A stretch of 64,000 nucleotides of DNA from Raillietiella orientalis (lineage: Eukaryota). The DNA lies in the NCBI GenBank assembly GCA_036172245.1, contig JAYWIR010000030.1, positions 1,488,001 through 1,552,000 on the forward strand, in the 5' to 3' direction. How positions within the stretch are numbered: position 1 is the stretch's first letter; each line of letters opens with the position of its first letter. The notes under the pieces are model-generated. The model was not told the origin of the DNA. It made no database searches and saw only the letters and a list, made by a program, of their open reading frames with translations. This document shows, piece after piece, positions 1 through 64,000 of this stretch. Made by a program: the position numbers and the translations under genes.

Positions 1-2239
1 TGGGTGCTGGAGTGCTGGAGAAACGAGAAGGATCGAAGCATTCAATAAGGGTAATCGGACGAAATGAGGAAGCCCTCATTTCTTCTGATGAGCAAAGAGA
101 TTCTCAAGGGAAAAGAACAAAATAAATCCCGGTAAACCTCCGTAAGGAGGCATCCTCTTGTCCGGAACGTTCGTGGAATCCTGTCCCCTGAATGCGACTC
201 CCATGAGAGTTTCCCACGACTTCTGGTTGTGAAAATATCATCATCCCTTCTTGCCGAAGGCATGTCCTGAAACATCTGTTCCGCATTCACGAACGTCCTC
301 TCTTCTCGTTGACACTGATGACGGGGTCTTTCGAAAAATCGGCCATTCCTCTTTGTTGCATCTATCCTGCTTGCGAAGATGCCAACGTTAGAGCTGGGTG
401 AAGCGAATGAATCTCGAGAGACTGGGATGCTTGCGTAGTAGGTGAGGAACTATGAAATCATTGGAACGCCATAAATGTGAGTTTTCAAATTTCACTCTCT
501 CAGTGGATTTACATAAGGCTTGTTGCTACCATCAAGGAACGGGGAATGACAAAAGAGATCTTAGATCCCCCTGGCGGGCTCCGCCGCTGCAACTGCGTTT
601 CGTTCATGTGAATTCAGAACCTGCTTGTTGCCAAGACCTTGACTATCGGCGGAAGAGCAACTGATCTCCAGTCCAAAAGTTCCCCAAAGCCTTTCATTAT
701 GTTCCGTTACTCTTATTTTTCAGCCGCTGGTGGTGATCCTCTGTAAAGATTGTTGCAACATTCTGTAGCCGCTTCATTTTTAATATTTTTAGCTTGACTC
801 AAAGAGTGCACGAGAAAAGGAATTCTTGCGTTCCATGGAGCTCCTGTGAGAATCAAGCCATCTAGAACTCATTTGATGCTCTGTGCTTCCAATTCAGAGG
901 CGTATTCGGAGTGACCTGAAGATTTGGAAAGTTTTTGCCAAGTAACGTTCTCTCTGGGTCCATCATTTGCACGTGAAATGATCATCCTGGCTGTTACCTT
1001 GCACAATTTCATTATCTGGGATATGCTAACATTTCAAATCTTCTTAAGGAAAATCTTAGTGCCTTCTGATTCCAAGTAGAGTACGAACACATCCTGTTTG
1101 TCCTCTCCCCTCCCAACCGAACATGAAGGACATGCTCAGGTGGTTTCATTGTGTGGATTGCTGGTCTCGCGTGACACATTCGTGAGGAACGGCTGTTCTT
1201 GAAGCCGCTATCTCTTCAGCCCGAGAGCAATACTGTGATCTTACTTCTAGAGAAATCGCAAAGTTCAGAGCATCTCTCGGTTTCAGTTTTTTTCTCCTCC
1301 CTATCCAAACACGAAACGTCCGTTTTGCCATTTTCTTAATTCACACGAATCCTCCTTTCCGTCCCAAGCAGCATTTTCTGTGTGCACTTCCATGTGGCTG
1401 TAATGTGGATCCACAGTCGCGCCATTCAACCGCTTCCTGCATTGAATTTCGGAGTGTTCACGGATCTCCGTGCTATGCAACAAGATTTCCGATCAGTGAG
1501 TCGCTTCTTGTTTGCCTTTCTCAAGGGAACATTTCATCAGCATCTTCAAACCATTCCATGCACACCCTTGGTAGCATGTTAGACACTATTGGCGCTCTGC
1601 GTGGGGTCGTCGTAACCGGTTTGCATTTCCCCTAAATCTAGTGCATGTCAAAGAAGACCTCGAAACAAATGGAGCCCATCAGATTTTATGTCACTGAAGG
1701 GGAAATGTAGTAAGTAACAGTGGGTAACCGTGACGTCACCACATTTTTTCGACTCACCGGAATGGTTATATCTGAACGTGACTGATGAGAGCACACCCCC
1801 AACAGGAGGATTGCCATGTGGAAAAACAAAGTCTCCAGTACCAGCATCATGAGAAAGAAAGGTCGCCTCGGCCTTCTTCTGGAGACGTGAGCGCAGATGA
1901 GACCTGAAAGATGAATGAGATCAACAGGAAACTAACGGTGCCACGATTGTTGCGCCATTCCAGAACGATTCTCCCGGAAAAGTCACGAATGAGGAGGGAC
2001 ATCACCGTGTTCAGAAATGCACCAAAGGCTTGCTTCAAGGACTGACATCTGTTCGCAATCCCAACAAATAGTTCCGGTTCGGTGTCGACAGCTCAGGAAT
2101 AGGGAGCTTATCGTGTTTGCCCGCTCCTTGAGAAGATGACCCATCCTTGAAGCTGTTTAAGCATTCGAAGGAACTGCTTCTTGCCGGAATCGAGGGAACC
2201 AGAAATGAGATTCCGACAGGATGAATATCTTTCTCTTCA

Positions 2240-2480
2240 TTCTTTGGAAAACATATACCAGAATGAAGAGAAAGCAGTTTTCTCCGGAGACTCCTTCCTT
2301 CGGAGCTTTCCTGGATTCATAGGAAGGTCCCTATAAGGTCTTCCCCTAACTTGAAGAGTCACTACACGCACCCTCGGATGAATTGAACGGTGTCAAAGAG
2401 CTTCGTGATCCCCCCTCCCCTCCCCTCCCCAAGGAGGCGAACAGTCTTCAGCACTTCGGGAACCAAAAAAAAAGGGGAAA
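2240..2480 (+). repeat. 3' portion of the same repeat family
   Basis: 'ggtcccta.aag..t.ccc.aacttgaagagt' and the following A-rich tail match the reverse complement of 7790-7920. Confidence 0.45.
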
Positions 2481-4016
2481 AGAATCTTGAAGGAAAGCAG
2501 TGAAAGCGGAAGAATTCAAGAATGTCCATTATCCTAGGCCAACGGTAACGATTTCCCCTACTGATCTTTCTTTTTTAGAAACAAAAAACAAAAGTCTTCC
2601 TGATAGAAGACTCTTTTTCGTGCAAGATGTGCCATTTCGTCGCGCCGGACGCCGAAAGTTTTTCTGGTTTGTAAGGAAGGAGGCCGGCTGAAGGCACGCG
2701 GGGGTTTCCAGACATCCTGACCGTGCAGCACGCTAGCAGAGGGTACAGAATTGAAATACCGTATGGAACACAGCAGCTCAGGATGCTCAACTTGATTCCT
2801 CTCAGGAAGCGGGGACCTCTGGTTCTCTCTTGAGCTCCAAGCACGCAAGGAACACTTTGTCCGAGTTGAGGCGTTGGGGGTTTATAAGGACCCCATGATT
2901 TGTCTTGGTTTTCCTTATCTCCGTGTAGCCCCACCTTGCCTCGCCCACATGGCCACGTTGCGAAGCATCCCTGATGATATTCGCATAGTTGCCATTGCAG
3001 GATGCTGCGCACATAACCTAGAGCTCTGGAAAACGCAGGGAATTTTATCATATGGCTGCCCTGTTTTCCCTTAATATCTGTGGGCAGGCATCGGAACGCA
3101 CCATCCACTTCGTTGATGGGACAGCTGGATTGTCTCAAAGGATCTTTTGAGAGATTCATGGAAATTGTTCCATGACTTTTGAGAAAATTGAAACGGATGT
3201 TGGAGCGAAGAGAACGCACCGTCCCAGGTGCTTTGATTTCCCCCGTGTTATGAGGGAAGGCGGTGGTTCGAAATGATCTGCGTTCTACGAATGCGACGTC
3301 AGCAGAAAAAAGCAAAAAAACAGGAAAGGAAAGGAAAAAGGATAGGATGGGGTGGGGAAACCAGATTAATTGGTGCATGATGGTGATCATTAGAAGGATC
3401 CGTGCAAATTCTCCCGATGTGATATAGATCTATAAAGATCTCGATTCGCTGTTCCCGGACGCAGGTGATGACACCAGGCTCATTTTATTTTATTTTTTCT
3501 GCCAGAAGGCGCAGACTTCTTTTCAGCTTCTTTCCAGGTGAAACCTGCATTGATCCCCACTGAAGAGCGGAGATCATCGTCACGGTAGGAAACATGCTGC
3601 GGGCAAGCGGGCTGACCCACTTGGGTCCCACCTTTCTCTTGAAGCTTCCAGGGGATTCGTCGGCGCAGATTAGAACCGCTGTCCCATAGTTCCAGCTCCT
3701 CTGCCCCAAAGCATCGAGCTGAAGTGAGGCGTCACTCGCCCGAGGGCTTTTATTTTCTATGTTATTTCTGAGACGAATGCCGGAGAGAATCCTTCACGAT
3801 TCCCACTATCTTATCCTGCGAAGGCTCTCCCACATCTGTTCATCTCGACTAGAAACCTAAGATCTTCCCCGAAACATGTCCTTGAGCTGTGCTGGATCGT
3901 ACAGCACTACACTTTTCCTGACCTTTGCGAACTCATCGGGTACCTCGCCGTTCTTGATCCTCTCTTTAGAGCCGTTACCAAGGCTGGTTTCCCCCTCCTC
4001 GCAGTCCCGTCGTCAA

Positions 4017-4067
4017 GTCCCATAGTCCCAGTGTGACGAGGTGACCGTCACGCTGGGACTATGGGAC
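4017..4067. other. Near-perfect hairpin: 22-bp stem, 7-nt loop
   Basis: gtcccatagtcccagtgtgacg-aggtgac-cgtcacgctgggactatgggac, with 21/22 Watson-Crick pairs plus one G-T. Confidence 0.9.
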
Positions 4068-4354
4068 GACTATATGGTGTGGATAGTCCAACTATCCTGA
4101 GCAGCAGCGCCGTATCAGCCGTCTGGAGAAACTCGCCCTGGCAGAGATATCAGACAGAGTTAGTCTATTACCCGGATCTCAGCTTGTGGTCACTGAAGAC
4201 GTCCACTACCTCGTTGTTATGATAAGAAGGAAGACGGTTCTTCTGTAGCGTGGTAGGTCACCTACCGCATCTCTGAGTCACCATGCCCATTGGCAGGTGG
4301 AAAACCTCTCGCCTAGAGAACAGCTAGAAAGACTTCCAGCTCAGGGGATCTCCA

Positions 4355-4670
4355 AAGATGGATGGAATCTCTGAGGATTCCCAGGGAGAAATTCGAGATT
4401 ACGTACTTCCTGGTGGACGCCTCTGTACTCACTCTTCGGTGCCAGCAGACTGCCATCTTTCTGGTGCATTGGGCGGTCTCCCGAAACGAGGAAAGCCACC
4501 ACGCCTCAGCGATGAGAATGCCCGAGAAACGTCCCCACTGAGGGACAGCGGAGACACCCCTACACGTCCTGCTGTTGCTGCTGGAACGTGGGAGGCTGCT
4601 CCAGGGACGAGAGCGCATCCTTGAAGCACTCTGGTTCCACGGTGTCTCCCCAGAAGATTTCTTTCGAGAG
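4355..4670 (+). repeat. Dispersed repeat; inverted copy at 19580-19904
   Basis: MDGISEDSQGEIRD...PPRLSDE.ARETSPLRDSGDT appears in both ORF 4358-4624 (+) and ORF 19512-19940 (-). Confidence 0.9.
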
Positions 4671-6801
4671 ACATTCGAGTCTCCAGGCTTGCCGGTCGCC
4701 TCCTCACTGACGACGCTTTGTCGCGCACGAGCAACTGTGGCTGCTACAGTGGAGGGAGGAGGACTTCGACCGGCGCCCCGAAGAGCCGTTGGTGATTGCC
4801 GTCGTCTGCACGCGAAGGGCGACGAAATAGAGCTCTCTGGGCGTAGTGCGGGATGAGGGGACCTTCGAGCGCTTGTGGGCAGGCTGACAGTGCCAGGGTC
4901 AGAGCATTTCCGGCACCCTCCCTCCCTTCCCTGCCCGATGCAGGCCTTCGAGGATCAAGTGGAATGTCGTGAGGCGGGTTCCCCCATCACCTGTTTATTT
5001 GTTTACCAGTAGTCCCCCCCTTCCTCTTCTCTCCATTTCTGTCCCCTGCGAAGGTAGCAGTCCCCTTTTTTGTACAGATCCTCGACCACAAGGGTTTCGT
5101 CTCAGTAGATGGCACTGTGGTGGCTGCTCTACCAAGTGGCTAAACACCTCAGTGGGTACACAAGTCGTCCACAAACGATTCGACAGCTCACACGCTTCAA
5201 GCAGGAAGCTGGATACAATCCGGATTGAGGAAACGGGCGCATCCGCAGACTGAGTAGCTCCGGGCAGAGGTTACGCGCGCTGCCCGAATGCGCGAGGTTT
5301 TCTCTTGCCGGGAGTTCACAGGGCTGAGGGACCCGTCCCTGGAGAACAGACGAAACGTCCCAGACGGAAGTCCTCCCGACACCGGAAGGGGGATGGCGCC
5401 GTTCGACTAAGACGGATTCTGTCTAGAGGCGTTCAGACATAATCCGGCGGATGGTAGCCTCACTCCGCCGGCCGTTCAGCCAAACACGTGCACCAAGTGT
5501 CCGGACCACACTGAGCGGAATTTCCATCGCCACAACCTTTCATCGGTGCGATGAAAATGAACCTGCCTTGCGAGGGTCTGAACCCAGCTTTCCTGCTCGT
5601 AGGAGAAAGATCCCGTTGCCATCAAATGATCAGAAGGCGATGCCAGAAGGGAACGCCACAAAACTGCTGTCCCTGTCGCCAGGCCTCGCTTTTACGGTCC
5701 ACATTCGTACAGAGAATCTGGGTCAAGCCGCCTGTTCCCTCTTTGCTCTACTCGAGGTCCTCGCTGAGACGGAGTGACCCCAGTGTATTCCCAAACTTCA
5801 AACCAGATTTCATTGCTCGCAACAAGTGGCCTCGAAAGTCTCGAAGATATCTCAACCGCTGTCATCATCGCAAGTCCAACGAGAGTCGTCTTCCTGCTAT
5901 CCGCCTCGCAGTCACACCTGCGGTTCTTCCGCAGTCAGAAGCAGCCCTTCGAAGCGATCGGTTGCGGCATAGGGAAGATGGTGCTTTTGCAGCGATGGGA
6001 GAGATTCTGTTTACCTAGCAAACAGGCTATGGCGACGTAGTATGCAAGCCTCAGCATGCCTACAGCGCTTTACCTGTGAGTAAGAATCGAATTGTGCTCG
6101 AGTTCATGGCCGTACAGCAAGCAGACAGATCAAAGACAGTTGCCCGTAAGGAGATGCAGTTAACGAGACTAGAAATATCCCCTTAAGAGCTGATAACCAA
6201 ATAGGAGTTTTCCTCGATCTTCGTCCTCCATCGGAAATCATATTAAGAATGCAACAAGAGCAAGGTTTCTCGTGTCTCAAGGCATGGCAGTTTTATAGAA
6301 AACTTATCATACGAATGCATGTATGCACAGAAGGCGTATGTATCTGAAAGCATCAATGATTTCGTGCACAAACATATTCTTATACACATGTTGGCACGGG
6401 ATGTATTCTTGTCCAATCACTAACACATGATTCTATGTGCCCAACGAAGTACATCTCCAAAGTTGCGACAGTAAATTGTTAGGAATTTTTCCAAGAGAGT
6501 CCTCCTAGTATCCACTTCATATTTTAGATTACTATGGCAAGTCTAATCATTAAAAAAGTACTCAAGTGCAGTCCAGGTGAAAATCACTAATCTGAAGCTG
6601 CAATGAGCTAGGCGAAGACGAGACGGAAATGACGTTTTCTACCTGTAGTTGCTTATTTTCCTAAAGGGTATGATAATTCCTTGCTTCTGAATTTGCTACA
6701 TTCCCTATTTAGGAGTCCAAGTCGAAGAATGCAACTCAAAAAGTTTAGCATGCGCCCCATTTCGGTTCAGTCCAGATCAGATGAAAAATCCAGATGATTA
6801 G

Positions 6802-7700
6802 CACCCGGTTAAGCCGTGCACTTATTACGTAAAGTAATAAAAATACATTTGGTCCTACCACGTGCTTGGAATCTGCCGAAGAGCTGTGCGCAGACCGGCG
6901 AGGTCCACTTCGGCAGCGTGGGGCAAAGGAAAACAAAAGACACACAAAAAAATAAACACACAAAAACAGGGGAGGGGAAATTTTACACGGAGTGGGAGGG
7001 AAAGGGTACCGAGGTAGGGCTCACGGAACGCTGCCAGGCGTCCTCTGCATCCTGCCCAGGATGCTAGCAAGTTCTGTACGTATAACGCCCAGGTGGGGCT
7101 ATCTCGAGGCGCTCTTCAGGAAGGTCCGCGCTCAGTGGATTGCGTCCCAGCCATTTCGGTCTTTCCTTCTGGCGTTCCAGGCCACCATGATCCCGAGGAG
7201 ACAGGAGGAGGGATCTGCGAAGGACGCGGCCGGCAGCAGTACGGAACCACGCACGAAGAGGCGTCTGTCCATGGGGCTGCCCACCGGAATACCTAGGGTT
7301 GTCACGAGGCAATTCCAAAGGGGTCGGAGGGTAGCCCAGTCCAACGTCAGGTGCTGGAAGGTATCCTTTCCGCACCTGCCACACTCTGAGCGAAGTCCAG
7401 TGGCGAAGGCGCGCTTTGCACAGGATTCCCCCATACAGCACCAGCAACGCCAACTCCCGCCAATTGAGAGGGAAAGCACCACTGTTCTAGCATGCTGTCG
7501 GCCACTTCATCTCCTCCGGAGGGATGCCGAGCAGCTCTCCCCAGCGTAGGAGTCCTTGGAGCGGGACACTCGGAGTCGCAGCGCCCGTCACCTCCCGAGT
7601 TGTCCACGCCGCCAGAAGTATCGTCTTTGCTGCTGTGCAGCACATTACTCCCCACCTTGCCAGAATTATGCTTTCCCTTGCGTCCCAAAGGGAGAGCGGC
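6802..7700 (-). mobile_element. 5'-truncated non-LTR element (ORF2 C-terminus + 3' end)
   Basis: WGELLGIPPEEMKWP and CGRCGKDTFQHLTLDW (CCHC-like) motifs are shared with other copies. The terminal hairpin motif is at 6802-6826. Confidence 0.75.
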
Positions 7701-7789
7701 ACTGGGGCAAGGGGGCAAAAATCCAGATTATGGAAATCCTTCGGGGGTTCTTTGGTTTTCTCTACTCCCTTTCTAGCCTTTTTGTTTTT

Positions 7790-8468
7790 TTTTCGGTTCG
7801 CAAAGCTCTGAAGAACTGCTCATCTCCTAAAAGGAGGCTCACAAAGATCTTAAACACGATCCACGCGACCCCAGGGTGTGTGTAACTCTTCAAGTTGGGG
7901 ACAATCTTGTAGGGACCACCCTATAAAATCCAGAGGGAGGAGTTCGTTCCTCTTGGGTGGGAACTTCGAAAGGAACCTCTTTCCCAATTCTCCCCAGAAG
8001 AGCCAGTTCGAAGGAGCCACTCTCCATTCCTTCTCGAAAGGAATCCACAAAGGATCCGATTCTTGCTTCCTTCTCTGAAGAGGATCTCGAAGATACACCT
8101 CCAAATTTTTCGGAAGGGAGCATTCCAAAGAAAGCAGCACTCTTTTTCAACGCTCTGGAGAGGCAACCCAGAGGGGGGGATCAATCAGCTCCATGAAATG
8201 GCTCCAGCTTCACATCCGGAGGGAACCCCAAAGGGAATCAGCTCCTTGATTCCTGGAAGGACCCTGGAGGGTCAAGTTTTGATTCTGGTCCGTGGAAGGG
8301 GGGCATGTGGCTTCCGACAGTGCCGCATCCCAAGCCAACAGGAAGATGGGTACTGGAAACCCACGAAACACGTCCCATACTCGGATTCGATCCTCCAACG
8401 TGGGGATTCGAACCCGCAGCTCTTGGTGCTACGCCAGAGACCGCAGCCACGAGGCCGCCAACGCGGGC
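7790..8468 (-). mobile_element. Second copy of the tRNA-headed SINE-like family
   Basis: The reverse complement starts GCCCGCGTTGGCGG with a B-box at 8414-8404. The 3' part matches 2325-2470 (+). Confidence 0.55.
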
Positions 8469-10159
8469 ACTGCCATTTCGCTGCTAGGACTTCATAAAGG
8501 GAACAGTCGGACCGGGTTCGTCTAGGGGTCTCCGTGAAAATTTGAGTACCTTAGCTTTTTAGCAGGAGGCTTATGCGTCTCAGTGGCGATGCCCTCAAAA
8601 AGCACAGAAGGCTCTTGGCCCGTTTTTCGATGGCAGGTACTATTTACCGGAGCAAGGCTCGATCTGAAACTTCTTTCTGCTCCATCCTGCTTTTTGTTTG
8701 TTCCTTCCCACCGAGGAGGGGACAATCGGAGAACTGACGTTCCTCCACCCACGCAATCGCAAATAGACGAAGCTCTTTTTTTTTTTCCCCATGAAACAGC
8801 TTGTCTCTTTGCTGGAAATCAAGGATGGACCCCCTACTTCTCTGTGAGCTTCCATGCCTGGCCGCAGGAACCCGCGTCTGCCTGGGGGCTCCAGACCAGC
8901 GCCAGCCCCGAAGATGTCGTCCGGTCCAACGGTTCGGCAGGATGCACTTGCAGTGAATCGTCGAGGGACTGACGAAGCGCCTCACATTTTCGATCAGAGG
9001 ACTGTCTTCCCTATGGGAGAGCAGCAGCAGCTGCCAACCGGAAAAGTGGGAATTATTCTGCACGGTCGAATGCGTTGAGAAACTCCTAGGCGGATGCTCC
9101 TTCGAAGAACCGGTCAACGCAGCTACGCCCTGCAATAAGGAGGAGGGACTGCGCTGATAGGCGGGAACTCCGAGTTGTCCCTGGAAGAACCGTCCGCCCC
9201 CCCCCCCCTTTCTTCCACTGGTGCTCTTCTTGTCACTGGAGTCCCACTTGCAACGTGCTCACGCACTGAGCAGTGAAAGGAAGCATCTCTCTGAAGTATT
9301 CCAGGTGCGGGAGATAGAATCGTTCTCACACTTGTTGACAAACTGAGACGTTTTCTCCTGGCTCTGGGAGCGTCCCTCTCTTCAGCTCCCCCGCGCCCTG
9401 CCAGCTGACATGCTGCGTCGGTTCTTCGCTTGCCAAGGACTCTCGTCAGGCCATTGTGATCCCAACGTTGCGCTTCATCTGCGGCATCCTGGAGGTATGC
9501 TACTCGCTGGAGATGCTGCAATGTTGCCAATCCAGAAAGTTTGCAGGTAGCTTCGGCTGAAAAACCAAGTCGCTATGGAGACCGGGAGTTGTTGTGGAGG
9601 CTCCAGGAGTGGGGCGACGTATCTTCTGTTCCCGATAATCCTTCAAGAATTTATTTCTTTATTTACTGTCCCTTTCCCGCTCCTGCCCTCACAATTCTTG
9701 GAGCTAATGACCTGCGGGTCAGCAAGTCCTCTCGGCAGAACTTTTGTCTCCTTCTTTCTTTGGATTCACAAGTAACTTTGTTCCCCGTTATTTGTGTGCT
9801 TCTTTTCGGTAAACAAACGCACGGAGTCACAGGAAGAGGGGTCCCATGGAGACAACTGTACCAGCCTCTTTTCTGAAGAAGTCTCTTGAGATTACATCAA
9901 GGTATTTCGTGGCGATATCCACGGAGACCCTACGCGGATCCAGTTCGGGTGCCTTAGAAGCAACGACCTTCGACTTCATTCCATTCGCTTCGCTTCATGT
10001 CTGCCCCCTGGAGTAACAAATCGAAGAATTCCTCCAAGGACGCTGACGGGATTGACTTGGGAAGGAGGAAAAAATGGCCGTCGGGTGCATGGATTTTGTA
10101 CAAGGACAGGAGAACAAGAAAACATGCCCTTGTACAAGTGTTCGATAGTAGTTCTTAGA

Positions 10160-10560
10160 ATCCAAGAAGGCTCCGGAGGAAATAGTCTGTTCCCCTTGCG
10201 CTTGGTGGGGAATCCCGAAGGTAATGACTTTCCTATTCTCTCCGTAGGTATCACCCGGAGGGGGCCACTCCTCATTTCTTCTCCGAAAGAAACCTCGAAG
10301 GGACGCTCCCAGATTTCTCTGAAGGGCTCTCCCCGAAGGAAGCAGCGTGCTTCTAACACTCTGGAAACGCAATTCCCAGAATGGGGTATCCGCCAGCTCC
10401 ATGATACGCGATGGAGGGACCCTTCCAGAGAGAGAGGGAAGCTCCATTTTCACAAGTGGATGAGAATCCCGGAGGGAACCAGCTCCTTGATTTCTGGAAG
10501 GACATCTGGAAGGCCAGCTCCTAATCCCGGCCCGTCAGCGGGGCATCCGAGGGTTTCTGG
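10160..10560 (-). repeat. Headless copy of the same SINE-like family
   Basis: 'ccggagggaacc...agctccttgatt.ctggaaggac' is shared with 8216-8265. Confidence 0.5.
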
Positions 10561-10679
10561 CTTCCACGAGTACCGCATCCGAAGCCTCACGGGCGTGTTT
10601 TTCGTTCATTCCGCGGTTAGTATATCGTCTTATTTTTCTTAAGTTGTCTGTTGTGGTTCCGGTGGTTGTGAAGGCAGCG

Positions 10680-12014
10680 ATGCCTGACACTACCATCAAC
10701 GAAGGCCAGGAGGAGATGCCCGCATCTTCCCCAGAGGCTATGGAGGTGGGGGTCTCTGTCCCCACAGAATCGTCCCTTGCAGCAGTGAGGACCTGGAACG
10801 CCGTGGCCGCGGCCCTGTCGACGGCAGCCATGACTGAACAAAAGACCTACATTGAAGAGGGCTCCAACCCGGTCCTCCTCTACCAGGTGAGGTACTTATA
10901 CAGTCCGGAGAGCGTGGGCGCCTTCCTGAAGGCGATGTACGCTCACGGCATCCGACAAGGGGAGCTTCTTGCGATGTCCGTCCGGAGAGGGAGTCAATAC
11001 GTTGAGGTGGTCTGCAAGCAGACAGACTTTGCCCAACAATTGTTGAAGACCCCTATTGCGATGGGAAACTGGAGGCTCCTCCCGATCACAATGGACCGCT
11101 CAATAGTTCACCACCTGGGTGCGCCGAGGCGTTTATTTAATTATAAACAAACAAACATGTGTAGGCCCTACAACGTCTGGAAAAGTTGCTCTCCGGCCGA
11201 TACTGGTCCACCTCCTTGGGATAACGATGCGCATGACCGAGGAGGCCGTCCGCAGCGAACTTGGCAAATATGGCACGGTCCACGCTCTGTGGGCGAAGTC
11301 CTCTCCATTCGTGGAGCATAGCCCGCTTCCGGGTGACCTCGTGGCTGCGTGGTTTACCGCACTCAAGGGCTGTGGGTTGCCCCACAATATACAGGTCGCC
11401 GGGGAACCGGTGGGCCTGTGGTACGTGGGGAAATCCGAGTACTGCGGCCATTGAGAGTGCTCGGAGCACCTGAAAAAGAGGTGCCCAAGTGTACAATGCC
11501 ATCAGTGCGGCAGTGCGGCGCACAACAGTACGGTGTGCCCACAAAGTACCGTCCGCGTCGCATCTGCCAAAAATGGCAAAAAGCTCTCTGCCCAAAAATT
11601 GAAAAAACTGACAGCAAAAGCCTCGCGAAGGACCCTACCACCGCGTCCCAGACTGAGGCCGACTCGGAAACTCCAGCGAAAAATGCTGGAGCCACCGGGG
11701 AAAAGGGCCAGGAGCTTGGACGGCTACATCCAAAAAACAAGCAGGAGAGGAAAGAAAATAAAATCGCAAAGAGCAGCGGAAATCAGCTGCGTCGCGAAAA
11801 AACAAGGGGCCGCCGTGTGGTCGTAGAACGCGTTCCCACGATCGACCGGCGCGGCGCTGTTGCACTCGTGGTTGCCACGCCACCCCCCGAGAAAGTAAAG
11901 GAGGAGGGGAGCGAGGCGTCGTCGTCCGTCGGAAACGACGTCGCTTTCGAGCGAGCAGCAGAAGAGCTCGCTGCTAGCTGCAGCGACCCTTCAAGACCAA
12001 GAAAAAGGCTCTGA
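10680..12014 (+). mobile_element. Non-LTR retrotransposon ORF1 (L1/Tx1-like), decayed
   Basis: RRM-like ILVHLLGITMRMTEEAVRSELGKYGTV, then zinc knuckles CGH*xxxxHxxxxC and CHQCGSAAHNSTVC at about 11440-11540, then a basic low-complexity tail. Frameshifts and a stop are present. Confidence 0.8.
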
Positions 12015-12052
12015 GGCGCCCGGCATCTACGAAGAGGTTGGAGATCTCTTGT

Positions 12053-13440
12053 TACTCGGGTGCACCGGGGCGTTTATTCTTTCGAACAAACTTTTCACAA
12101 GATCTGTGGCATGCACTAGATGTCGGAAGCCTGCCGGGTCACCGGTGCGCAGACAGGTGCGGTTTACCTAGGCAGCAGAGGGGAGGGGGCAAAAACAAAA
12201 AGAAAACAAAAAAATAAAAACAAAACTGGGGAGGGAACGGGTAGGGATCACTGTCTGCTGGGAGGGTCCGTCATCCTCTGAAGGATGCCAGCAAGCTGTT
12301 GCTGAATGGTGGATGTCAGATGGGGCCATCGCGTCGCCATCCTCAGGGAGCGGGCGGCGTACACTGTGGCATCCCTGCCGCTGGTTCTTCCCGTCGCTTT
12401 GCTCCACGCAGAAACGACCCCGCGTAGGCAGCACAGGGCTGCAAGCGAGGCCGCTGGAGGCAGAGCGTCACGGACGAAGAGGGGTCGCAGAGCGTTCTGG
12501 GGTTACCTCCAGGGATTCCAAGGGCCGCGGCAAAGCGTTCCCACAGGGGCCGGAAGGCAACACAATCCACTAACAGCTGGGGGAGGTATTCCCTCTCCCC
12601 GCACCTGTCACAATTGGGTTGACACCTCCCCGCATCCAGTGGTGTCGACGGGCGTTGCATTGGAGACCCCAATGCAGCACCAAAAGCGCCGACTACTTTT
12701 ACTTCATGGGGAGGGTGCGCGTGTCCATGAGCACCGGGGGTCATTTCAGGTGTTCCACCGGAACATTCAGCAGCTCGTCCTAGCGCAAGAGTCGATGTGG
12801 GGTGGTACTCGGGGTCGCGGCGCTGACCAGCTGACCCGTTCTCCATTCCCCGATTCTTTTCTCCGTCCCGGAGATTTTGACGAAAACTTCCCATCTTGCC
12901 GCGATGTCGCTGCCCAGATGTTCCCTCAGGGAGGACAGCGCCGCCACAAGAGAGGTTCTTCCTGCCCATGTGCTTTTTCGGGGATCCTCCAGAATCCCTC
13001 GGAGCGTGCACTTTCTGTGCCGCACGAGCAGGAATCTTCGCACCTGTTCCGCGCGTTGCCCGTGGATCCTCGCCCACAGGCGAACGGTTTCCTGGAGCCA
13101 GGCAGTACCGTTCGCGGGGCGGATCGAGATCCATCCCGGGTTCGTCCTCGCGAGTTTGGACGCCCTCCGAAGCTGGGGTTCGAGATCTCGGACTCCGAAG
13201 CGGAAGCCCGAAAAGCAACTTCCGCCTCCGCTGCATCCCTCTGGAAGTCTTGGCGCAAGTCCAAGACTCGCGGAGGCACATCGCCCCAGTCGAAGGGGAA
13301 GAGATCGCCTCCGGAAGCGAAGGTACCATGAGCGTAAGAACTCGGGACTCGTCGCCCAAACGAGTACCTCACTCCGACGCGGAGGGGATGGAGGCCGTCC
13401 AGGTGCACATCGTCATCCCTGAAAGCATCAGGTCCATTCG
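12053..13440 (-). mobile_element. 5'-truncated non-LTR element nested between ORF1 and ORF2 of the + element
   Basis: NCDRCGEREYLPQLLVDCVAFRPLWERF motif and the terminal motif at 12053-12078. Confidence 0.75.
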
Positions 13441-13477
13441 CCTTGCACTGATACCGGGAATCGCCTCTTGCCCTCGT

Positions 13478-13617
13478 CTGAGGATCGCCTGCAGGAACGT
13501 CAACGGGCTACGCAACGACGGCAAGAGGCATGACGTAGCCACCACCCTACGCTCCTTCGACCTTGTGTTGCCGCAGGAGACACACCTCATCTCCGCAGAC
13601 CATGCGCAGAAGATTTC
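13478..13617 (+). mobile_element. Start of ORF2 APE endonuclease, probably of the same + strand element, truncated by a nested insertion
   Basis: LRIACRNVNGLRNDGKR...FDLVLPQETH matches the NVNGL and QETH motifs of LINE APE endonucleases. Confidence 0.8.
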
Positions 13618-13618
13618 T

Positions 13619-15720
13619 CACCCGGTCACGCCGGATGGGTTTATTCGATATACATTATACAAAATGAACCAGTTGGGAACCAGATTCCCAACCGACAACA
13701 GGACAACTATCACGAGAAATTCCTCAGGCACGCAGGCCGGTATTACAACGTTCTGAACGATGTGAGGGATCGGGGAAAACAAACAAAAAAGCAAAAGAAA
13801 AACATAACGTCGGGTGGGAGAGGACAAGGGTCCTTGCGATCGCTCCGGAAGGCACCGGGGTAGAAACCCTAGCACCGAAAATTCAACGGAGCAAGCAGGG
13901 TAACATATGGGTGGACGAGAGGTCACAGGGGTCACTGGAGTACACCGTTCTTAAATGTTTGTGTACCGGCGATGGATGCCGGCGATATTCTCCTTCACCT
14001 CGTCACGAAGGTGAGATCACCTTGCGGCCTTCTCCATGGATTCAGCTGCAAGCAGGTGGGCTGTCCCTTCGCTGCACTGACAACTTCAGGGCGTAGCGGG
14101 TATCGACGATGGCGTGAATGCAACACATGGTTGCGACAATCACGCCTACCGAAAGTCCGCTGCTACTGAAGAAGCGTCGCAGCACGTCCATAGCCGTGCC
14201 TCCTTGCGGCATGATGGCTGAAATCAGCCTTCACCACAGCCTCGCCTGCGGTGATCTCCGTGAAATCACGGAGATCACCGCAGTCTAGCAAGAGGTGCAG
14301 CAAAGACTCGATCTCTCCGCAGCTCAAACAGTTTGGCGAGACAGCTCCCCGGAAACGATGCTTCGCCGCTGATTACAATGGAGACCCCAGTGTAAAAACA
14401 GCAGCACATCTTGTTTCCATTTCAAGGGGAACACGGAGCTGTCTAAACAAAGAGGAGGGGGAACCACGGGAGGAACCACTGTCTCTTCGGGGGACACACT
14501 TCAATGTCAATGTTCTCAATGTTCGCTCCACCGAAGCAGGCCCTTTGCCCGATTCCGAGGAGTGTCGGCTTGTACCAGCTCGTTTGTCGTCCAGCCGCCA
14601 AGGAGCTTAGACACTCCTGCTATTGTGCAGGAGAACTCCCATTCCGCCGGTCGGCAACTGTGATTGTTTGCCCTGAAGGCAGACAGCGCTGCGGCGAGGG
14701 GAGTGGAGGTCAGACGATCCGACTCCTTGTCCTGCATGACTTCGTCCAGGGGATGACTCAAGAGAAGTCTCAGGCGTCGAAGATCTTCCGACCGCATTCC
14801 TTCGGAAGCGGCCCACGATGCAAAAGATTCCTGCCGTCATGCATTAATGTTCATGGAGCGGCAGGAAATCCAACTTTGGGCTTCCAGCAGCGAGGACAGC
14901 TGCCTCAGCGGGAAGCCAAACCCTTTCCTGGTGTGCCGAAAGTGGGGCAGCAACGAAAGAAGTCCTTCGCTGTCCGTGCAGCGCCAAAGTAGAAGGCGCG
15001 CAGGTAAGCGCCACGGCGTACACCAGAGCTTGGAACAGAGCCGCAGCATACGAAACTGCGCCTGCAGCCCGATGCTGTTCATGTCGAGGATGCCTAAGCC
15101 AGCATCCTGATGCGGCGCCACTAAGTCTTTAAGTCTGATCTGGGGCCTTGCAGAGCCCAACAACGTTTTGCGTAAAAGGCGTTGCGCCCGCATCTTGACT
15201 TTCTGGGGGGGAGGGGAAACAAAAAACGGGGGACGGAGGAGGTGCCCCATATGCTGACCCGTTCCGGAAAGACGATCTCGCCGCCGAGGAATGGACCAAG
15301 AGCACTCTCTGCCTTCCGAAGACAGTCTGAACACGTTTCTGCAACGCAGAAGTCGCCCAACGGCACGCCAAGGTACTTGAAGCGCCTGCCCGTGGGGATC
15401 CCCAAGTGGATCCAGTCGGACTGCCCCTCCCACGTCGCTCCCACCGGGGTGACCATGAACTTGCTCCTGTTGACGCTCACGCCCGCTCCGCGACGGATCA
15501 ACTCAAAGAAATGTTCAGGCGACGCCGCCGGGGTGGACATGGGCAACAGGAGAAGCAGGTCGTCGGCATAGGCTGCCACGGCTGGCGTGCCTGGACAGGA
15601 GCTCGGCAGATTGGCGAGGTACAGCTTGTAAGCCTCCAGCACCAACTGAAAGTAGATGCTGAAGAGCAACGGGCTTAAGCTACCGCCCTGCCTGATGCTC
15701 CGTCGTACCGGCACGTACAG
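13619..15720 (-). mobile_element. Non-LTR element, RT domain to 3' end, decayed
   Basis: IRQGGSLSPLLF, AYADDL, FKYLGVP and GLGILD motifs (ORFs 15121-15714 and 14837-15433). Terminal motif at 13619-13645. Confidence 0.9.
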
Positions 15721-15751
15721 TCACCAAAAGCAATGGATCTTATTGCGTTTT

Positions 15752-17824
15752 CACCCGATCAAGCCGGGGCGTTTATTAAAAACCTCTGTATTTGCGGTAC
15801 AAGGCCCCGCTGCGGCCAATAGCACTAGGGAACTGCAGGGTGGTCGGTGCGCAGACCGACTTGATACTCCACGTCAGCGGAGGGGGATAGGGAAAAACAA
15901 AAATAAAAATAAAAGAAAACTGAAAAAAGAAAAAACCATAGCTCTTTGGAGGGTCGTGAAGGGATCACTGTCCGCTTTGGAGAGTTTCCATCCTTTGCAG
16001 GATGCCGACGAGGTCCTTCTGCATATTTCCCAGGTGGGGCCATCTGGTCGCAATCCGCAGGAAGCGAACTGCAAATTCGATGGCGTCCTTTTTGTTGTTT
16101 CCTCCGTTGGCGTCGCTCCATGCTGCCACAATCCCTCGGACTCAGCAAAGTGCTTCCAGGGCTGCGGCTGGTCGCAGAGCGTCCCTCACGATGAGAAGCT
16201 GAAACACGTCCCTGCGGGGACTGCCAACCGGGATTCGTAGGGTCCTTGAAAAACGTTCCCAAAGGGACCGGAGGGCAACACAGTCCACAAGCAGGTGAGG
16301 GAGGAATTTCCTTTCCCAGCACCTGGCACAGTTCGGGTTGACCCTCCCCAACGTCCAGTGGTGGCGGCGCGCGTTGCAGGGGAGACCCCAGTGCAACACC
16401 ATAAGCGCCGACTCCTGCCATTTCAGGGGGACGGTGCTTGAGTCTTTCAACACTGGGAGCCACTTCAGGTCATCCGTCGGGATGCCAAGCAGCTCTCCCT
16501 ATCTCCGTAGTCCTCGCGGAAGGACACTTGGGATCGTGGCTTCCGCCAGCTGTCTCATGGTTCAACCGCTCATCAACTTTTCGCTGCCTCCGATCCTGCA
16601 GGATACCTGCCACCTCGGCGTACGGCGGCTGTCAATTGCTTTCCTTAGGAAGAACATTGATGTGGCGAGGAGGCTCGTCTCCGCCACGTGCTCTTGGCGG
16701 GACACTCCAGTATCTTCCGCAGCGGGCAGCGGGCGTAGGTTTCAAATCGCAGGCAGTTCCATGATTCACTTCTGGACTGGTTAATCTTCGCCCACGTGCC
16801 AACTGTTTCCTCTAGCCAAGCGCTAGAGTTGGCGGGGCTGCACACCATCCAGCTGTTCTCCTTCGCCAGTGTGGCTATGCGTCTGAGAAGGAGGCCTCAT
16901 CTTATCTTCAGGCCGAGGCACAAAACAAGCCCTTCCGTTCTGGATACACGGCGGGCGAGGAGGTGGGCCGGAACGCACCAAGGGGTGCTCCAGTACTTCG
17001 CTGCGATGGCCATGGCTCGGCATCGCAGCTGAATCTCCAGTCGCTCCAGCGTCAGGAGGCCAAGACCACCATTCCGACGCGGAGCGCACAAGTCCATCAA
17101 TGGGATTCGGAACCTCCCGTTGCCCCACAGGGCGATGGGAGGCCCTTGTTCGTTTTTTCAACTGGGAGGGGGGGACGGGGCAAACAAAAAGCAGGAGGCG
17201 GGGGATGGAAGCCGCGAACGCGTTTCAAACCGCAGCCTGTTCCGGCAAATGAAACTTGCCTTCCAGGAACGGGCTGATCGCCAACTTTACTTTTTGGAGA
17301 CGACCTGACCAGGCTTCCGTGAGATAGAAGTTCCCTAAGGGATCTCCAAGGTACTTTAAGTACCTGCCCGTGGGGATCCCCAAGCGGATCCAGTCAGACC
17401 TTCCAGCCCACGTCGCACCAACCGCCACCACCGACGACTTTGCCCTGCTCACCTGGAGTCCTGTCCCGCCGCTCAACAGCTCGAAAAAATTCTCAAGTGC
17501 GGATGCCGGGGAGGACATGGGCAGCAGGAGCAGAAGATCGTCGGCATACGCCGACACGGCAGGCGTGCCGGGACACGAGCTCGGCAAGGAGACCATGGTC
17601 TCACTGTAAGCTCTCAGCACCAATTCAAAATAGGTACTAAAGAGCAGGGGACTCAGGCTATCACCCTGCCTAATGTTCTCTCGCACCGGCACTCCGTACA
17701 CGTTTTGACATCTGAAAAAAACGCTGATTATCGCGTTGCGCCAGCAAGAGCGCAGGTAGGCCGTTAAGGCGGCCGGGAAGCTCATGCGATCCAGGAGCTC
17801 CAGAGAAGCTCCTGATCTAAACAT
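15752..17824 (-). mobile_element. Non-LTR element, RT domain to 3' end, decayed
   Basis: IRQGDSLSPLLF, AYADDL, LKYLGDP, NGGLGL and CARCWERKFLPHLLVDC motifs. Terminal motif at 15752-15777. Confidence 0.9.
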
Positions 17825-19579
17825 TCAAACGTTTTATGCAGATCGACTGCGATCGCTAAGGTCCCCTTCCCCTCACGGTTGTCCTTTCCTTGCCCAGCTG
17901 ACGAGGTTCAAAGAATTCGAATCGAGGTTGCCGACAATTCGCTTCTTCCCTTTTTCTTCGCATTGCACAAGGAACCATGTTCAGGCGAAGAACAGATTCG
18001 CGTCCATGCTTCGTTCGGGAACACAAGTCTGCTCGGGGCACACGGGGAGGCACTGCTGTCTGAAAGATCATCCCGAAAGACCGGGAGATGCTGGAAAGAT
18101 CCAACATCTTCCGGTCTCTGTGGAGACTTGGTTTTTCTGCTGGGTGATCTGCAAGCCTTCTAGATTGACAACTTATTAATTCTATTAATAAAATGTATGC
18201 TCCAATAGTGTGCCAATTCCAATAGTGTGCTCCAATAATATTGCTGTTAATAATATGTATGTTAATAAATATGGATAACTATGTGTATCAAAATAAATTT
18301 GTATATAAATCTATGTAGAGTAAGCGACCGTGCTCATCTCTTTGGATCTTTCGGAATTTCGGCGTTGGGGGTTTTGAATCAAAACCCAGATTTCTCTGGT
18401 GTTCCCTTTGCAGGAAACCAATAAGCAAAACCAACCACCAGCTGAAAACGTTCCAAGGTAAAGAGCCAGGTTTCTCGTCAGCAGTCAGCAGTCTTATCCA
18501 TGTACACCGTCTCATCCTCCTGGAGTAGTCTTCAAGAAAGAACAGCTAAGAGAAGGAAATCTCCATTTTTTTTACGCTATCTGCTGCTTGCATAGGATGG
18601 GCGGACACCCTCAGCCTCAATCCTGTAGGGAGCTTAGAGAGGTAGACTTTGGGAAGGACCACTTCCACCTTTGAGAATGAGCTGAACTCCTTTTCATAAA
18701 CGACCATTGGAAGGCGGAACCTTGCTGATGGTAACAAATGCAAAATGAGATACCTCGTGCTTGAACAGACCGCAGGATCAAGTGGGATACAGACCAAGAT
18801 CATCCACCAAGATGGAGGATGACGGCGCACGGCTAGAAAAGAAATACCTTTGAATGGCTGCAAACCCAGTTTGGTGGCAGCTTTTCTATATAAAACATTC
18901 GAAGCGAAAGGATTGGGACGGTGGGCAACCTGGGTCTCTGCCTGTGACCTAACTAGTAGTCCGCGAAAGTAAGACGCTTTGCACCCTGGTGGCTAGAAAC
19001 TTCGTACAACCACAAAGAACCTTCAAAGATGTTCTTCAGATGTACGGGGGAATGCCATGTGCTGAGTCTGCAAATGACAGTACTTAGAGACCAAAGATCG
19101 CGAAGATTTGGAGGAGATCGTTTGCAGAACCTTAGGCGCCCTGAACCCAGTAACTCCTCTCTCCTCCAGGGACACTTCGACTGCTGAGATAATAAATCTT
19201 TCCATCCCTCTAGGTAAAGGACTTTTGTATGGGAGTCAATGTGTGTTATAAATAACGTCCAGGTGTTACCTGGTATGAATGCAAGTGTGAGAGAGTTCTT
19301 GCAGATAACGTCGAATTTCCCCATATGTGTGAAGGCTTCCCTTCGAGTTCTCCCCGAATTGCGGCCATCTCATGCTGGCAGACAACGGAGTTTCCAGCTG
19401 CAGAAGCGAGCGCATCCTACCAATGCACTCCTTAAACCTAAGTCTTCCCGTGAACCATCTTGCGGAGATACCCGAAACTCATCATGTATCCAACTCAGAG
19501 CCGTCGATTCTTTATGGGTATTCAAACCTGCTACTGGCAGCGACCGCCCACCCAGGCAGAGGACGCTGCTGTCTTACTT

Positions 19580-19904
19580 CTCTCGAAAAAGTCTTCTGGG
19601 AGTCTTCTGGGGAGGCACCGTGGAACCAGAGTGCTTCAACGATGAGCTCCCGTTCCTGGCGCAGTCTGCCGCGTTCCAGCAGCAACAGCAGGACGTGCAG
19701 GGTGTCTCCGCTGTCTCTCAGCGGGGACGTTTCTCGGGCACTCTCATCGCTGAGACGTGGTGGCGTTCCTCGTTCCGGGAGAGCGGCCAGTGCACCAAGA
19801 AGATGGCAATCTGCTGATACCGGAAAGCGAGGACGCAGGCGCCCACTAGGAAGCACGGGATCTCGAATTTCTCCCTGGGAATCCTCAGAGATTCCATCCA
19901 TCTT
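19580..19904 (-). repeat. Dispersed repeat; partner of 4355-4670
   Basis: Direct reverse-complement similarity with scattered substitutions and small indels. Confidence 0.9.
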
Positions 19905-20110
19905 CATGTACCCCGGGGTGACGGGCAAAAGCGGGTTCACTTAGACAAGTCGTTGGGCTCTTGTCATCTGGTTGCGCCAAGGAGTTTATAGTCAACAATA
20001 AGCATAGGGGAAAGCAGTGACCTCCAGGTCCTACACTTTGATCTTAGCTAAAAGGCCGAGGAGCGATACTTACCTGGCTTCGAGGTGATCTTAATCACTT
20101 CCAGGTCCTA

Positions 20111-21288
20111 GTAGCCAACGACCATAGTCATCCCCGCGGACTGGACTACCTGACTCCAGGAGTCCGTTTCCGCGTGAGCAAAAATCAACGGCTTCAGCGA
20201 GGTGGACTTCTCCTGCCTCCGTCGAGGCAGGAACGCTGGCCAGCCCCTGCGAGAGATCGTTTCTCAACCCACAAAAGCTTTTGTGGGCTTCAATCACCCC
20301 CTTGCCCCCGTGCTGCCCTCCCTCAGAGAAGCCAGGGACAGCCAAGAGGAGGCATCGTATGAAGTGTCCTGCCTCATCGGAGGCAGGAAAAAACTGATCA
20401 AGGCGTGGACGTCCCAAAAACTAGCGGACGCTACAACTCCGAGTGTCCCGCCAAATGGACTTGTTCGCTGGGGAGAGCTGCTCCGCATGCCTCCGGAGGA
20501 GGTGAACTGGCCCCCAGCGTCTTGGGACAACGGCACCTTCCCCCTAGAGTGGCAGGAGACGGCTCTGCTAGTGCTCCATTGGGGATTCCTTTGCAGAGCA
20601 CGCCTCTTCCACTGGACTTTAGGGAGTGTGGATGCCCACTGTGCAGGGTGAGGGGGAAGGGAGACCCTCCCCTACTTCATAATCGAGTGTGTTGCCCTCC
20701 ACCAGATGTGGGATCGACTCTCGTCGATCCTAAACATTTCGCTGGGAATTGAAAAACCCGAAAGACATTTTTCGACGCCTCCTGATGCGGGACGCCATGC
20801 CAGCCGCCGCCGGGTGTGTAGCAGTGCTCCGTTGTATACGCGGAATTTTGGATTAGTGGACCGCAACAAGGAGAGGACGGAGAAGTCGGAATGCCATCCA
20901 CTGGTCAGCCATTCCTTTGGAGAAGGCTTCCCGTTGGCGCCGACTAAGAAAACTTCTGCCGGCACTTGTTCGCATCCAAACCCGGATGCAGAGGCCTCCC
21001 CACGGCGTACCGTGATCCCTTTCCTTCCCTCCCCTTCCAAAAAACATTGCCCCCCAGGCGTTTTTTTTTTTTTTTTTCCCCGCCCCTGCGCCAATGGAGA
21101 GGACCTTACCTGCCTCAGGTTCGGTAAGGACATGTGCTTCAAGATCTCCAGAACTCTGTCTTGAAACAAAAAAACAAAGAAACAAACAAACAAAAAACTA
21201 TAATGATTTTGTAAAGACGGACTTTATTATGGGATTTTTTATTTATAAAAATTTTGATAATAAAAGCCCCGGCTTACCCGGGTGAAAA
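20111..21288 (+). mobile_element. 5'-truncated non-LTR element flanked by a 39-bp direct repeat
   Basis: WGELLRMPPEEVNWP and LLVLHWG motifs. It ends AATAAAAGCCCCGGCTTACCCGGGTG-AAAA. Direct repeats lie at 20072-20110 and 21289-21327. Confidence 0.85.
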
Positions 21289-23464
21289 ACCTGGTTTCGA
21301 GGTGATCTTTATCACATCCAGGTCCTACCACGTCCAAATTAACTCGAAAACCTGCCCACATGCCTGTATGTACATTCCTCAGCAAGAAGAAGGAAACGAG
21401 CAAAGAGGACAACAAAATGAAAGTAAATAAATATGAATTGACAAAGGGTTAGGGAAGGGATGTCGGCAAGTTCCTCCTTGACGCATTCCAAATGAAATGA
21501 TCTTTTCGTAATCTTCAAAAAGCAAATGGCGAGATAAGTGTCGTCTTTATCGTGCTGGCCTCTTTGGGAGCCGCTCCAATCTGCCACAACCCACAAGTAC
21601 GTGATGAAAACCTTCCTCTATCCACCTGCTACAGCTTTGGTTCGCACTCCACCTGATCCAGTGATGCTGGCAGGCATCGCATACTCTACACAGTGCAACA
21701 TAAGAAGCAATGAACTCTGCCACTTGAGGAGGAAACCAGACTCTGTCCATGAACACCGAGGGCAGCGCCAGATATCCCGGAAGAGTCTCAAGATGATTAT
21801 TAGTCCAGCAGATGCGTCGTTCTGGTGGAAACGGGCTATGCCGCAGTATGACTCAGAGAGACGGTCTTAAGAAGCGGAGTTGAGGGATGGAGATTATCGG
21901 GAGGAAAGGGCGATCGAAGAGTGTTATTGAGTCTGGAGATTCTCCCCACGATGCAGAGCAGCATTGAGCCAGATTCGCCTTCAACCGCTGTCTGAAAAAG
22001 CGCAACTCCACCGTTCTTCACAGAAGAACAGTCACCTTAACGGCTGCAAGGCTAAATTGACAAATTTCCAGCGCTACGCGACCCAAAATGAGACCTCTTA
22101 CCCCTTGCACGCAAGCACAAGATTGCGACCACAGCAGCAAGAGAGTGAGGCCGTATGAGCAGAAAAATCTTCACAGCAGTTCTTGGGCACTATCTTACGG
22201 ATGGAAGAAAGCAATAGAAAGGCACTCCTTCAAAGCACACCTAAGGTTAAGTGGAAAGGAAGGAAAGACTTCTCATCCTACGCACAGAAACGAAACAAAG
22301 TCTCATGCCGCCTATGGCATCGCTCTGGAAAATCCAGTGCAAGAAAAACGACGCGTCGTACGTAAGAGCGGAATGCCCTTGAAGATAGAGAAGGAGCCAA
22401 AGGATTCTGCAAAGACGAAGAAGCGCAATGATTCCACTTGAGCAGAGTTGAAGAAACAGCCTTGACGTGCGAACTCCAGAGACTCCTAAGAAAACGACGA
22501 CGCTATGAAGCTGTGCAACGCCGCCACTACCAACCATCGAAATGCATGGGAACCTTTCGGGATACCACTAAGAGCATCGCTCAAATGGGAGCGCGAGACA
22601 AAACAAGAGCGGACGAGCGCTCAAGTGGTGGAAAATTCGCTGTGGGTTGTCGCGTCAAATCAGCGAAACGCCTCAGACAACTGTTCCTACGTTACATGGC
22701 GTGAAAAAAAGGAACGAAGATGGGTCTGAAACGATCATCCATGAAGGTCCTTCCCTTGAAAAAATACACTTCAGGAGTAAAGAGCCGCCCGAGAAAGAAT
22801 CTAGAAGACCCTCAATGCAAGCAAAAATTCCATTCGTGGAGCTGCAAGAATAAAAAAATAAATAAACAAATACAAAGTGGCGAGAACAAATTGTAGCCTC
22901 ACTTTCAAGTCACGATAAAACAAAGGACCCCAAAGTCAGATCGGAGCAGAAGATGCTTACAAAAAGAGAAACCCGAAACCATGAAGCACCAAAAATGACG
23001 TCGAGCATCAAAAGATACAGCCACGGAAGAAAGACAAATCCTGCAACGACATAGCCACTCCAAGAAAAATCCCAACACAAATGTCCCCAAAAGCAACATA
23101 AGAGAGAAGACAAACACAAGGGAAAAGTATCTACAAAGCAAATCAAAAATACCAAGATAATTAGAATTTAAATAAATTCAGAAAACACAGACATGAATGA
23201 CCACATTAAAAATGACACACACAAAAAAATGAAACCATTCTAATTACAAAGAAGGAGAACTTCCGAATAAAAAAGCATCAAAGGAACAAATACAGCGTAT
23301 ATGGCAGAAATGATTAACTTCACACGAGAACAGGTAAAAAAAAACAACCGCACATTGCAGCTCACTATTTTTTATTTTTCTTACTAAAACCTACAAATTC
23401 AGGTTATAAATAGATACCACTGATTAAGACAAAACAGTCAATACATAAACAAACCGCACAGATC

Positions 23465-26400
23465 TTACATAAACTGGGAACGCCGTGCAGTCGGAACCGT
23501 CAAACCAATTTCCTCGGATAAACCTGGTGTACCCAATGGGCCAGACGCAGGGGTGACAACAGTTCCATCAGAGGGAGCAGCAGTATCAGTAGCCAAAGTT
23601 GTATAGATCATAACACTTGACAACGAAAAACCGATCGTGGAATCAGTAACAACTGTAGAAGACATACCACGTGACGTAGAAACACTACTTCCAGTTGAGC
23701 TACCCGGAGAAGTACTTCCCCCAAAGCCAATGGTAGAACCATCAGATGAGAGAGAAGGTACACTTCCAGAGGACACTCCAGAAGATCCCACTACCGTTTC
23801 CGTTCCTGCGGAGCTTTCTGAGGTTGACGATAATGCAGTAGCGGAAAGCGTGCTGCCAGTGGACGCAGAGGAGGCAGGGGTCTTTCCCGACGAAGACACT
23901 GCGGAAGTGTCGGTCGTGCCAGAAGAGACCGATGAAGATGAAGATGGAGCCGTTGCAGTTCCTGTGATGATTTCTGGCGTCGGAGTTGATGTAGTCGAGG
24001 AAAGGGTTCTTCCTGTGGATACTGAGGAACCAGTCGTTATTCCGGACGATGGTACTGCCGAAGTGTCAGTAGTGCCTGAACTGATTGTGACAGATGAAGA
24101 AGAAACCGTTCCCTTTTCTGCGCTAGATCCGGATGTCGAGGATAATGGAGTCGTAGTAGAGATGCTTCCTGGGGATACTGAAGTGCCAGAGGATCCCGAG
24201 CTCGATGAAGTATCGCCAGTGCCGGGAGTGACCGTGGAAACCGGAGATGAGCCGGTTGCCGTTCCTGCGCTGGGTGTTGATGTCGATGATGATGGAGTCG
24301 GGGAGGAGGTGCTTCCTGGGGATGCTGAAGTGGCAGGGGATCCTGAACTCGATGTTGCCGATGAGGTGTCGCCAGTGCCGGGAGTGACCGTGGAAACCGG
24401 AGATGAGCCGGTTGCCGTTCCTGCGCTGGGTGTTGATGTCGATGATGATGGAGTCGGGGAGGAGGTGCTTCCTGGGGATGCTGAAGTGGCAGGGGATCCT
24501 GAACTCGATGTTGCCGATGAGGTGTCGCCAGTACCAGGAGTGACCGTGGAAACCGGAGATGAGCCGGTTGCCGTTCCTGCGCTGGGTGTTGATGTCGATG
24601 ATGATGGAGTCGGGGAGGAGGTGCTTCCTGGGGATGCTGAAGTGGCAGGGGATCCTGAACTCGATGTTGCCGATGAGGTGTCGCCAGTACCAGGAGTGAC
24701 CGTGGAAACCGGAGATGAGCCGGTTGCCGTTCCTGCGCTGGGTGTTGATGTCGATGATGATGGAGTCGGGGAGGAGGTGCTTCCTGGGGATGCTGAAGTG
24801 GCAGGGGATCCTGAACTCGATGTTGCCGATGAGGTGTCGCCAGTACCAGGAGTGACCGTGGAAACCGGAGATGAGCCGGTTGCCGTTCCTGCGCTGGGTG
24901 TTGATGTCGATGATGATGGAGTCGGGGAGGAGGTGCTTCCTGGGGATGCTGAAGTGGCAGGGGATCCTGAACTCGATGTTGCCGATGAGGTGTCGCCAGT
25001 ACCAGGAGTGACCGTGGAAACCGGAGATGAGCCGGTTGCCGTTCCTGCGCTGGGTGTTGATGTCGATGATGATGGAGTCGGGGATGATGTGCTTCCTGGG
25101 GATGCTGAAGTGGCAGGGGATCCTGAACTCGATGTTGCCGATGAGGTGTCGCCAGTACCAGGAGTGACCGTGGAAACCGGAGATGAGCCGGTTGCCGTTC
25201 CTGCGCTGGGTGTTGATGTCGATGATGATGGAGTCGGGGAGGAGGTGCTTCCTGGGGATGCTGAAGTGGCAGGGGATCCTGAACTCGATGTTGCCGATGA
25301 GGTGTCGCCAGTACCAGGAGTGACCGTGGAAACCGGAGATGAGCCGGTTGCCGTTCCTGCGCTGGGTGTTGATGTCGATGATGATGGAGTCGGGGAGGAG
25401 GTGCTTCCTGGGGATGCTGAAGTGGCAGGGGATCCTGAACTCGATGTTGCCGATGAGGTGTCGCCAGTACCAGGAGTGACCGTGGAAACCGGAGATGAGC
25501 CGGTTGCCGTTCCTGCGCTGGGTGTTGATGTCGATGATGATGGAGTCGGGGAGGAGGTGCTTCCTGGGGATGCTGAAGTGGCAGGGGATCCTGAACTCGA
25601 TGTTGCCGATGAGGTGTCGCCAGTACCAGGAGTGACCGTGGAAACCGGAGATGAGCCGGTTGCCGTTCCTGCGCTGGGTGTTGATGTCGATGATGATGGA
25701 GTCGGGGAGGAGGTGCTTCCTGGGGATGCTGAAGTGGCAGGGGATCCTGAACTCGATGTTGCCGATGAGGTGTCGCCAGTACCAGGAGTGACCGTGGAAA
25801 CCGGAGATGAGCCGGTTGCCGTTCCTGCGCTGGGTGTTGATGTCGATGATGATGGAGTCGGGGAGGAGGTGCTTCCTGGGGATGCTGAAGTGGCAGGGGA
25901 TCCTGAACTCGATGTTGCCGATGAGGTGTCGCCAGTACCAGGAGTGACCGTGGAAATCGGAGATGAGCCGGTTGCCGTTCCTGCGCTGGGTGTTGATGTC
26001 GATGATGATGTAGTCGGGGAGGAGGTGCTTCCTGGGGATGCGGAAGTGGCAGGGGATCCTGAACTCGATGTTGCCGATGAGGTGTCGCCAGTACCAGGAG
26101 TGACCGTGGAAACCGGAGATGAGCCGGTTGCCGTTCCTGCGCTGGGTGTTGATGTCGATGATGATGGAGTCGGGGAGGAGGTGCTTCCTGGGGATGCTGA
26201 AGTGGCAGGGGATCCTGAACTCGATGTTGCAGATGAGCTGTCGCCAGTACCGGGAGTGACCGTGGAAACCGGAGATGAGCCGGTTGCCGTTCCTGCGCTG
26301 GGTGTTGATGTCAATGATGATGGAGTCGGGGAGGAGGTGCTTCCCGGGGATGCTGAAGTGGCAGGGGATCCTGAACTCGATGTTGCCGATGAGGTGTCGC

Positions 26401-29400
26401 CAGTACCAGGAGTGACCGTGGAAACCGGAGATGAGCCGGTTGCCGTTCCTGCGCTGGGTGTTGATGTCGATGATGATGGAGTCGGGGAGGAGGTGCTTCC
26501 TGGGGATGCGGAAGTGGCAGGGGATCCTGAACTCGATGTTGCCGATGAGGTGTCGCCAGTACCAGGAGTGACCGTGGATACCGGAGATGAGCCGGTTGCC
26601 GTTCCTACGCTGGGTGTTGATGTCGATGATGATGGAGTCGGGGATGATGTGCTTCCTGGGGATGCTGAAGTGGCAGGGGATCCTGAACTCGATGTTGCCG
26701 ATGAGGTGTCGCCAGTACCAGGAGTGACCGTGGAAATCGGAGATGAGCCGGTTGCCGTTCCTGCGCTGGGTGTTGATGTCGATGATGATGGAGTCGGGGA
26801 GGAGGTGCTTCCTGGGGATGCGGAAGTGGCAGGGGATCCTGAACTCGATGTTGCCGATGAGGTGTCGCCAGTACCAGGAGTGACCGTGGAAACCGGAGAT
26901 GAGCCGGTTGCCGTTCCTGCGCTGGGTGTTGATGTCGATGATGATGGAGTCGGGGAGGAGGTGCTTCCCGTGGATGCTGAAGTGGCAGGGGATCCTGAAC
27001 TCGATGTTGCCGATGAGGTGTCGCTAGTACCGGGAGTGACCGTGGAAACCGGAGATGAGCCGGTTGCCGTTCCTGCGCTGGGTGTTGATGTCGATGATGA
27101 TGGAGTCGGGGAGGAGGTGCTTCCTGGGGATGCTGAAGTGGCAGGGGATCCTGAACTCGATGTTGCCGATGAGGTGTCGCCAGTACCAGGAGTGACCGTG
27201 GAAATCGGAGATGAGCCGGTTGCCGTTCCTGCGCTGGGTGTTGATGTCGATGATGATGGAGTCGGGGATGATGTGCTTCCTGGGGATGCGGAAGTGGCAG
27301 GGGATCCTGAACTCGATGTTGCAGATGAGGTGTCGCCAGTACCAGGAGTGACCGTGGAAATCGGAGATGAGCCGGTTGCCGTTCCTGCGCTGGGTGTTGA
27401 TGTCGATGACGATGGAGTCGGGGAGGAGGTGCTTCCTGGGGATGCTGAAGTGGCAGGGGATCCTGAACTCGATGTTGCAGATGAGGTGTCGCCAGTACCA
27501 GGAGTGACCGTGGAAATCGGAGATGAGCCAGTAGCCGTTCCTGAGCTTGATGCTGATGTCGATGATGATGGAGTCGGGGAGGAGGTGCTTCCTGGGGATG
27601 CTGAAGTGGCAGGGGATCCTGAACTCGATGTTGCAGATGAGGTGTCGCCAGTACCAGGAGTGACCGTGGAAACCGGAGATGAGCCAGTAGCCGTTCCTGA
27701 GCTTGATGCTGATGTCGATGATGATGGAGTCGGGGAGGAGGTGCTTCCTGGGGATGCTGAAGAGGTAGTGGATCCTGAGCTGGAAGATGTGTCGCTAGTG
27801 CCAGGAGTGATCGTGGAAACCGGAGATGAGCCGGTTGACGTTCCTGAGCTTGATGCTGATGTCGATGATGATGGAGTCGGGGAGGAGGTGCTTCCTGGGG
27901 ATGCTGAAGAGGTAGTGGATCCTGAGCTGGAAGATGTGTCGCTAGTGCCAGGAGTGATCGTGGAAACCGGAGATGAGCCAGTAGCCGTTCCTGAGCTTGA
28001 TGCTGATGTCGATGATGATGGAGTCGGGGAGGAGGTGCTTCCTGGGGATGCTGAAGAGGTAGTGGATCCTGAGCTGGAAGATGTGTCGCTAGTGCCAGGA
28101 GTGATCGTGGAAACCGGAGATGAGCCGGTTGACGTTCCTGAGCTTGATGCTGATGTCGATGATGATGGAGTCGGGGAGGAGTTGCTTCCTGGGGATGCTG
28201 AAGAGGTAGTGGATCCTGAGCTGGAAGATGTGTCGCTAGTGCCAAGAGTGATCGTGGAAACCGAAGATGAGCCGGTTGCCGTTCCTGAGCTTGATGCTGA
28301 TGTCGATGATGATGGAGTCGGGGAGGAGGTGCTTCCTGGGGATGCTGAAGAGGTAGTGGATCCTGAGCTGGAAGATGTGTCGCTAGTGCCAGGAGTGATC
28401 GTGGAAACCGGAGATGAGCCGGTTGACGTTCCTGAGCTTGATGCTGATGTCGATGATGATGGAGTCGGGGAGGAGGTGCTTCCTGGGGATGCTGAAGAGG
28501 TAGTGGATCCTGAGCTGGAAGATGTGTCGCTAGTGCCAAGAGTGATCGTGGAAACCGAAGATGAGCCGGTTGCCGTTCCTGAGCTTGATGCTGATGTCGA
28601 TGATGATGGAGTCGGGGAGGAGGTGCTTCCTGGGGATGCTGAAGAGGTAGTGGATCCTGAGCTGGAAGATGTGTCGCTAGTGCCAGGAGTGATCGTGGAA
28701 ACCGGAGATGAGCCGGTTGACGTTCCTGAGCTTGATGCTGATGTCGATGATGATGGAGTCGGGGAGGAGGGGCTCCCTGGTGATGCTGAAGAGGCAGAGG
28801 ATCCTGAGCTCGATGATGCTGATGAACTGGCACTCGTGCCAGTGGTGGCTGTCGAAGTGAAAGTTGCGCTGGTTTCCGTTGTTGTTGCGGTTATTGTGGT
28901 GGTGGTCTCTTCTGTTGATTTCGTGGAGGTTATTGTTTTTACTGAAATGATATTTGTTAATGGTTATGTTTTCTGGTTTCATTGCTCTTTGTCCCTTAAT
29001 ATTTCGTTAGTGTATCTTACTATTTTGTTTATTTGGTATTGGTGGAGTAGTTGCGGTAATGCCATGTGGTGGTGCGTATTTTTGAAGTTGTGTTTTTGTG
29101 GTTCCATTAGTTTTGCTCGTTGGTTGTTCTGGTGCAGTATTCGCCCTTGTTGCGGTGAGATCATGTGTGCTCGAGACAGTGCCTGGTAGTTGTTTGTTTC
29201 TTTTTTTTGTGAAGGTGCTTCTTTTTTGTGTGTTGGATTTGTGGCGAATGCCGCATGTGTAGGGGAATTGAGGACGTTTGTCATAATCGTTTCTTTTGTT
29301 CCTCCGGGTGTTATTGTGGCTGTGAAGTTGTTGAGCAGTTTTGCGAAAGTGTAAGGTGTGTGCAATTCAAAGTTTCTTACCTGGTGCCGTGGTTGGAATT

Positions 29401-31078
29401 ATTTTGTTGTCTTTCACTTTCACAAAGATGCATAACCCTTTAATCAGTGTTCTTGGATGTCTTATGAGAATGATTTTGATACTGGATCCTTGGTAATTGG
29501 CAGATATTTCTTTCTCATTACCAGTTGTTTTTGAGTTGAAATTTTTTACTTCTGGAATCGAGGATTCTTTTGCTGAGGCAGTTACCACGTAAATGTTGTA
29601 TTCAAAATTTGTGGTAATTGGAAGACGTCGTAGGATTACGGTTGCTTGAAGGGAAGTTCCAGACTAAGGCAGAAAAGAATATGGTTAATTGGCGCACACA
29701 TGTGGCTTCTCTTGTCCTGTTGTTTCGTAAATTTGTGTTCTTTTGAAAGGCACTGTACCAGCAATCACCATCGGGAAAAATAGTGCTTTCTATAGAGCAT
29801 CACGAAGGGTAATACAAGGTTGAATACATCTAGAGCATCTATTATTGCTTTCATGTGCGAGCATCACAACAGTCATTCGCTCTCATATTACTTGATAAAG
29901 GCTTTAAATTGCAGCTTCCCTATTCATTGAAAGTGTGCAACACTTTTATTCATCTCGTATTAAAATGAACCCGGGCCGTAGACAAGGAAATTCAGTTCGG
30001 TCCTTACCTGAACTTCGACATAAGAAGTGATTTCGTTTCTTCCTGAAGTAATTACATCGAACTTGGGAAGGCGGAAGTACTCGTTTTTTCGATCAGGGAC
30101 GTATGGACTCGGAGTTGGCACATTCCTCAGAGAAATGCGAATTTCCTGAAGTATTGTGTTGACGAGTGAGATTCTTGCGCCGTGGAAGATGCTGTATTGT
30201 TCTTCTTTCTGGAGATCTTGGAAAACAACCCTAAAATGCATGGAGGTGTTGAATGCAAGTCAAGAAGGGATTTTTTTTCCATCTCCACGTTTTCGTCTCC
30301 ATGTTTGTCCCGGTTGGTCCTGAAATAAATTGCTCGGAACAGATTCTCTTCTTTTGTCGTGGGAGTTCTCAAGTGAGCACGGGACGACTCACATATGGGG
30401 AGCATGACTGACGAAATGAGGACCCAATGGTTGGAATCATACGTCTCCTTGTGAGAACAGTTCTTTTTAGAGAAAGAAACGAATTCACTGATGCATTTCA
30501 CAGAGGCATGTCCCTAGATTTAATCGATGATTCCTTTGGGGGGCATCGATTGCCGAGGCAAACGCGCAGAATGAAAAGTGAGTCCACATTACTTTGGTGG
30601 TACCTACGTCCTTGATCTGATTGTGTCCTTAAAAAACAGATGCCCCTGTGTCTTTCTCGTGTTTCCCGTCGGTGTTATAGACAGCTCCGCAGTGGCAGGG
30701 AAGACTCGAGTCTTCTCAAGAAAACGTCTGATTACTATTATAACGATTTCTTCTGTGGTACTTACATCGAGACCTATTGTACAAGAACTAGCTTTCCCCC
30801 TAGGGTTAGGGATTTCTAGCATGTAGCGTTCTCTATCCATGCGTGAAATCCTGCATGACCTTGTTTGATGCATTGAAACATTCAAGGGGGCAGATAACTC
30901 TTGGAAAGCAGAAGCTGTAGCATAATAATCAAACGTCTAGAAGGAGAGAAGCAACTCTCTTTGAACATTTTCTCTTTACTCTTCTGCATGCATTTTTTTC
31001 TTGTGACTTTTCAATCACACTGCTTAAAAATGATCTCTTTACCTGCAATAATAAAAGGGTAACTGCTTTTGCGATCAT
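23465..31078 (-). CDS. Secreted mucin-like (PTS-repeat) glycoprotein, about 2200 aa, 6 exons: 31078-31043, 30936-30608, 30230-30008, 29663-29381, 29319-29021, 28941-23465
   Basis: Hand-spliced model with GT-AG introns (106, 377, 344, 61, 79 nt). N-terminus MIAKAVTLLLLQ|TFDYYATASA resembles a signal peptide and is followed by about 290 aa of beta-rich globular sequence. The 5.5-kb exon is open in the S/T/P/G-rich frame (the ORF track shows only 23465-26314 of it). Phases match if one A is added to the A8 run at 29201-29208. The 3' end is either TAA at 23465 or a GTAAGA donor at 23468. Confidence 0.8.
24204..27635 (-). repeat. Coding tandem repeat, 22 x 156 bp (52 aa: TSSATSSSGSPATSASPGSTSSPTPSSSTSTPSAGTATGSSPVSTVTPGTGD)
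   Basis: The marker 'gatgaggtgtcgc' recurs every 156 nt from 24360 to 27636, and the units are nearly identical. Confidence 0.97.
27636..28811 (-). repeat. Coding tandem repeat, 8 x 147 bp (49-aa variant lacking 3 codons)
   Basis: The marker 'gaagatgtgtcgctagtgcc' occurs at 27783, 27930, 28077, 28224, 28371, 28518 and 28665 (period 147). Confidence 0.95.
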
Positions 31079-31282
31079 CGGGTTTCTTCTGCTCGAGTTT
31101 TTCCTATGGAAACGTGAATGCAGCTGGTTGCCGTGGAAGTCACACACAAGGATTCATGAACGTTCGACCTGAGTGGTTTCCGATGATCAGCATGATCTTA
31201 TTGTGCTTGAAAGCAGCATCTCAATTGTGTGATGACGTAGAAATGCGGAAGGGGAAGTGGCAAAGTAGGGATAATTTGCAAC

Positions 31283-31620
31283 AGCTCGAAGCATCTGCTA
31301 TTAATCGATGCTATCAACCTCCAATTAACTTCCGCAATGCCATTTATGCAATGTTTGTGCAGGGGGCTGTCGAGTCCTGCATCGACTCTTCACGTGTTGC
31401 AGCAGTCCTTCTGCTTTCGGATTTGTGACGATCCTGTAGTTTTATTGTTCATGCTGAGCTCGAAGCATCTGCTATTAATCGATGCTATCAACCCCCAGTT
31501 AAATTCTGCAACGCCATTTATGTAATGTTTGTGCAGTGGCTTTCAAGTGAGTTCTCCATCGGCTTTCCGTGTGTTAGTAGCAATTCTGCTTTGTGAATAT
31601 TCTGTAGCTTTATTGTTTAT
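31283..31620. repeat. Two-copy tandem duplication (period 174 bp) upstream of the mucin start
   Basis: 'agctcgaagcatctgctattaatcgatgctatcaacc' occurs at 31283 and 31457, and similarity continues through the units. Confidence 0.9.
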
Positions 31621-33707
31621 AATTTATAATGAGGGTGTTGACTGCTTCATATTCCGGCAAGGCAGAGGCACAGCAGAGCTTACTATCTCTTGAGGTCGCG
31701 GTTTGTTAGATCCGATTGAGGATTTCTCTCCATTTTCATACCAAGCATCCCTGCATTTATTGATGACAAAAACCGATTGCTAGTGATTCGTTGAGATTTC
31801 TATAGAAGTTCAGGCAATCGCTCTTTTGTTTCCGGAATTGGCTCGCTTTCCTGGATGAAAGGCTGCTCAGGAGCAAAGTTTCCATGTAGGTACACCACTA
31901 CGGAGGCACTCAGAAGATCGAGTTCGAGATTTATCGAAAAGGCCATCAAGAAGCGGATGATCATCATAGCTGCACGCTTCATTTCGTAGAATAGTGAATG
32001 CTTTAATCTTGGCTTCGATGTGCTCACGTCACGTACTAAGAAGTGGCATTGCTTCGTACGTGGTAGAAAACCCCAGAATCCAGAACGAGTGCATGCAAGG
32101 ATCGAGTTGCACTCATCTAAACAAGAAAAGGATCAGCACTACATGAAATGCAGGTGACGATGCATAGTGATGTCTTTCCGATTAGCGAATCATGAGAACT
32201 CTTCCACTGGGCTACTTTTATATGGGATTACCCCTACTTTCCTTCAACCTTACGTCCTTCGAGGAACAGAAAAGCATATGCTCTCCATGGAGACACGCAT
32301 CAAAAAAGGGGAAGGCAAACATCATGAGCATCCTCAAGTCTAGAGAGTTCCCAAAGCGGGACCCGTAAGCCTTTAGAAGAGACCTCCAAACTCCTCAACG
32401 AGCCACTTACCATCGGAAAAACCACCGTGACTTACAGTAGGACTCGAAAGAAGTAGTGCGTCCCGAGCAGCAACGTCTTAGCGACGTTGTAAATTTTCGG
32501 AAGAACTGCCAGCAATCATGCAGCAATTTGTTTTGCGATATTCGTGAGAGTGCCCTGGAATACCAATGCGGAAATGCAGTAATACTGACTCGACCCGAGA
32601 GAGGTCGACCCTCGGCAGCTTTATAACGGAAAGGGACCTTCCCAGAGGATCAGCTCTGAGCAAAACCAGGCAACTGATGTCCCAATGCTCTTGTAGGTGT
32701 CATGTAGGAAGCTGATTTCCGAGGTGCGAAATGCAATGCCAAGTCGGATGGACAAGTCGAGACGAATCTCTTGTAGCCCCAGTGCTGGGCTCAGTTTGCG
32801 AAAAACGAGGGACAGAATCGGCCTTCCAAGGAATGGACTGCGGATCGAGGAGACGTGGGAGGCTTCCAAGAAGGTACGAGGCGTTAATGGTTGCAACCAG
32901 CCATCAGAGGACGCTGGATGTCCCAACCAGGGTCTCTTTTTTAGGTACTTGGTCCATTAATAAACTTTCTCAGGCTTGTTGCTGTTTTGATTATCAGGGC
33001 AGTACACCATACAAGAAACACCCCCAGCCCTTTCCTCGTTGGAAAATTTTTTCGAATCGTCCTGGATGTTACCAGGGTATTCTGACCTTCTCCCTTCCAT
33101 TGAATTTCGTCGACATGCATACCACAAGTGGCTACTCCAATGATCTATTTTTCGTACGCCGACGGCAGAAATTGTAAAGAAGGGCTTCTCTGATTCATAC
33201 TGAGGAGTGCAAAGTGGTCAGCAAAGTGTACAGGTTGCAACGTCTCTCGTTATGCACTGAACTTCGTTGGCTTCTCGAGACCGTTACGTGCCTGGGAGAG
33301 TCCCCACCTTCCTGCATGGGGGAAGCTCGAAGCTCTCTGAAATCTGCTTCATACCGGACTCTTTGAGGATGGCAGAATCTTGCTCCCTGGAAGAGATGCG
33401 GCATCGAAAATTTTCATGATCCCGCTATCCCATCCCATGCATTTCTTTTTGCCGCCTGCATCCGACGCATCAGCGACACCGGTTGTGACGAGGCAAGCCT
33501 TGTGGTGGGCCTCAACCCATTGGGTGCAGCGGTGCCCATCAGATTGCAACGTTCCATGTGGACGGCACGAGAGTCGCAGATGGACGGAGTGCTTCATCCA
33601 CGTACCCTTCGACTTCATAAAGCGCTCATTAAAGTTGCTGATGCAATTGTTAATTTAGTTTAAATGTAAATGAAATATGTTCATTTTCCCAAACATACAT
33701 GATTGAT

Positions 33708-34220
33708 TTAAAAATCATACTCCGCATAAAGCAATGATTCATCAACGCATAATCCGACGTCGCAGTCTTTATATTCGCATCTTGTGTCAATCCTTTTCTT
33801 ATGTTTCGAACATAAGACACATTTCCTTCCCGGAAATGCCTGTTTCCTCGGAACCCTTTGAACAGAATCTGAATACACTACTTCCCTGGATGTGGGAAGT
33901 TTTTTTTTCATTTTTGTGTCCATATTTGGCTATTCTATTATCTATACTGCATTTCAAATCTTTAGAATCGGATGGCGACTTCAGATGGCGATGAAAATCT
34001 TCCGAATATTTTCCCAATTTCAGCGTCATATTCTTCATTCGAATCCGACTCTCCGTCTATTTCGCTGCAGTCTCCTCCAGTGATCTCTTCAAACTTATTC
34101 GACGTTTTTGAGACATCACAGAGATAAGAAATAATACCATGAATTCTGCACGACACCGAGAAAAACCGAGAATCGCTTAGCAGATGTCGATAGAATTTTG
34201 TTTACTGTCGTGGCTAAGGG
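33708..34220 (-). mobile_element. Internally deleted piggyBac-type transposase remnant
   Basis: RKCVLCSKHKKRIDTRCEYKDCDVGLC resembles the piggyBac C-terminal Cys-rich domain. An acidic SEIDGESDSNEE stretch just upstream resembles the piggyBac N-terminus. The catalytic core is absent and TIRs are not clearly seen. Confidence 0.7.
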
Positions 34221-34770
34221 AATTATGAGGATGTAAGTGTATGAGCCCATCTCAAACACGGATAGTGTTACGCGTCCATAGCATTCAAAGGGTTCAGATT
34301 CACAGTGCGGCTGAAAGATCTGGTACTCACTTGCCAGAATGCAGGCCTGGAGTTTCCATATTTCGAAGCATTCCTCCGTTAGCCGATCTTCATTTCTTGG
34401 AATTTTCCAATCTGAGGTCGAACTCTGACTGGTGGTCGCTTGTCTTGCCTTAGCTCCATTATTTTTTCTTTTCCCTGCAGATTTCCACTGGACGCGCATG
34501 AAAACACAAAATACACAGAGTGGTTATACTCTCTGTTATCCAGTATAGTCGACCTGGCCTTGAATTGGCCATCCCGTAGGCGCCAACAGACTCTGTAGCC
34601 AGCTTGAGACCTAGCATGCGCCATCCAGTGGGAAATAACACGGACATTTGATGCAACAGGAACACAGCTTCTTGGTCTCCCTCTATCGGAAGGGTCGGAG
34701 CCCCAGAACTCCGAGAATGAGCTGCCGGACGAGATCATTAACTGTCTCGCCTTATCAATTTTCTCATCAA

Positions 34771-35370
34771 GCCCGCATAGGCGGTCGTGTAACGACGGTC
34801 ACCGCGCGTAGTGACAAGCATTGTAGGTTCGAATCCCCGCGTGGAGGATTGATGCTAGAAAAACGGGTGCGCCGTGGGTTTCGAGTCCTCCCGCAAGATG
34901 ACGCTGCTTGGCCTATACGCTTCGGGGTGCGGCACTCATGGAAGCCCCGAATGCCCCCGTTGGCTGGCCTCGGGGATTAGAAGTTGACTCCGAGGTCCTT
35001 CCAGGAATTAAGGAGTCCCGGTTACCTACAGGGCTCCCCCCCGGATGTGAAAATGGAGCCACCTTCCACCGTGTACCATGGAGGTGGTTGATATTCCTTT
35101 CAAGGGATTGTTTTTCCTGATCGTCAGAAGCGCGCTACTTCTCCCTCCGGGGAAGGCCCTTCAGAAATTTGCAAGCGTCCCTTCAAAAAATGAAATTCAG
35201 GAGTGGATGTTTCCCTCGGAGAAGTGAGGAGCGGCTCCCTCCGAAAAGAATAAGGAAGAGGTTCCTTTCGGGGTTCCCTCCAAAGCGTAAGGAGAGAGGA
35301 CTACGGAGCTTCCACCGGAGCATTCCTGGATTCACTTCTGGATCTCCTCCTGGACAGCTGCTCCCATAGA
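34771..35370 (+). mobile_element. SINE-like element with a tRNA-derived head
   Basis: Starts GCCCGCATAG and has a B-box GGTTCGAATCC at 34826. The body matches the reverse complement of 7870-8468 and 10160-10560. No clean cloverleaf is present. Confidence 0.55.
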
Positions 35371-35899
35371 CAGCCAACAAACGGAAGAAATCCTTTTTCG
35401 AGCATGAGGTCTCAGAACGCTTCTTCAGGTATATATCGATCAACGAACCGATGCGGTGATGAAGATGTAAAGGAAAACATGCAGGGTTTGCTTCCGTTTT
35501 CTTCTTCTTCGTCTGTACCTTGTCGGTCTCGTACGCTGGACAGCGTTGAGATCTCTCGGAGGTGAGCCAAACGTCTTTCTGATATGACGAACGGAACACA
35601 TACATAGCGTCCTTTCGTTCCCTCGCCACGAACTGCAGAAGGGGTGCCATGCTGAATAGGATGTATCCAATGCCTCTTGGACGTTGGATGCATCCCATTC
35701 AATGCGATGATGGCGGTCAGAATTCCTTGATCGCGAGACTTTTCGGCATGAAGCAGCGTGCAGTTCTGGTGCGATTTCTTTTTCCGTACAAGAGTCACTT
35801 CCTTCTGGAAGAGACTGTTGAACCTCCGGGCATTCAGCTCAGCTCAGTCCTGAGATGCTGCACGCAAAAGCTCTGCTGAGGAACCCGAAAAGAGGCAGC

Positions 35900-37900
35900 G
35901 AAGAAGCGTTCGAAAGAATTGCTGAAAAGTGGATCATTCTGCTATCTCCGAGGAGTTCTCAGAGTCCATCAACAGATTCCAGCTCGCGGGTGCCCAGGCC
36001 TCCTCTGTAAGAAGCGTCCGCAAGTACCACTCTTGTTCATCTCCCACGCTTGTTACCTGAAACCTTTCTGCAGCCGTTGCCTGGACCTGTTGTTCTTTGA
36101 AGTGTGCGGGAGAGTCTTGACACGGTCTCCAAGGAACAGCAAAAAGAACTCGAGTAAGCTGTTTATTCTTGACTAGCCCAATGTCGCCTGCCGCGGCGAT
36201 CGCAGCTTCGTGCTCCGTCAGCGGAGCCGTGGCGGTCCAAAGACCCGACAACAGACGCAGAAGGCCACATTGCGGGTATTCTCATTTCTGAGGGTCGCGG
36301 TGCGACGATTCCTGGAGGGCAGTCCCACAGCAGGTGCGGGAACCATCCATTCGCCCCGCACTTTAAGCAGTTTCGGGATTCAACTCCCTGGAAACCAGAC
36401 GCAGGATAAGTCAGTGCAGAAAGAGCAGGACACCCCATTTCCACTTCAGGGGGAACGAGGAAGTGTTTACGCACGGAGGAGGGCTAGAGATTTCCTTCGG
36501 AGGACGCATTCAAAGGTCCGATCCACCGAAATGGTCCCTTCCTACGATATGGAATGCCGGTCTCCATCAGCTCACTCGGCTTCCAGCCTCCTCGGAGTTT
36601 GGTCCGTCCTGCAAGCGAGCAGAAGATGGGCTATCTTGCCGATAGGCAACCATCGTTATTTCACCTCAGGGCAGAATGCTCTGCGGCAAGGGGTGTGGCG
36701 GCCAGACGGACAGACTTCTTCGAATCTTGCGGGAATTTCTCCCGGTGGAAGCTTGTGGAGGGAGCGTATGGAAGTGGACCGATGGCAGATGTAATCGCAA
36801 CTCCAGACTCCAGGATTCCAAGTTATTGGGCGGTGGGAAAACCAAGAGTAGTCTTCCAGGATCGAGGCAAGTTGTCGGAGCAGGAAGCAGAATTCCCCCC
36901 GCATCCTGTATCGGCAGCCAGGCAGCAACGCTAGGAATCCTTCTTTGTACGATGCGAATAGTGGACAGAAAACTTCACGGTTAGTAGCGTTGGGATGCTC
37001 TGAAGGCATTCCTGGTTTGTCCACAAGAGCTCTCCACGTTCAGCCTTTCTGTCCAGGCTACAGTGGACAAAATTTTCTGATATGCCGATCTCAGTTCTCC
37101 TTTTCGTCTGTGATCCCCGAGAAAAAATTCACGCATGCACTTTCCAATCACCGTTCCTTGCTTTCCTCTGCTCAGTTTCGCCCTGCTTTTCGGAGACAGT
37201 TCACAGACAGCGTATGAAATCAAAAGAGCGAGGAAAACTCAACGGAGGCTGTTTCGTCACGGATTTCCCATGCGTCTGCGACAGCGAGAAGACAACCTCC
37301 GTAGCAGGACTGGATTGCACGAAAACCAAAAGTCTAAGCACCTGAGTAAAGCGTTCTCCCGGAAAACTAAGGACGAGTGCAAGCATCCAAGTAGGTTACG
37401 GACTCGTTACACCGTTTCCGACTGTTCCCACAAAAAACATAGTGGTCGTTCCCGCAAAAAGGTGACGCACAAAGCAGCCAAGATATTTGGAAACGCCCGA
37501 AGTAATGCTGCTACCGGTATCCAAGCATCTCGTTGCTTCTCCTGAAACATCAAGCGGCAGAGCTGCTCTTGTTCCAAGTGGGCGATTCTTTTCCCAATTC
37601 GTAAGACAGCTTTCTTTACAGAGGAAGGACTGGAGACGCAAAGTAACTGCAGCTGTATGAAAAGAGGAGGATGAAAGATCAGATTCGCTTACTTGAGGCC
37701 GAAACACCTTCACAGAAAAGGCCGTCAAAGCTCGGATCCCTCAAACTGCAGGATGAATCCCATTCGGAAGACACAAGACAACCAGCAGTGCGCTCATGAG
37801 TCGTATCTGAGCAACCGTGCCTCTTCCACCTCCCATTGGCGAGATGGATGGAATCATTTCTTGGAAGATCTGAGACTCCTCTGAAAGGCAACGAAGATAT
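35900..37900 (-). mobile_element. Decayed non-LTR ORF2 C-terminal half spanning the outer palindrome boundary (mirror at about 60200-62000, +)
   Basis: CLKCGANGWFPHLLWDCP zinc-finger motif. FLALLPGCRYRM resembles the 14.8-15.0 kb and 50.1 kb copies. Confidence 0.6.
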
Positions 37901-37990
37901 TAGCATTTATTCGTCCGTACATCTACCAATACACTAGCTGCTTGTTCTCACCGGATAATTTGATGACTTCGTAAGGTGTTAAAAGTAGTG

Positions 37991-39495
37991 CACCCGGATA
38001 AAACGGGGCTATTATTTTTAAAATACAACATGATACGTTAAAATTAATTCTAGTCTTTTGTGCATTGCTTCAGTGAGAATACATGATTCTAGCGGTCCTT
38101 TTGCACTTGTCCTTTCTGACCCGCAGGCCGATGAGGTCCTCCCCACAGGCGAAGGGGGCGAGAAAACCGAAAAAAGAGAGAGAGAGAAAAAAAAAAAAAA
38201 AAACTAAAACGCCTGGAGCGACAAAGTTTACTGGGGTGGGGAGGAATGGGACGGGATCACAATTCGCCGGGAGGAGTCCTCTGCATCCGGTTTCGGATAC
38301 GGGCGAGTGTCGGTTGAACTGTCCGTAACCGGCTCCACGGGCATGTCTTCTCCATGTGGAGGACTGCTCAATGGATGGCATTCCGGCTACGATGACCTCT
38401 TCTCGATGCATTCCAATTCTTCAGTATTCCGTGTACGCAGCAGCTCTCTGCAGCACACGCGGCTGCTGGCAGGGCGTTCCACATCAGGAGGCGACGGAAA
38501 ATGTCTTTCGTGTCGCCCACCGGAATGTTCACAATCGACGAGAGTCGATCCCGCATGGGGAGGAGGGCGACACACTCGAAAAGTAGATGGTGGAAGGTTT
38601 CCCTTTCCCCTCACCCTGCACAATTGGCATCCACACTCCCTGATGTCTAGTGGAAGAGGCGTGCTCTGCACAGCAGTTCCCAATGGAGCGCTGGCAGCGC
38701 CGTCTCTTGCCATTCTAGGGGGAGAGTGCCATTGTGCCAATGCGTTGGGAGCCACTTCACCTCCTCCGGAGGTATGCCGAGTAGCTCGCCCCAGCACACA
38801 AGTCCGTTAGTCAGCAAGGGGGCGAAGGGGGTTGAGGAGTTTTTGCGGGTTGGTAGCGATCTCCCGTAGGCAATGACCAGAGCACCTGCCTCTACGAAGC
38901 CAAGAGAAGTCCACATCGCTCGAGCCGTTGATCTTTGACCACGCGGAAACGGACTACTGAAACCAGGTGGTGCAGTTCGCGGGGACACAGGAGATCCAGG
39001 TATTATCCCTCACCAGAGAAACCACGTCGCGCATGGTTTAGGCTGCGTTCGTCAGCAACAAGGATTGAGGTCAATCCGTTGTAGTTGATTGTTCTATTGG
39101 CGAGGAGACGTGTCGAGATGCACCACGGCGCAGTCCAGAAGGGCGAGTTTGCACATTTGGAGCTGGCGCTCCATGCGCTACATCGTAAGGAGACCGAGTC
39201 CACTGTCCTTGCGCGGAGAGCACAAGTCGTCAAGCCGGGCGCGGAAACTCTGATTGCCCCAAAGGGCTTCTCTTAGCAGGACCCGCGTCCTTGTCTTTAT
39301 CTGTGCTGGGGCGAGGCGAACAAAAAGTAGGGGCGAAGGGGAGGGGGGTCCGAAAAAGCGTTCCACACCGCGGCCCGTATTCCTACAAGTAAAACTTGCC
39401 GTTGTCGAACGTGCCGATCGCCAACTCCAACTTTTGGAGACGGTCGCACCACTCTTCTGCGGCGCGGAAGTCCCCTGACGGAACGCCAAGAAAGT
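37991..39495 (-). mobile_element. 5'-truncated non-LTR element in the left arm (mirror copy at about 58618-60122, +)
   Basis: DSGLGL, WGELLGIPPEEVKW and LHWE motifs. Terminal motif at 37991-38016. Confidence 0.8.
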
Positions 39496-42251
39496 GCAAT
39501 CTTAACGTAAATCACTCGTGGTGGTTGTCTGCTGAAGTCACAAAACTCCTTCAATTTTCAGAATGTCATTTCCCTTCTTCTCCATCACACCATCGCAGGG
39601 ATCAACGTTGTCTCACTTTGAAGAAGATGGATAAGAAATGGTAAAAGTCACAAACTTGCAGAAACCGCGGTCGCAACCTCCTCTGACCACAACTCAATCC
39701 TGTCGATGGAGCGAAAACAAATCTATTCCATGGATACACACACACACTCTCCGTCTGGAAAGGTAACTGCTTGCTTCTGGGCAGGCACGCACTATTCATG
39801 AAAGTTTCCTTTTGCGTACGTGAATGCAGGAATTGCGAATTCATTCCCAACGCGCAGATTGAGTATTGTGGCAGTTTCCGGGTGAATGCAGTCTTACCCT
39901 TTATCTGGACCACAGTCTACGAAAACCGATGCAAAATGCCAGCAGCGCTGTAAATTTGCAGAAGGACCTCAGAGCAGCAAACCTTGCAAAAGTGCGGAAG
40001 AAGGCGGTTTAGGGAAAGCGAACGTGGAAGACAAAGGCAACGTGAAAAGGAACACTGGCATCCTGGTGACGAACTGTGTACAGGGACATCACAAGTCCTA
40101 GGATTACGGCCACCTCGGAGGCATGATGCCTTCTTCGGATTGCTCCCGTACAAGATTGCACCGCATTGGCGTTACAATGCGCCAGCGGTGCCGTTTGTTT
40201 TACCAACTTGGTCGACAGCATGGAGAGTCAGTGATGCATAGTAACTACTCAACCTACTCATTTAATCACAGAACGAACGTGCACGAGCTCGAGGGATCAA
40301 CCGTGGTATCATTTCCCGTGACGAATCCGTCATGCAACAATCTCAGCTTCTCGTTCCGGATGAGCCCTTTGAAGATTCATGACGGTGAAATCACTGACGG
40401 AAAACAAAACAAAACAGAGCATCGGTGTACGTTCACTGCACAACGGCTCTCCTTGTATTATAACTTTTCGTTACCAGTTCATCCTTGCAATGCCCAGAGC
40501 TATACTGAATTCGTGACTGATTGAAAAGTGCTCTTTCCGAAGGAAGATGCTTGATCACCGGTATAAGTGATTTGTTTCGTAAGTGAATTCTTGCTGAAAA
40601 CCTCAGGTCAATGATGAAACTGGCAGATGCCAAGGAAGGGACGGCAATCGTTAGAATAGGAGGGAACGCTGTGCATTCGTGGCACCACGAGTGCACAGGG
40701 CACTTAAAGTCTCCGCGAACTCTTTTCAGTGCATCGAATGCTGCTGCAAACACCGCAGAGTGTGCGCACTCCTTATTCCTGAAAAAAAAAAAACACTCCG
40801 CCGCATGATGCAGTACACAGCAAACTTAGCAGCTTTCATTGTTTTACGAGAGGGAATGAAAGCTTTTTTCGGGGTTGCGTGAGGTTGGTGTGCGGCAAAC
40901 GCCGTGCGACCTCTTCGGATCCCACATCTTCTGTCAAAGAACAACAGGGAAGTTGCCAGCAGGGAACCTCGATCTTTAAAATCTTACCATAAAAGAAACG
41001 CCTTCTTAGGAAAATGTTCCTCCCGCCTCACACAGCACCTGTACAGATTTCCCTCATAGAGCAAGCGTTGTTATCCCAGCCGTCCACTTTTCAGGGTAAA
41101 TTGGCAGAACAGTTTTCCCCGTCTCCCAAGGCAACTCCCAAGGCGCTCAATCATCGAGCGACCAAACGAATGCATCCGGGGAATCTTCACTGGAAGCACC
41201 ATGAGAAAGCACCAGGCAGCCTCCCGCCACGTTTCCCTCATTCATGAGGCCACTTCGATGGCAGAAGATTCCCAACCAACCGCGAAAACCACGACCCGGA
41301 CGTTGGTTTCGTCAAATTCCATTGCTAACCTTCTTCTTACCATGCGTGGAAGGAAAACACATTTAAATTGTATTTCAATATATTTTCTGACGCACGTCGA
41401 TTACTCTCTCGACTGCAATGCATTTCAAAATTCCTGCAATCCATCCTTCTCCTGCCAACCCGTCGTGCGTCTGTACAGAACATACGTGAGCTTTCCGATT
41501 GCTCGTCCCTGCGTTTCCACGTCATAGCAACCCTTGCTCGAGAAAGGCGAAACGAATGCTCCCTAAACGCAACAGTGCCTCAGGGTTTGCACACATCGTC
41601 CTAATTGCAGTCCACTCGCAATAGGCAATTCGTTTCACTCCTTGATCCCACTTGCTCGCAATCAGCGCGCCTTTTTTCCCTTCCGTTCACACTCTGCGCT
41701 CTTCCCGAAAATCTGTTTAACCTGCTGACCGTGTCTTGTGTTCCAGATGCAGGTAGCTGTTGCCCCACAGTCGCATTTTGCCTCCTAATGGAATTTGGAC
41801 CAATTGCGATTCCTCGTAACCAGTCCTCGCGTCGCAGCTGTTCCGAGTCTTTCAAGCAGCAGCTCAGTGGACCCGTGCAAACATTGCACGTGCGCAATCG
41901 CTAGTGATCTCAGTGTGCCAACACTGCACACTGAGGGCATTAGCATTCCAGCAGTCCGTACGGCACGTGGGAAATCAATTTGAGCTCAAGTCAGTTGGAC
42001 CTCAGCAGCACGCTGCAGCAGTCATCAGTGTACAACAACATCGTTGGTGCTCAAGGTTGTTTCTCTCCTGAAATGTAGAGTGCAAAAACTCGGCAACTGT
42101 GGGAACACGAATTCAGTTTCCATAGGCATGAGGGCATCTTCAGCATCCACCTGATGTTTGCAAGAGCTGAATCTGTTTTTTTTTTTCAAAAAAAATTATA
42201 AAAGGATGCACTTTCCTAGGAACTGCGAGCCATTCCAGAAGAGCATCCTAG

Positions 42252-42731
42252 GCAGTAGGTATCGCATGGGGACTCCAAAACTCAAGTTGCAAAATACGAT
42301 TCACTGGTTATTCGAAATCACGGATGGCGTCTTTGGAAAGCGGAATCGGAAGCAAACGCTGCTAAGTACGGGTGCATATACGTTCAAGAGAAGCGGGAAT
42401 TCGAGATGTCCGATTTTCGCCAACGCCCACACAACTCTTCCTCACTTGGGATGGCACGAAGAGAACATCGGCAGAAGCGAAGCAGCGCGTCTCTCGTCTG
42501 CTGATGGGTATCGAAGCAAGCAAAGGAGAAAGGGTGGTCTTTCGGCGAGGTCACGTGAGTGTCTGCGGAGACCAAATTGCGCACGACCTTCTTTTTGCAA
42601 ACCATGGAAACATGGAATTGCTGGTATGGGTTTTCAGGAAGGGCGATTTTTTAACAACGGAAAACACCTATACGGTGAGCTTCCGTGTTCAGAAGAAGAA
42701 GCGAAATTCGATGAGAGGGCTCCTAAAATAA
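42252..42731 (+). pseudogene. Putative secreted beta-rich domain exon with an in-frame TAA (42363); mirror copy at about 55382-55861 (-)
   Basis: Frame AVGIAWGLQNSSCKIRFTG...KRC*VRVHIRSREAGIRDVRFSPTPTQLFLTWDG... The two arm-to-arm SNPs seen are synonymous in this frame (GTA/GTG, CTG/TTG). The C-x23-C spacing matches the mucin N-terminal domain. Confidence 0.35.
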
Positions 42732-44208
42732 GAGGGAACTATTAACATTAGCAGGGACGTTGATTCTGAAAATGAAGCATTCGTGCAGACACCCGAAAAC
42801 GACGTGCATTGCTGAGGATGCATTGCTCAGTGTACGTTTTCTTCCCGTCTGAAGCATCAGCAGCACCCCTTTTCGAGCTTGACGTGGCTCGAAGAATTTT
42901 CCCACATCTTCATGGAAGGGTGATCTTCGAATCCATCAGGATTGCCTAAACTAAATACGAAGCAGCAGACACTGTTAAAGAGAAACTCCATTAAAAACAG
43001 ACAGAAATGTTGTTGTTATTCATAAGGTGTTGTGTATTCTTCGCTCAAGTGTTGACCAAAGATGATTAGTTGTTTACAGATTAAAAAATAGAACATGCTG
43101 CCTTTGCCTTTGCAACTAGTGGGTTGAACACCTGTGTGCAAAGAGAAATCTGTGTTAAGCCCTCGTCCGTAACCCGCCAGGTACCAGTTCGTCTTCTGCC
43201 TACAACCCTTTAGTGAAACCTGCGGTTCCATCACCAAGCGACGCAGCATGATGTTTCCAAAGATTCAAATGGTAAGGAAGCCGTCTTGCGGTAGCGCCTC
43301 TCTCCTGCTAGGCAGTACGCCTTTCGTAGATGCTGTGAGACCCCTTCTATCGGTGCGGTTTTGCGAGGCCGACCATTCTCGAGAGAATGGAAGGCGATAC
43401 GCCGACGCTCTTTGCCGACTCATCCGATGTCCAGTTCTGTATTGCGGAGCTGCAAGCGCTCTTCACACAACCATGGAGGGAATCGAATGCTACCTCGAGT
43501 TTCCAGGGACGAGTTCTTCGAGATAAATAAGGAAATCGCCCTTTTTTGGCATGGTGGAAAGCACATCTGTAATTTAGAGAAACATCCGATATCGAGGACT
43601 CGTTTGAAAGCATCCCATGAACGTTTCGGTGCCATGGTAGAGCAAGGAGAATGCATCTGAGTCTGCGGACGGTCTCTGCCTCGCTTTGAGAACACCGTAT
43701 GCAACACGGCGGTGTCGCACACGATAACGGCTTTCGTTCTTGAAGTTCGTAGCAGATGAATCCGACTGGCAAATCCGCCGTCCTCTTTGCAGAGCAGTAG
43801 GATTAATCGTTCTTTGCAGTAGGCCCGCTACTATTGCCGCTCGAAGCACTTCAACTCCGATTTGAGGGCGATACGAGAGAAACACGTCAAACTTGAGAGA
43901 GAAGAATACTGCAGTTCTAGGATTAAGCTGCTGGAACTGAGTGTTTGGCATGGGAATCCCAAATTTACTCAGGACGGCGACAAAGATTCGACCGAGAGGA
44001 AATCGCTAAGCATCCCACCGTTTTCTTACGTGTGATGGAAGCCAAGTCACGCTATCGTAATGCTTGCGATTGTCGTTTTTCTTCTTCTTCTCCGGGATCC
44101 ATGCAATCGAGAAAGATGAGATAACAGCTAATGAGAATGGCTCCAATGTTAGTTGCCCTCGCTGTCCTGGGTCGCAATTCTTCCTTCCATTTGACAGACT
44201 GCCAAAGT

Positions 44209-44914
44209 ATGCTAATTCTGTTCTTCCAGGGGCTCCTTGCTGTGGTCCTCTCGCTGACGAGTGCCGTGTACACCGGAAGTGCGATAAAATCGCGCCAGCT
44301 TGGAGCAGACTTGGTATTCGGAAACTTCAGTGGACCTTGCGTAGTAACACTTCTTGTTCCAACTAAACAAGAAGGCATAGACGAAAAGTGCAAGTTGGAA
44401 TGGGGACCAGAGGTGACACCGACCCCGCAGAAGGAGGAGTGCAAAATTGGTGTCAAGGTATTGTATGAAAGCTCTTTCAAGAAACATGTTTTGCTCCCAA
44501 GGGTATTTCAGATCCTCAAAAAGTAATTGTTATCGTTCTTCCGGGTTTAGATGAATGCATCTGTTCGTTTTCGAAGGAAAAGAAGTAAGTGGCTTGCACG
44601 TTTCGGCACGGCAGCATCCACTTTTCTTCCTCGCGTCCGGCAACAGCCGATGCTCTTTGACATACGCGCACGTAACCGAAATCGCGGCTTTCTGTCCCAA
44701 TCACATCCGGAAGAAAGAGAGGATGTGGATGCGCGCATTTTCAGAAAGGCTGCGCATCATCTCGTTTTCACCAAAAATTTATCTCAGGTCTAGAGAAGAT
44801 GATATGGATATCTTTGAAGTGCAAACACCATTCAGTTTGTTTTGCATCTTCCCCCAAAATTCCATATGCTCGTTGCTGTTCTTTGCAGACGATGGCGGCA
44901 GCGTATACTTTTAA
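44209..44914 (+). CDS. Small secreted Cys-patterned protein, copy A (199 aa; exons 44209-44457, 44502-44584, 44647-44914)
   Basis: Signal-peptide-like MLILFFQGLLAVVLSLTSA. Introns GTATTG..CAAG (44 nt, phase 0) and GTAAGT..ACAG (62 nt, phase 2) give one continuous frame. Cys and WGP/FSPKI/VQTPFS motifs are conserved with copy B despite heavy nucleotide divergence. AATAAA lies at 44937. The true start could be in an upstream exon (ttcttccag at 44229 could be an acceptor). Confidence 0.7.
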
Positions 44915-45699
44915 TTTCTTTACCTTCATGGAATTAAATAAAGGCTTTGTTTTTGTGCAGATTCGCAGTTTGAGAAGGAGAGGAAGTTCTCCTAATTGGG
45001 ATGGGCCCATTCGAACCCACTCATTCAGGTCCATCGCATTCATCCCCAGTGGGGATCGAATAAAGCATTCCTGCTTCCTCTCTTCCCAGTAGACAGAGTG
45101 GATTTTGTTTGGAAAAGTGCGCTCGACATGGCGACCCCCCTTTCCTCATGAAGAGGGGGCAGATTCCCTGTGATTCTGGCGCTTGCAGCTTTTCGTGTTG
45201 CAAGCGCTGGCAAAAAATCGTTTCTCAAAAATGGGGAGCGCGATTCGAGTGGAATCCCACTTTTCGAATGATTCCTCCGCCTCCCTGACAACCTCGAGAA
45301 TCCCCGGAATGTGCAGCTTGTGCCTTGTAACGCGACTCCAAATCAAGGAACACCTCATCCAGCGCATATCGTACTGGAAGTAACGATCAGGATGAGATTT
45401 CAGGTGTTGTCCTGCTGACAAAGTCTTCGTGCTTCAGCTCGAGAGGGGATTTGCTTCCACGTTCAAGAAAGCATGTGGCTCTCTTTGTTCATCATTTTCT
45501 CTCTGAGAATGCTTTTCTGCTACGGACAAAGATAAACACAAACACTGAGGATTATTCCAGGGTTTCGAAAGCTGCAGGAAGATCCACAGGTGTTGTCTCA
45601 CCAGTGAGATGCAAGAAAGTCCGCATTTTGTCAACTGCTTGCCTTTGGATCTCTTCCGCATCAAAAGCAAGTTGTCGAAAATATGCAAAGTGCCTCCGG

Positions 45700-47900
45700 A
45701 AGGAGGAGGATGTCTTTCAGTAGAAGGCGAACGGACTGTGATGACAGCAAGTTGAGAAGAAGAGCCGACGTATGCGCACCGTCAGAAATGCAGCATTCAC
45801 AAGGGACCAGATTAAGGGAGACACTTGTGAGATGGAATGCACCGCTCCATCCGAATGGTGCGATGAGTGCATCCCATGGCATTCCTCATCCGGGTGACAC
45901 ACAGTGCCTGAAAGAAAAATGCTGCATGGTAACGGCAACGTGATGCAGCTCGGCACGTGATGCGATTTCAGGGTAACCGCAGCAAAAGGAATTTCAGTGA
46001 TGCTCGGAGACTTTCGAGGAGGGGAAATGAAAACGCGCTGCTCCTTGAAAAACGAGCAGAAAGGAGTTGTGGACGCGTGCTGGTGTCCTTCCACGAAAGC
46101 TTCGCGGGGCACCCCACTCTACGAAGCACGCTATCCCAGAAATAGAAAATATCCCATCGATGCACGGTTAAGAAAGCCCAGCGGCCCATTCCGCACCCAC
46201 CGCTCGCTCACGAACCACTCTGCCTTCATTGCTGACGCGCTGTTTTGACGAATTCCCATTTGTCAACAGCTGGCAATTCGCTGATTGAGGCATCTCGGCG
46301 ATTTGGATACGCTGCCTGCCTTTTTGATCTCTGCGTTCGGAGTTGGAATGCGGGGCTAGGAAGGAATGGGGATAGGAAACACACGGGGAGGTGCCAAAGA
46401 GATGCGCAACCAGGGGAATTTTCTGGGTATAGGAAGTCTTCCGGGGACAGTCTATCATTTCCCACAGCAAGCAGAGAGCGCAAACATTGCGTTTCTAGCT
46501 GGTCCGTGGCGTTGAGTTTTGCCCACGTCTGGGATGTTCCTCATTTCCTGGCACTCACCATTTCCTTCCTTCCGCCAGCTGGCGATCCAGTTGTGGTCCT
46601 GAGCTAAGACCGCCATCTCCCTCATCGGTGCAGTCTTAGGTGGTTCTCAACGAGGTGCTGAGCCAATTTCTCGCTCAGCCAAGATCCGGACCGTCAGGCA
46701 CCAAGGGGTGCTCGAAACCTTCGCAGCCAGGGCTACTTTTCGGGAGGTTTGGAGGTGACGCTGCATCCTTTCCATCGTCGAGTCCGGTGTCCCGAAGTGG
46801 AGCGCATCAGTCCTTCAGGCGAACTCGGTACTTCTGTGTGTCCCAGATGGCTTTTTGCAGAAGAAACTCGTTCCGCTTCTTTATACCATTGGAAGGGGCC
46901 GAATAAAAAGCAAGGCTCGGAGGATCGGGGGCACAGAAGTGTTCCAAATGGAACTCTGGCTGTGAGGAGAAGAGGGGGACCGAACGTGCTTTGCAGAAGG
47001 ACTGTGGAGTTCAGCGAGACTACAGCTCTTCCTCCAAGACGAGGTGAAGACCACTTCTCATGCTGACTCTGAGATGCTCAGCACTCAGGTTCGTTGCTCC
47101 GAGTTCCGTGTTTCGTGTTTGTGGTGTGAACGGTAGCAGTGTTTGCGTAGTTGAGGCGCGAGGAGACACCTTTAGGAATCCTCTGGGAAGAGAAGCTCCC
47201 CTGGGCTTTGGAAGTGAGGGATGCGTTTCACTCAAAATCTCTCATCATAGAAGAGAGGCTGTGGAGCCAGGCGGTCGTGGCGGGATCCTCAGCATCCCAG
47301 GTGGGACTCCCAGCGAACGAGGCCCGTGCACACGCACACACCCCACGATTCAAGGCAGGACTGCATTCTCCGCGACTCCGCTCATTCAAGGGTTGCAGAA
47401 CCTCAAGGTCGAAAGGGAAGAGTCTGTCGACCCCTTTTGGTCAAGAGGGAAGAGGGTCGCCGAGCTCACCTGAGAAGACACTTGTCTTGCCCAACGGCTA
47501 CTAAGGATCTTGGCCGCCGCCGAGCACCGCAGGGTCTTTAATGAGACGGAGAACTGTGAGACCGTGGTCCACCTCACAGGCATAACTGTCCAGGTGGCAG
47601 AGAAAGACTCTTTTTGAAACAATGCGCATGCTGTGGATTAAGCCCCAGTCCCTTCTCCACATTTGCGAGGGATGTTCAGCGCAGATCATCGACCAAGGGA
47701 GCGGGCTGCCCTATAGGTCACAAATACCAGGGGGAAACTTCGACCTGCAGTTCTCCGGCAAAAGGGAAATAGTGAGATCGTGCAAAGGCGGGTCACAAGG
47801 AGGTGCCACGACATCAGGTACCACAGATATGTGTTTAAAAGCTTTGCGAGACCTCTCCAAGGGGACGAACGGTTCTTCAGCACTTTCGAAACTTCCAAAA
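45700..47900 (+). mobile_element. Highly decayed non-LTR ORF2 (endonuclease to RT) running from the left arm into the spacer
   Basis: MLGDF...VDA...TNHSA (APE GDFN/SDH-like) at about 46.0-46.25 kb and SRQDCIL (RQGCPL-like) at about 47.35 kb. Confidence 0.45.
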
Positions 47901-48184
47901 AAAAAACTCGAAAAAAAAGAAAGGAAGCAACGAAAACAGACGTAGTGAAATAGGGCACGTCGAAGCGGCATGGCCCACAAGGCGAACCTGGCCACGTCTA
48001 CAGCCGCAAAAAGCAAAGAAAGAAAAAGGGGAAGACAGTTGGGATTCAGAGGGAAAAGGTGGGTCATGTCCTACCGGAGCTACCAGAATCTGTGGACTCA
48101 CCTGGGAGATCCCGAGAGAGGGTTCTGCCGAGAACGCCGACTGGCAGCGAAAAAAAGCCGGAAAGAGAAGCAGACCTCCTCCTG

Positions 48185-51150
48185 CACCCGGTCATCCGGG
48201 GTGTTTATTTGAAAATAAATACATTTCAAGTCATTTAGCAAGAAAAACAAAAAAAACACGCGAAGTTCACTGGAGACGGCTACCAGCTCGCAGGCCGGAT
48301 TCCAAGGAAGTCAGGAGCGAGAGGGAAGGGGCAATACAACAAAAAAAGGAAAGGGGACAGGATGAAGGTCTTTGGCTTTAGCTGCTCCTTTCTTCCTAAA
48401 ACTGGTGCTGAGTTCTGGTGATCCTCCTGGCGACCTCTTGCAGGTGAACGTAGCCATTCTCATCAAGACGGCTGCTATGCTGGTGACCTTCCTCTGCCAA
48501 CGGGACTCTCTCACAATGCGGACTGTCACCATGGTGAGGATGCAATCATGCCACCTGCTGCAAGCCCGCCTTGCGTGAAGAAGCACCACAGCAAATCCAA
48601 AGCGGTGCCCTCCGGGTGGCTGAACGCCGGAGCGAGTCTTAGACACATGTCACCCAGTATACTGCAGTCAGCACTGCCCTCAAACTCTTTGGCTATGACC
48701 ACCTCCGTAAACTAGGTGTCTGAGCTGATTGTACTGAAATTCCCAGTGCAAAAGCAGCAGAAAATCCCGTTTCCAATGCGGTGGGAAGATGGAGTTGTCC
48801 GCACACAGAGAAGGGACTGGGAGGTCTTCGGGAGGCACAACGAGCAGGTCGCAGGAACGGGAATCCCTCCTGCACCTTCCTGTAGACTGTATTGCACTCC
48901 GCACTCTGTGGTTGCGTCACGCAACGGCCTTTGAGGCATCAAAGAACAATCCCAGAGTAGTGTTGAATCGCCTCTTCATGCGCAATGCTCTTTCGCCAGC
49001 CGCCTCCCCAGCAGTTCTTTGCTGCCTACGAGGGATATTTACCCACAAACGGCGCTCTCGAACGTTTTGCAGCATCCATCGTACTCCTTCGCTTCTCTGG
49101 GCATGCGCAGGGGGTTCGGGGGCAAAGAAAACCTGTCTAAGGAACTGTGGTTCTGAAGCTCAAGTGCTTCTTTCCTCTCCAACAGGCTGTCGACGTTCCC
49201 TTGCAACTGGCGGAGCGATGCAGTTGTGCGCTCTGTCCTTGATGGATCCTCACACCTCGGATGATGATATTTTCGTGAAGGAGTCTTCGCTCTGGTCCCC
49301 TCCGGAGCTCGATTTCCCGCTTGAAAACCCTTCACAATTCAGCCGGAGGTGGCCCAGTGGCCGAGGGATTGTGGAGGTCTAGAGCTACGCGAGAGAAGGA
49401 CGGCACGACGCCATCTACTTCGCCCTGAGCTTCATGAGGGCGGTAGCTAGATGGCCCCACCTGGGAAATACTCGGGTGGAACTAGCCGAAATCCTAGAAA
49501 GGATGAGAGGACGCCCTCCAGTGCCCGGTGACCCTTTCTCTAACCTCTTAATTTTTGTATAAGCTTTTTTTTGGGGGGGAGGGGGGTCCGCCCCTCCTCC
49601 TCTGCTGCGGAGACAAACCTCACCGGTCTACATAACGGTACTCGGCAGGTTCCGAGCATTTTCGGACAATGTAAAGCCGATGGCACGACACATGCATGCT
49701 TACTTTTTACAATAAACATCCGTGCGTGATCTGGTGACAAACCGAGCAGGTCGCTTCACCGAAGAAGTCCTTTCGTCCAGGAACGAGGAGTGACACCATC
49801 TAGATCAACCTGCTTGGTTTCCAGCCGCCATGGAGTTTTTTGACTCCTGCCATTCTCCGGTTAGCTGCTCTGAGAGCAGACAGCCCTCCGACAAGGGACT
49901 GCTACGTCCACTTCTACAGGAGATCTTTCAGCGGGTTGCATAGGAGTTGCCGCAGCAGACCAATTTCTTCTGGACGCACTTCCAAAGTGGCCATCCAGGA
50001 CTCCAGTGCATCCTGCTTCCAGGTATTGCAGTTTTTTGGCCGGCAGGAGATCCACAAGTGAGTTTGCAGCAGTGAGGACAGATGCCTCGGGGGCCAGCCG
50101 AAACAAGGCATCCTATGACGCCTGCGCGGCAGCAGCGCAAGCAGTGCTTGGCGTGCATCGCATCGCCGAAGGATGCGTGGTGCCGGAGCACACCAGGGAG
50201 AGTTCCTCAATTTGCCACAGAGTGCCAGAAGTCGGGACTGCAGAAGGGGAACGAGATCCGCAGACAGAACGAGACAGAAGTCTGCACCCCCATATGGATC
50301 GTTCGTCTGTCTGCCCAAGCCGGAATCCTAGCGCGGCGCCACAAGTCTTTCAGCCGGCTGCCGAACCAGCATGCCTTGTTCGCCGCAACGTCGGAAACAC
50401 GCGAGGCGAACAGCCAGGCGCCTGCGTGGTCAAACGCCGGCGCTCTCCTGTTATCCACGCCGCACCGGAAATCGCGACGGCGGAACCCATCCGCGGCAGT
50501 CGTGTCGGCAGCACCGTTCGTGCCCCGCGCTTTCGGATGTGCACGCTGTTTCGGTGATCCTCTGTGTGTGAAGTCAGCGTAGTGTGAAAAACGTTGGTGA
50601 TGCCCTGGGTCTGGTGCCGGAAGACATCGCTGTGACTGCTCACGGAGGAGGGGCGGAAACCTCCCTTCTCATGGCATTGGAGCCAGTGGAGGGTGCGTCC
50701 CGCCAAGAATCCTCCTCGCTGAACAGGGAAGCTGTGAAGTCGGAGGGTTTCCAGGGCTTCTCTGGCAGCTCACACTCAACTCCAGGACTACAAGGTCCAC
50801 GTATATAACCCTATATTCCCTCCCTGAGTTACAAGGTAGGCAGCATAAACGTGAGATCTGTTGAATCGTTCCGCGAACTCGTCGCCAATTTTGATACCTT
50901 TTTCTTGACCGATTTGGATGCCTAGTGTCTTTTTTCTCTCAGAAGCTGCATAAACTCCAGATTGCAAAAGATGACCGTGCAAGACTCTCTGTCTTGTGAA
51001 GCAGATAGGTCGCAGAGCTGACCTGCAGAGATGATGCTCCTGATGAGACGCTGCTGAGAAGCTGATCACGATCGAAGGGACACGTTGTTCCTGCTGATGG
51101 GAGACCGCTCCGCGGTCGTCCACCTCACCGAGATGGCAGTAAGGACAAGG
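48185..51150 (-). mobile_element. Decayed non-LTR element in the palindrome spacer
   Basis: LCGKLRNSPWCAP, ALLALLPRRRHR and LLLLHW motifs. Terminal motif at 48185-48209. The 5' extent is approximate. Confidence 0.6.
49380..49736 (+). mobile_element. Short 3' fragment of a non-LTR element nested in opposite orientation
   Basis: ARWPHLGN is shared with the 16.0 kb copy, and the 3' region resembles the reverse complement of 12100-12200. It ends AATAAACATCCGTGCGTGATCTGGTG. Confidence 0.6.
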
Positions 51151-51425
51151 ATAACGGAGGACTACGCCATCCGGTAGTTACAGCGGTCAACGCGCTGCAT
51201 GCGCCGTCGAACCGAACTTGCTTCCTCGTATTCAGGAACGTTTGTAAGCAGTCCCTACGAGTGTGTATGAAGTACCTGTTGCAGCGGACATTTTCTTGTC
51301 ATTTCGTTTTACTTCCGAAGACAAGTCGAAAGATGTTTCAAGAGCATTTGCAGAAAACAAAAAGAATTTTTAACTAAAGCTTTCTATTGCACACGTACAT
51401 ATGTATGTATATGTTCCGAAACATG

Positions 51426-54400
51426 CCCTGGTTGCGCTTTTCTTTGGCACCTCCCCCTGTGCTTCCGATCCCCATCCCTTCCTAGCCCCCGCATTCCAGC
51501 TCCGAACGCAGAGATCAAAAAGGCAGGCAGCGTATCCAAATCGCCGAGATGCCTCAATCAGCGAATTGCCAGCTGTTGACAAATGGGAATTCGTCAAAAC
51601 AGCGCGTCAGCAATGAAGGCAGGGTGGTTCGTGAGCGAGCGGTGGGTGCGGAATGGGCCGCTGGGCTTTCTTAACCGTGCATCGATGGGATATTTTCTAT
51701 TTCTGGGATAGCGTGCTTCGTAGAGTGGGGTGCCCCGCGAAGCTTTCGTGGAAGGACACCAGCACGCGTCCACAACTCCTTTCTGCTCGTTTTTCAAGGA
51801 GCAGCGCGTTTTCATTTCCCCTCCTCGAAAGTCTCCGAGCATCACTGAAATTCCTTTTGCTGCGGTTACCCTGAAATCGCATCACGTGCCGAGCTGCATC
51901 ACGTTGCCGTTACCATGCAGCATTTTTCTTTCAGGCACTGTGTGTCACCCGGATGAGGAATGCCATGGGATGCACTCATCGCACCATTCGGATGGAGCGG
52001 TGCATTCCATCTCACAAGTGTCTCCCTTAATCTGGTCCCTTGTGAATGCTGCATTTCTGACGGTGCGCATACGTCGGCTCTTCTTCTCAACTTGCTGTCA
52101 TCACAGTCCGTTCGCCTTCTACTGAAAGACATCCTCCTCCTTCCGGAGGCACTTTGCATATTTTCGACAACTTGCTTTTGATGCGGAAGAGATCCAAAGG
52201 CAAGCAGTTGACAAAATGCGGACTTTCTTGCATCTCACTGGTGAGACAACACCTGTGGATCTTCCTGCAGCTTTCGAAACCCTGGAATAATCCTCAGTGT
52301 TTGTGTTTATCTTTGTCCGTAGCAGAAAAGCATTCTCAGAGAGAAAATGATGAACAAAGAGAGCCACATGCTTTCTTGAACGTGGAAGCAAATCCCCTCT
52401 CGAGCTGAAGCACGAAGACTTTGTCAGCAGGACAACACCTGAAATCTCATCCTGATCGTTACTTCCAGTACGATATGCGCTGGATGAGGTGTTCCTTGAT
52501 TTGGAGTCGCGTTACAAGGCACAAGCTGCACATTCCGGGGATTCTCGAGGTTGTCAGGGAGGCGGAGGAATCATTCGAAAAGTGGGATTCCACTCGAATC
52601 GCGCTCCCCATTTTTGAGAAACGATTTTTTGCCAGCGCTTGCAACACGAAAAGCTGCAAGCGCCAGAATCACAGGGAATCTGCCCCCTCTTCATGAGGAA
52701 AGGGGGGTCGCCATGTCGAGCGCACTTTTCCAAACAAAATCCACTCTGTCTACTGGGAAGAGAGGAAGCAGGAATGCTTTATTCGATCCCCACTGGGGAT
52801 GAATGCGATGGACCTGAATGAGTGGGTTCGAATGGGCCCATCCCAATTAGGAGAACTTCCTCTCCTTCTCAAACTGCGAATCTGCACAAAAACAAAGCCT
52901 TTATTCAAATCCATGAAGGCAAAGAAATTAGTTTTTACTGGTATATTTTGGATAGAATTCTAACCAGCAGTAGCTATCTTTGTAGAAGGCGCAAAAAACA
53001 CTGAATGGTGTTTGCACCGTAAAGGTGTCGGGATCATCTGTATTGGACCTGAGATGAATTTTTGGTGAAAAGGTGATGTTGGATTCGCAGTTTGATGCAG
53101 ACACGTTAGAAATTCATTTTGTTTTCGATGTTTGAATTCTATCAACGCACGAAATCACTCCGTGAGGTAGATTTCTGCTTGAGCTACAGAGTTGCTTTTG
53201 TAATTCTGCGGAAGCCACAGACACAAAGAAATTGCTGGTGGCTTGGATCTATAACCGCCAGCGTGCGAGAAGATTCAGCATCTTTCGAAAAAGATGGCAG
53301 AGGTCGAGCAGATTTTTCACCATTGAGTATGGGAGGGAAGGTCGGGTCGGTGACGCTCGAGATGCGCAGCCTTTCTGAAAATGCGCGCATCCACATCCTC
53401 TCTTTCTTCCGGATGTGAATGGGACAGAAAGCCGCGATTTCGGTTACGTGCGCGTATGTCAAGGAGCATCGGCTGTTGCCGGACGCGAGGAAGAAAAGTG
53501 GATGCTGCCGTGCCGAAACGTGCAAGCCACTTACGTGACTTTGTTCGAAATAGTGCAGTCGCATTTCTTCACATGTTGGGTAATCTCAACAACTACTTTT
53601 TCGGAGTCTCCTGAAAAACTCTTGAGAGAAAAAAATGTTTTTTCAAAGTGCTTTCATACAATACCTTGGCACTAATTTTGCACTTTTGGTTAGTTTCGAG
53701 TGGTTGCAAATCTGGCCCCCATCCCAACTTGCACACATCTAGATCTGAATATGCAGGCTCAAGTGCTACTACGCAAGGTCCACTGAAGTTCCCGAATACC
53801 AAGTCTGCTCCGAACTGGCGCGATTTTATCGCACTTCCGGTGTACACGGCACTCGTGAGCGAGAGGACCACAGCAAGGAGCCCCTGGAAGAACAGAATTA
53901 GCATACTTTGGCAGTCTGTCAAATGGAAGGAAGAATTGCGACCCAGGACAGCGAGGGCAACTAACATTGGAGCCATTCTCATTAGCTGTTATCTCATCTT
54001 TCTCGATTGCATGGATCCCGGAGAAGAAGAAGAAAAACGACAATCGCAAGCATTACGATAGCGTGACTTGGCTTCCATCACACGTAAGAAAACGGTGGGA
54101 TGCTTAGCGATTTCCTCTCGGTCGAATCTTTGTCGCCGTCCTGAGTAAATTTGGGATTCCCATGCCAAACACTCAGTTCCAGCAGCTTAATCCTAGAACT
54201 GCAGTATTCTTCTCTCTCAAGTTTGACGTGTTTCTCTCGTATCGCCCTCAAATCGGAGTTGAAGTGCTTCGAGCGGCAATAGTAGCGGGCCTACTGCAAA
54301 GAACGATTAATCCTACTGCTCTGCAAAGAGGACGGCGGATTTGCCAGTCGGATTCATCTGCTACGAACTTCAAGAACGAAAGCCGTTATCGTGTGCGACA

Positions 54401-57400
54401 CCGCCGTGTTGCATACGGTGTTCTCAAAGCGAGGCAGAGACCGTCCGCAGACTCAGATGCATTCTCCTTGCTCTACCATGGCACCGAAACGTTCATGGGA
54501 TGCTTTCAAACGAGTCCTCGATATCGGATGTTTCTCTAAATTACAGATGTGCTTTCCACCATGCCAAAAAAGGGCGATTTCCTTATTTATCTCGAAGAAC
54601 TCGTCCCTGGAAACTCGAGGTAGCATTCGATTCCCTCCATGGTTGTGTGAAGAGCGCTTGCAGCTCCGCAATACAGAACTGGACATCGGATGAGTCGGCA
54701 AAGAGCGTCGGCGTATCGCCTTCCATTCTCTCGAGAATGGTCGGCCTCGCAAAACCGCACCGATAGAAGGGGTCTCACAGCATCTACGAAAGGCGTACTG
54801 CCTAGCAGGAGAGAGGCGCTACCGCAAGACGGCTTCCTTACCATTTGAATCTTTGGAAACATCATGCTGCGTCGCTTGGTGATGGAACCGCAGGTTTCAC
54901 TAAAGGGTTGTAGGCAGAAGACGAACTGGTACCTGGCGGGTTACGGACGAGGGCTTAACACAGATTTCTCTTTGCACACAGGTGTTCAACCCACTAGTTG
55001 CAAAGGCAAAGGCAGCATGTTCTATTTTTTAATCTGTAAACAACTAATCATCTTTGGTCAACACTTGAGCGAAGAATACACAACACCTTATGAATAACAA
55101 CAACATTTCTGTCTGTTTTTAATGGAGTTTTTCTTTAACAGTGTCTGCTGCTTCGTATTTAGTTTAGGCAATCCTGATGGATTCGAAGATCACCCTTCCA
55201 TGAAGATGTGGGAAAATTCTTCGAGCCACGTCAAGCTCGAAAAGGGGTGCTGCTGATGCTTCAGACGGGAAGAAAACGTACACTGAGCAATGCATCCTCA
55301 GCAATGCACGTCGTTTTCGGGTGTCTGCACGAATGCTTCATTTTCAGAATCAACGTCCCTGCTAATGTTAATAGTTCCCTCTTATTTTAGGAGCCCTCTC
55401 ATCGAATTTCGCTTCTTCTTCTGAACACGGAAGCTCACCGTATAGGTGTTTTCCGTTGTTAAAAAATCGCCCTTCCTGAAAACCCATACCAGCAATTCCA
55501 TGTTTCCATGGTTTGCAAAAAGAAGGTCGTGCGCAATTTGGTCTCCGCAGACACTCACGTGACCTCGCCGAAAGACCACCCTTTCTCCTTTGCTTGCTTC
55601 GATACCCATCAACAGACGAGAGACGCGCTGCTTCGCTTCTGCCGATGTTCTCTTCGTGCCATCCCAAGTGAGGAAGAGTTGTGTGGGCGTTGGCGAAAAT
55701 CGGACATCTCGAATTCCCGCTTCTCTTGAACGTATATGCACCCGCACTTAGCAGCGTTTGCTTCCGATTCCGCTTTCCAAAGACGCCATCCGTGATTTCG
55801 AATAACCAGTGAATCGTATTTTGCAACTTGAGTTTTGGAGTCCCCATGCGATACCTACTGCCTAGGATGCTCTTCTGGAATGGCTCGCAGTTCCTAGGAA
55901 AGTGCATCCTTTTATAATTTTTTTTGAAAAAAAAAAACAGATTCAGCTCTTGCAAACATCAGGTGGATGCTGAAGATGCCCTCATGCCTATGGAAACTGA
56001 ATTCGTGTTCCCACAGTTGCCGAGTTTTTGCACTCTACATTTCAGGAGAGAAACAACCTTGAGCACCAACGATGTTGTTGTACACTGATGACTGCTGCAG
56101 CGTGCTGCTGAGGTCCAACTGACTTGAGCTCAAATTGATTTCCCACGTGCCGTACGGACTGCTGGAATGCTAATGCCCTCAGTGTGCAGTGTTGGCACAC
56201 TGAGATCACTAGCGATTGCGCACGTGCAATGTTTGCACGGGTCCACTGAGCTGCTGCTTGAAAGACTCGGAACAGCTGCGACGCGAGGACTGGTTACGAG
56301 GAATCGCAATTGGTCCAAATTCCATTAGGAGGCAAAATGCGACTGTGGGGCAACAGCTACCTGCATCTGGAACACAAGACACGGTCAGCAGGTTAAACAG
56401 ATTTTCGGGAAGAGCGCAGAGTGTGAACGGAAGGGAAAAAAGGCGCGCTGATTGCGAGCAAGTGGGATCAAGGAGTGAAACGAATTGCCTATTGCGAGTG
56501 GACTGCAATTAGGACGATGTGTGCAAACCCTGAGGCACTGTTGCGTTTAGGGAGCATTCGTTTCGCCTTTCTCGAGCAAGGGTTGCTATGACGTGGAAAC
56601 GCAGGGACGAGCAATCGGAAAGCTCACGTATGTTCTGTACAGACGCACGACGGGTTGGCAGGAGAAGGATGGATTGCAGGAATTTTGAAATGCATTGCAG
56701 TCGAGAGAGTAATCGACGTGCGTCAGAAAATATATTGAAATACAATTTAAATGTGTTTTCCTTCCACGCATGGTAAGAAGAAGGTTAGCAATGGAATTTG
56801 ACGAAACCAACGTCCGGGTCGTGGTTTTCGCGGTTGGTTGGGAATCTTCTGCCATCGAAGTGGCCTCATGAATGAGGGAAACGGGGCGGGAAGCTGCCTG
56901 GTGCTTTCTCATGGTGCTTCCAGTGAAGATTCCCCGGATGCATTCGTTTGGTCGCTGGATGATTGAGCGCCTTGGGAGTTGCCTTGGGAGACGGGGAAAA
57001 CTGTTCTGCCAATTTACCCTGAAAAGTGGACGGCTGGGATAACAACGCTTGCTCTATGAGGGAAATCTGTACAGGTGCTGTGTGAGGCGGGAGGAACATT
57101 TTCCTAAGAAGGCGTTTCTTTTATGGTAAGATTTTAAAGATCGAGGTTCCCTGCTGGCAACTTCCCTGTTGTTCTTTGACAGAAGATGTGGGATCCGAAG
57201 AGGTCGCACGGCGTTTGCCGCACACCAACCTCACGCAACCCCGAAAAAAGCTTTCATTCCCTCTCGTAAAACAATGAAAGCTGCTAAGTTTGCTGTGTAC
57301 TGCATCATGCGGCGGAGTGTTTTTTTTTTTTCAGGAATAAGGAGTGCGCACACTCTGCGGTGTTTGCAGCAGCATTCGATGCACTGAAAAGAGTTCGCGG

Positions 57401-60400
57401 AGACTTTAAGTGCCCTGTGCACTCGTGGTGCCACGAATGCACAGCGTTCCTTCCTATTCTAACGATTGCCGTCCCTTCCTTGGCATCTGCCAGTTTCATC
57501 ATTGACCTGAGGTTTTCAGCAAGAATTCACTTACGAAACAAATCACTTATACCGGTGATCCAGCATCTTCCTTCGGAAAGAGCACTTTTCAATCAGTCAC
57601 GAATTCAGTATAGCTCTGGGCGTTGCAAGGATGAACTGGTAACGAAAAGTTATAATACAAGGAGAGCCGTTGTGCAGTGAACGTACACCGATGCTCTGTT
57701 TTGTTTTGTTTTCCGTCAGTGATTTCACCGTCATGAATCTTCAAAGGGCTCATCCGGAACGAGAAGCTGAGATTGTTGCATGACGGATTCGTCACGGGAA
57801 ATGATACCACGGTTGATCCCTCGAGCTCGTGCACGTTCGTTCTGTGATTAAATGAGTAGGTTGAGTAGTTACTATGCATCACTGACTCTCCATGCTGTCG
57901 ACCAAGTTGGTAAAACAAACGGCACCGCTGGCGCATTGTAACGCCAATGCGGTGCAATCTTGTACGGGAGCAATCCGAAGAAGGCATCATGCCTCCGAGG
58001 TGGCCGTAATCCTAGGACTTGTGATGTCCCTGTACACAGTTCGTCACCAGGATGCCAGTGTTCCTTTTCACGTTGCCTTTGTCTTCCACGTTCGCTTTCC
58101 CTAAACCGCCTTCTTCCGCACTTTTGCAAGGTTTGCTGCTCTGAGGTCCTTCTGCAAATTTACAGCGCTGCTGGCATTTTGCATCGGTTTTCGTAGACTG
58201 TGGTCCAGATAAAGGGTAAGACTGCATTCACCCGGAAACTGCCACAATACTCAATCTGCGCGTTGGGAATGAATTCGCAATTCCTGCATTCACGTACGCA
58301 AAAGGAAACTTTCATGAATAGTGCGTGCCTGCCCAGAAGCAAGCAGTTACCTTTCCAGACGGAGAGTGTGTGTGTGTATCCATGGAATAGATTTGTTTTC
58401 GCTCCATCGACAGGATTGAGTTGTGGTCAGAGGAGGTTGCGACCGCGGTTTCTGCAAGTTTGTGACTTTTACCATTTCTTATCCATCTTCTTCAAAGTGA
58501 GACAACGTTGATCCCTGCGATGGTGTGATGGAGAAGAAGGGAAATGACATCCTGAAAATTGAAGGAGTTTTGTGACTTCAGCAGACAACCACCACGAGTG
58601 ATTTACGTTAAGATTGCACTTTCTTGGTGTTCCGTCAGGGGACTTCCGCGCCGCAGAAGAGTGGTGCGACCGTCTCCAAAAGGTGGAGTTGGCGATCGGC
58701 ACGTTCGACAACGGCAAGTTTTACTTGTAGGAATACGGGCCGCGGTGTGGAACGCTTTTTCGGACCCCCCTCCCCTTCGCCCCTACTTTTTGTTCGCCTC
58801 GCCCCAGCACAGATAAAGACAAGGACGCGGGTCCTGCTAAGAGAAGCCCTTTGGGGCAATCAGAGTTTCCGCGCCCGGCTTGACGACTTGTGCTCTCCGC
58901 GCAAGGACAGTGGACTCGGTCTCCTTACGATGTAGCGCATGGAGCGCCAGCTCCAAATGTGCAAACTCGCCCTTCTGGACTGCGCCGTGGTGCATCTCGA
59001 CACGTCTCCTCGCCAATAGAACAATCAACTACAACGGATTGACCTCAATCCTTGTTGCTGACGAACGCAGCCTAAACCATGCGCGACGTGGTTTCTCTGG
59101 TGAGGGATAATACCTGGATCTCCTGTGTCCCCGCGAACTGCACCACCTGGTTTCAGTAGTCCGTTTCCGCGTGGTCAAAGATCAACGGCTCGAGCGATGT
59201 GGACTTCTCTTGGCTTCGTAGAGGCAGGTGCTCTGGTCATTGCCTACGGGAGATCGCTACCAACCCGCAAAAACTCCTCAACCCCCTTCGCCCCCTTGCT
59301 GACTAACGGACTTGTGTGCTGGGGCGAGCTACTCGGCATACCTCCGGAGGAGGTGAAGTGGCTCCCAACGCATTGGCACAATGGCACTCTCCCCCTAGAA
59401 TGGCAAGAGACGGCGCTGCCAGCGCTCCATTGGGAACTGCTGTGCAGAGCACGTTTCTTCCACTAGACATCAGGGAGTGTGGATGCCAATTGTGCAGGGT
59501 GAGGGGAAAGGGAAACCTTCCACCATCTACTTTTCGAGTGTGTCGCCCTTCTCCCCATGCGGGATCGACTCTCGTCGATTGTGAACATTCCGGTGGGCGA
59601 CACGAAAGACATTTTCCGTCGCCTCCTGATGTGGAACGCCCTGCCAGCAGCCGCGTGTGCTGCAGAGAGCTGCTGCGTACACGGAATACTGGAGAATTGG
59701 AATGCATCGAGAAGAGGTCATCGGAGCCGGAATGCCATCCATTGAGCAGTCCTCCACATGGAGAAGGCATGCCCGTGGAGCCGGTTACGGACAGTTCAAC
59801 CGACACTTGCCCGTATCCGAAACCGGATGCAGAGGACTCCTCCAGGCGAATTGTGATCCCGTCCCATTCCTCCCCACCCCAGTAAACTTTGTCGCTCCAG
59901 GCGTTTTAGTTTTTTTTTTTTTTTTTCTCTCTCTCTCTTTTTTCGGTTTTCTCGCCCCCTTCGCCTGTGGGGAGGACCTCATCGGCCTGCGGGTCAGAAA
60001 GGACAAGTGCAAAAGGACCGCTAGAATCATGTATTCTCACTGAAGCAATGCACAAAAGACTAGAATTAATTTTAACGTATCATGTTGTATTTTAAAAATA
60101 ATAGCCCCGTTTTATCCGGGTGCACTACTTTTAACACCTTACGAAGTCATCAAATTATCCGGTGAGAACAAGCAGCTAGTGTATTGGTAGATGTACGGAC
60201 GAATAAATGCTAATATCTTCGTTGCCTTTCAGAGGAGTCTCAGATCTTCCAAGAAATGATTCCATCCATCTCGCCAATGGGAGGTGGAAGAGGCACGGTT
60301 GCTCAGATACGACTCATGAGCGCACTGCTGGTTGTCTTGTGTCTTCCGAATGGGATTCATCCTGCAGTTTGAGGGATCCGAGCTTTGACGGCCTTTTCTG

Positions 60401-61756
60401 TGAAGGTGTTTCGGCCTCAAGTAAGCGAATCTGATCTTTCATCCTCCTCTTTTCATACAGCTGCAGTTACTTTGCGTCTCCAGTCCTTCCTCTGTAAAGA
60501 AAGCTGTCTTACGAATTGGGAAAAGAATCGCCCACTTGGAACAAGAGCAGCTCTGCCGCTTGATGTTTCAGGAGAAGCAACGAGATGCTTGGATACCGGT
60601 AGCAGCATTACTTCGGGCGTTTCCAAATATCTTGGCTGCTTTGTGCGTCACCTTTTTGCGGGAACGACCACTATGTTTTTTGTGGGAACAGTCGGAAACG
60701 GTGTAACGAGTCCGTAACCTACTTGGATGCTTGCACTCGTCCTTAGTTTTCCGGGAGAACGCTTTACTCAGGTGCTTAGACTTTTGGTTTTCGTGCAATC
60801 CAGTCCTGCTACGGAGGTTGTCTTCTCGCTGTCGCAGACGCATGGGAAATCCGTGACGAAACAGCCTCCGTTGAGTTTTCCTCGCTCTTTTGATTTCATA
60901 CGCTGTCTGTGAACTGTCTCCGAAAAGCAGGGCGAAACTGAGCAGAGGAAAGCAAGGAACGGTGATTGGAAAGTGCATGCGTGAATTTTTTCTCGGGGAT
61001 CACAGACGAAAAGGAGAACTGAGATCGGCATATCAGAAAATTTTGTCCACTGTAGCCTGGACAGAAAGGCTGAACGTGGAGAGCTCTTGTGGACAAACCA
61101 GGAATGCCTTCAGAGCATCCCAACGCTACTAACCGTGAAGTTTTCTGTCCACTATTCGCATCGTACAAAGAAGGATTCCTAGCGTTGCTGCCTGGCTGCC
61201 GATACAGGATGCGGGGGGAATTCTGCTTCCTGCTCCGACAACTTGCCTCGATCCTGGAAGACTACTCTTGGTTTTCCCACCGCCCAATAACTTGGAATCC
61301 TGGAGTCTGGAGTTGCGATTACATCTGCCATCGGTCCACTTCCATACGCTCCCTCCACAAGCTTCCACCGGGAGAAATTCCCGCAAGATTCGAAGAAGTC
61401 TGTCCGTCTGGCCGCCACACCCCTTGCCGCAGAGCATTCTGCCCTGAGGTGAAATAACGATGGTTGCCTATCGGCAAGATAGCCCATCTTCTGCTCGCTT
61501 GCAGGACGGACCAAACTCCGAGGAGGCTGGAAGCCGAGTGAGCTGATGGAGACCGGCATTCCATATCGTAGGAAGGGACCATTTCGGTGGATCGGACCTT
61601 TGAATGCGTCCCCCGAAGGAAATCTCTAGCCCTCCTCCGTGCGTAAACACTTCCTCGTTCCCCCTGAAGGGGAAATGGGGTGTCCTGCTCTTTCTGCACT
61701 GACTTATCCTGCGTCTGGTTTCCAGGGAGTTGAATCCCGAAACTGCTTAAAGTGCG
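51426..61756 (-). repeat. Right arm of the palindrome
   Basis: Reverse complement of 36357-46415. It is about 270 bp longer because of extra sequence at ~53.07-53.36 kb. Confidence 0.98.
53184..53904 (-). CDS. Small secreted Cys-patterned protein, copy B (204 aa; exons 53904-53665, 53620-53535, 53472-53184)
   Basis: Same signal peptide and the same intron positions and lengths as copy A. The mature region is diverged (CVVALEPAYSDLDVCKLGWGP...CKISAK|SFSGDSEKVVVEITQHVKKCDCTISNKV). It has an extra CxC-containing segment, then TAG at 53184. A segment homologous to copy A's C-terminus follows out of frame (about 53100-52928), with AATAAA at 52905-52900. Confidence 0.62.
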
Positions 61757-62929
61757 CGGTGAATGAATCGTTCGCGCACCCGCTACCCTGCAGGACCTTT
61801 GATGGTGGCTGGATTCAGCGCTCCTTGACTCTGAGGACGCTGCTAAGGATTTGCTGCTGCGGCGAGTCTTCACGGAAAGTGGATCTGACTGCAGGCGTTG
61901 TTATCGCGACGACATGCTGCATCTGCGCCATCTCCACGGTCCTCCGTTTGTTTGAGTTTTGGGATTAGCGAAGTGGGGTCCACAAGTGAACGGCTCCGAA
62001 GTGATCTCACATAGAAGAGGAAGTCAAGAAGATCTCCGGCATCCAGAGTTTGGCTACAGAAGGAAGGAACATCCATCTCCGGTGCCTGTTGTTCCCACCC
62101 TCCCTTCATTTTGTTATTCTCTAATTTTCCTTCTCCCACCCGCTCCGGACTCTTCTCGGTTTTGCAGGAAGGAACGATACAAATCAAAAAACCTCGTCTC
62201 TACTATCCTCTATTAATTTATTTCTTTCTTTTCCCCTTCTTACCGTTCCGGACTTTTCGAAATCTCGACCTTCGTGTCAGTGCACCTCCCCCTTGAACTT
62301 CTTTTGTTTCGTAATGATGCTTTTGTTGTTTTGGGAGCAGTTTCTCGAAGTTCTCTGTTTATTTTTATCAAATGAAAGCCTCGGTATCACTGGGTGAAAA
62401 TTTGTTTCCGTCGCACAGTTCGAAACAAATGAGATGTCTCCTCCACAATTGCAGCTCTTCTCTTTCGTAGATTTCTGGACTGAGACGATCGCCTAGGATG
62501 AGTTTGATCACGTGAGTTTCTGAGGGAACGAGAATGCCAAAGTTCAAGATTGGAAACTAAACTTATGCTTTCTTTTAGCATCTCCCATATTCAGAAGCAT
62601 GATTGTATAGTCAGTATGCTTCCTTGACACGGAAGTATTGTATCTATCTCCTGGGGAATTTACTATTAGATTCACATCTCTCTGCAGAATACCTAACCTT
62701 GAAGACTACCCTTTTCGAGATCATGGAATGTGCAAGGCCTTCTAAAATTCGAGGTTATGGGACTTGCTGAAGTTGACTGAGTGTTGATAGAAAGTAAAGA
62801 TATGCAGCTATGGATTCTCTATTTCAGAACGGTAGAAGAGCGAACAAACCTCGCTCCCTTTGTCTGCAGCACCACGCTTTCACGGCTTGAAGGCTTTCGT
62901 TTTTGTGGCTCACACGTGATTGTAGTTCG

Positions 62930-64000
62930 TCTTAGTGAGCAGTAGAGGTATTTGAGGTTCGTTTGAGGATCCGCATTCCAGGACTTCTCCGATGCAGTCT
63001 AAAACCGAGGGACACACCTCGGTTTTGCCCGTGTTCCCAGACAGAGTTCAACCTTCTCTTCCACTTCAAGCTGAATCTCAGGCTGATCGAAAAAAAGGTT
63101 CTGGAAGCTGCATTCCTTATACTGAGTCTCCTAGAATTCGTCCCCTTGGATCTCCTGCCGGCCAAAAGGCTAGAATGTCTGGCGGCAGGAGGCACTGGAT
63201 TCCTGGTGATCACTTTGGAAGTGCGCCCAGAGGAACTTCATCCCCTGAAGCAACTTCTATTCAAACCGCTAGGAGAAACCCTGCAGTATCAGATGCAGTG
63301 GTCCCAGATAGCTGTCCCATCTTTTGCTGCAGCATTGTCTGACCTCAGAGCAAACGATGACAGCCGGAGGGGTGGGAGTTCTCCTGCAACACTACAGGAG
63401 TCAAGAAATTCTTTGGCAGCTTCAGGAAGAGGGAGTTGGTGGACGGCGTCACTCCTCGTTCCCGGGAGAAGGGACTCCTTAGATGTAGCGACGTGCTCGA
63501 TGTGCCCCCCGAAGAACTCGTGGTCCCTCTCCTGTGGACACCTCCGTGTTCCCGCTCCGGTGAAAATGTTGTGCTGTTCCTGCACTGGGATTTCAGTGCA
63601 ATAAGGTCAGAAGCCCGGTTCCCGGGAGAGATGCATTCCCAAACCGTTTGGGGTGCGAGGTGATGGAATCGTTCGCTCATCTGCTGTTGGACTGCAGTGC
63701 CCCCCTGGAGGACACGTGGTGGAGACCAGCCTCGGCTTTCCGCCACCCAGAGGATACCGTTTTGGAATTGCCGCGGCGTTTCTTCACGCAAAGCGGGCTT
63801 ATTGCAGGAGCTGCGATCACATCCAGATGTTGCATCCGCGACATCATCACAGCCCGCTATGTGCTGGAGTCTACGACGCAGCGAGAGGAGGTCGCACACA
63901 TGGCAGCCGCCTTGATGAGGACGGTTGCAAGGTAATTTGTCATCGACAGGAATTCATTGGGGAGATCGCCACAATACAGCTCCAGTTTTAGAAAGAAAGG
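62930..64000 (+). mobile_element. Decayed non-LTR ORF2 C-terminal region, running off the window
   Basis: VPPEEL, LFLHW, ESFAHLLLDC and MAAALMRTVAR motifs are shared with the 48.4-48.9 kb copy. Confidence 0.7.

Follow-up and report, generated by a model that had tools for sequence, protein, structure and literature searches.

The 64,000-nt stretch of Raillietiella orientalis DNA analysed here (the window) contains a palindrome of ~10 kb, whose two inverted arms are more than 99% identical around a unique spacer, with a copy of a predicted three-exon gene in each. The divergence between the two copies is limited to the exons: the segments that would encode the mature protein are 65–69% identical, against 99.7% for the flanks, which confirms the strong divergence of the mature-protein exons between near-identical flanks described in the original prediction. 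The pattern is best read as an unusually sharp form of a known kind. Our leading, still tentative explanation is that recurrent arm-to-arm conversion acts on the palindrome and that the gene pair escapes from it within its exons. The coordinates of all features are given in Table 1.

Table 1. Positions of the gene pair, the palindrome and the associated repeat in the window
Feature	Position	Strand	Details
Left copy, exon 1	44209-44457	+	83 codons; signal-peptide-like N-terminus, conserved to codon 46, hypervariable from codon 47
Left copy, intron 1	44458-44501	+	44 nt, GTATTG...CCCAAG
Left copy, exon 2	44502-44584	+	83 nt, conserved CxC
Left copy, intron 2 (revised model)	44585-44787	+	203 nt, GTAAGT...TCTCAG
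Left copy, exon 3	44788-44914	+	TAA stop 44912-44914, conserved C-x7-C
Left copy, AATAAA	44937-44942	+	22 nt past the stop codon
Right copy, exon 1	53904-53665	-	80 codons
Right copy, intron 1	53664-53621	-	44 nt, GTATTG...CTCAAG
Right copy, exon 2	53620-53535	-	86 nt
Right copy, intron 2	53534-53049	-	486 nt, GTAAGT...TCTCAG
Right copy, exon 3	53048-52928	-	TAA stop 52930-52928
Right copy, AATAAA	52905-52900	-	downstream of the right stop codon
Left arm of inverted repeat	36329-46415	+	99.7% identity with the right arm, gene excluded
Right arm of inverted repeat	61784-51426	-	reverse complement of the left arm (arm-to-arm alignment)
Unique spacer between arms	46416-51425		5,010 nt; parts similar to dispersed repeat 63147-63800
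Dispersed-repeat remnant in left arm	38191-38985		mirror copy 59128-59922; 77-79% identical to 20131-21077

Anatomy of the inverted repeat

The arm body showed 99.7% identity over 7,848 nt, with 22 mismatches between the left and right arms. The outer 8,024 nt of the arms aligned without a gap and with 33 mismatches, bearing out the claim of near-identical arms with no net indel over ~8 kb, and the inner 1,444 nt (44912–46355) held five mismatches. Identity was lower at the arm ends, at 81% over the outermost 32 nt and 90% over the innermost 60 nt. The mismatches in the arms were clustered (a gap coefficient of variation of 1.40 against 0.94 expected, P = 0.015), with a transition-to-transversion ratio of 15:7. 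Decay of identity at both ends fits conversion that rarely reaches the edges and would be unexpected for a fresh duplication; together with the clustered mismatches, this decay makes the arms resemble a palindrome undergoing conversion more than a freshly duplicated segment.

The two halves of the spacer share no detectable similarity and no Pfam domain was found in it, while the parts that resemble the dispersed repeat are 80–82% like it. The outer flanks of the two arms are unique and differ from each other, the sequence contains no N, and no residual homology was found past the arm ends. These observations weigh against an assembly or polishing artefact, in which two haplotypes were joined in inverted orientation, or a real repeat was over-homogenised, and the apparent pair is a single polymorphic locus under balancing selection. 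We regard this as distinctly unlikely, even if the arm divergence of 0.3–0.4% lies within the range of heterozygosity and exon-limited old alleles on a recombining background would give an identical pattern: beside the different unique flanks and the uninterrupted sequence, the 5-kb unique spacer and the absence of homology past the ends speak against it, and a mis-join would not be expected to produce arm ends whose identity decays. Fold-back artefacts normally lack a spacer.

The gene pair and its exon-limited divergence

The positions of the start codons (44209 and 53904) and the mature-exon peptides quoted in the original prediction were correct, with the left start ambiguous because three more in-frame ATGs are found upstream of it, at 44131, 44137 and 44146. 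The acceptor of intron 1 is the only one that keeps both copies in frame, and reading through the left intron 2 donor leads to an immediate stop. A model without intron 1, with ORFs ending at the aligned stops at 44526 and 53593, was discarded, since it would leave exons 2 and 3 non-coding even though they retain the frame and the cysteines.

The proposed second junction, 44584/44647, is probably wrong. Its acceptor is in frame for the left copy only, whereas that frame runs into a stop in the right copy owing to a 283-nt insertion (53079–53361). The acceptor at 44787/44788 (TCTCAG in both copies) brings the third block, its two conserved cysteines and the aligned stops into frame in both copies. 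The predicted products are accordingly 152 aa (left) and 148 aa (right), and the 199-aa product first proposed gives way to these revised lengths. The left copy may still use the acceptor at 44646/44647, and an extra exon at 44647–44724, phase-compatible by our reading of the sequence, may exist. The AATAAA motif past the stop of each copy is a putative poly(A) signal.

The sole diverged patch between the arms spans 44256–44936 and consists of three blocks that fit a three-exon gene. Within exon 1, codons 1–46 are 97.1% identical and codons 47–83 are 69% identical; exons 2 and 3 are each 65% identical. High divergence in the exons thus stands against low divergence in the first 173 nt of intron 2 (98.8% identity) and in the 3′ flank (99.7% over 1,441 nt); intron 1, of 44 nt, is intermediate (86%), as are the final 30 nt of intron 2 (90%). 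The GTAAGT donor of intron 2 and the aligned TAA stops mark precise ends of the divergence; in left exon 3, high identity between the arms is back from the stop codon onward, where the inner repeat starts (44912). Under the revised gene model, divergence therefore tracks exon boundaries with nearly single-base precision, as had been anticipated.

The 283-nt indel is present in the right copy only, on the reverse strand, within an intron 2 that is otherwise ~99% identical, and no further copy of the segment was found elsewhere in the window. The diverged patch contains no tandem repeats, the only array in the window being at 24132–28825. An adenine-specific pattern of the kind left by diversity-generating retroelements was absent, with each of the four bases affected by mismatches in both copies (row sums 32/21/35/28). 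Within the exons, identity has a bimodal distribution, with identical stretches of 18, 11 and 11 nt that exceed chance (P = 0.005) adjoining segments of nearly random identity. The 116 exon differences comprise 52 transitions and 64 transversions.

Several features point to constraint on a protein. The exon lengths of the two copies differ by 9, 3 and 6 nt, all multiples of three, and both copies remain in frame; both also retain GT...AG splice sites and have aligned TAA stops, each followed by AATAAA. All seven cysteines are kept at equal spacing between the copies, while past codon 46 only 40 of 107 alignment columns are identical. When the same 116 differences were scattered at random in 20,000 simulations, retention of all six cysteines of the diverged part had P = 0.0003, and amino-acid replacements were milder than random (P = 0.016, simulation), the amino-acid alignment being built on the proposed frame and the simulation thus biased toward that frame. 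The cysteine residues are constrained at the protein level. The N-terminus is signal-peptide-like by eye and is followed by a conserved cysteine scaffold with hypervariable loops, in keeping with the earlier statement that signal peptide, cysteines and intron positions are kept; the protein is probably secreted and disulfide-bonded. Both copies are presumably expressed and spliced.

The open frame itself is weak evidence in this genome because TpA is depleted (observed/expected 0.49) and stops are rare (3.0% per codon), and chance alone leaves 7.8% of 101-codon windows open. The sense frame of exons 2 and 3 is the only one of six that is open in both copies; in exon 1, an antisense frame is also open in both.

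Synonymous and replacement sites are equally diverged. From codon 47 to the end, the comparison of the two sequences gave pN 0.379, pS 0.396 and an omega of 0.94 with dS of ~0.56, values that do not demonstrate positive selection. Divergence enriched for amino-acid change had been named beforehand as something on which the proposed reading depends; we observed no excess, and on this point the proposal fails or at best stays open.

Searches for relatives were run with single exons. Pfam gave no family for exon 1, left or right, and a sub-threshold chance match for right exon 2 (single-exon queries), and the PDB search, again with a single exon, returned one designed protein (E = 0.007) with no passing stretch. 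HMMER with exon 1 against 1.84 billion representative proteins gave only two matches, both to multi-repeat proteins and rejected as spurious. The Atlas search with exon 1 gave no usable match, and no homologous proteins of exon 1 of near length were found. In metagenomes, the exon 1 protein yielded 545 pattern matches, none confirmed as a locus, and an exact 24-nt pattern had no match. No paralogue beyond the pair was found in the window. On the searches run, the gene would encode a small orphan protein without a match to a described family or fold.

Taken together with the selection estimates, this lack of relatives is compatible with a gene that does not work, either a decaying pseudogene pair or a fast-mutating or recombining non-coding stretch, its frames open by chance in a stop-poor genome. 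The ratio dN/dS of ~1, the rarity of stops genome-wide, an antisense ORF of ~150 codons open in both copies, the odd number of cysteines (seven) and the missing homologue, Pfam family or structure match all suit this view. It leaves unaccounted for the fixed spacing of all cysteines across otherwise unalignable segments, three length differences that are all multiples of three, the splice sites, aligned stops and AATAAA kept in both copies, and divergence restricted to the blocks that the proposed frame calls exons, and we consider it improbable.

Proposed conversion or replacement, and known systems

In the explanation we favour, recurrent arm-to-arm gene conversion would keep the arms near-identical. 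Each arm would carry one copy of the three-exon gene, predicted to encode ~150 aa with a signal-peptide-like N-terminus and the seven conserved cysteines. Conversion would homogenise the promoter region and codons 1–46 as well as the longer of the two introns and the 3′ flank, and would bypass the mature-protein segments, which would have stayed or become ~35% different. Two non-exclusive causes could produce such an escape: convertants may be purged by selection for two different proteins, or the exon mismatches may halt heteroduplex extension, such that conversion tracts stop at exon borders. The intermediate identity of intron 1 would then follow from its length, as 44 nt is too short for conversion on its own.

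The original prediction had joined conversion to selection. Its conversion part fits the exon-limited divergence, the arm-end decay and the clustered mismatches; selection on amino-acid sequence did not find support, nor did one junction and the product length. The unerased 283-nt indel in intron 2 counts against frequent conversion. In addition, the bimodal exon identity and the exon transition-to-transversion ratio mean that replacement of segments fits the data as well as old divergence does.

Such replacement could have occurred after a recent inverted duplication (~0.3% divergence), with exon segments of one copy exchanged by micro-conversion from family members elsewhere or by a switch resembling ASSET. 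The exons are indeed mosaics of identical islands and segments of nearly random identity, transitions and transversions are near saturation in the exons and not in the arms (52:64 against 15:7), dS equals dN, and the 283-nt indel was left unconverted. ASSET, proposed for snake three-finger toxins, offers a precedent in the parts of the source drawn on here, with highly similar introns and ‘distinctly different’ exon segments (PMC2474615). The decay of the arm ends and the clustering of arm mismatches point instead to an older repeat with ongoing conversion, no third copy lies in the window, and the protein and metagenome searches returned no relative. We know of no mechanism that replaces exon segments and yet spares a 44-nt intron. 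On balance, we consider recent duplication with replacement possible but unlikely.

In a further reading, which appears quite doubtful to us, coding-specific diversification, by exon-segment switching or targeted mutation, would spare even the 44-nt intron and act on a recognition or effector protein, with the two forms held ‘heterozygous in cis’ in a converting palindrome. If true, the palindrome would be a device for identical regulation combined with two different ligand surfaces.

Returning to conversion with exon-limited escape, a close parallel is found in duplicates that undergo conversion and show a ‘peak of divergence’, in the model of Teshima and Innan and in the human red/green opsin genes, where, in the sections of the source used here, introns are homogenised and exons differ (PMC3924837). 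As in those duplicates, introns and flanks are homogenised here and narrow peaks of divergence lie over the coding sequence. Unlike the opsins, as presented in those sections, in which a few key codons differ and the copies are in tandem, the entire mature-protein sequence of ~105 codons differs here at 35% of nucleotides, the copies lie in palindrome arms, and the borders of a ~100-fold contrast fall at splice sites and the stop codon. With respect to the selected-peak model, omega here is 0.94 from two sequences, with no excess of amino-acid change.

Large mammalian sex-chromosome palindromes show gene conversion between their arms (PMC8600007, PMC8327919, bioRxiv 10.1101/800185) and, in the excerpts of these studies relied on here, share with our locus inverted arms of at least 10 kb with more than 99% identity, a unique spacer and a gene pair. 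In the palindromes those excerpts describe, homogenisation extends to the genes as well as to the arms that carry them, whereas here the exons alone escape; the locus also differs in its 44-nt introns and in showing nothing that indicates a sex chromosome. The likeness to ASSET toxin genes, within the same parts of that source, extends to a near-identical signal-peptide region and introns, a fixed cysteine framework, inter-cysteine loops that cannot be aligned and dS raised along with dN. Unlike ASSET or conotoxin-type secreted toxin genes, the pair was linked to no toxin, by sequence or by family, in the searches run, and only two copies are known. Our literature search on palindromes or inverted duplications with diverged effector genes found nothing pertinent.

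If both arms and their transcripts are real, the locus would be a compact natural experiment on gene conversion against divergence. A ~100-fold contrast in divergence within 700 nt, at splice-site resolution, would make the minimal conversion tract length and the strength of selection or of a mismatch barrier measurable. The locus would also point to small secreted cysteine proteins that form an orphan family, candidates for effectors, toxins or recognition molecules in a eukaryote that has been little sampled. Should it prove to be no more than a recent duplication followed by ectopic exchange, or to stem from faulty assembly, its interest would be purely local.

A repeat remnant in the arms and transposon remnants in the region

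The arms had been described as carrying dead transposons. One dispersed-repeat remnant (Table 1) agrees with this description and contains eight of the 22 arm-body mismatches; the arm ORFs, by contrast, yielded no Pfam transposon, transposase or reverse-transcriptase domain among stop-to-stop frames of at least 110 aa, or of 66–109 aa within 29000–46500, and to that extent the description was not supported.

The region as a whole is rich in transposon remnants and the arm ends are defined, as would be expected if the arms were two recent insertions, in opposite orientations, of a mobile element of ~10 kb carrying the gene as cargo in different allelic forms. We judge this very unlikely in view of the domain scan of the arm ORFs at both size ranges, the gradual fading of the arm ends without sharp conserved termini, the lack of a further copy in the window, and the exon-limited divergence, which such insertions would leave unexplained.

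With a reverse-transcriptase ORF as query, one relative at 71% and one frog match at 30% were returned; diatoms were the most frequent source of the Atlas clusters for that relative, a lead to which we gave no weight. Pfam annotation of 141 long and 94 shorter ORFs returned only reverse-transcriptase fragments and one sub-threshold ZER1-like match.

Palindrome anatomy

The window holds a single large inverted repeat, recovered by both a repeat search and blastn, whose two arms enclose a unique spacer (see table). The outer 8,024 nt of the arms align gap-free with 33 mismatches and the inner 1,444 nt (44912–46355) contain 5; the sole diverged patch, at about 44256–44936, is flanked by these two near-identical parts. 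The observation in the original prediction, near-identical inverted arms with diverged exons, is confirmed in the assembled sequence, and it proved sharper than described once the gene model was corrected. An artefact of assembly or of haplotypes is an improbable source of this pattern. Homology was looked for past the outer arm ends and none was found; nor did the spacer halves show any relation when compared with each other. A mobile element with cargo, present here twice, is a very improbable account of the arms.

Spacer parts within 48562–50054 resemble 63147–63800 (80–82%), which lies in the opposite orientation just outside the right arm. This similarity reflects a dispersed repeat, which may have had a role in palindrome formation.

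Features of the palindrome and identity between its left and right copies (exons are predicted)
Feature	Left	Right	Length, left/right (nt)	Identity
Arm	36329–46415	61784–51426 (inverted)		
Spacer, unique	46416–51425			
Arm body			7,848	99.7%
Exon 1	44209–44457 (+)	53904–53665 (−)	249/240	
Exon 1, codons 1–46			138	97.1%
Exon 1, codons 47–83			111/102	69%
Intron 1			44	86%
Exon 2	44502–44584 (+)	53620–53535 (−)	83/86	65%
Intron 2, first part			173	98.8%
Intron 2, last part			30	90%
Exon 3	44788–44914 (+)	53048–52928 (−)	127/121	65%
3′ flank			1,441	99.7%

A predicted three-exon gene in each arm

The diverged patch is non-uniform, comprising three diverged blocks with conserved stretches between them, which would fit a three-exon gene in each arm, with both copies directed at the spacer. 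The splice signals GTATTG...AAG and GTAAGT...TCTCAG are present in both copies, the TAA stops align (44912–44914 with 52930–52928), an AATAAA lies 22 nt past each stop, and every difference in exon length is a multiple of three. The peptides quoted earlier are correct translations, and the proposed ATG at 44209 matches an ATG at 53904 in the other copy; given further in-frame ATGs at 44131, 44137 and 44146, 44209 is a candidate start only. On visual inspection, the N-terminus resembles a signal peptide.

With the second acceptor originally proposed, 44646/44647, the frame is kept in the left copy (ORF 44555–44914 is open), but the 283-nt insertion of the right copy (53079–53361) then brings in a stop there, and the conserved C-terminal cysteine pair is lost. 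For this reason we prefer 44787/44788 as the putative acceptor, which replaces the 199-aa product with predicted products of 152 and 148 aa. Read-through of the second donor leads to an immediate stop. Single-exon queries found no relatives in protein, structure or metagenome databases, and the window contains no third copy of the gene.

TpA is strongly depleted (observed/expected 0.49; 0.46–0.57 across the whole window, in coding and non-coding DNA alike, with CpG at 0.80–0.92). Stops are therefore rare (3.0% per codon, with 7.8% of 101-codon windows open by chance) and ORFs of 100–340 codons occur in all six frames, so that an open frame is weak gene evidence in this genome. From codon 47 to the end, the copies differ at 116 of 303 aligned nucleotides, and all six cysteines are kept (7/7 over the whole protein) with equal spacing. 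In 20,000 simulation runs that scattered an equal number of differences randomly, on an alignment guided by the proposed frame, P was 0.0003 for retention of all six cysteines, 0.022 for a stop-free outcome and 0.016 for replacements this mild. Of the six frames, only the proposed one is open in both copies over exons 2 and 3. On balance the patch is probably a protein-coding gene, or was one until recently; a patch without function is improbable.

A frame antisense to exon 1 and to the sequence upstream of it is open in both copies as well (44052–44507 (−), 151 codons; 53615–54061 (+), 148 codons). It matched no family, and the scarcity of stops in this genome probably accounts for it.

Exon-limited divergence and its possible origin

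The feature-by-feature identities demonstrate that divergence tracks exon limits, base-exactly at the second donor and the stop codon. The anticipated excess of amino-acid change was absent: a Nei–Gojobori analysis from codon 47 to the end gave pS 0.396, pN 0.379 and an omega of 0.94. Given a dS of about 0.56 against the identity of the flanks, exon synonymous sites are ~100 times more diverged. Exon identity is bimodal, with identical runs of 18, 11 and 11 nt (longer than chance, P = 0.005) adjoining segments of near-random identity. Transitions and transversions stand at 52:64 in the exons versus 15:7 in the arms; differences affect all four bases, and an adenine-directed pattern is therefore absent.

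Identity drops at the arm edges, to 81% over the 32 nt at the outer end and to 90% over the 60 nt at the inner end, and the 22 arm-body mismatches are clustered (gap coefficient of variation 1.40 versus 0.94 expected, P = 0.015), eight of them in a dispersed-repeat remnant. Both features would better suit an older repeat homogenised patchwise than a fresh duplication, although the 283-nt indel of intron 2 persists unerased. A recent duplication in which exon segments were later replaced, a course proposed for three-finger toxins (PMC2474615), appears unlikely.

We tentatively favour, at somewhat less than even confidence, arm-to-arm gene conversion that keeps the palindrome uniform while the mature-protein exons escape. 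The original interpretation, in which selection would protect the diverged domains from such conversion, is plausible and partly supported: edge decay and clustering lend the conversion part indirect support, with the retained indel as the counterweight. Counter-selection of convertants, exons now too different for heteroduplex passage, or the two combined may account for the escape. At 173 nt, the first part of intron 2 would be long enough to convert on its own; the 44-nt intron 1 would be too short, and its identity is intermediate. The "peak of divergence" described in duplicates under conversion, such as opsin genes, is this same pattern (PMC3924837). Exon-limited divergence is a known kind of phenomenon, here unusually clean and found in a palindrome and an orphan gene.

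Genomic surroundings

In this DNA of about 51% G+C, the surroundings contain few recognisable genes, along with retrotransposon remnants. At 23465–28963 (−), Ser/Thr/Pro/Gly-rich repeats make up almost the whole of an open frame that spans 1,832 aa or more and looks like a mucin-type protein of a surface or wall. The tandem array within it, at 24132–28825 (156-nt unit, 30.6 copies, 96% identity), has a strong GC skew, and other frames are open in it on both strands; one of these, plus-strand, measures 1,860 aa.

Two RVT_1 fragments, 15124–15720 (−) and 17228–17824 (−), are 75% alike and, together with about 13600–13753 (+), where an N-terminal endonuclease-like motif was recognised by eye, are non-LTR retrotransposon remnants. 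In database searches, the reverse transcriptase came closest to a single unnamed protein (71% identity). Reverse-transcriptase clusters gave a faint diatom-like lead, to which no weight was given. An isolated 110-nt match to positions 3021–3145 of the eukaryotic LSU rRNA model (5412–5521 (−), 54 bits) lies distant from any rDNA unit and may reflect capture by a retroelement. Two inverted pairs of dispersed repeats were also observed, 4355–4657 with 19603–19904 (88% identity) and 7393–7587 with 20425–20619 (77%).

Follow-up and report, generated by a model that had tools for sequence, protein, structure and literature searches.

We argue that, in the stretch of Raillietiella orientalis DNA analyzed here (hereafter the window: 64,000 nucleotides of contig JAYWIR010000030.1), gene conversion between the arms of an inverted duplication homogenizes the arms and part of one intron (intron 3) of two duplicated genes (A and B), while the differences between their exons stay; we give this reading a probability of roughly three in four. 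As observations it draws on the identity profile of the two arms, the exon structure obtained by homology, the old divergence of the exons and the intron patches found among paralogs, and as interpretation on conversion as the cause at A and B, on selection, on secretion and on the direction of an insertion/deletion (indel).

Outside the gene body the arms (Table 1) differ at 22/7,899 sites upstream of the gene and at 1/1,405 downstream of it, i.e. at 23/9,304 sites overall (0.25%), and contain perfect-match runs of up to 1,767 bp. Their ends are eroded (the first 28 bp contain 6 differences and the last 80 bp about 11), and further arm homology was not found beyond either end (36329-46423 compared with 61784-51418). 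Self-comparison of the window bore out the inverted arrangement of the copies and the 8.6-kb interior between the two near-identical 174-bp segments (the ‘island’ and its partner) that the initial annotation had described. A fold-back artefact was ruled out, as the arms are not identical and contain a 600-bp diverged patch together with an indel. The assembly shows one arrangement only, with no chimeric A/B copy found in it, and neither a third DNA-level copy of gene A/B nor a second haplotype of the locus was found there.

The arms are predicted to carry two intact, convergent four-exon genes, each encoding a cysteine-rich and probably secreted protein of roughly 150 aa (A 153 aa, B 149 aa, in models built by homology to paralogs). 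The short coding exon 1 was placed by reference to an upstream ATG and donor present in 27/37 paralog models, many of them with a similar short peptide. Judged by eye, the N-terminus looks like a signal peptide; over the first 39 residues the proteins differ by 1 amino-acid change, and thereafter 39/102 residues are identical. Among 28 genes, A and B are mutual nearest relatives in all three of the larger exons (exons 2, 3 and 4). This structure departs from that of the initial annotation, which missed the 44-nt intron at 44458-44501 and took the island for intron 2 plus the start of exon 3; the island is wholly intronic (the first 174 nt of intron 3) and includes no exon. An exon start through the acceptor at 44744 would give short tails that reach a stop after 15 and 18 residues and lack the invariant T-P, C, F and C, and the last exon supported by the family starts at 44788 (B: 53048). 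Minor use of the acceptor at 44744, which has a good consensus, is possible.

Table 1. Features of the inverted duplication and of the two gene models (window coordinates).
Feature	Position	Strand	Remarks
Left arm, 10-kb inverted duplication	36329..46423	+	Window self-comparison; eroded ends
Right arm, same inverted duplication	51418..61784	-	Window self-comparison
5-kb spacer between arms	46424..51417	.	Free of inverted self-matches; no recombinase family found
Gene A coding exon 1	43248..43271	+	Inferred; 8 codons, ends in ATG before phase-0 donor
Gene A exon 2	44230..44457	+	Putative signal-peptide core; near-identity with B through 44345, divergence beyond
Gene A intron 2	44458..44501	+	Length 44 nt; 6 mismatches to B; corresponding paralog introns 45-50 nt
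Gene A exon 3	44502..44584	+	Diverged, 35/83
Island (5' 174 nt of gene A intron 3)	44585..44758	+	Splice donor to deletion breakpoint
3' end of gene A intron 3	44759..44787	+	Whole intron 203 nt
Gene A exon 4 through stop codon	44788..44914	+	Diverged, 45/121
Gene B coding exon 1	54842..54865	-	Inferred; mirrors A exon 1 in a stretch free of gaps and differences
Gene B exon 2	53665..53883	-	Homology model
Gene B intron 2	53621-53664	-	Homology model
Gene B exon 3	53535..53620	-	Homology model
Island partner (5' 174 nt of gene B intron 3)	53361..53534	-	Sequence comparison
About 283 nt of gene B intron 3 absent from A	53078..53360	-	CATC at both breakpoints
Gene B exon 4 through stop codon	52928..53048	-	Homology model

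The island (44585-44758) and the reverse complement of its partner (53361-53534), each 174 bp long, have 2 mismatches (at 44656 and 44700), and the blocks that flank them are diverged (32/96, 6/44 and 35/83 differences in the left block, 44346-44584; 3/29, 45/121 and 3/23 in the right block, 44759-44937), both as had been reported. The accompanying view of the island as conserved relative to its surroundings has to be given up: at 2/174 (1.15%, or 0.011) it is no better than the arms at 0.25% (p=0.076), and its longest perfect run is 71 bp. The anomaly is the diverged exon blocks, and the island is not specially conserved. Its edges are explained by anatomy, the 5' one being the last base of a diverged exon and the 3' one a deletion in copy A, set by 283 extra bases that follow directly in copy B and that the initial annotation does not mention (CATC is present at both breakpoints of the indel). 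The direction of the indel is most likely a loss from copy A, to judge from the length of intron 3 across the family (21/28 non-redundant genes have 480-525 nt; B has 486 nt, and A, with 203 nt, the shortest intron of the 28).

From residue 40 on, the synonymous divergence between A and B is 0.34 (0.45 corrected), as compared to 0.011 for the island and 0.0025 for the arms, and a Fisher test of the island against these synonymous sites gives p=4e-12. The exons are thus older in divergence than the arms and the island, and one age cannot fit all parts; given that the exons are old, that A and B are mutual nearest relatives and that there is no third copy, something re-homogenizes the arms and the intron. 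Furthermore, 12/96 of the non-coding bases inside the diverged blocks differ (p=1e-4 versus the island), so that the non-coding bases adjoining the diverged exons are diverged as well, as predicted by hitch-hiking.

We consider it very unlikely that the island is instead kept by purifying selection on an intronic element (an RNA structure or a regulatory site), a reading that would account for a 5' edge lying exactly at the splice donor and for the finding that in older paralog pairs intron 3 often falls below synonymous divergence (e.g. 0.17 versus 0.37 in L006/L011). The folding z-score of the island is -0.8, an Rfam search with it gave no match to E=1, and similarity is no lower across 9 kb of arm, including its repeat fragments. 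The introns of paralogs reach at best about 62% similarity to it over 114 nt. The coincidence of the 5' edge with the splice donor also raised cDNA-mediated conversion of the exons, which was rejected for want of a donor and because divergence extends to intron 2 and to the 3' end of intron 3.

Under the conversion reading, an old inverted duplication would have carried two intact convergent gene copies, and conversion between its arms would maintain near-identity in the arms, in the promoter and putative signal peptide, and in that part of intron 3 which can still be converted. Tracts overwriting the mature-protein exons would not be retained, the likeliest reasons being selection for two different proteins and accumulated mismatch that blocks pairing; the island would then be the piece of intron still open to conversion, between a diverged exon edge and the 283-bp deletion in A. 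Near-identical flanks and introns surround an old divergence confined to exons, as in divergence peaks of the opsin type, and the signal peptide and non-coding parts are conserved around a diversified mature protein, as in the small secreted salivary gland protein genes (SSSGP) of the Hessian fly (PMC2955719). Selection on the exons is at most suggested, since pN 0.41 and pS 0.34 from residue 40 on (pN/pS about 1.2) do not differ significantly (p=0.32). Evidence that may be held against the conversion reading includes this result, the single-ratio omega values of the family (given further below), the exceptional place of A and B among palindrome twins, and the mosaics among paralogs that involve exons.

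The exceptional place of A and B emerges from four other inverted duplications with family genes, whose arms are 99.1-99.97% alike (three are more diverged at their outer ends) and whose five twin gene pairs show only 0-2 exon base differences, which leaves A/B as the only diverged pair in the five palindromes examined. Palindromes seem, as far as the assembly goes, to be a common home of the family. At C26:807141-846370 and C50:133084-157073 (L036-L044) each palindrome arm has two head-to-head family genes, and in the unlike head-to-head pair of C50 the promoter, exon 1 and intron 1 match at 95-99% over 655-679 bp, with proteins identical at 42/139 residues (30%), a contrast that favours the conversion reading. 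More inverted duplications, with arms 97-99.97% alike and 40 kb-1.26 Mb apart, were observed on C89, C92 and C48 (L045-L053, L065, L066).

An arm divergence of 0.25% could also have an allelic origin. A and B would in that case be two old, highly divergent alleles of one locus, homogenized by allelic recombination at the intron and flanks, and either captured together by a recent inverted duplication or joined where the assembly switches haplotype between two homogeneous palindromes. The near-identical exons of the twins in the other four palindromes fit such an origin, as do the low and even divergence of the arms and the state of the assembly (many short contigs, with near-duplicate family loci that are possibly haplotigs). 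We nonetheless regard it as rather unlikely, since the eroded arm ends suit an old duplication, the assembly contains no second haplotype of the locus, and intron patches also occur among genes that are clearly paralogous.

Recombination among these dispersed paralogs was examined in 13 alignable members of one clade (13/37 models, with near-duplicates and one broken gene left out), which form 858 triplets. A partner change of intron 3 relative to both exon blocks was significant after Bonferroni correction in 5/858 triplets, which are not independent and represent about two events. L030 is L024-like in its exons (67:15 sites) and L023-like in intron 3 (33:12), and L018 has a run of 21 L008-like sites within intron 3 between L010-like flanks; both have an intron tract with the same partner on either side, the mark of non-crossover conversion. 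Conversion tracts are detectable among dispersed paralogs, and for A and B themselves conversion is what we infer. A change of partner between exons 2-3 and exon 4 was significant in 0/858 triplets (best p=6e-4, threshold 5.8e-5), the few exon-4 sites limiting power. L014 is a mosaic, L011-like in exons 2-3 (67:7) and not in exon 4 (17:15; p=4e-5), with the end of its tract seemingly inside exon 4 and not at intron 3; in L009, exon 2 is L013-like and the switch lies near intron 2, not intron 3. The exon 2-3 tree and the exon 4 tree reject each other weakly (AU p=0.025 and 0.043). Together, the two mosaics and the tree conflict indicate that slow evolutionary mixing happens in the family, with switch points that, in these alignments, are not confined to intron 3. 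A PHI-like test was also significant (0/500 permutations) and is not relied on, as differences in rate between exons and introns can affect it.

These results bear on the central proposal of the initial annotation, namely that the locus acts as a shufflon-like diversifier. The geometry was right, as recombination within the island would flip the 8.6-kb interior and exchange the last exon between the copies, with no internal stop in either of the chimeric reading frames; in-frame chimeras follow from shared intron phase, which is true of any such paralog pair. The idea that conversion tracts would shuffle modules held in part: intron 3 tracts do occur among paralogs and some reach exons, and significant changes of exon-4 partner numbered 0/858. 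The diversifier itself found no support. Both copies are complete open genes, each with its own start exon and identical upstream DNA, rather than one constant 5' gene accompanied by silent partial ones; at the edges of the island no family of short repeats was found, the homology spanning 10 kb instead, and the loci that contain a 14-base word of the island (10/70) all overlap A or B; and, as noted above, the assembly holds no chimera and the last exon shows no significant flip. The reported absence of a recombinase from the window was confirmed in 167 frames scanned with Pfam (ORFs of at least 85 aa in one arm, in the spacer and past 61.5 kb, and of at least 120 aa before 36.5 kb, where three overlapping frames of a 5-kb repeat array were left out). 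Genome-wide, the tyrosine recombinase family PF00589 had 0 matches, as compared to 14/14 positive control genomes; the search consisted of PF00589, and intron-split genes, serine recombinases and RAG-like genes lie outside its scope.

Perfectly matching sequence in the island makes up 1.8% of that of the arm (0.3% if 50 bp is needed, none if 100 bp is needed). With a longest run of 71 bp in the island and of 1,767 bp elsewhere, nearly all arm-to-arm crossovers would move whole genes. In mouse cells, recombination is reported to have dropped 20-fold when the longest stretch of perfect identity was reduced from 232 to 134 bp (PMC2583991). The same source describes recombination on matches of <50 bp between close alpha-globin repeats, which lends some plausibility to passive shuffling, i.e. 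to rare crossovers or one-sided intron 3 tracts that yield exon-4 chimeras at low frequency. Such events, which are compatible with the conversion reading, would agree with the open chimeric frames, with the L014 and L009 mosaics and with the weakly conflicting trees; we hold them to be possible and on the whole unlikely, as no triplet (0/858, with limited power) shows a significant flip between exons 2-3 and exon 4, the switch points of L014 and L009 do not lie at intron 3, and the island offers so small a share of the identical arm sequence.

A programmed, shufflon-like inversion at the island that generates combinatorial proteins in somatic cells is, in our judgment, extremely improbable. 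The inverted layout, the in-frame products and the apparently fast-evolving, secreted family would suit it, against which stand the mere two extra products that could arise, the lack of a dedicated short site, of silent tails and of a tyrosine recombinase match, and an island sequence that other family members do not share. A comparable proposal of programmed editing, made for nematode HYP1 (PMC11228951), was later withdrawn or rejected, to judge by the title of PMC13577501. We likewise hold it to be highly improbable that intron 3 is a directed recombination point, with a regulated inversion between the two islands that varies a secreted protein with no recognisable recombinase and, in living animals, gives exon-4 chimeras far above the island's share of the arms. 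Should directed inversion prove true, it would be a rare instance of programmed protein shuffling in an arthropod, which the sequence gives little reason to expect.

The shufflon of IncI1/IncI2 plasmids resembles the A/B locus in its inverted repeats, inversion at which could exchange C-terminal segments without loss of frame; as described in PMC5430464, it combines a single main pilV gene with partial C-terminal ORFs, repeats of 19-23 bp and the tyrosine recombinase Rci encoded next to them, and yields mixtures within a clone. At the A/B locus no Rci-like recombinase, 19-23 bp repeats or partial C-terminal ORFs were found. Another comparable layout is that of the palindromes of mammalian X and Y chromosomes, for which inverted arms >99% alike around a spacer and arm-to-arm conversion are reported (PMC8600007, PMC8981503); the A/B palindrome differs in having arms of about 10 kb with a deeply diverged coding patch. 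By analogy, the pattern of a converted intron between exons that are kept different appears already known in kind, from opsins, SSSGP and GOT1. In the primate red/green opsin genes (PMC3924837), introns of duplicates are described as homogenized by conversion with differences fixed in exons; there the peak lies on two tested residues of one exon and outgroups are available, whereas in A/B, known from sequence alone, three exons are diverged, amino-acid identity is 38% and the copies are inverted. The Hessian fly SSSGP genes (PMC2955719) likewise encode small secreted arthropod proteins, reportedly with conserved promoter, UTRs, signal peptide and intron, a diversified mature protein and short conversion tracts proposed as for A/B. 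The A/B family differs in its fixed cysteine frame and in often residing in 10-14 kb palindromes, and the likeness noted is one of pattern. In Tigriopus californicus, GOT1p1 and GOT1p2 are arthropod paralogs for which divergence islands under conversion, and rare tracts that create novel combinations, are described (PMC3728101); they encode a housekeeping enzyme studied with population data, in contrast to the single assembly available for A/B. We consider A/B a clean extra example of duplicates that differ only in exons; the functional surface would then probably lie in exons 2-4, and the family may take part in interactions with a host, prey or microbes.

Searching the genome at the protein level returned 45 matches at E<=1, 25 of them at E<=0.001 (both window copies included). 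From 40 locus-strands examined, 37 full models were built and 3 were incomplete; 7 stretches that repeat other loci were left out. L014 and L015 (at the ends of C63 and C92) match over 7.3 kb at 99.99% up to the contig ends and are probably an assembly overlap, not two genes; such overlaps may inflate the family counts. All models (37/37) have one intron in phase 0, 45-50 nt long, and one in phase 2, and an alignment of intact genes shows six cysteines, together with a small number of further residues, to be invariant (26/26). An in-frame stop interrupts exon 2 of L010, L018, L019, L027 and L028, which are probably pseudogenes. Estimates of single-ratio omega, made with recombination ignored, came to 1.29 in a set of 11 genes and to 0.84 in a set of 26. 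No exon 2 homologue was found outside the genome at E<=0.01 among proteins of 147-2000 aa (many members lie near the lower bound), no Pfam family covers exons 2-4, and the family had no usable Atlas match; 3 matches of a 25-sequence exon-2 profile, to repetitive proteins and over a short stretch only, were judged to be due to chance. The prediction for exon 2 alone (a helix and four strands; pLDDT 56, pTM 0.29) was too poor for a fold search. Taken together, these features suggest a lineage-specific family of some 40 fast-evolving and presumably secreted proteins, for which the libraries searched offered no homologue. Nuclear receptors and chitin-binding cuticle domains are present in the genome and suggest an arthropod; searches for SL1 and for nematode cuticle collagens gave no match, as did their controls, so that they carry no weight.

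Elsewhere in the window, many degraded repeats are present, among them reverse-transcriptase fragments (PF00078) at 15124-15720 (-) and 17228-17824 (-). The opposite strand of a long repeat array is open at 23607-29189, a + frame with no Pfam match, and at 23465-28963 (-) the array forms a 1,832-codon open frame of mucin-like character, built of Ser/Thr/Gly/Pro-rich repeats of about 156 bp (52 aa).
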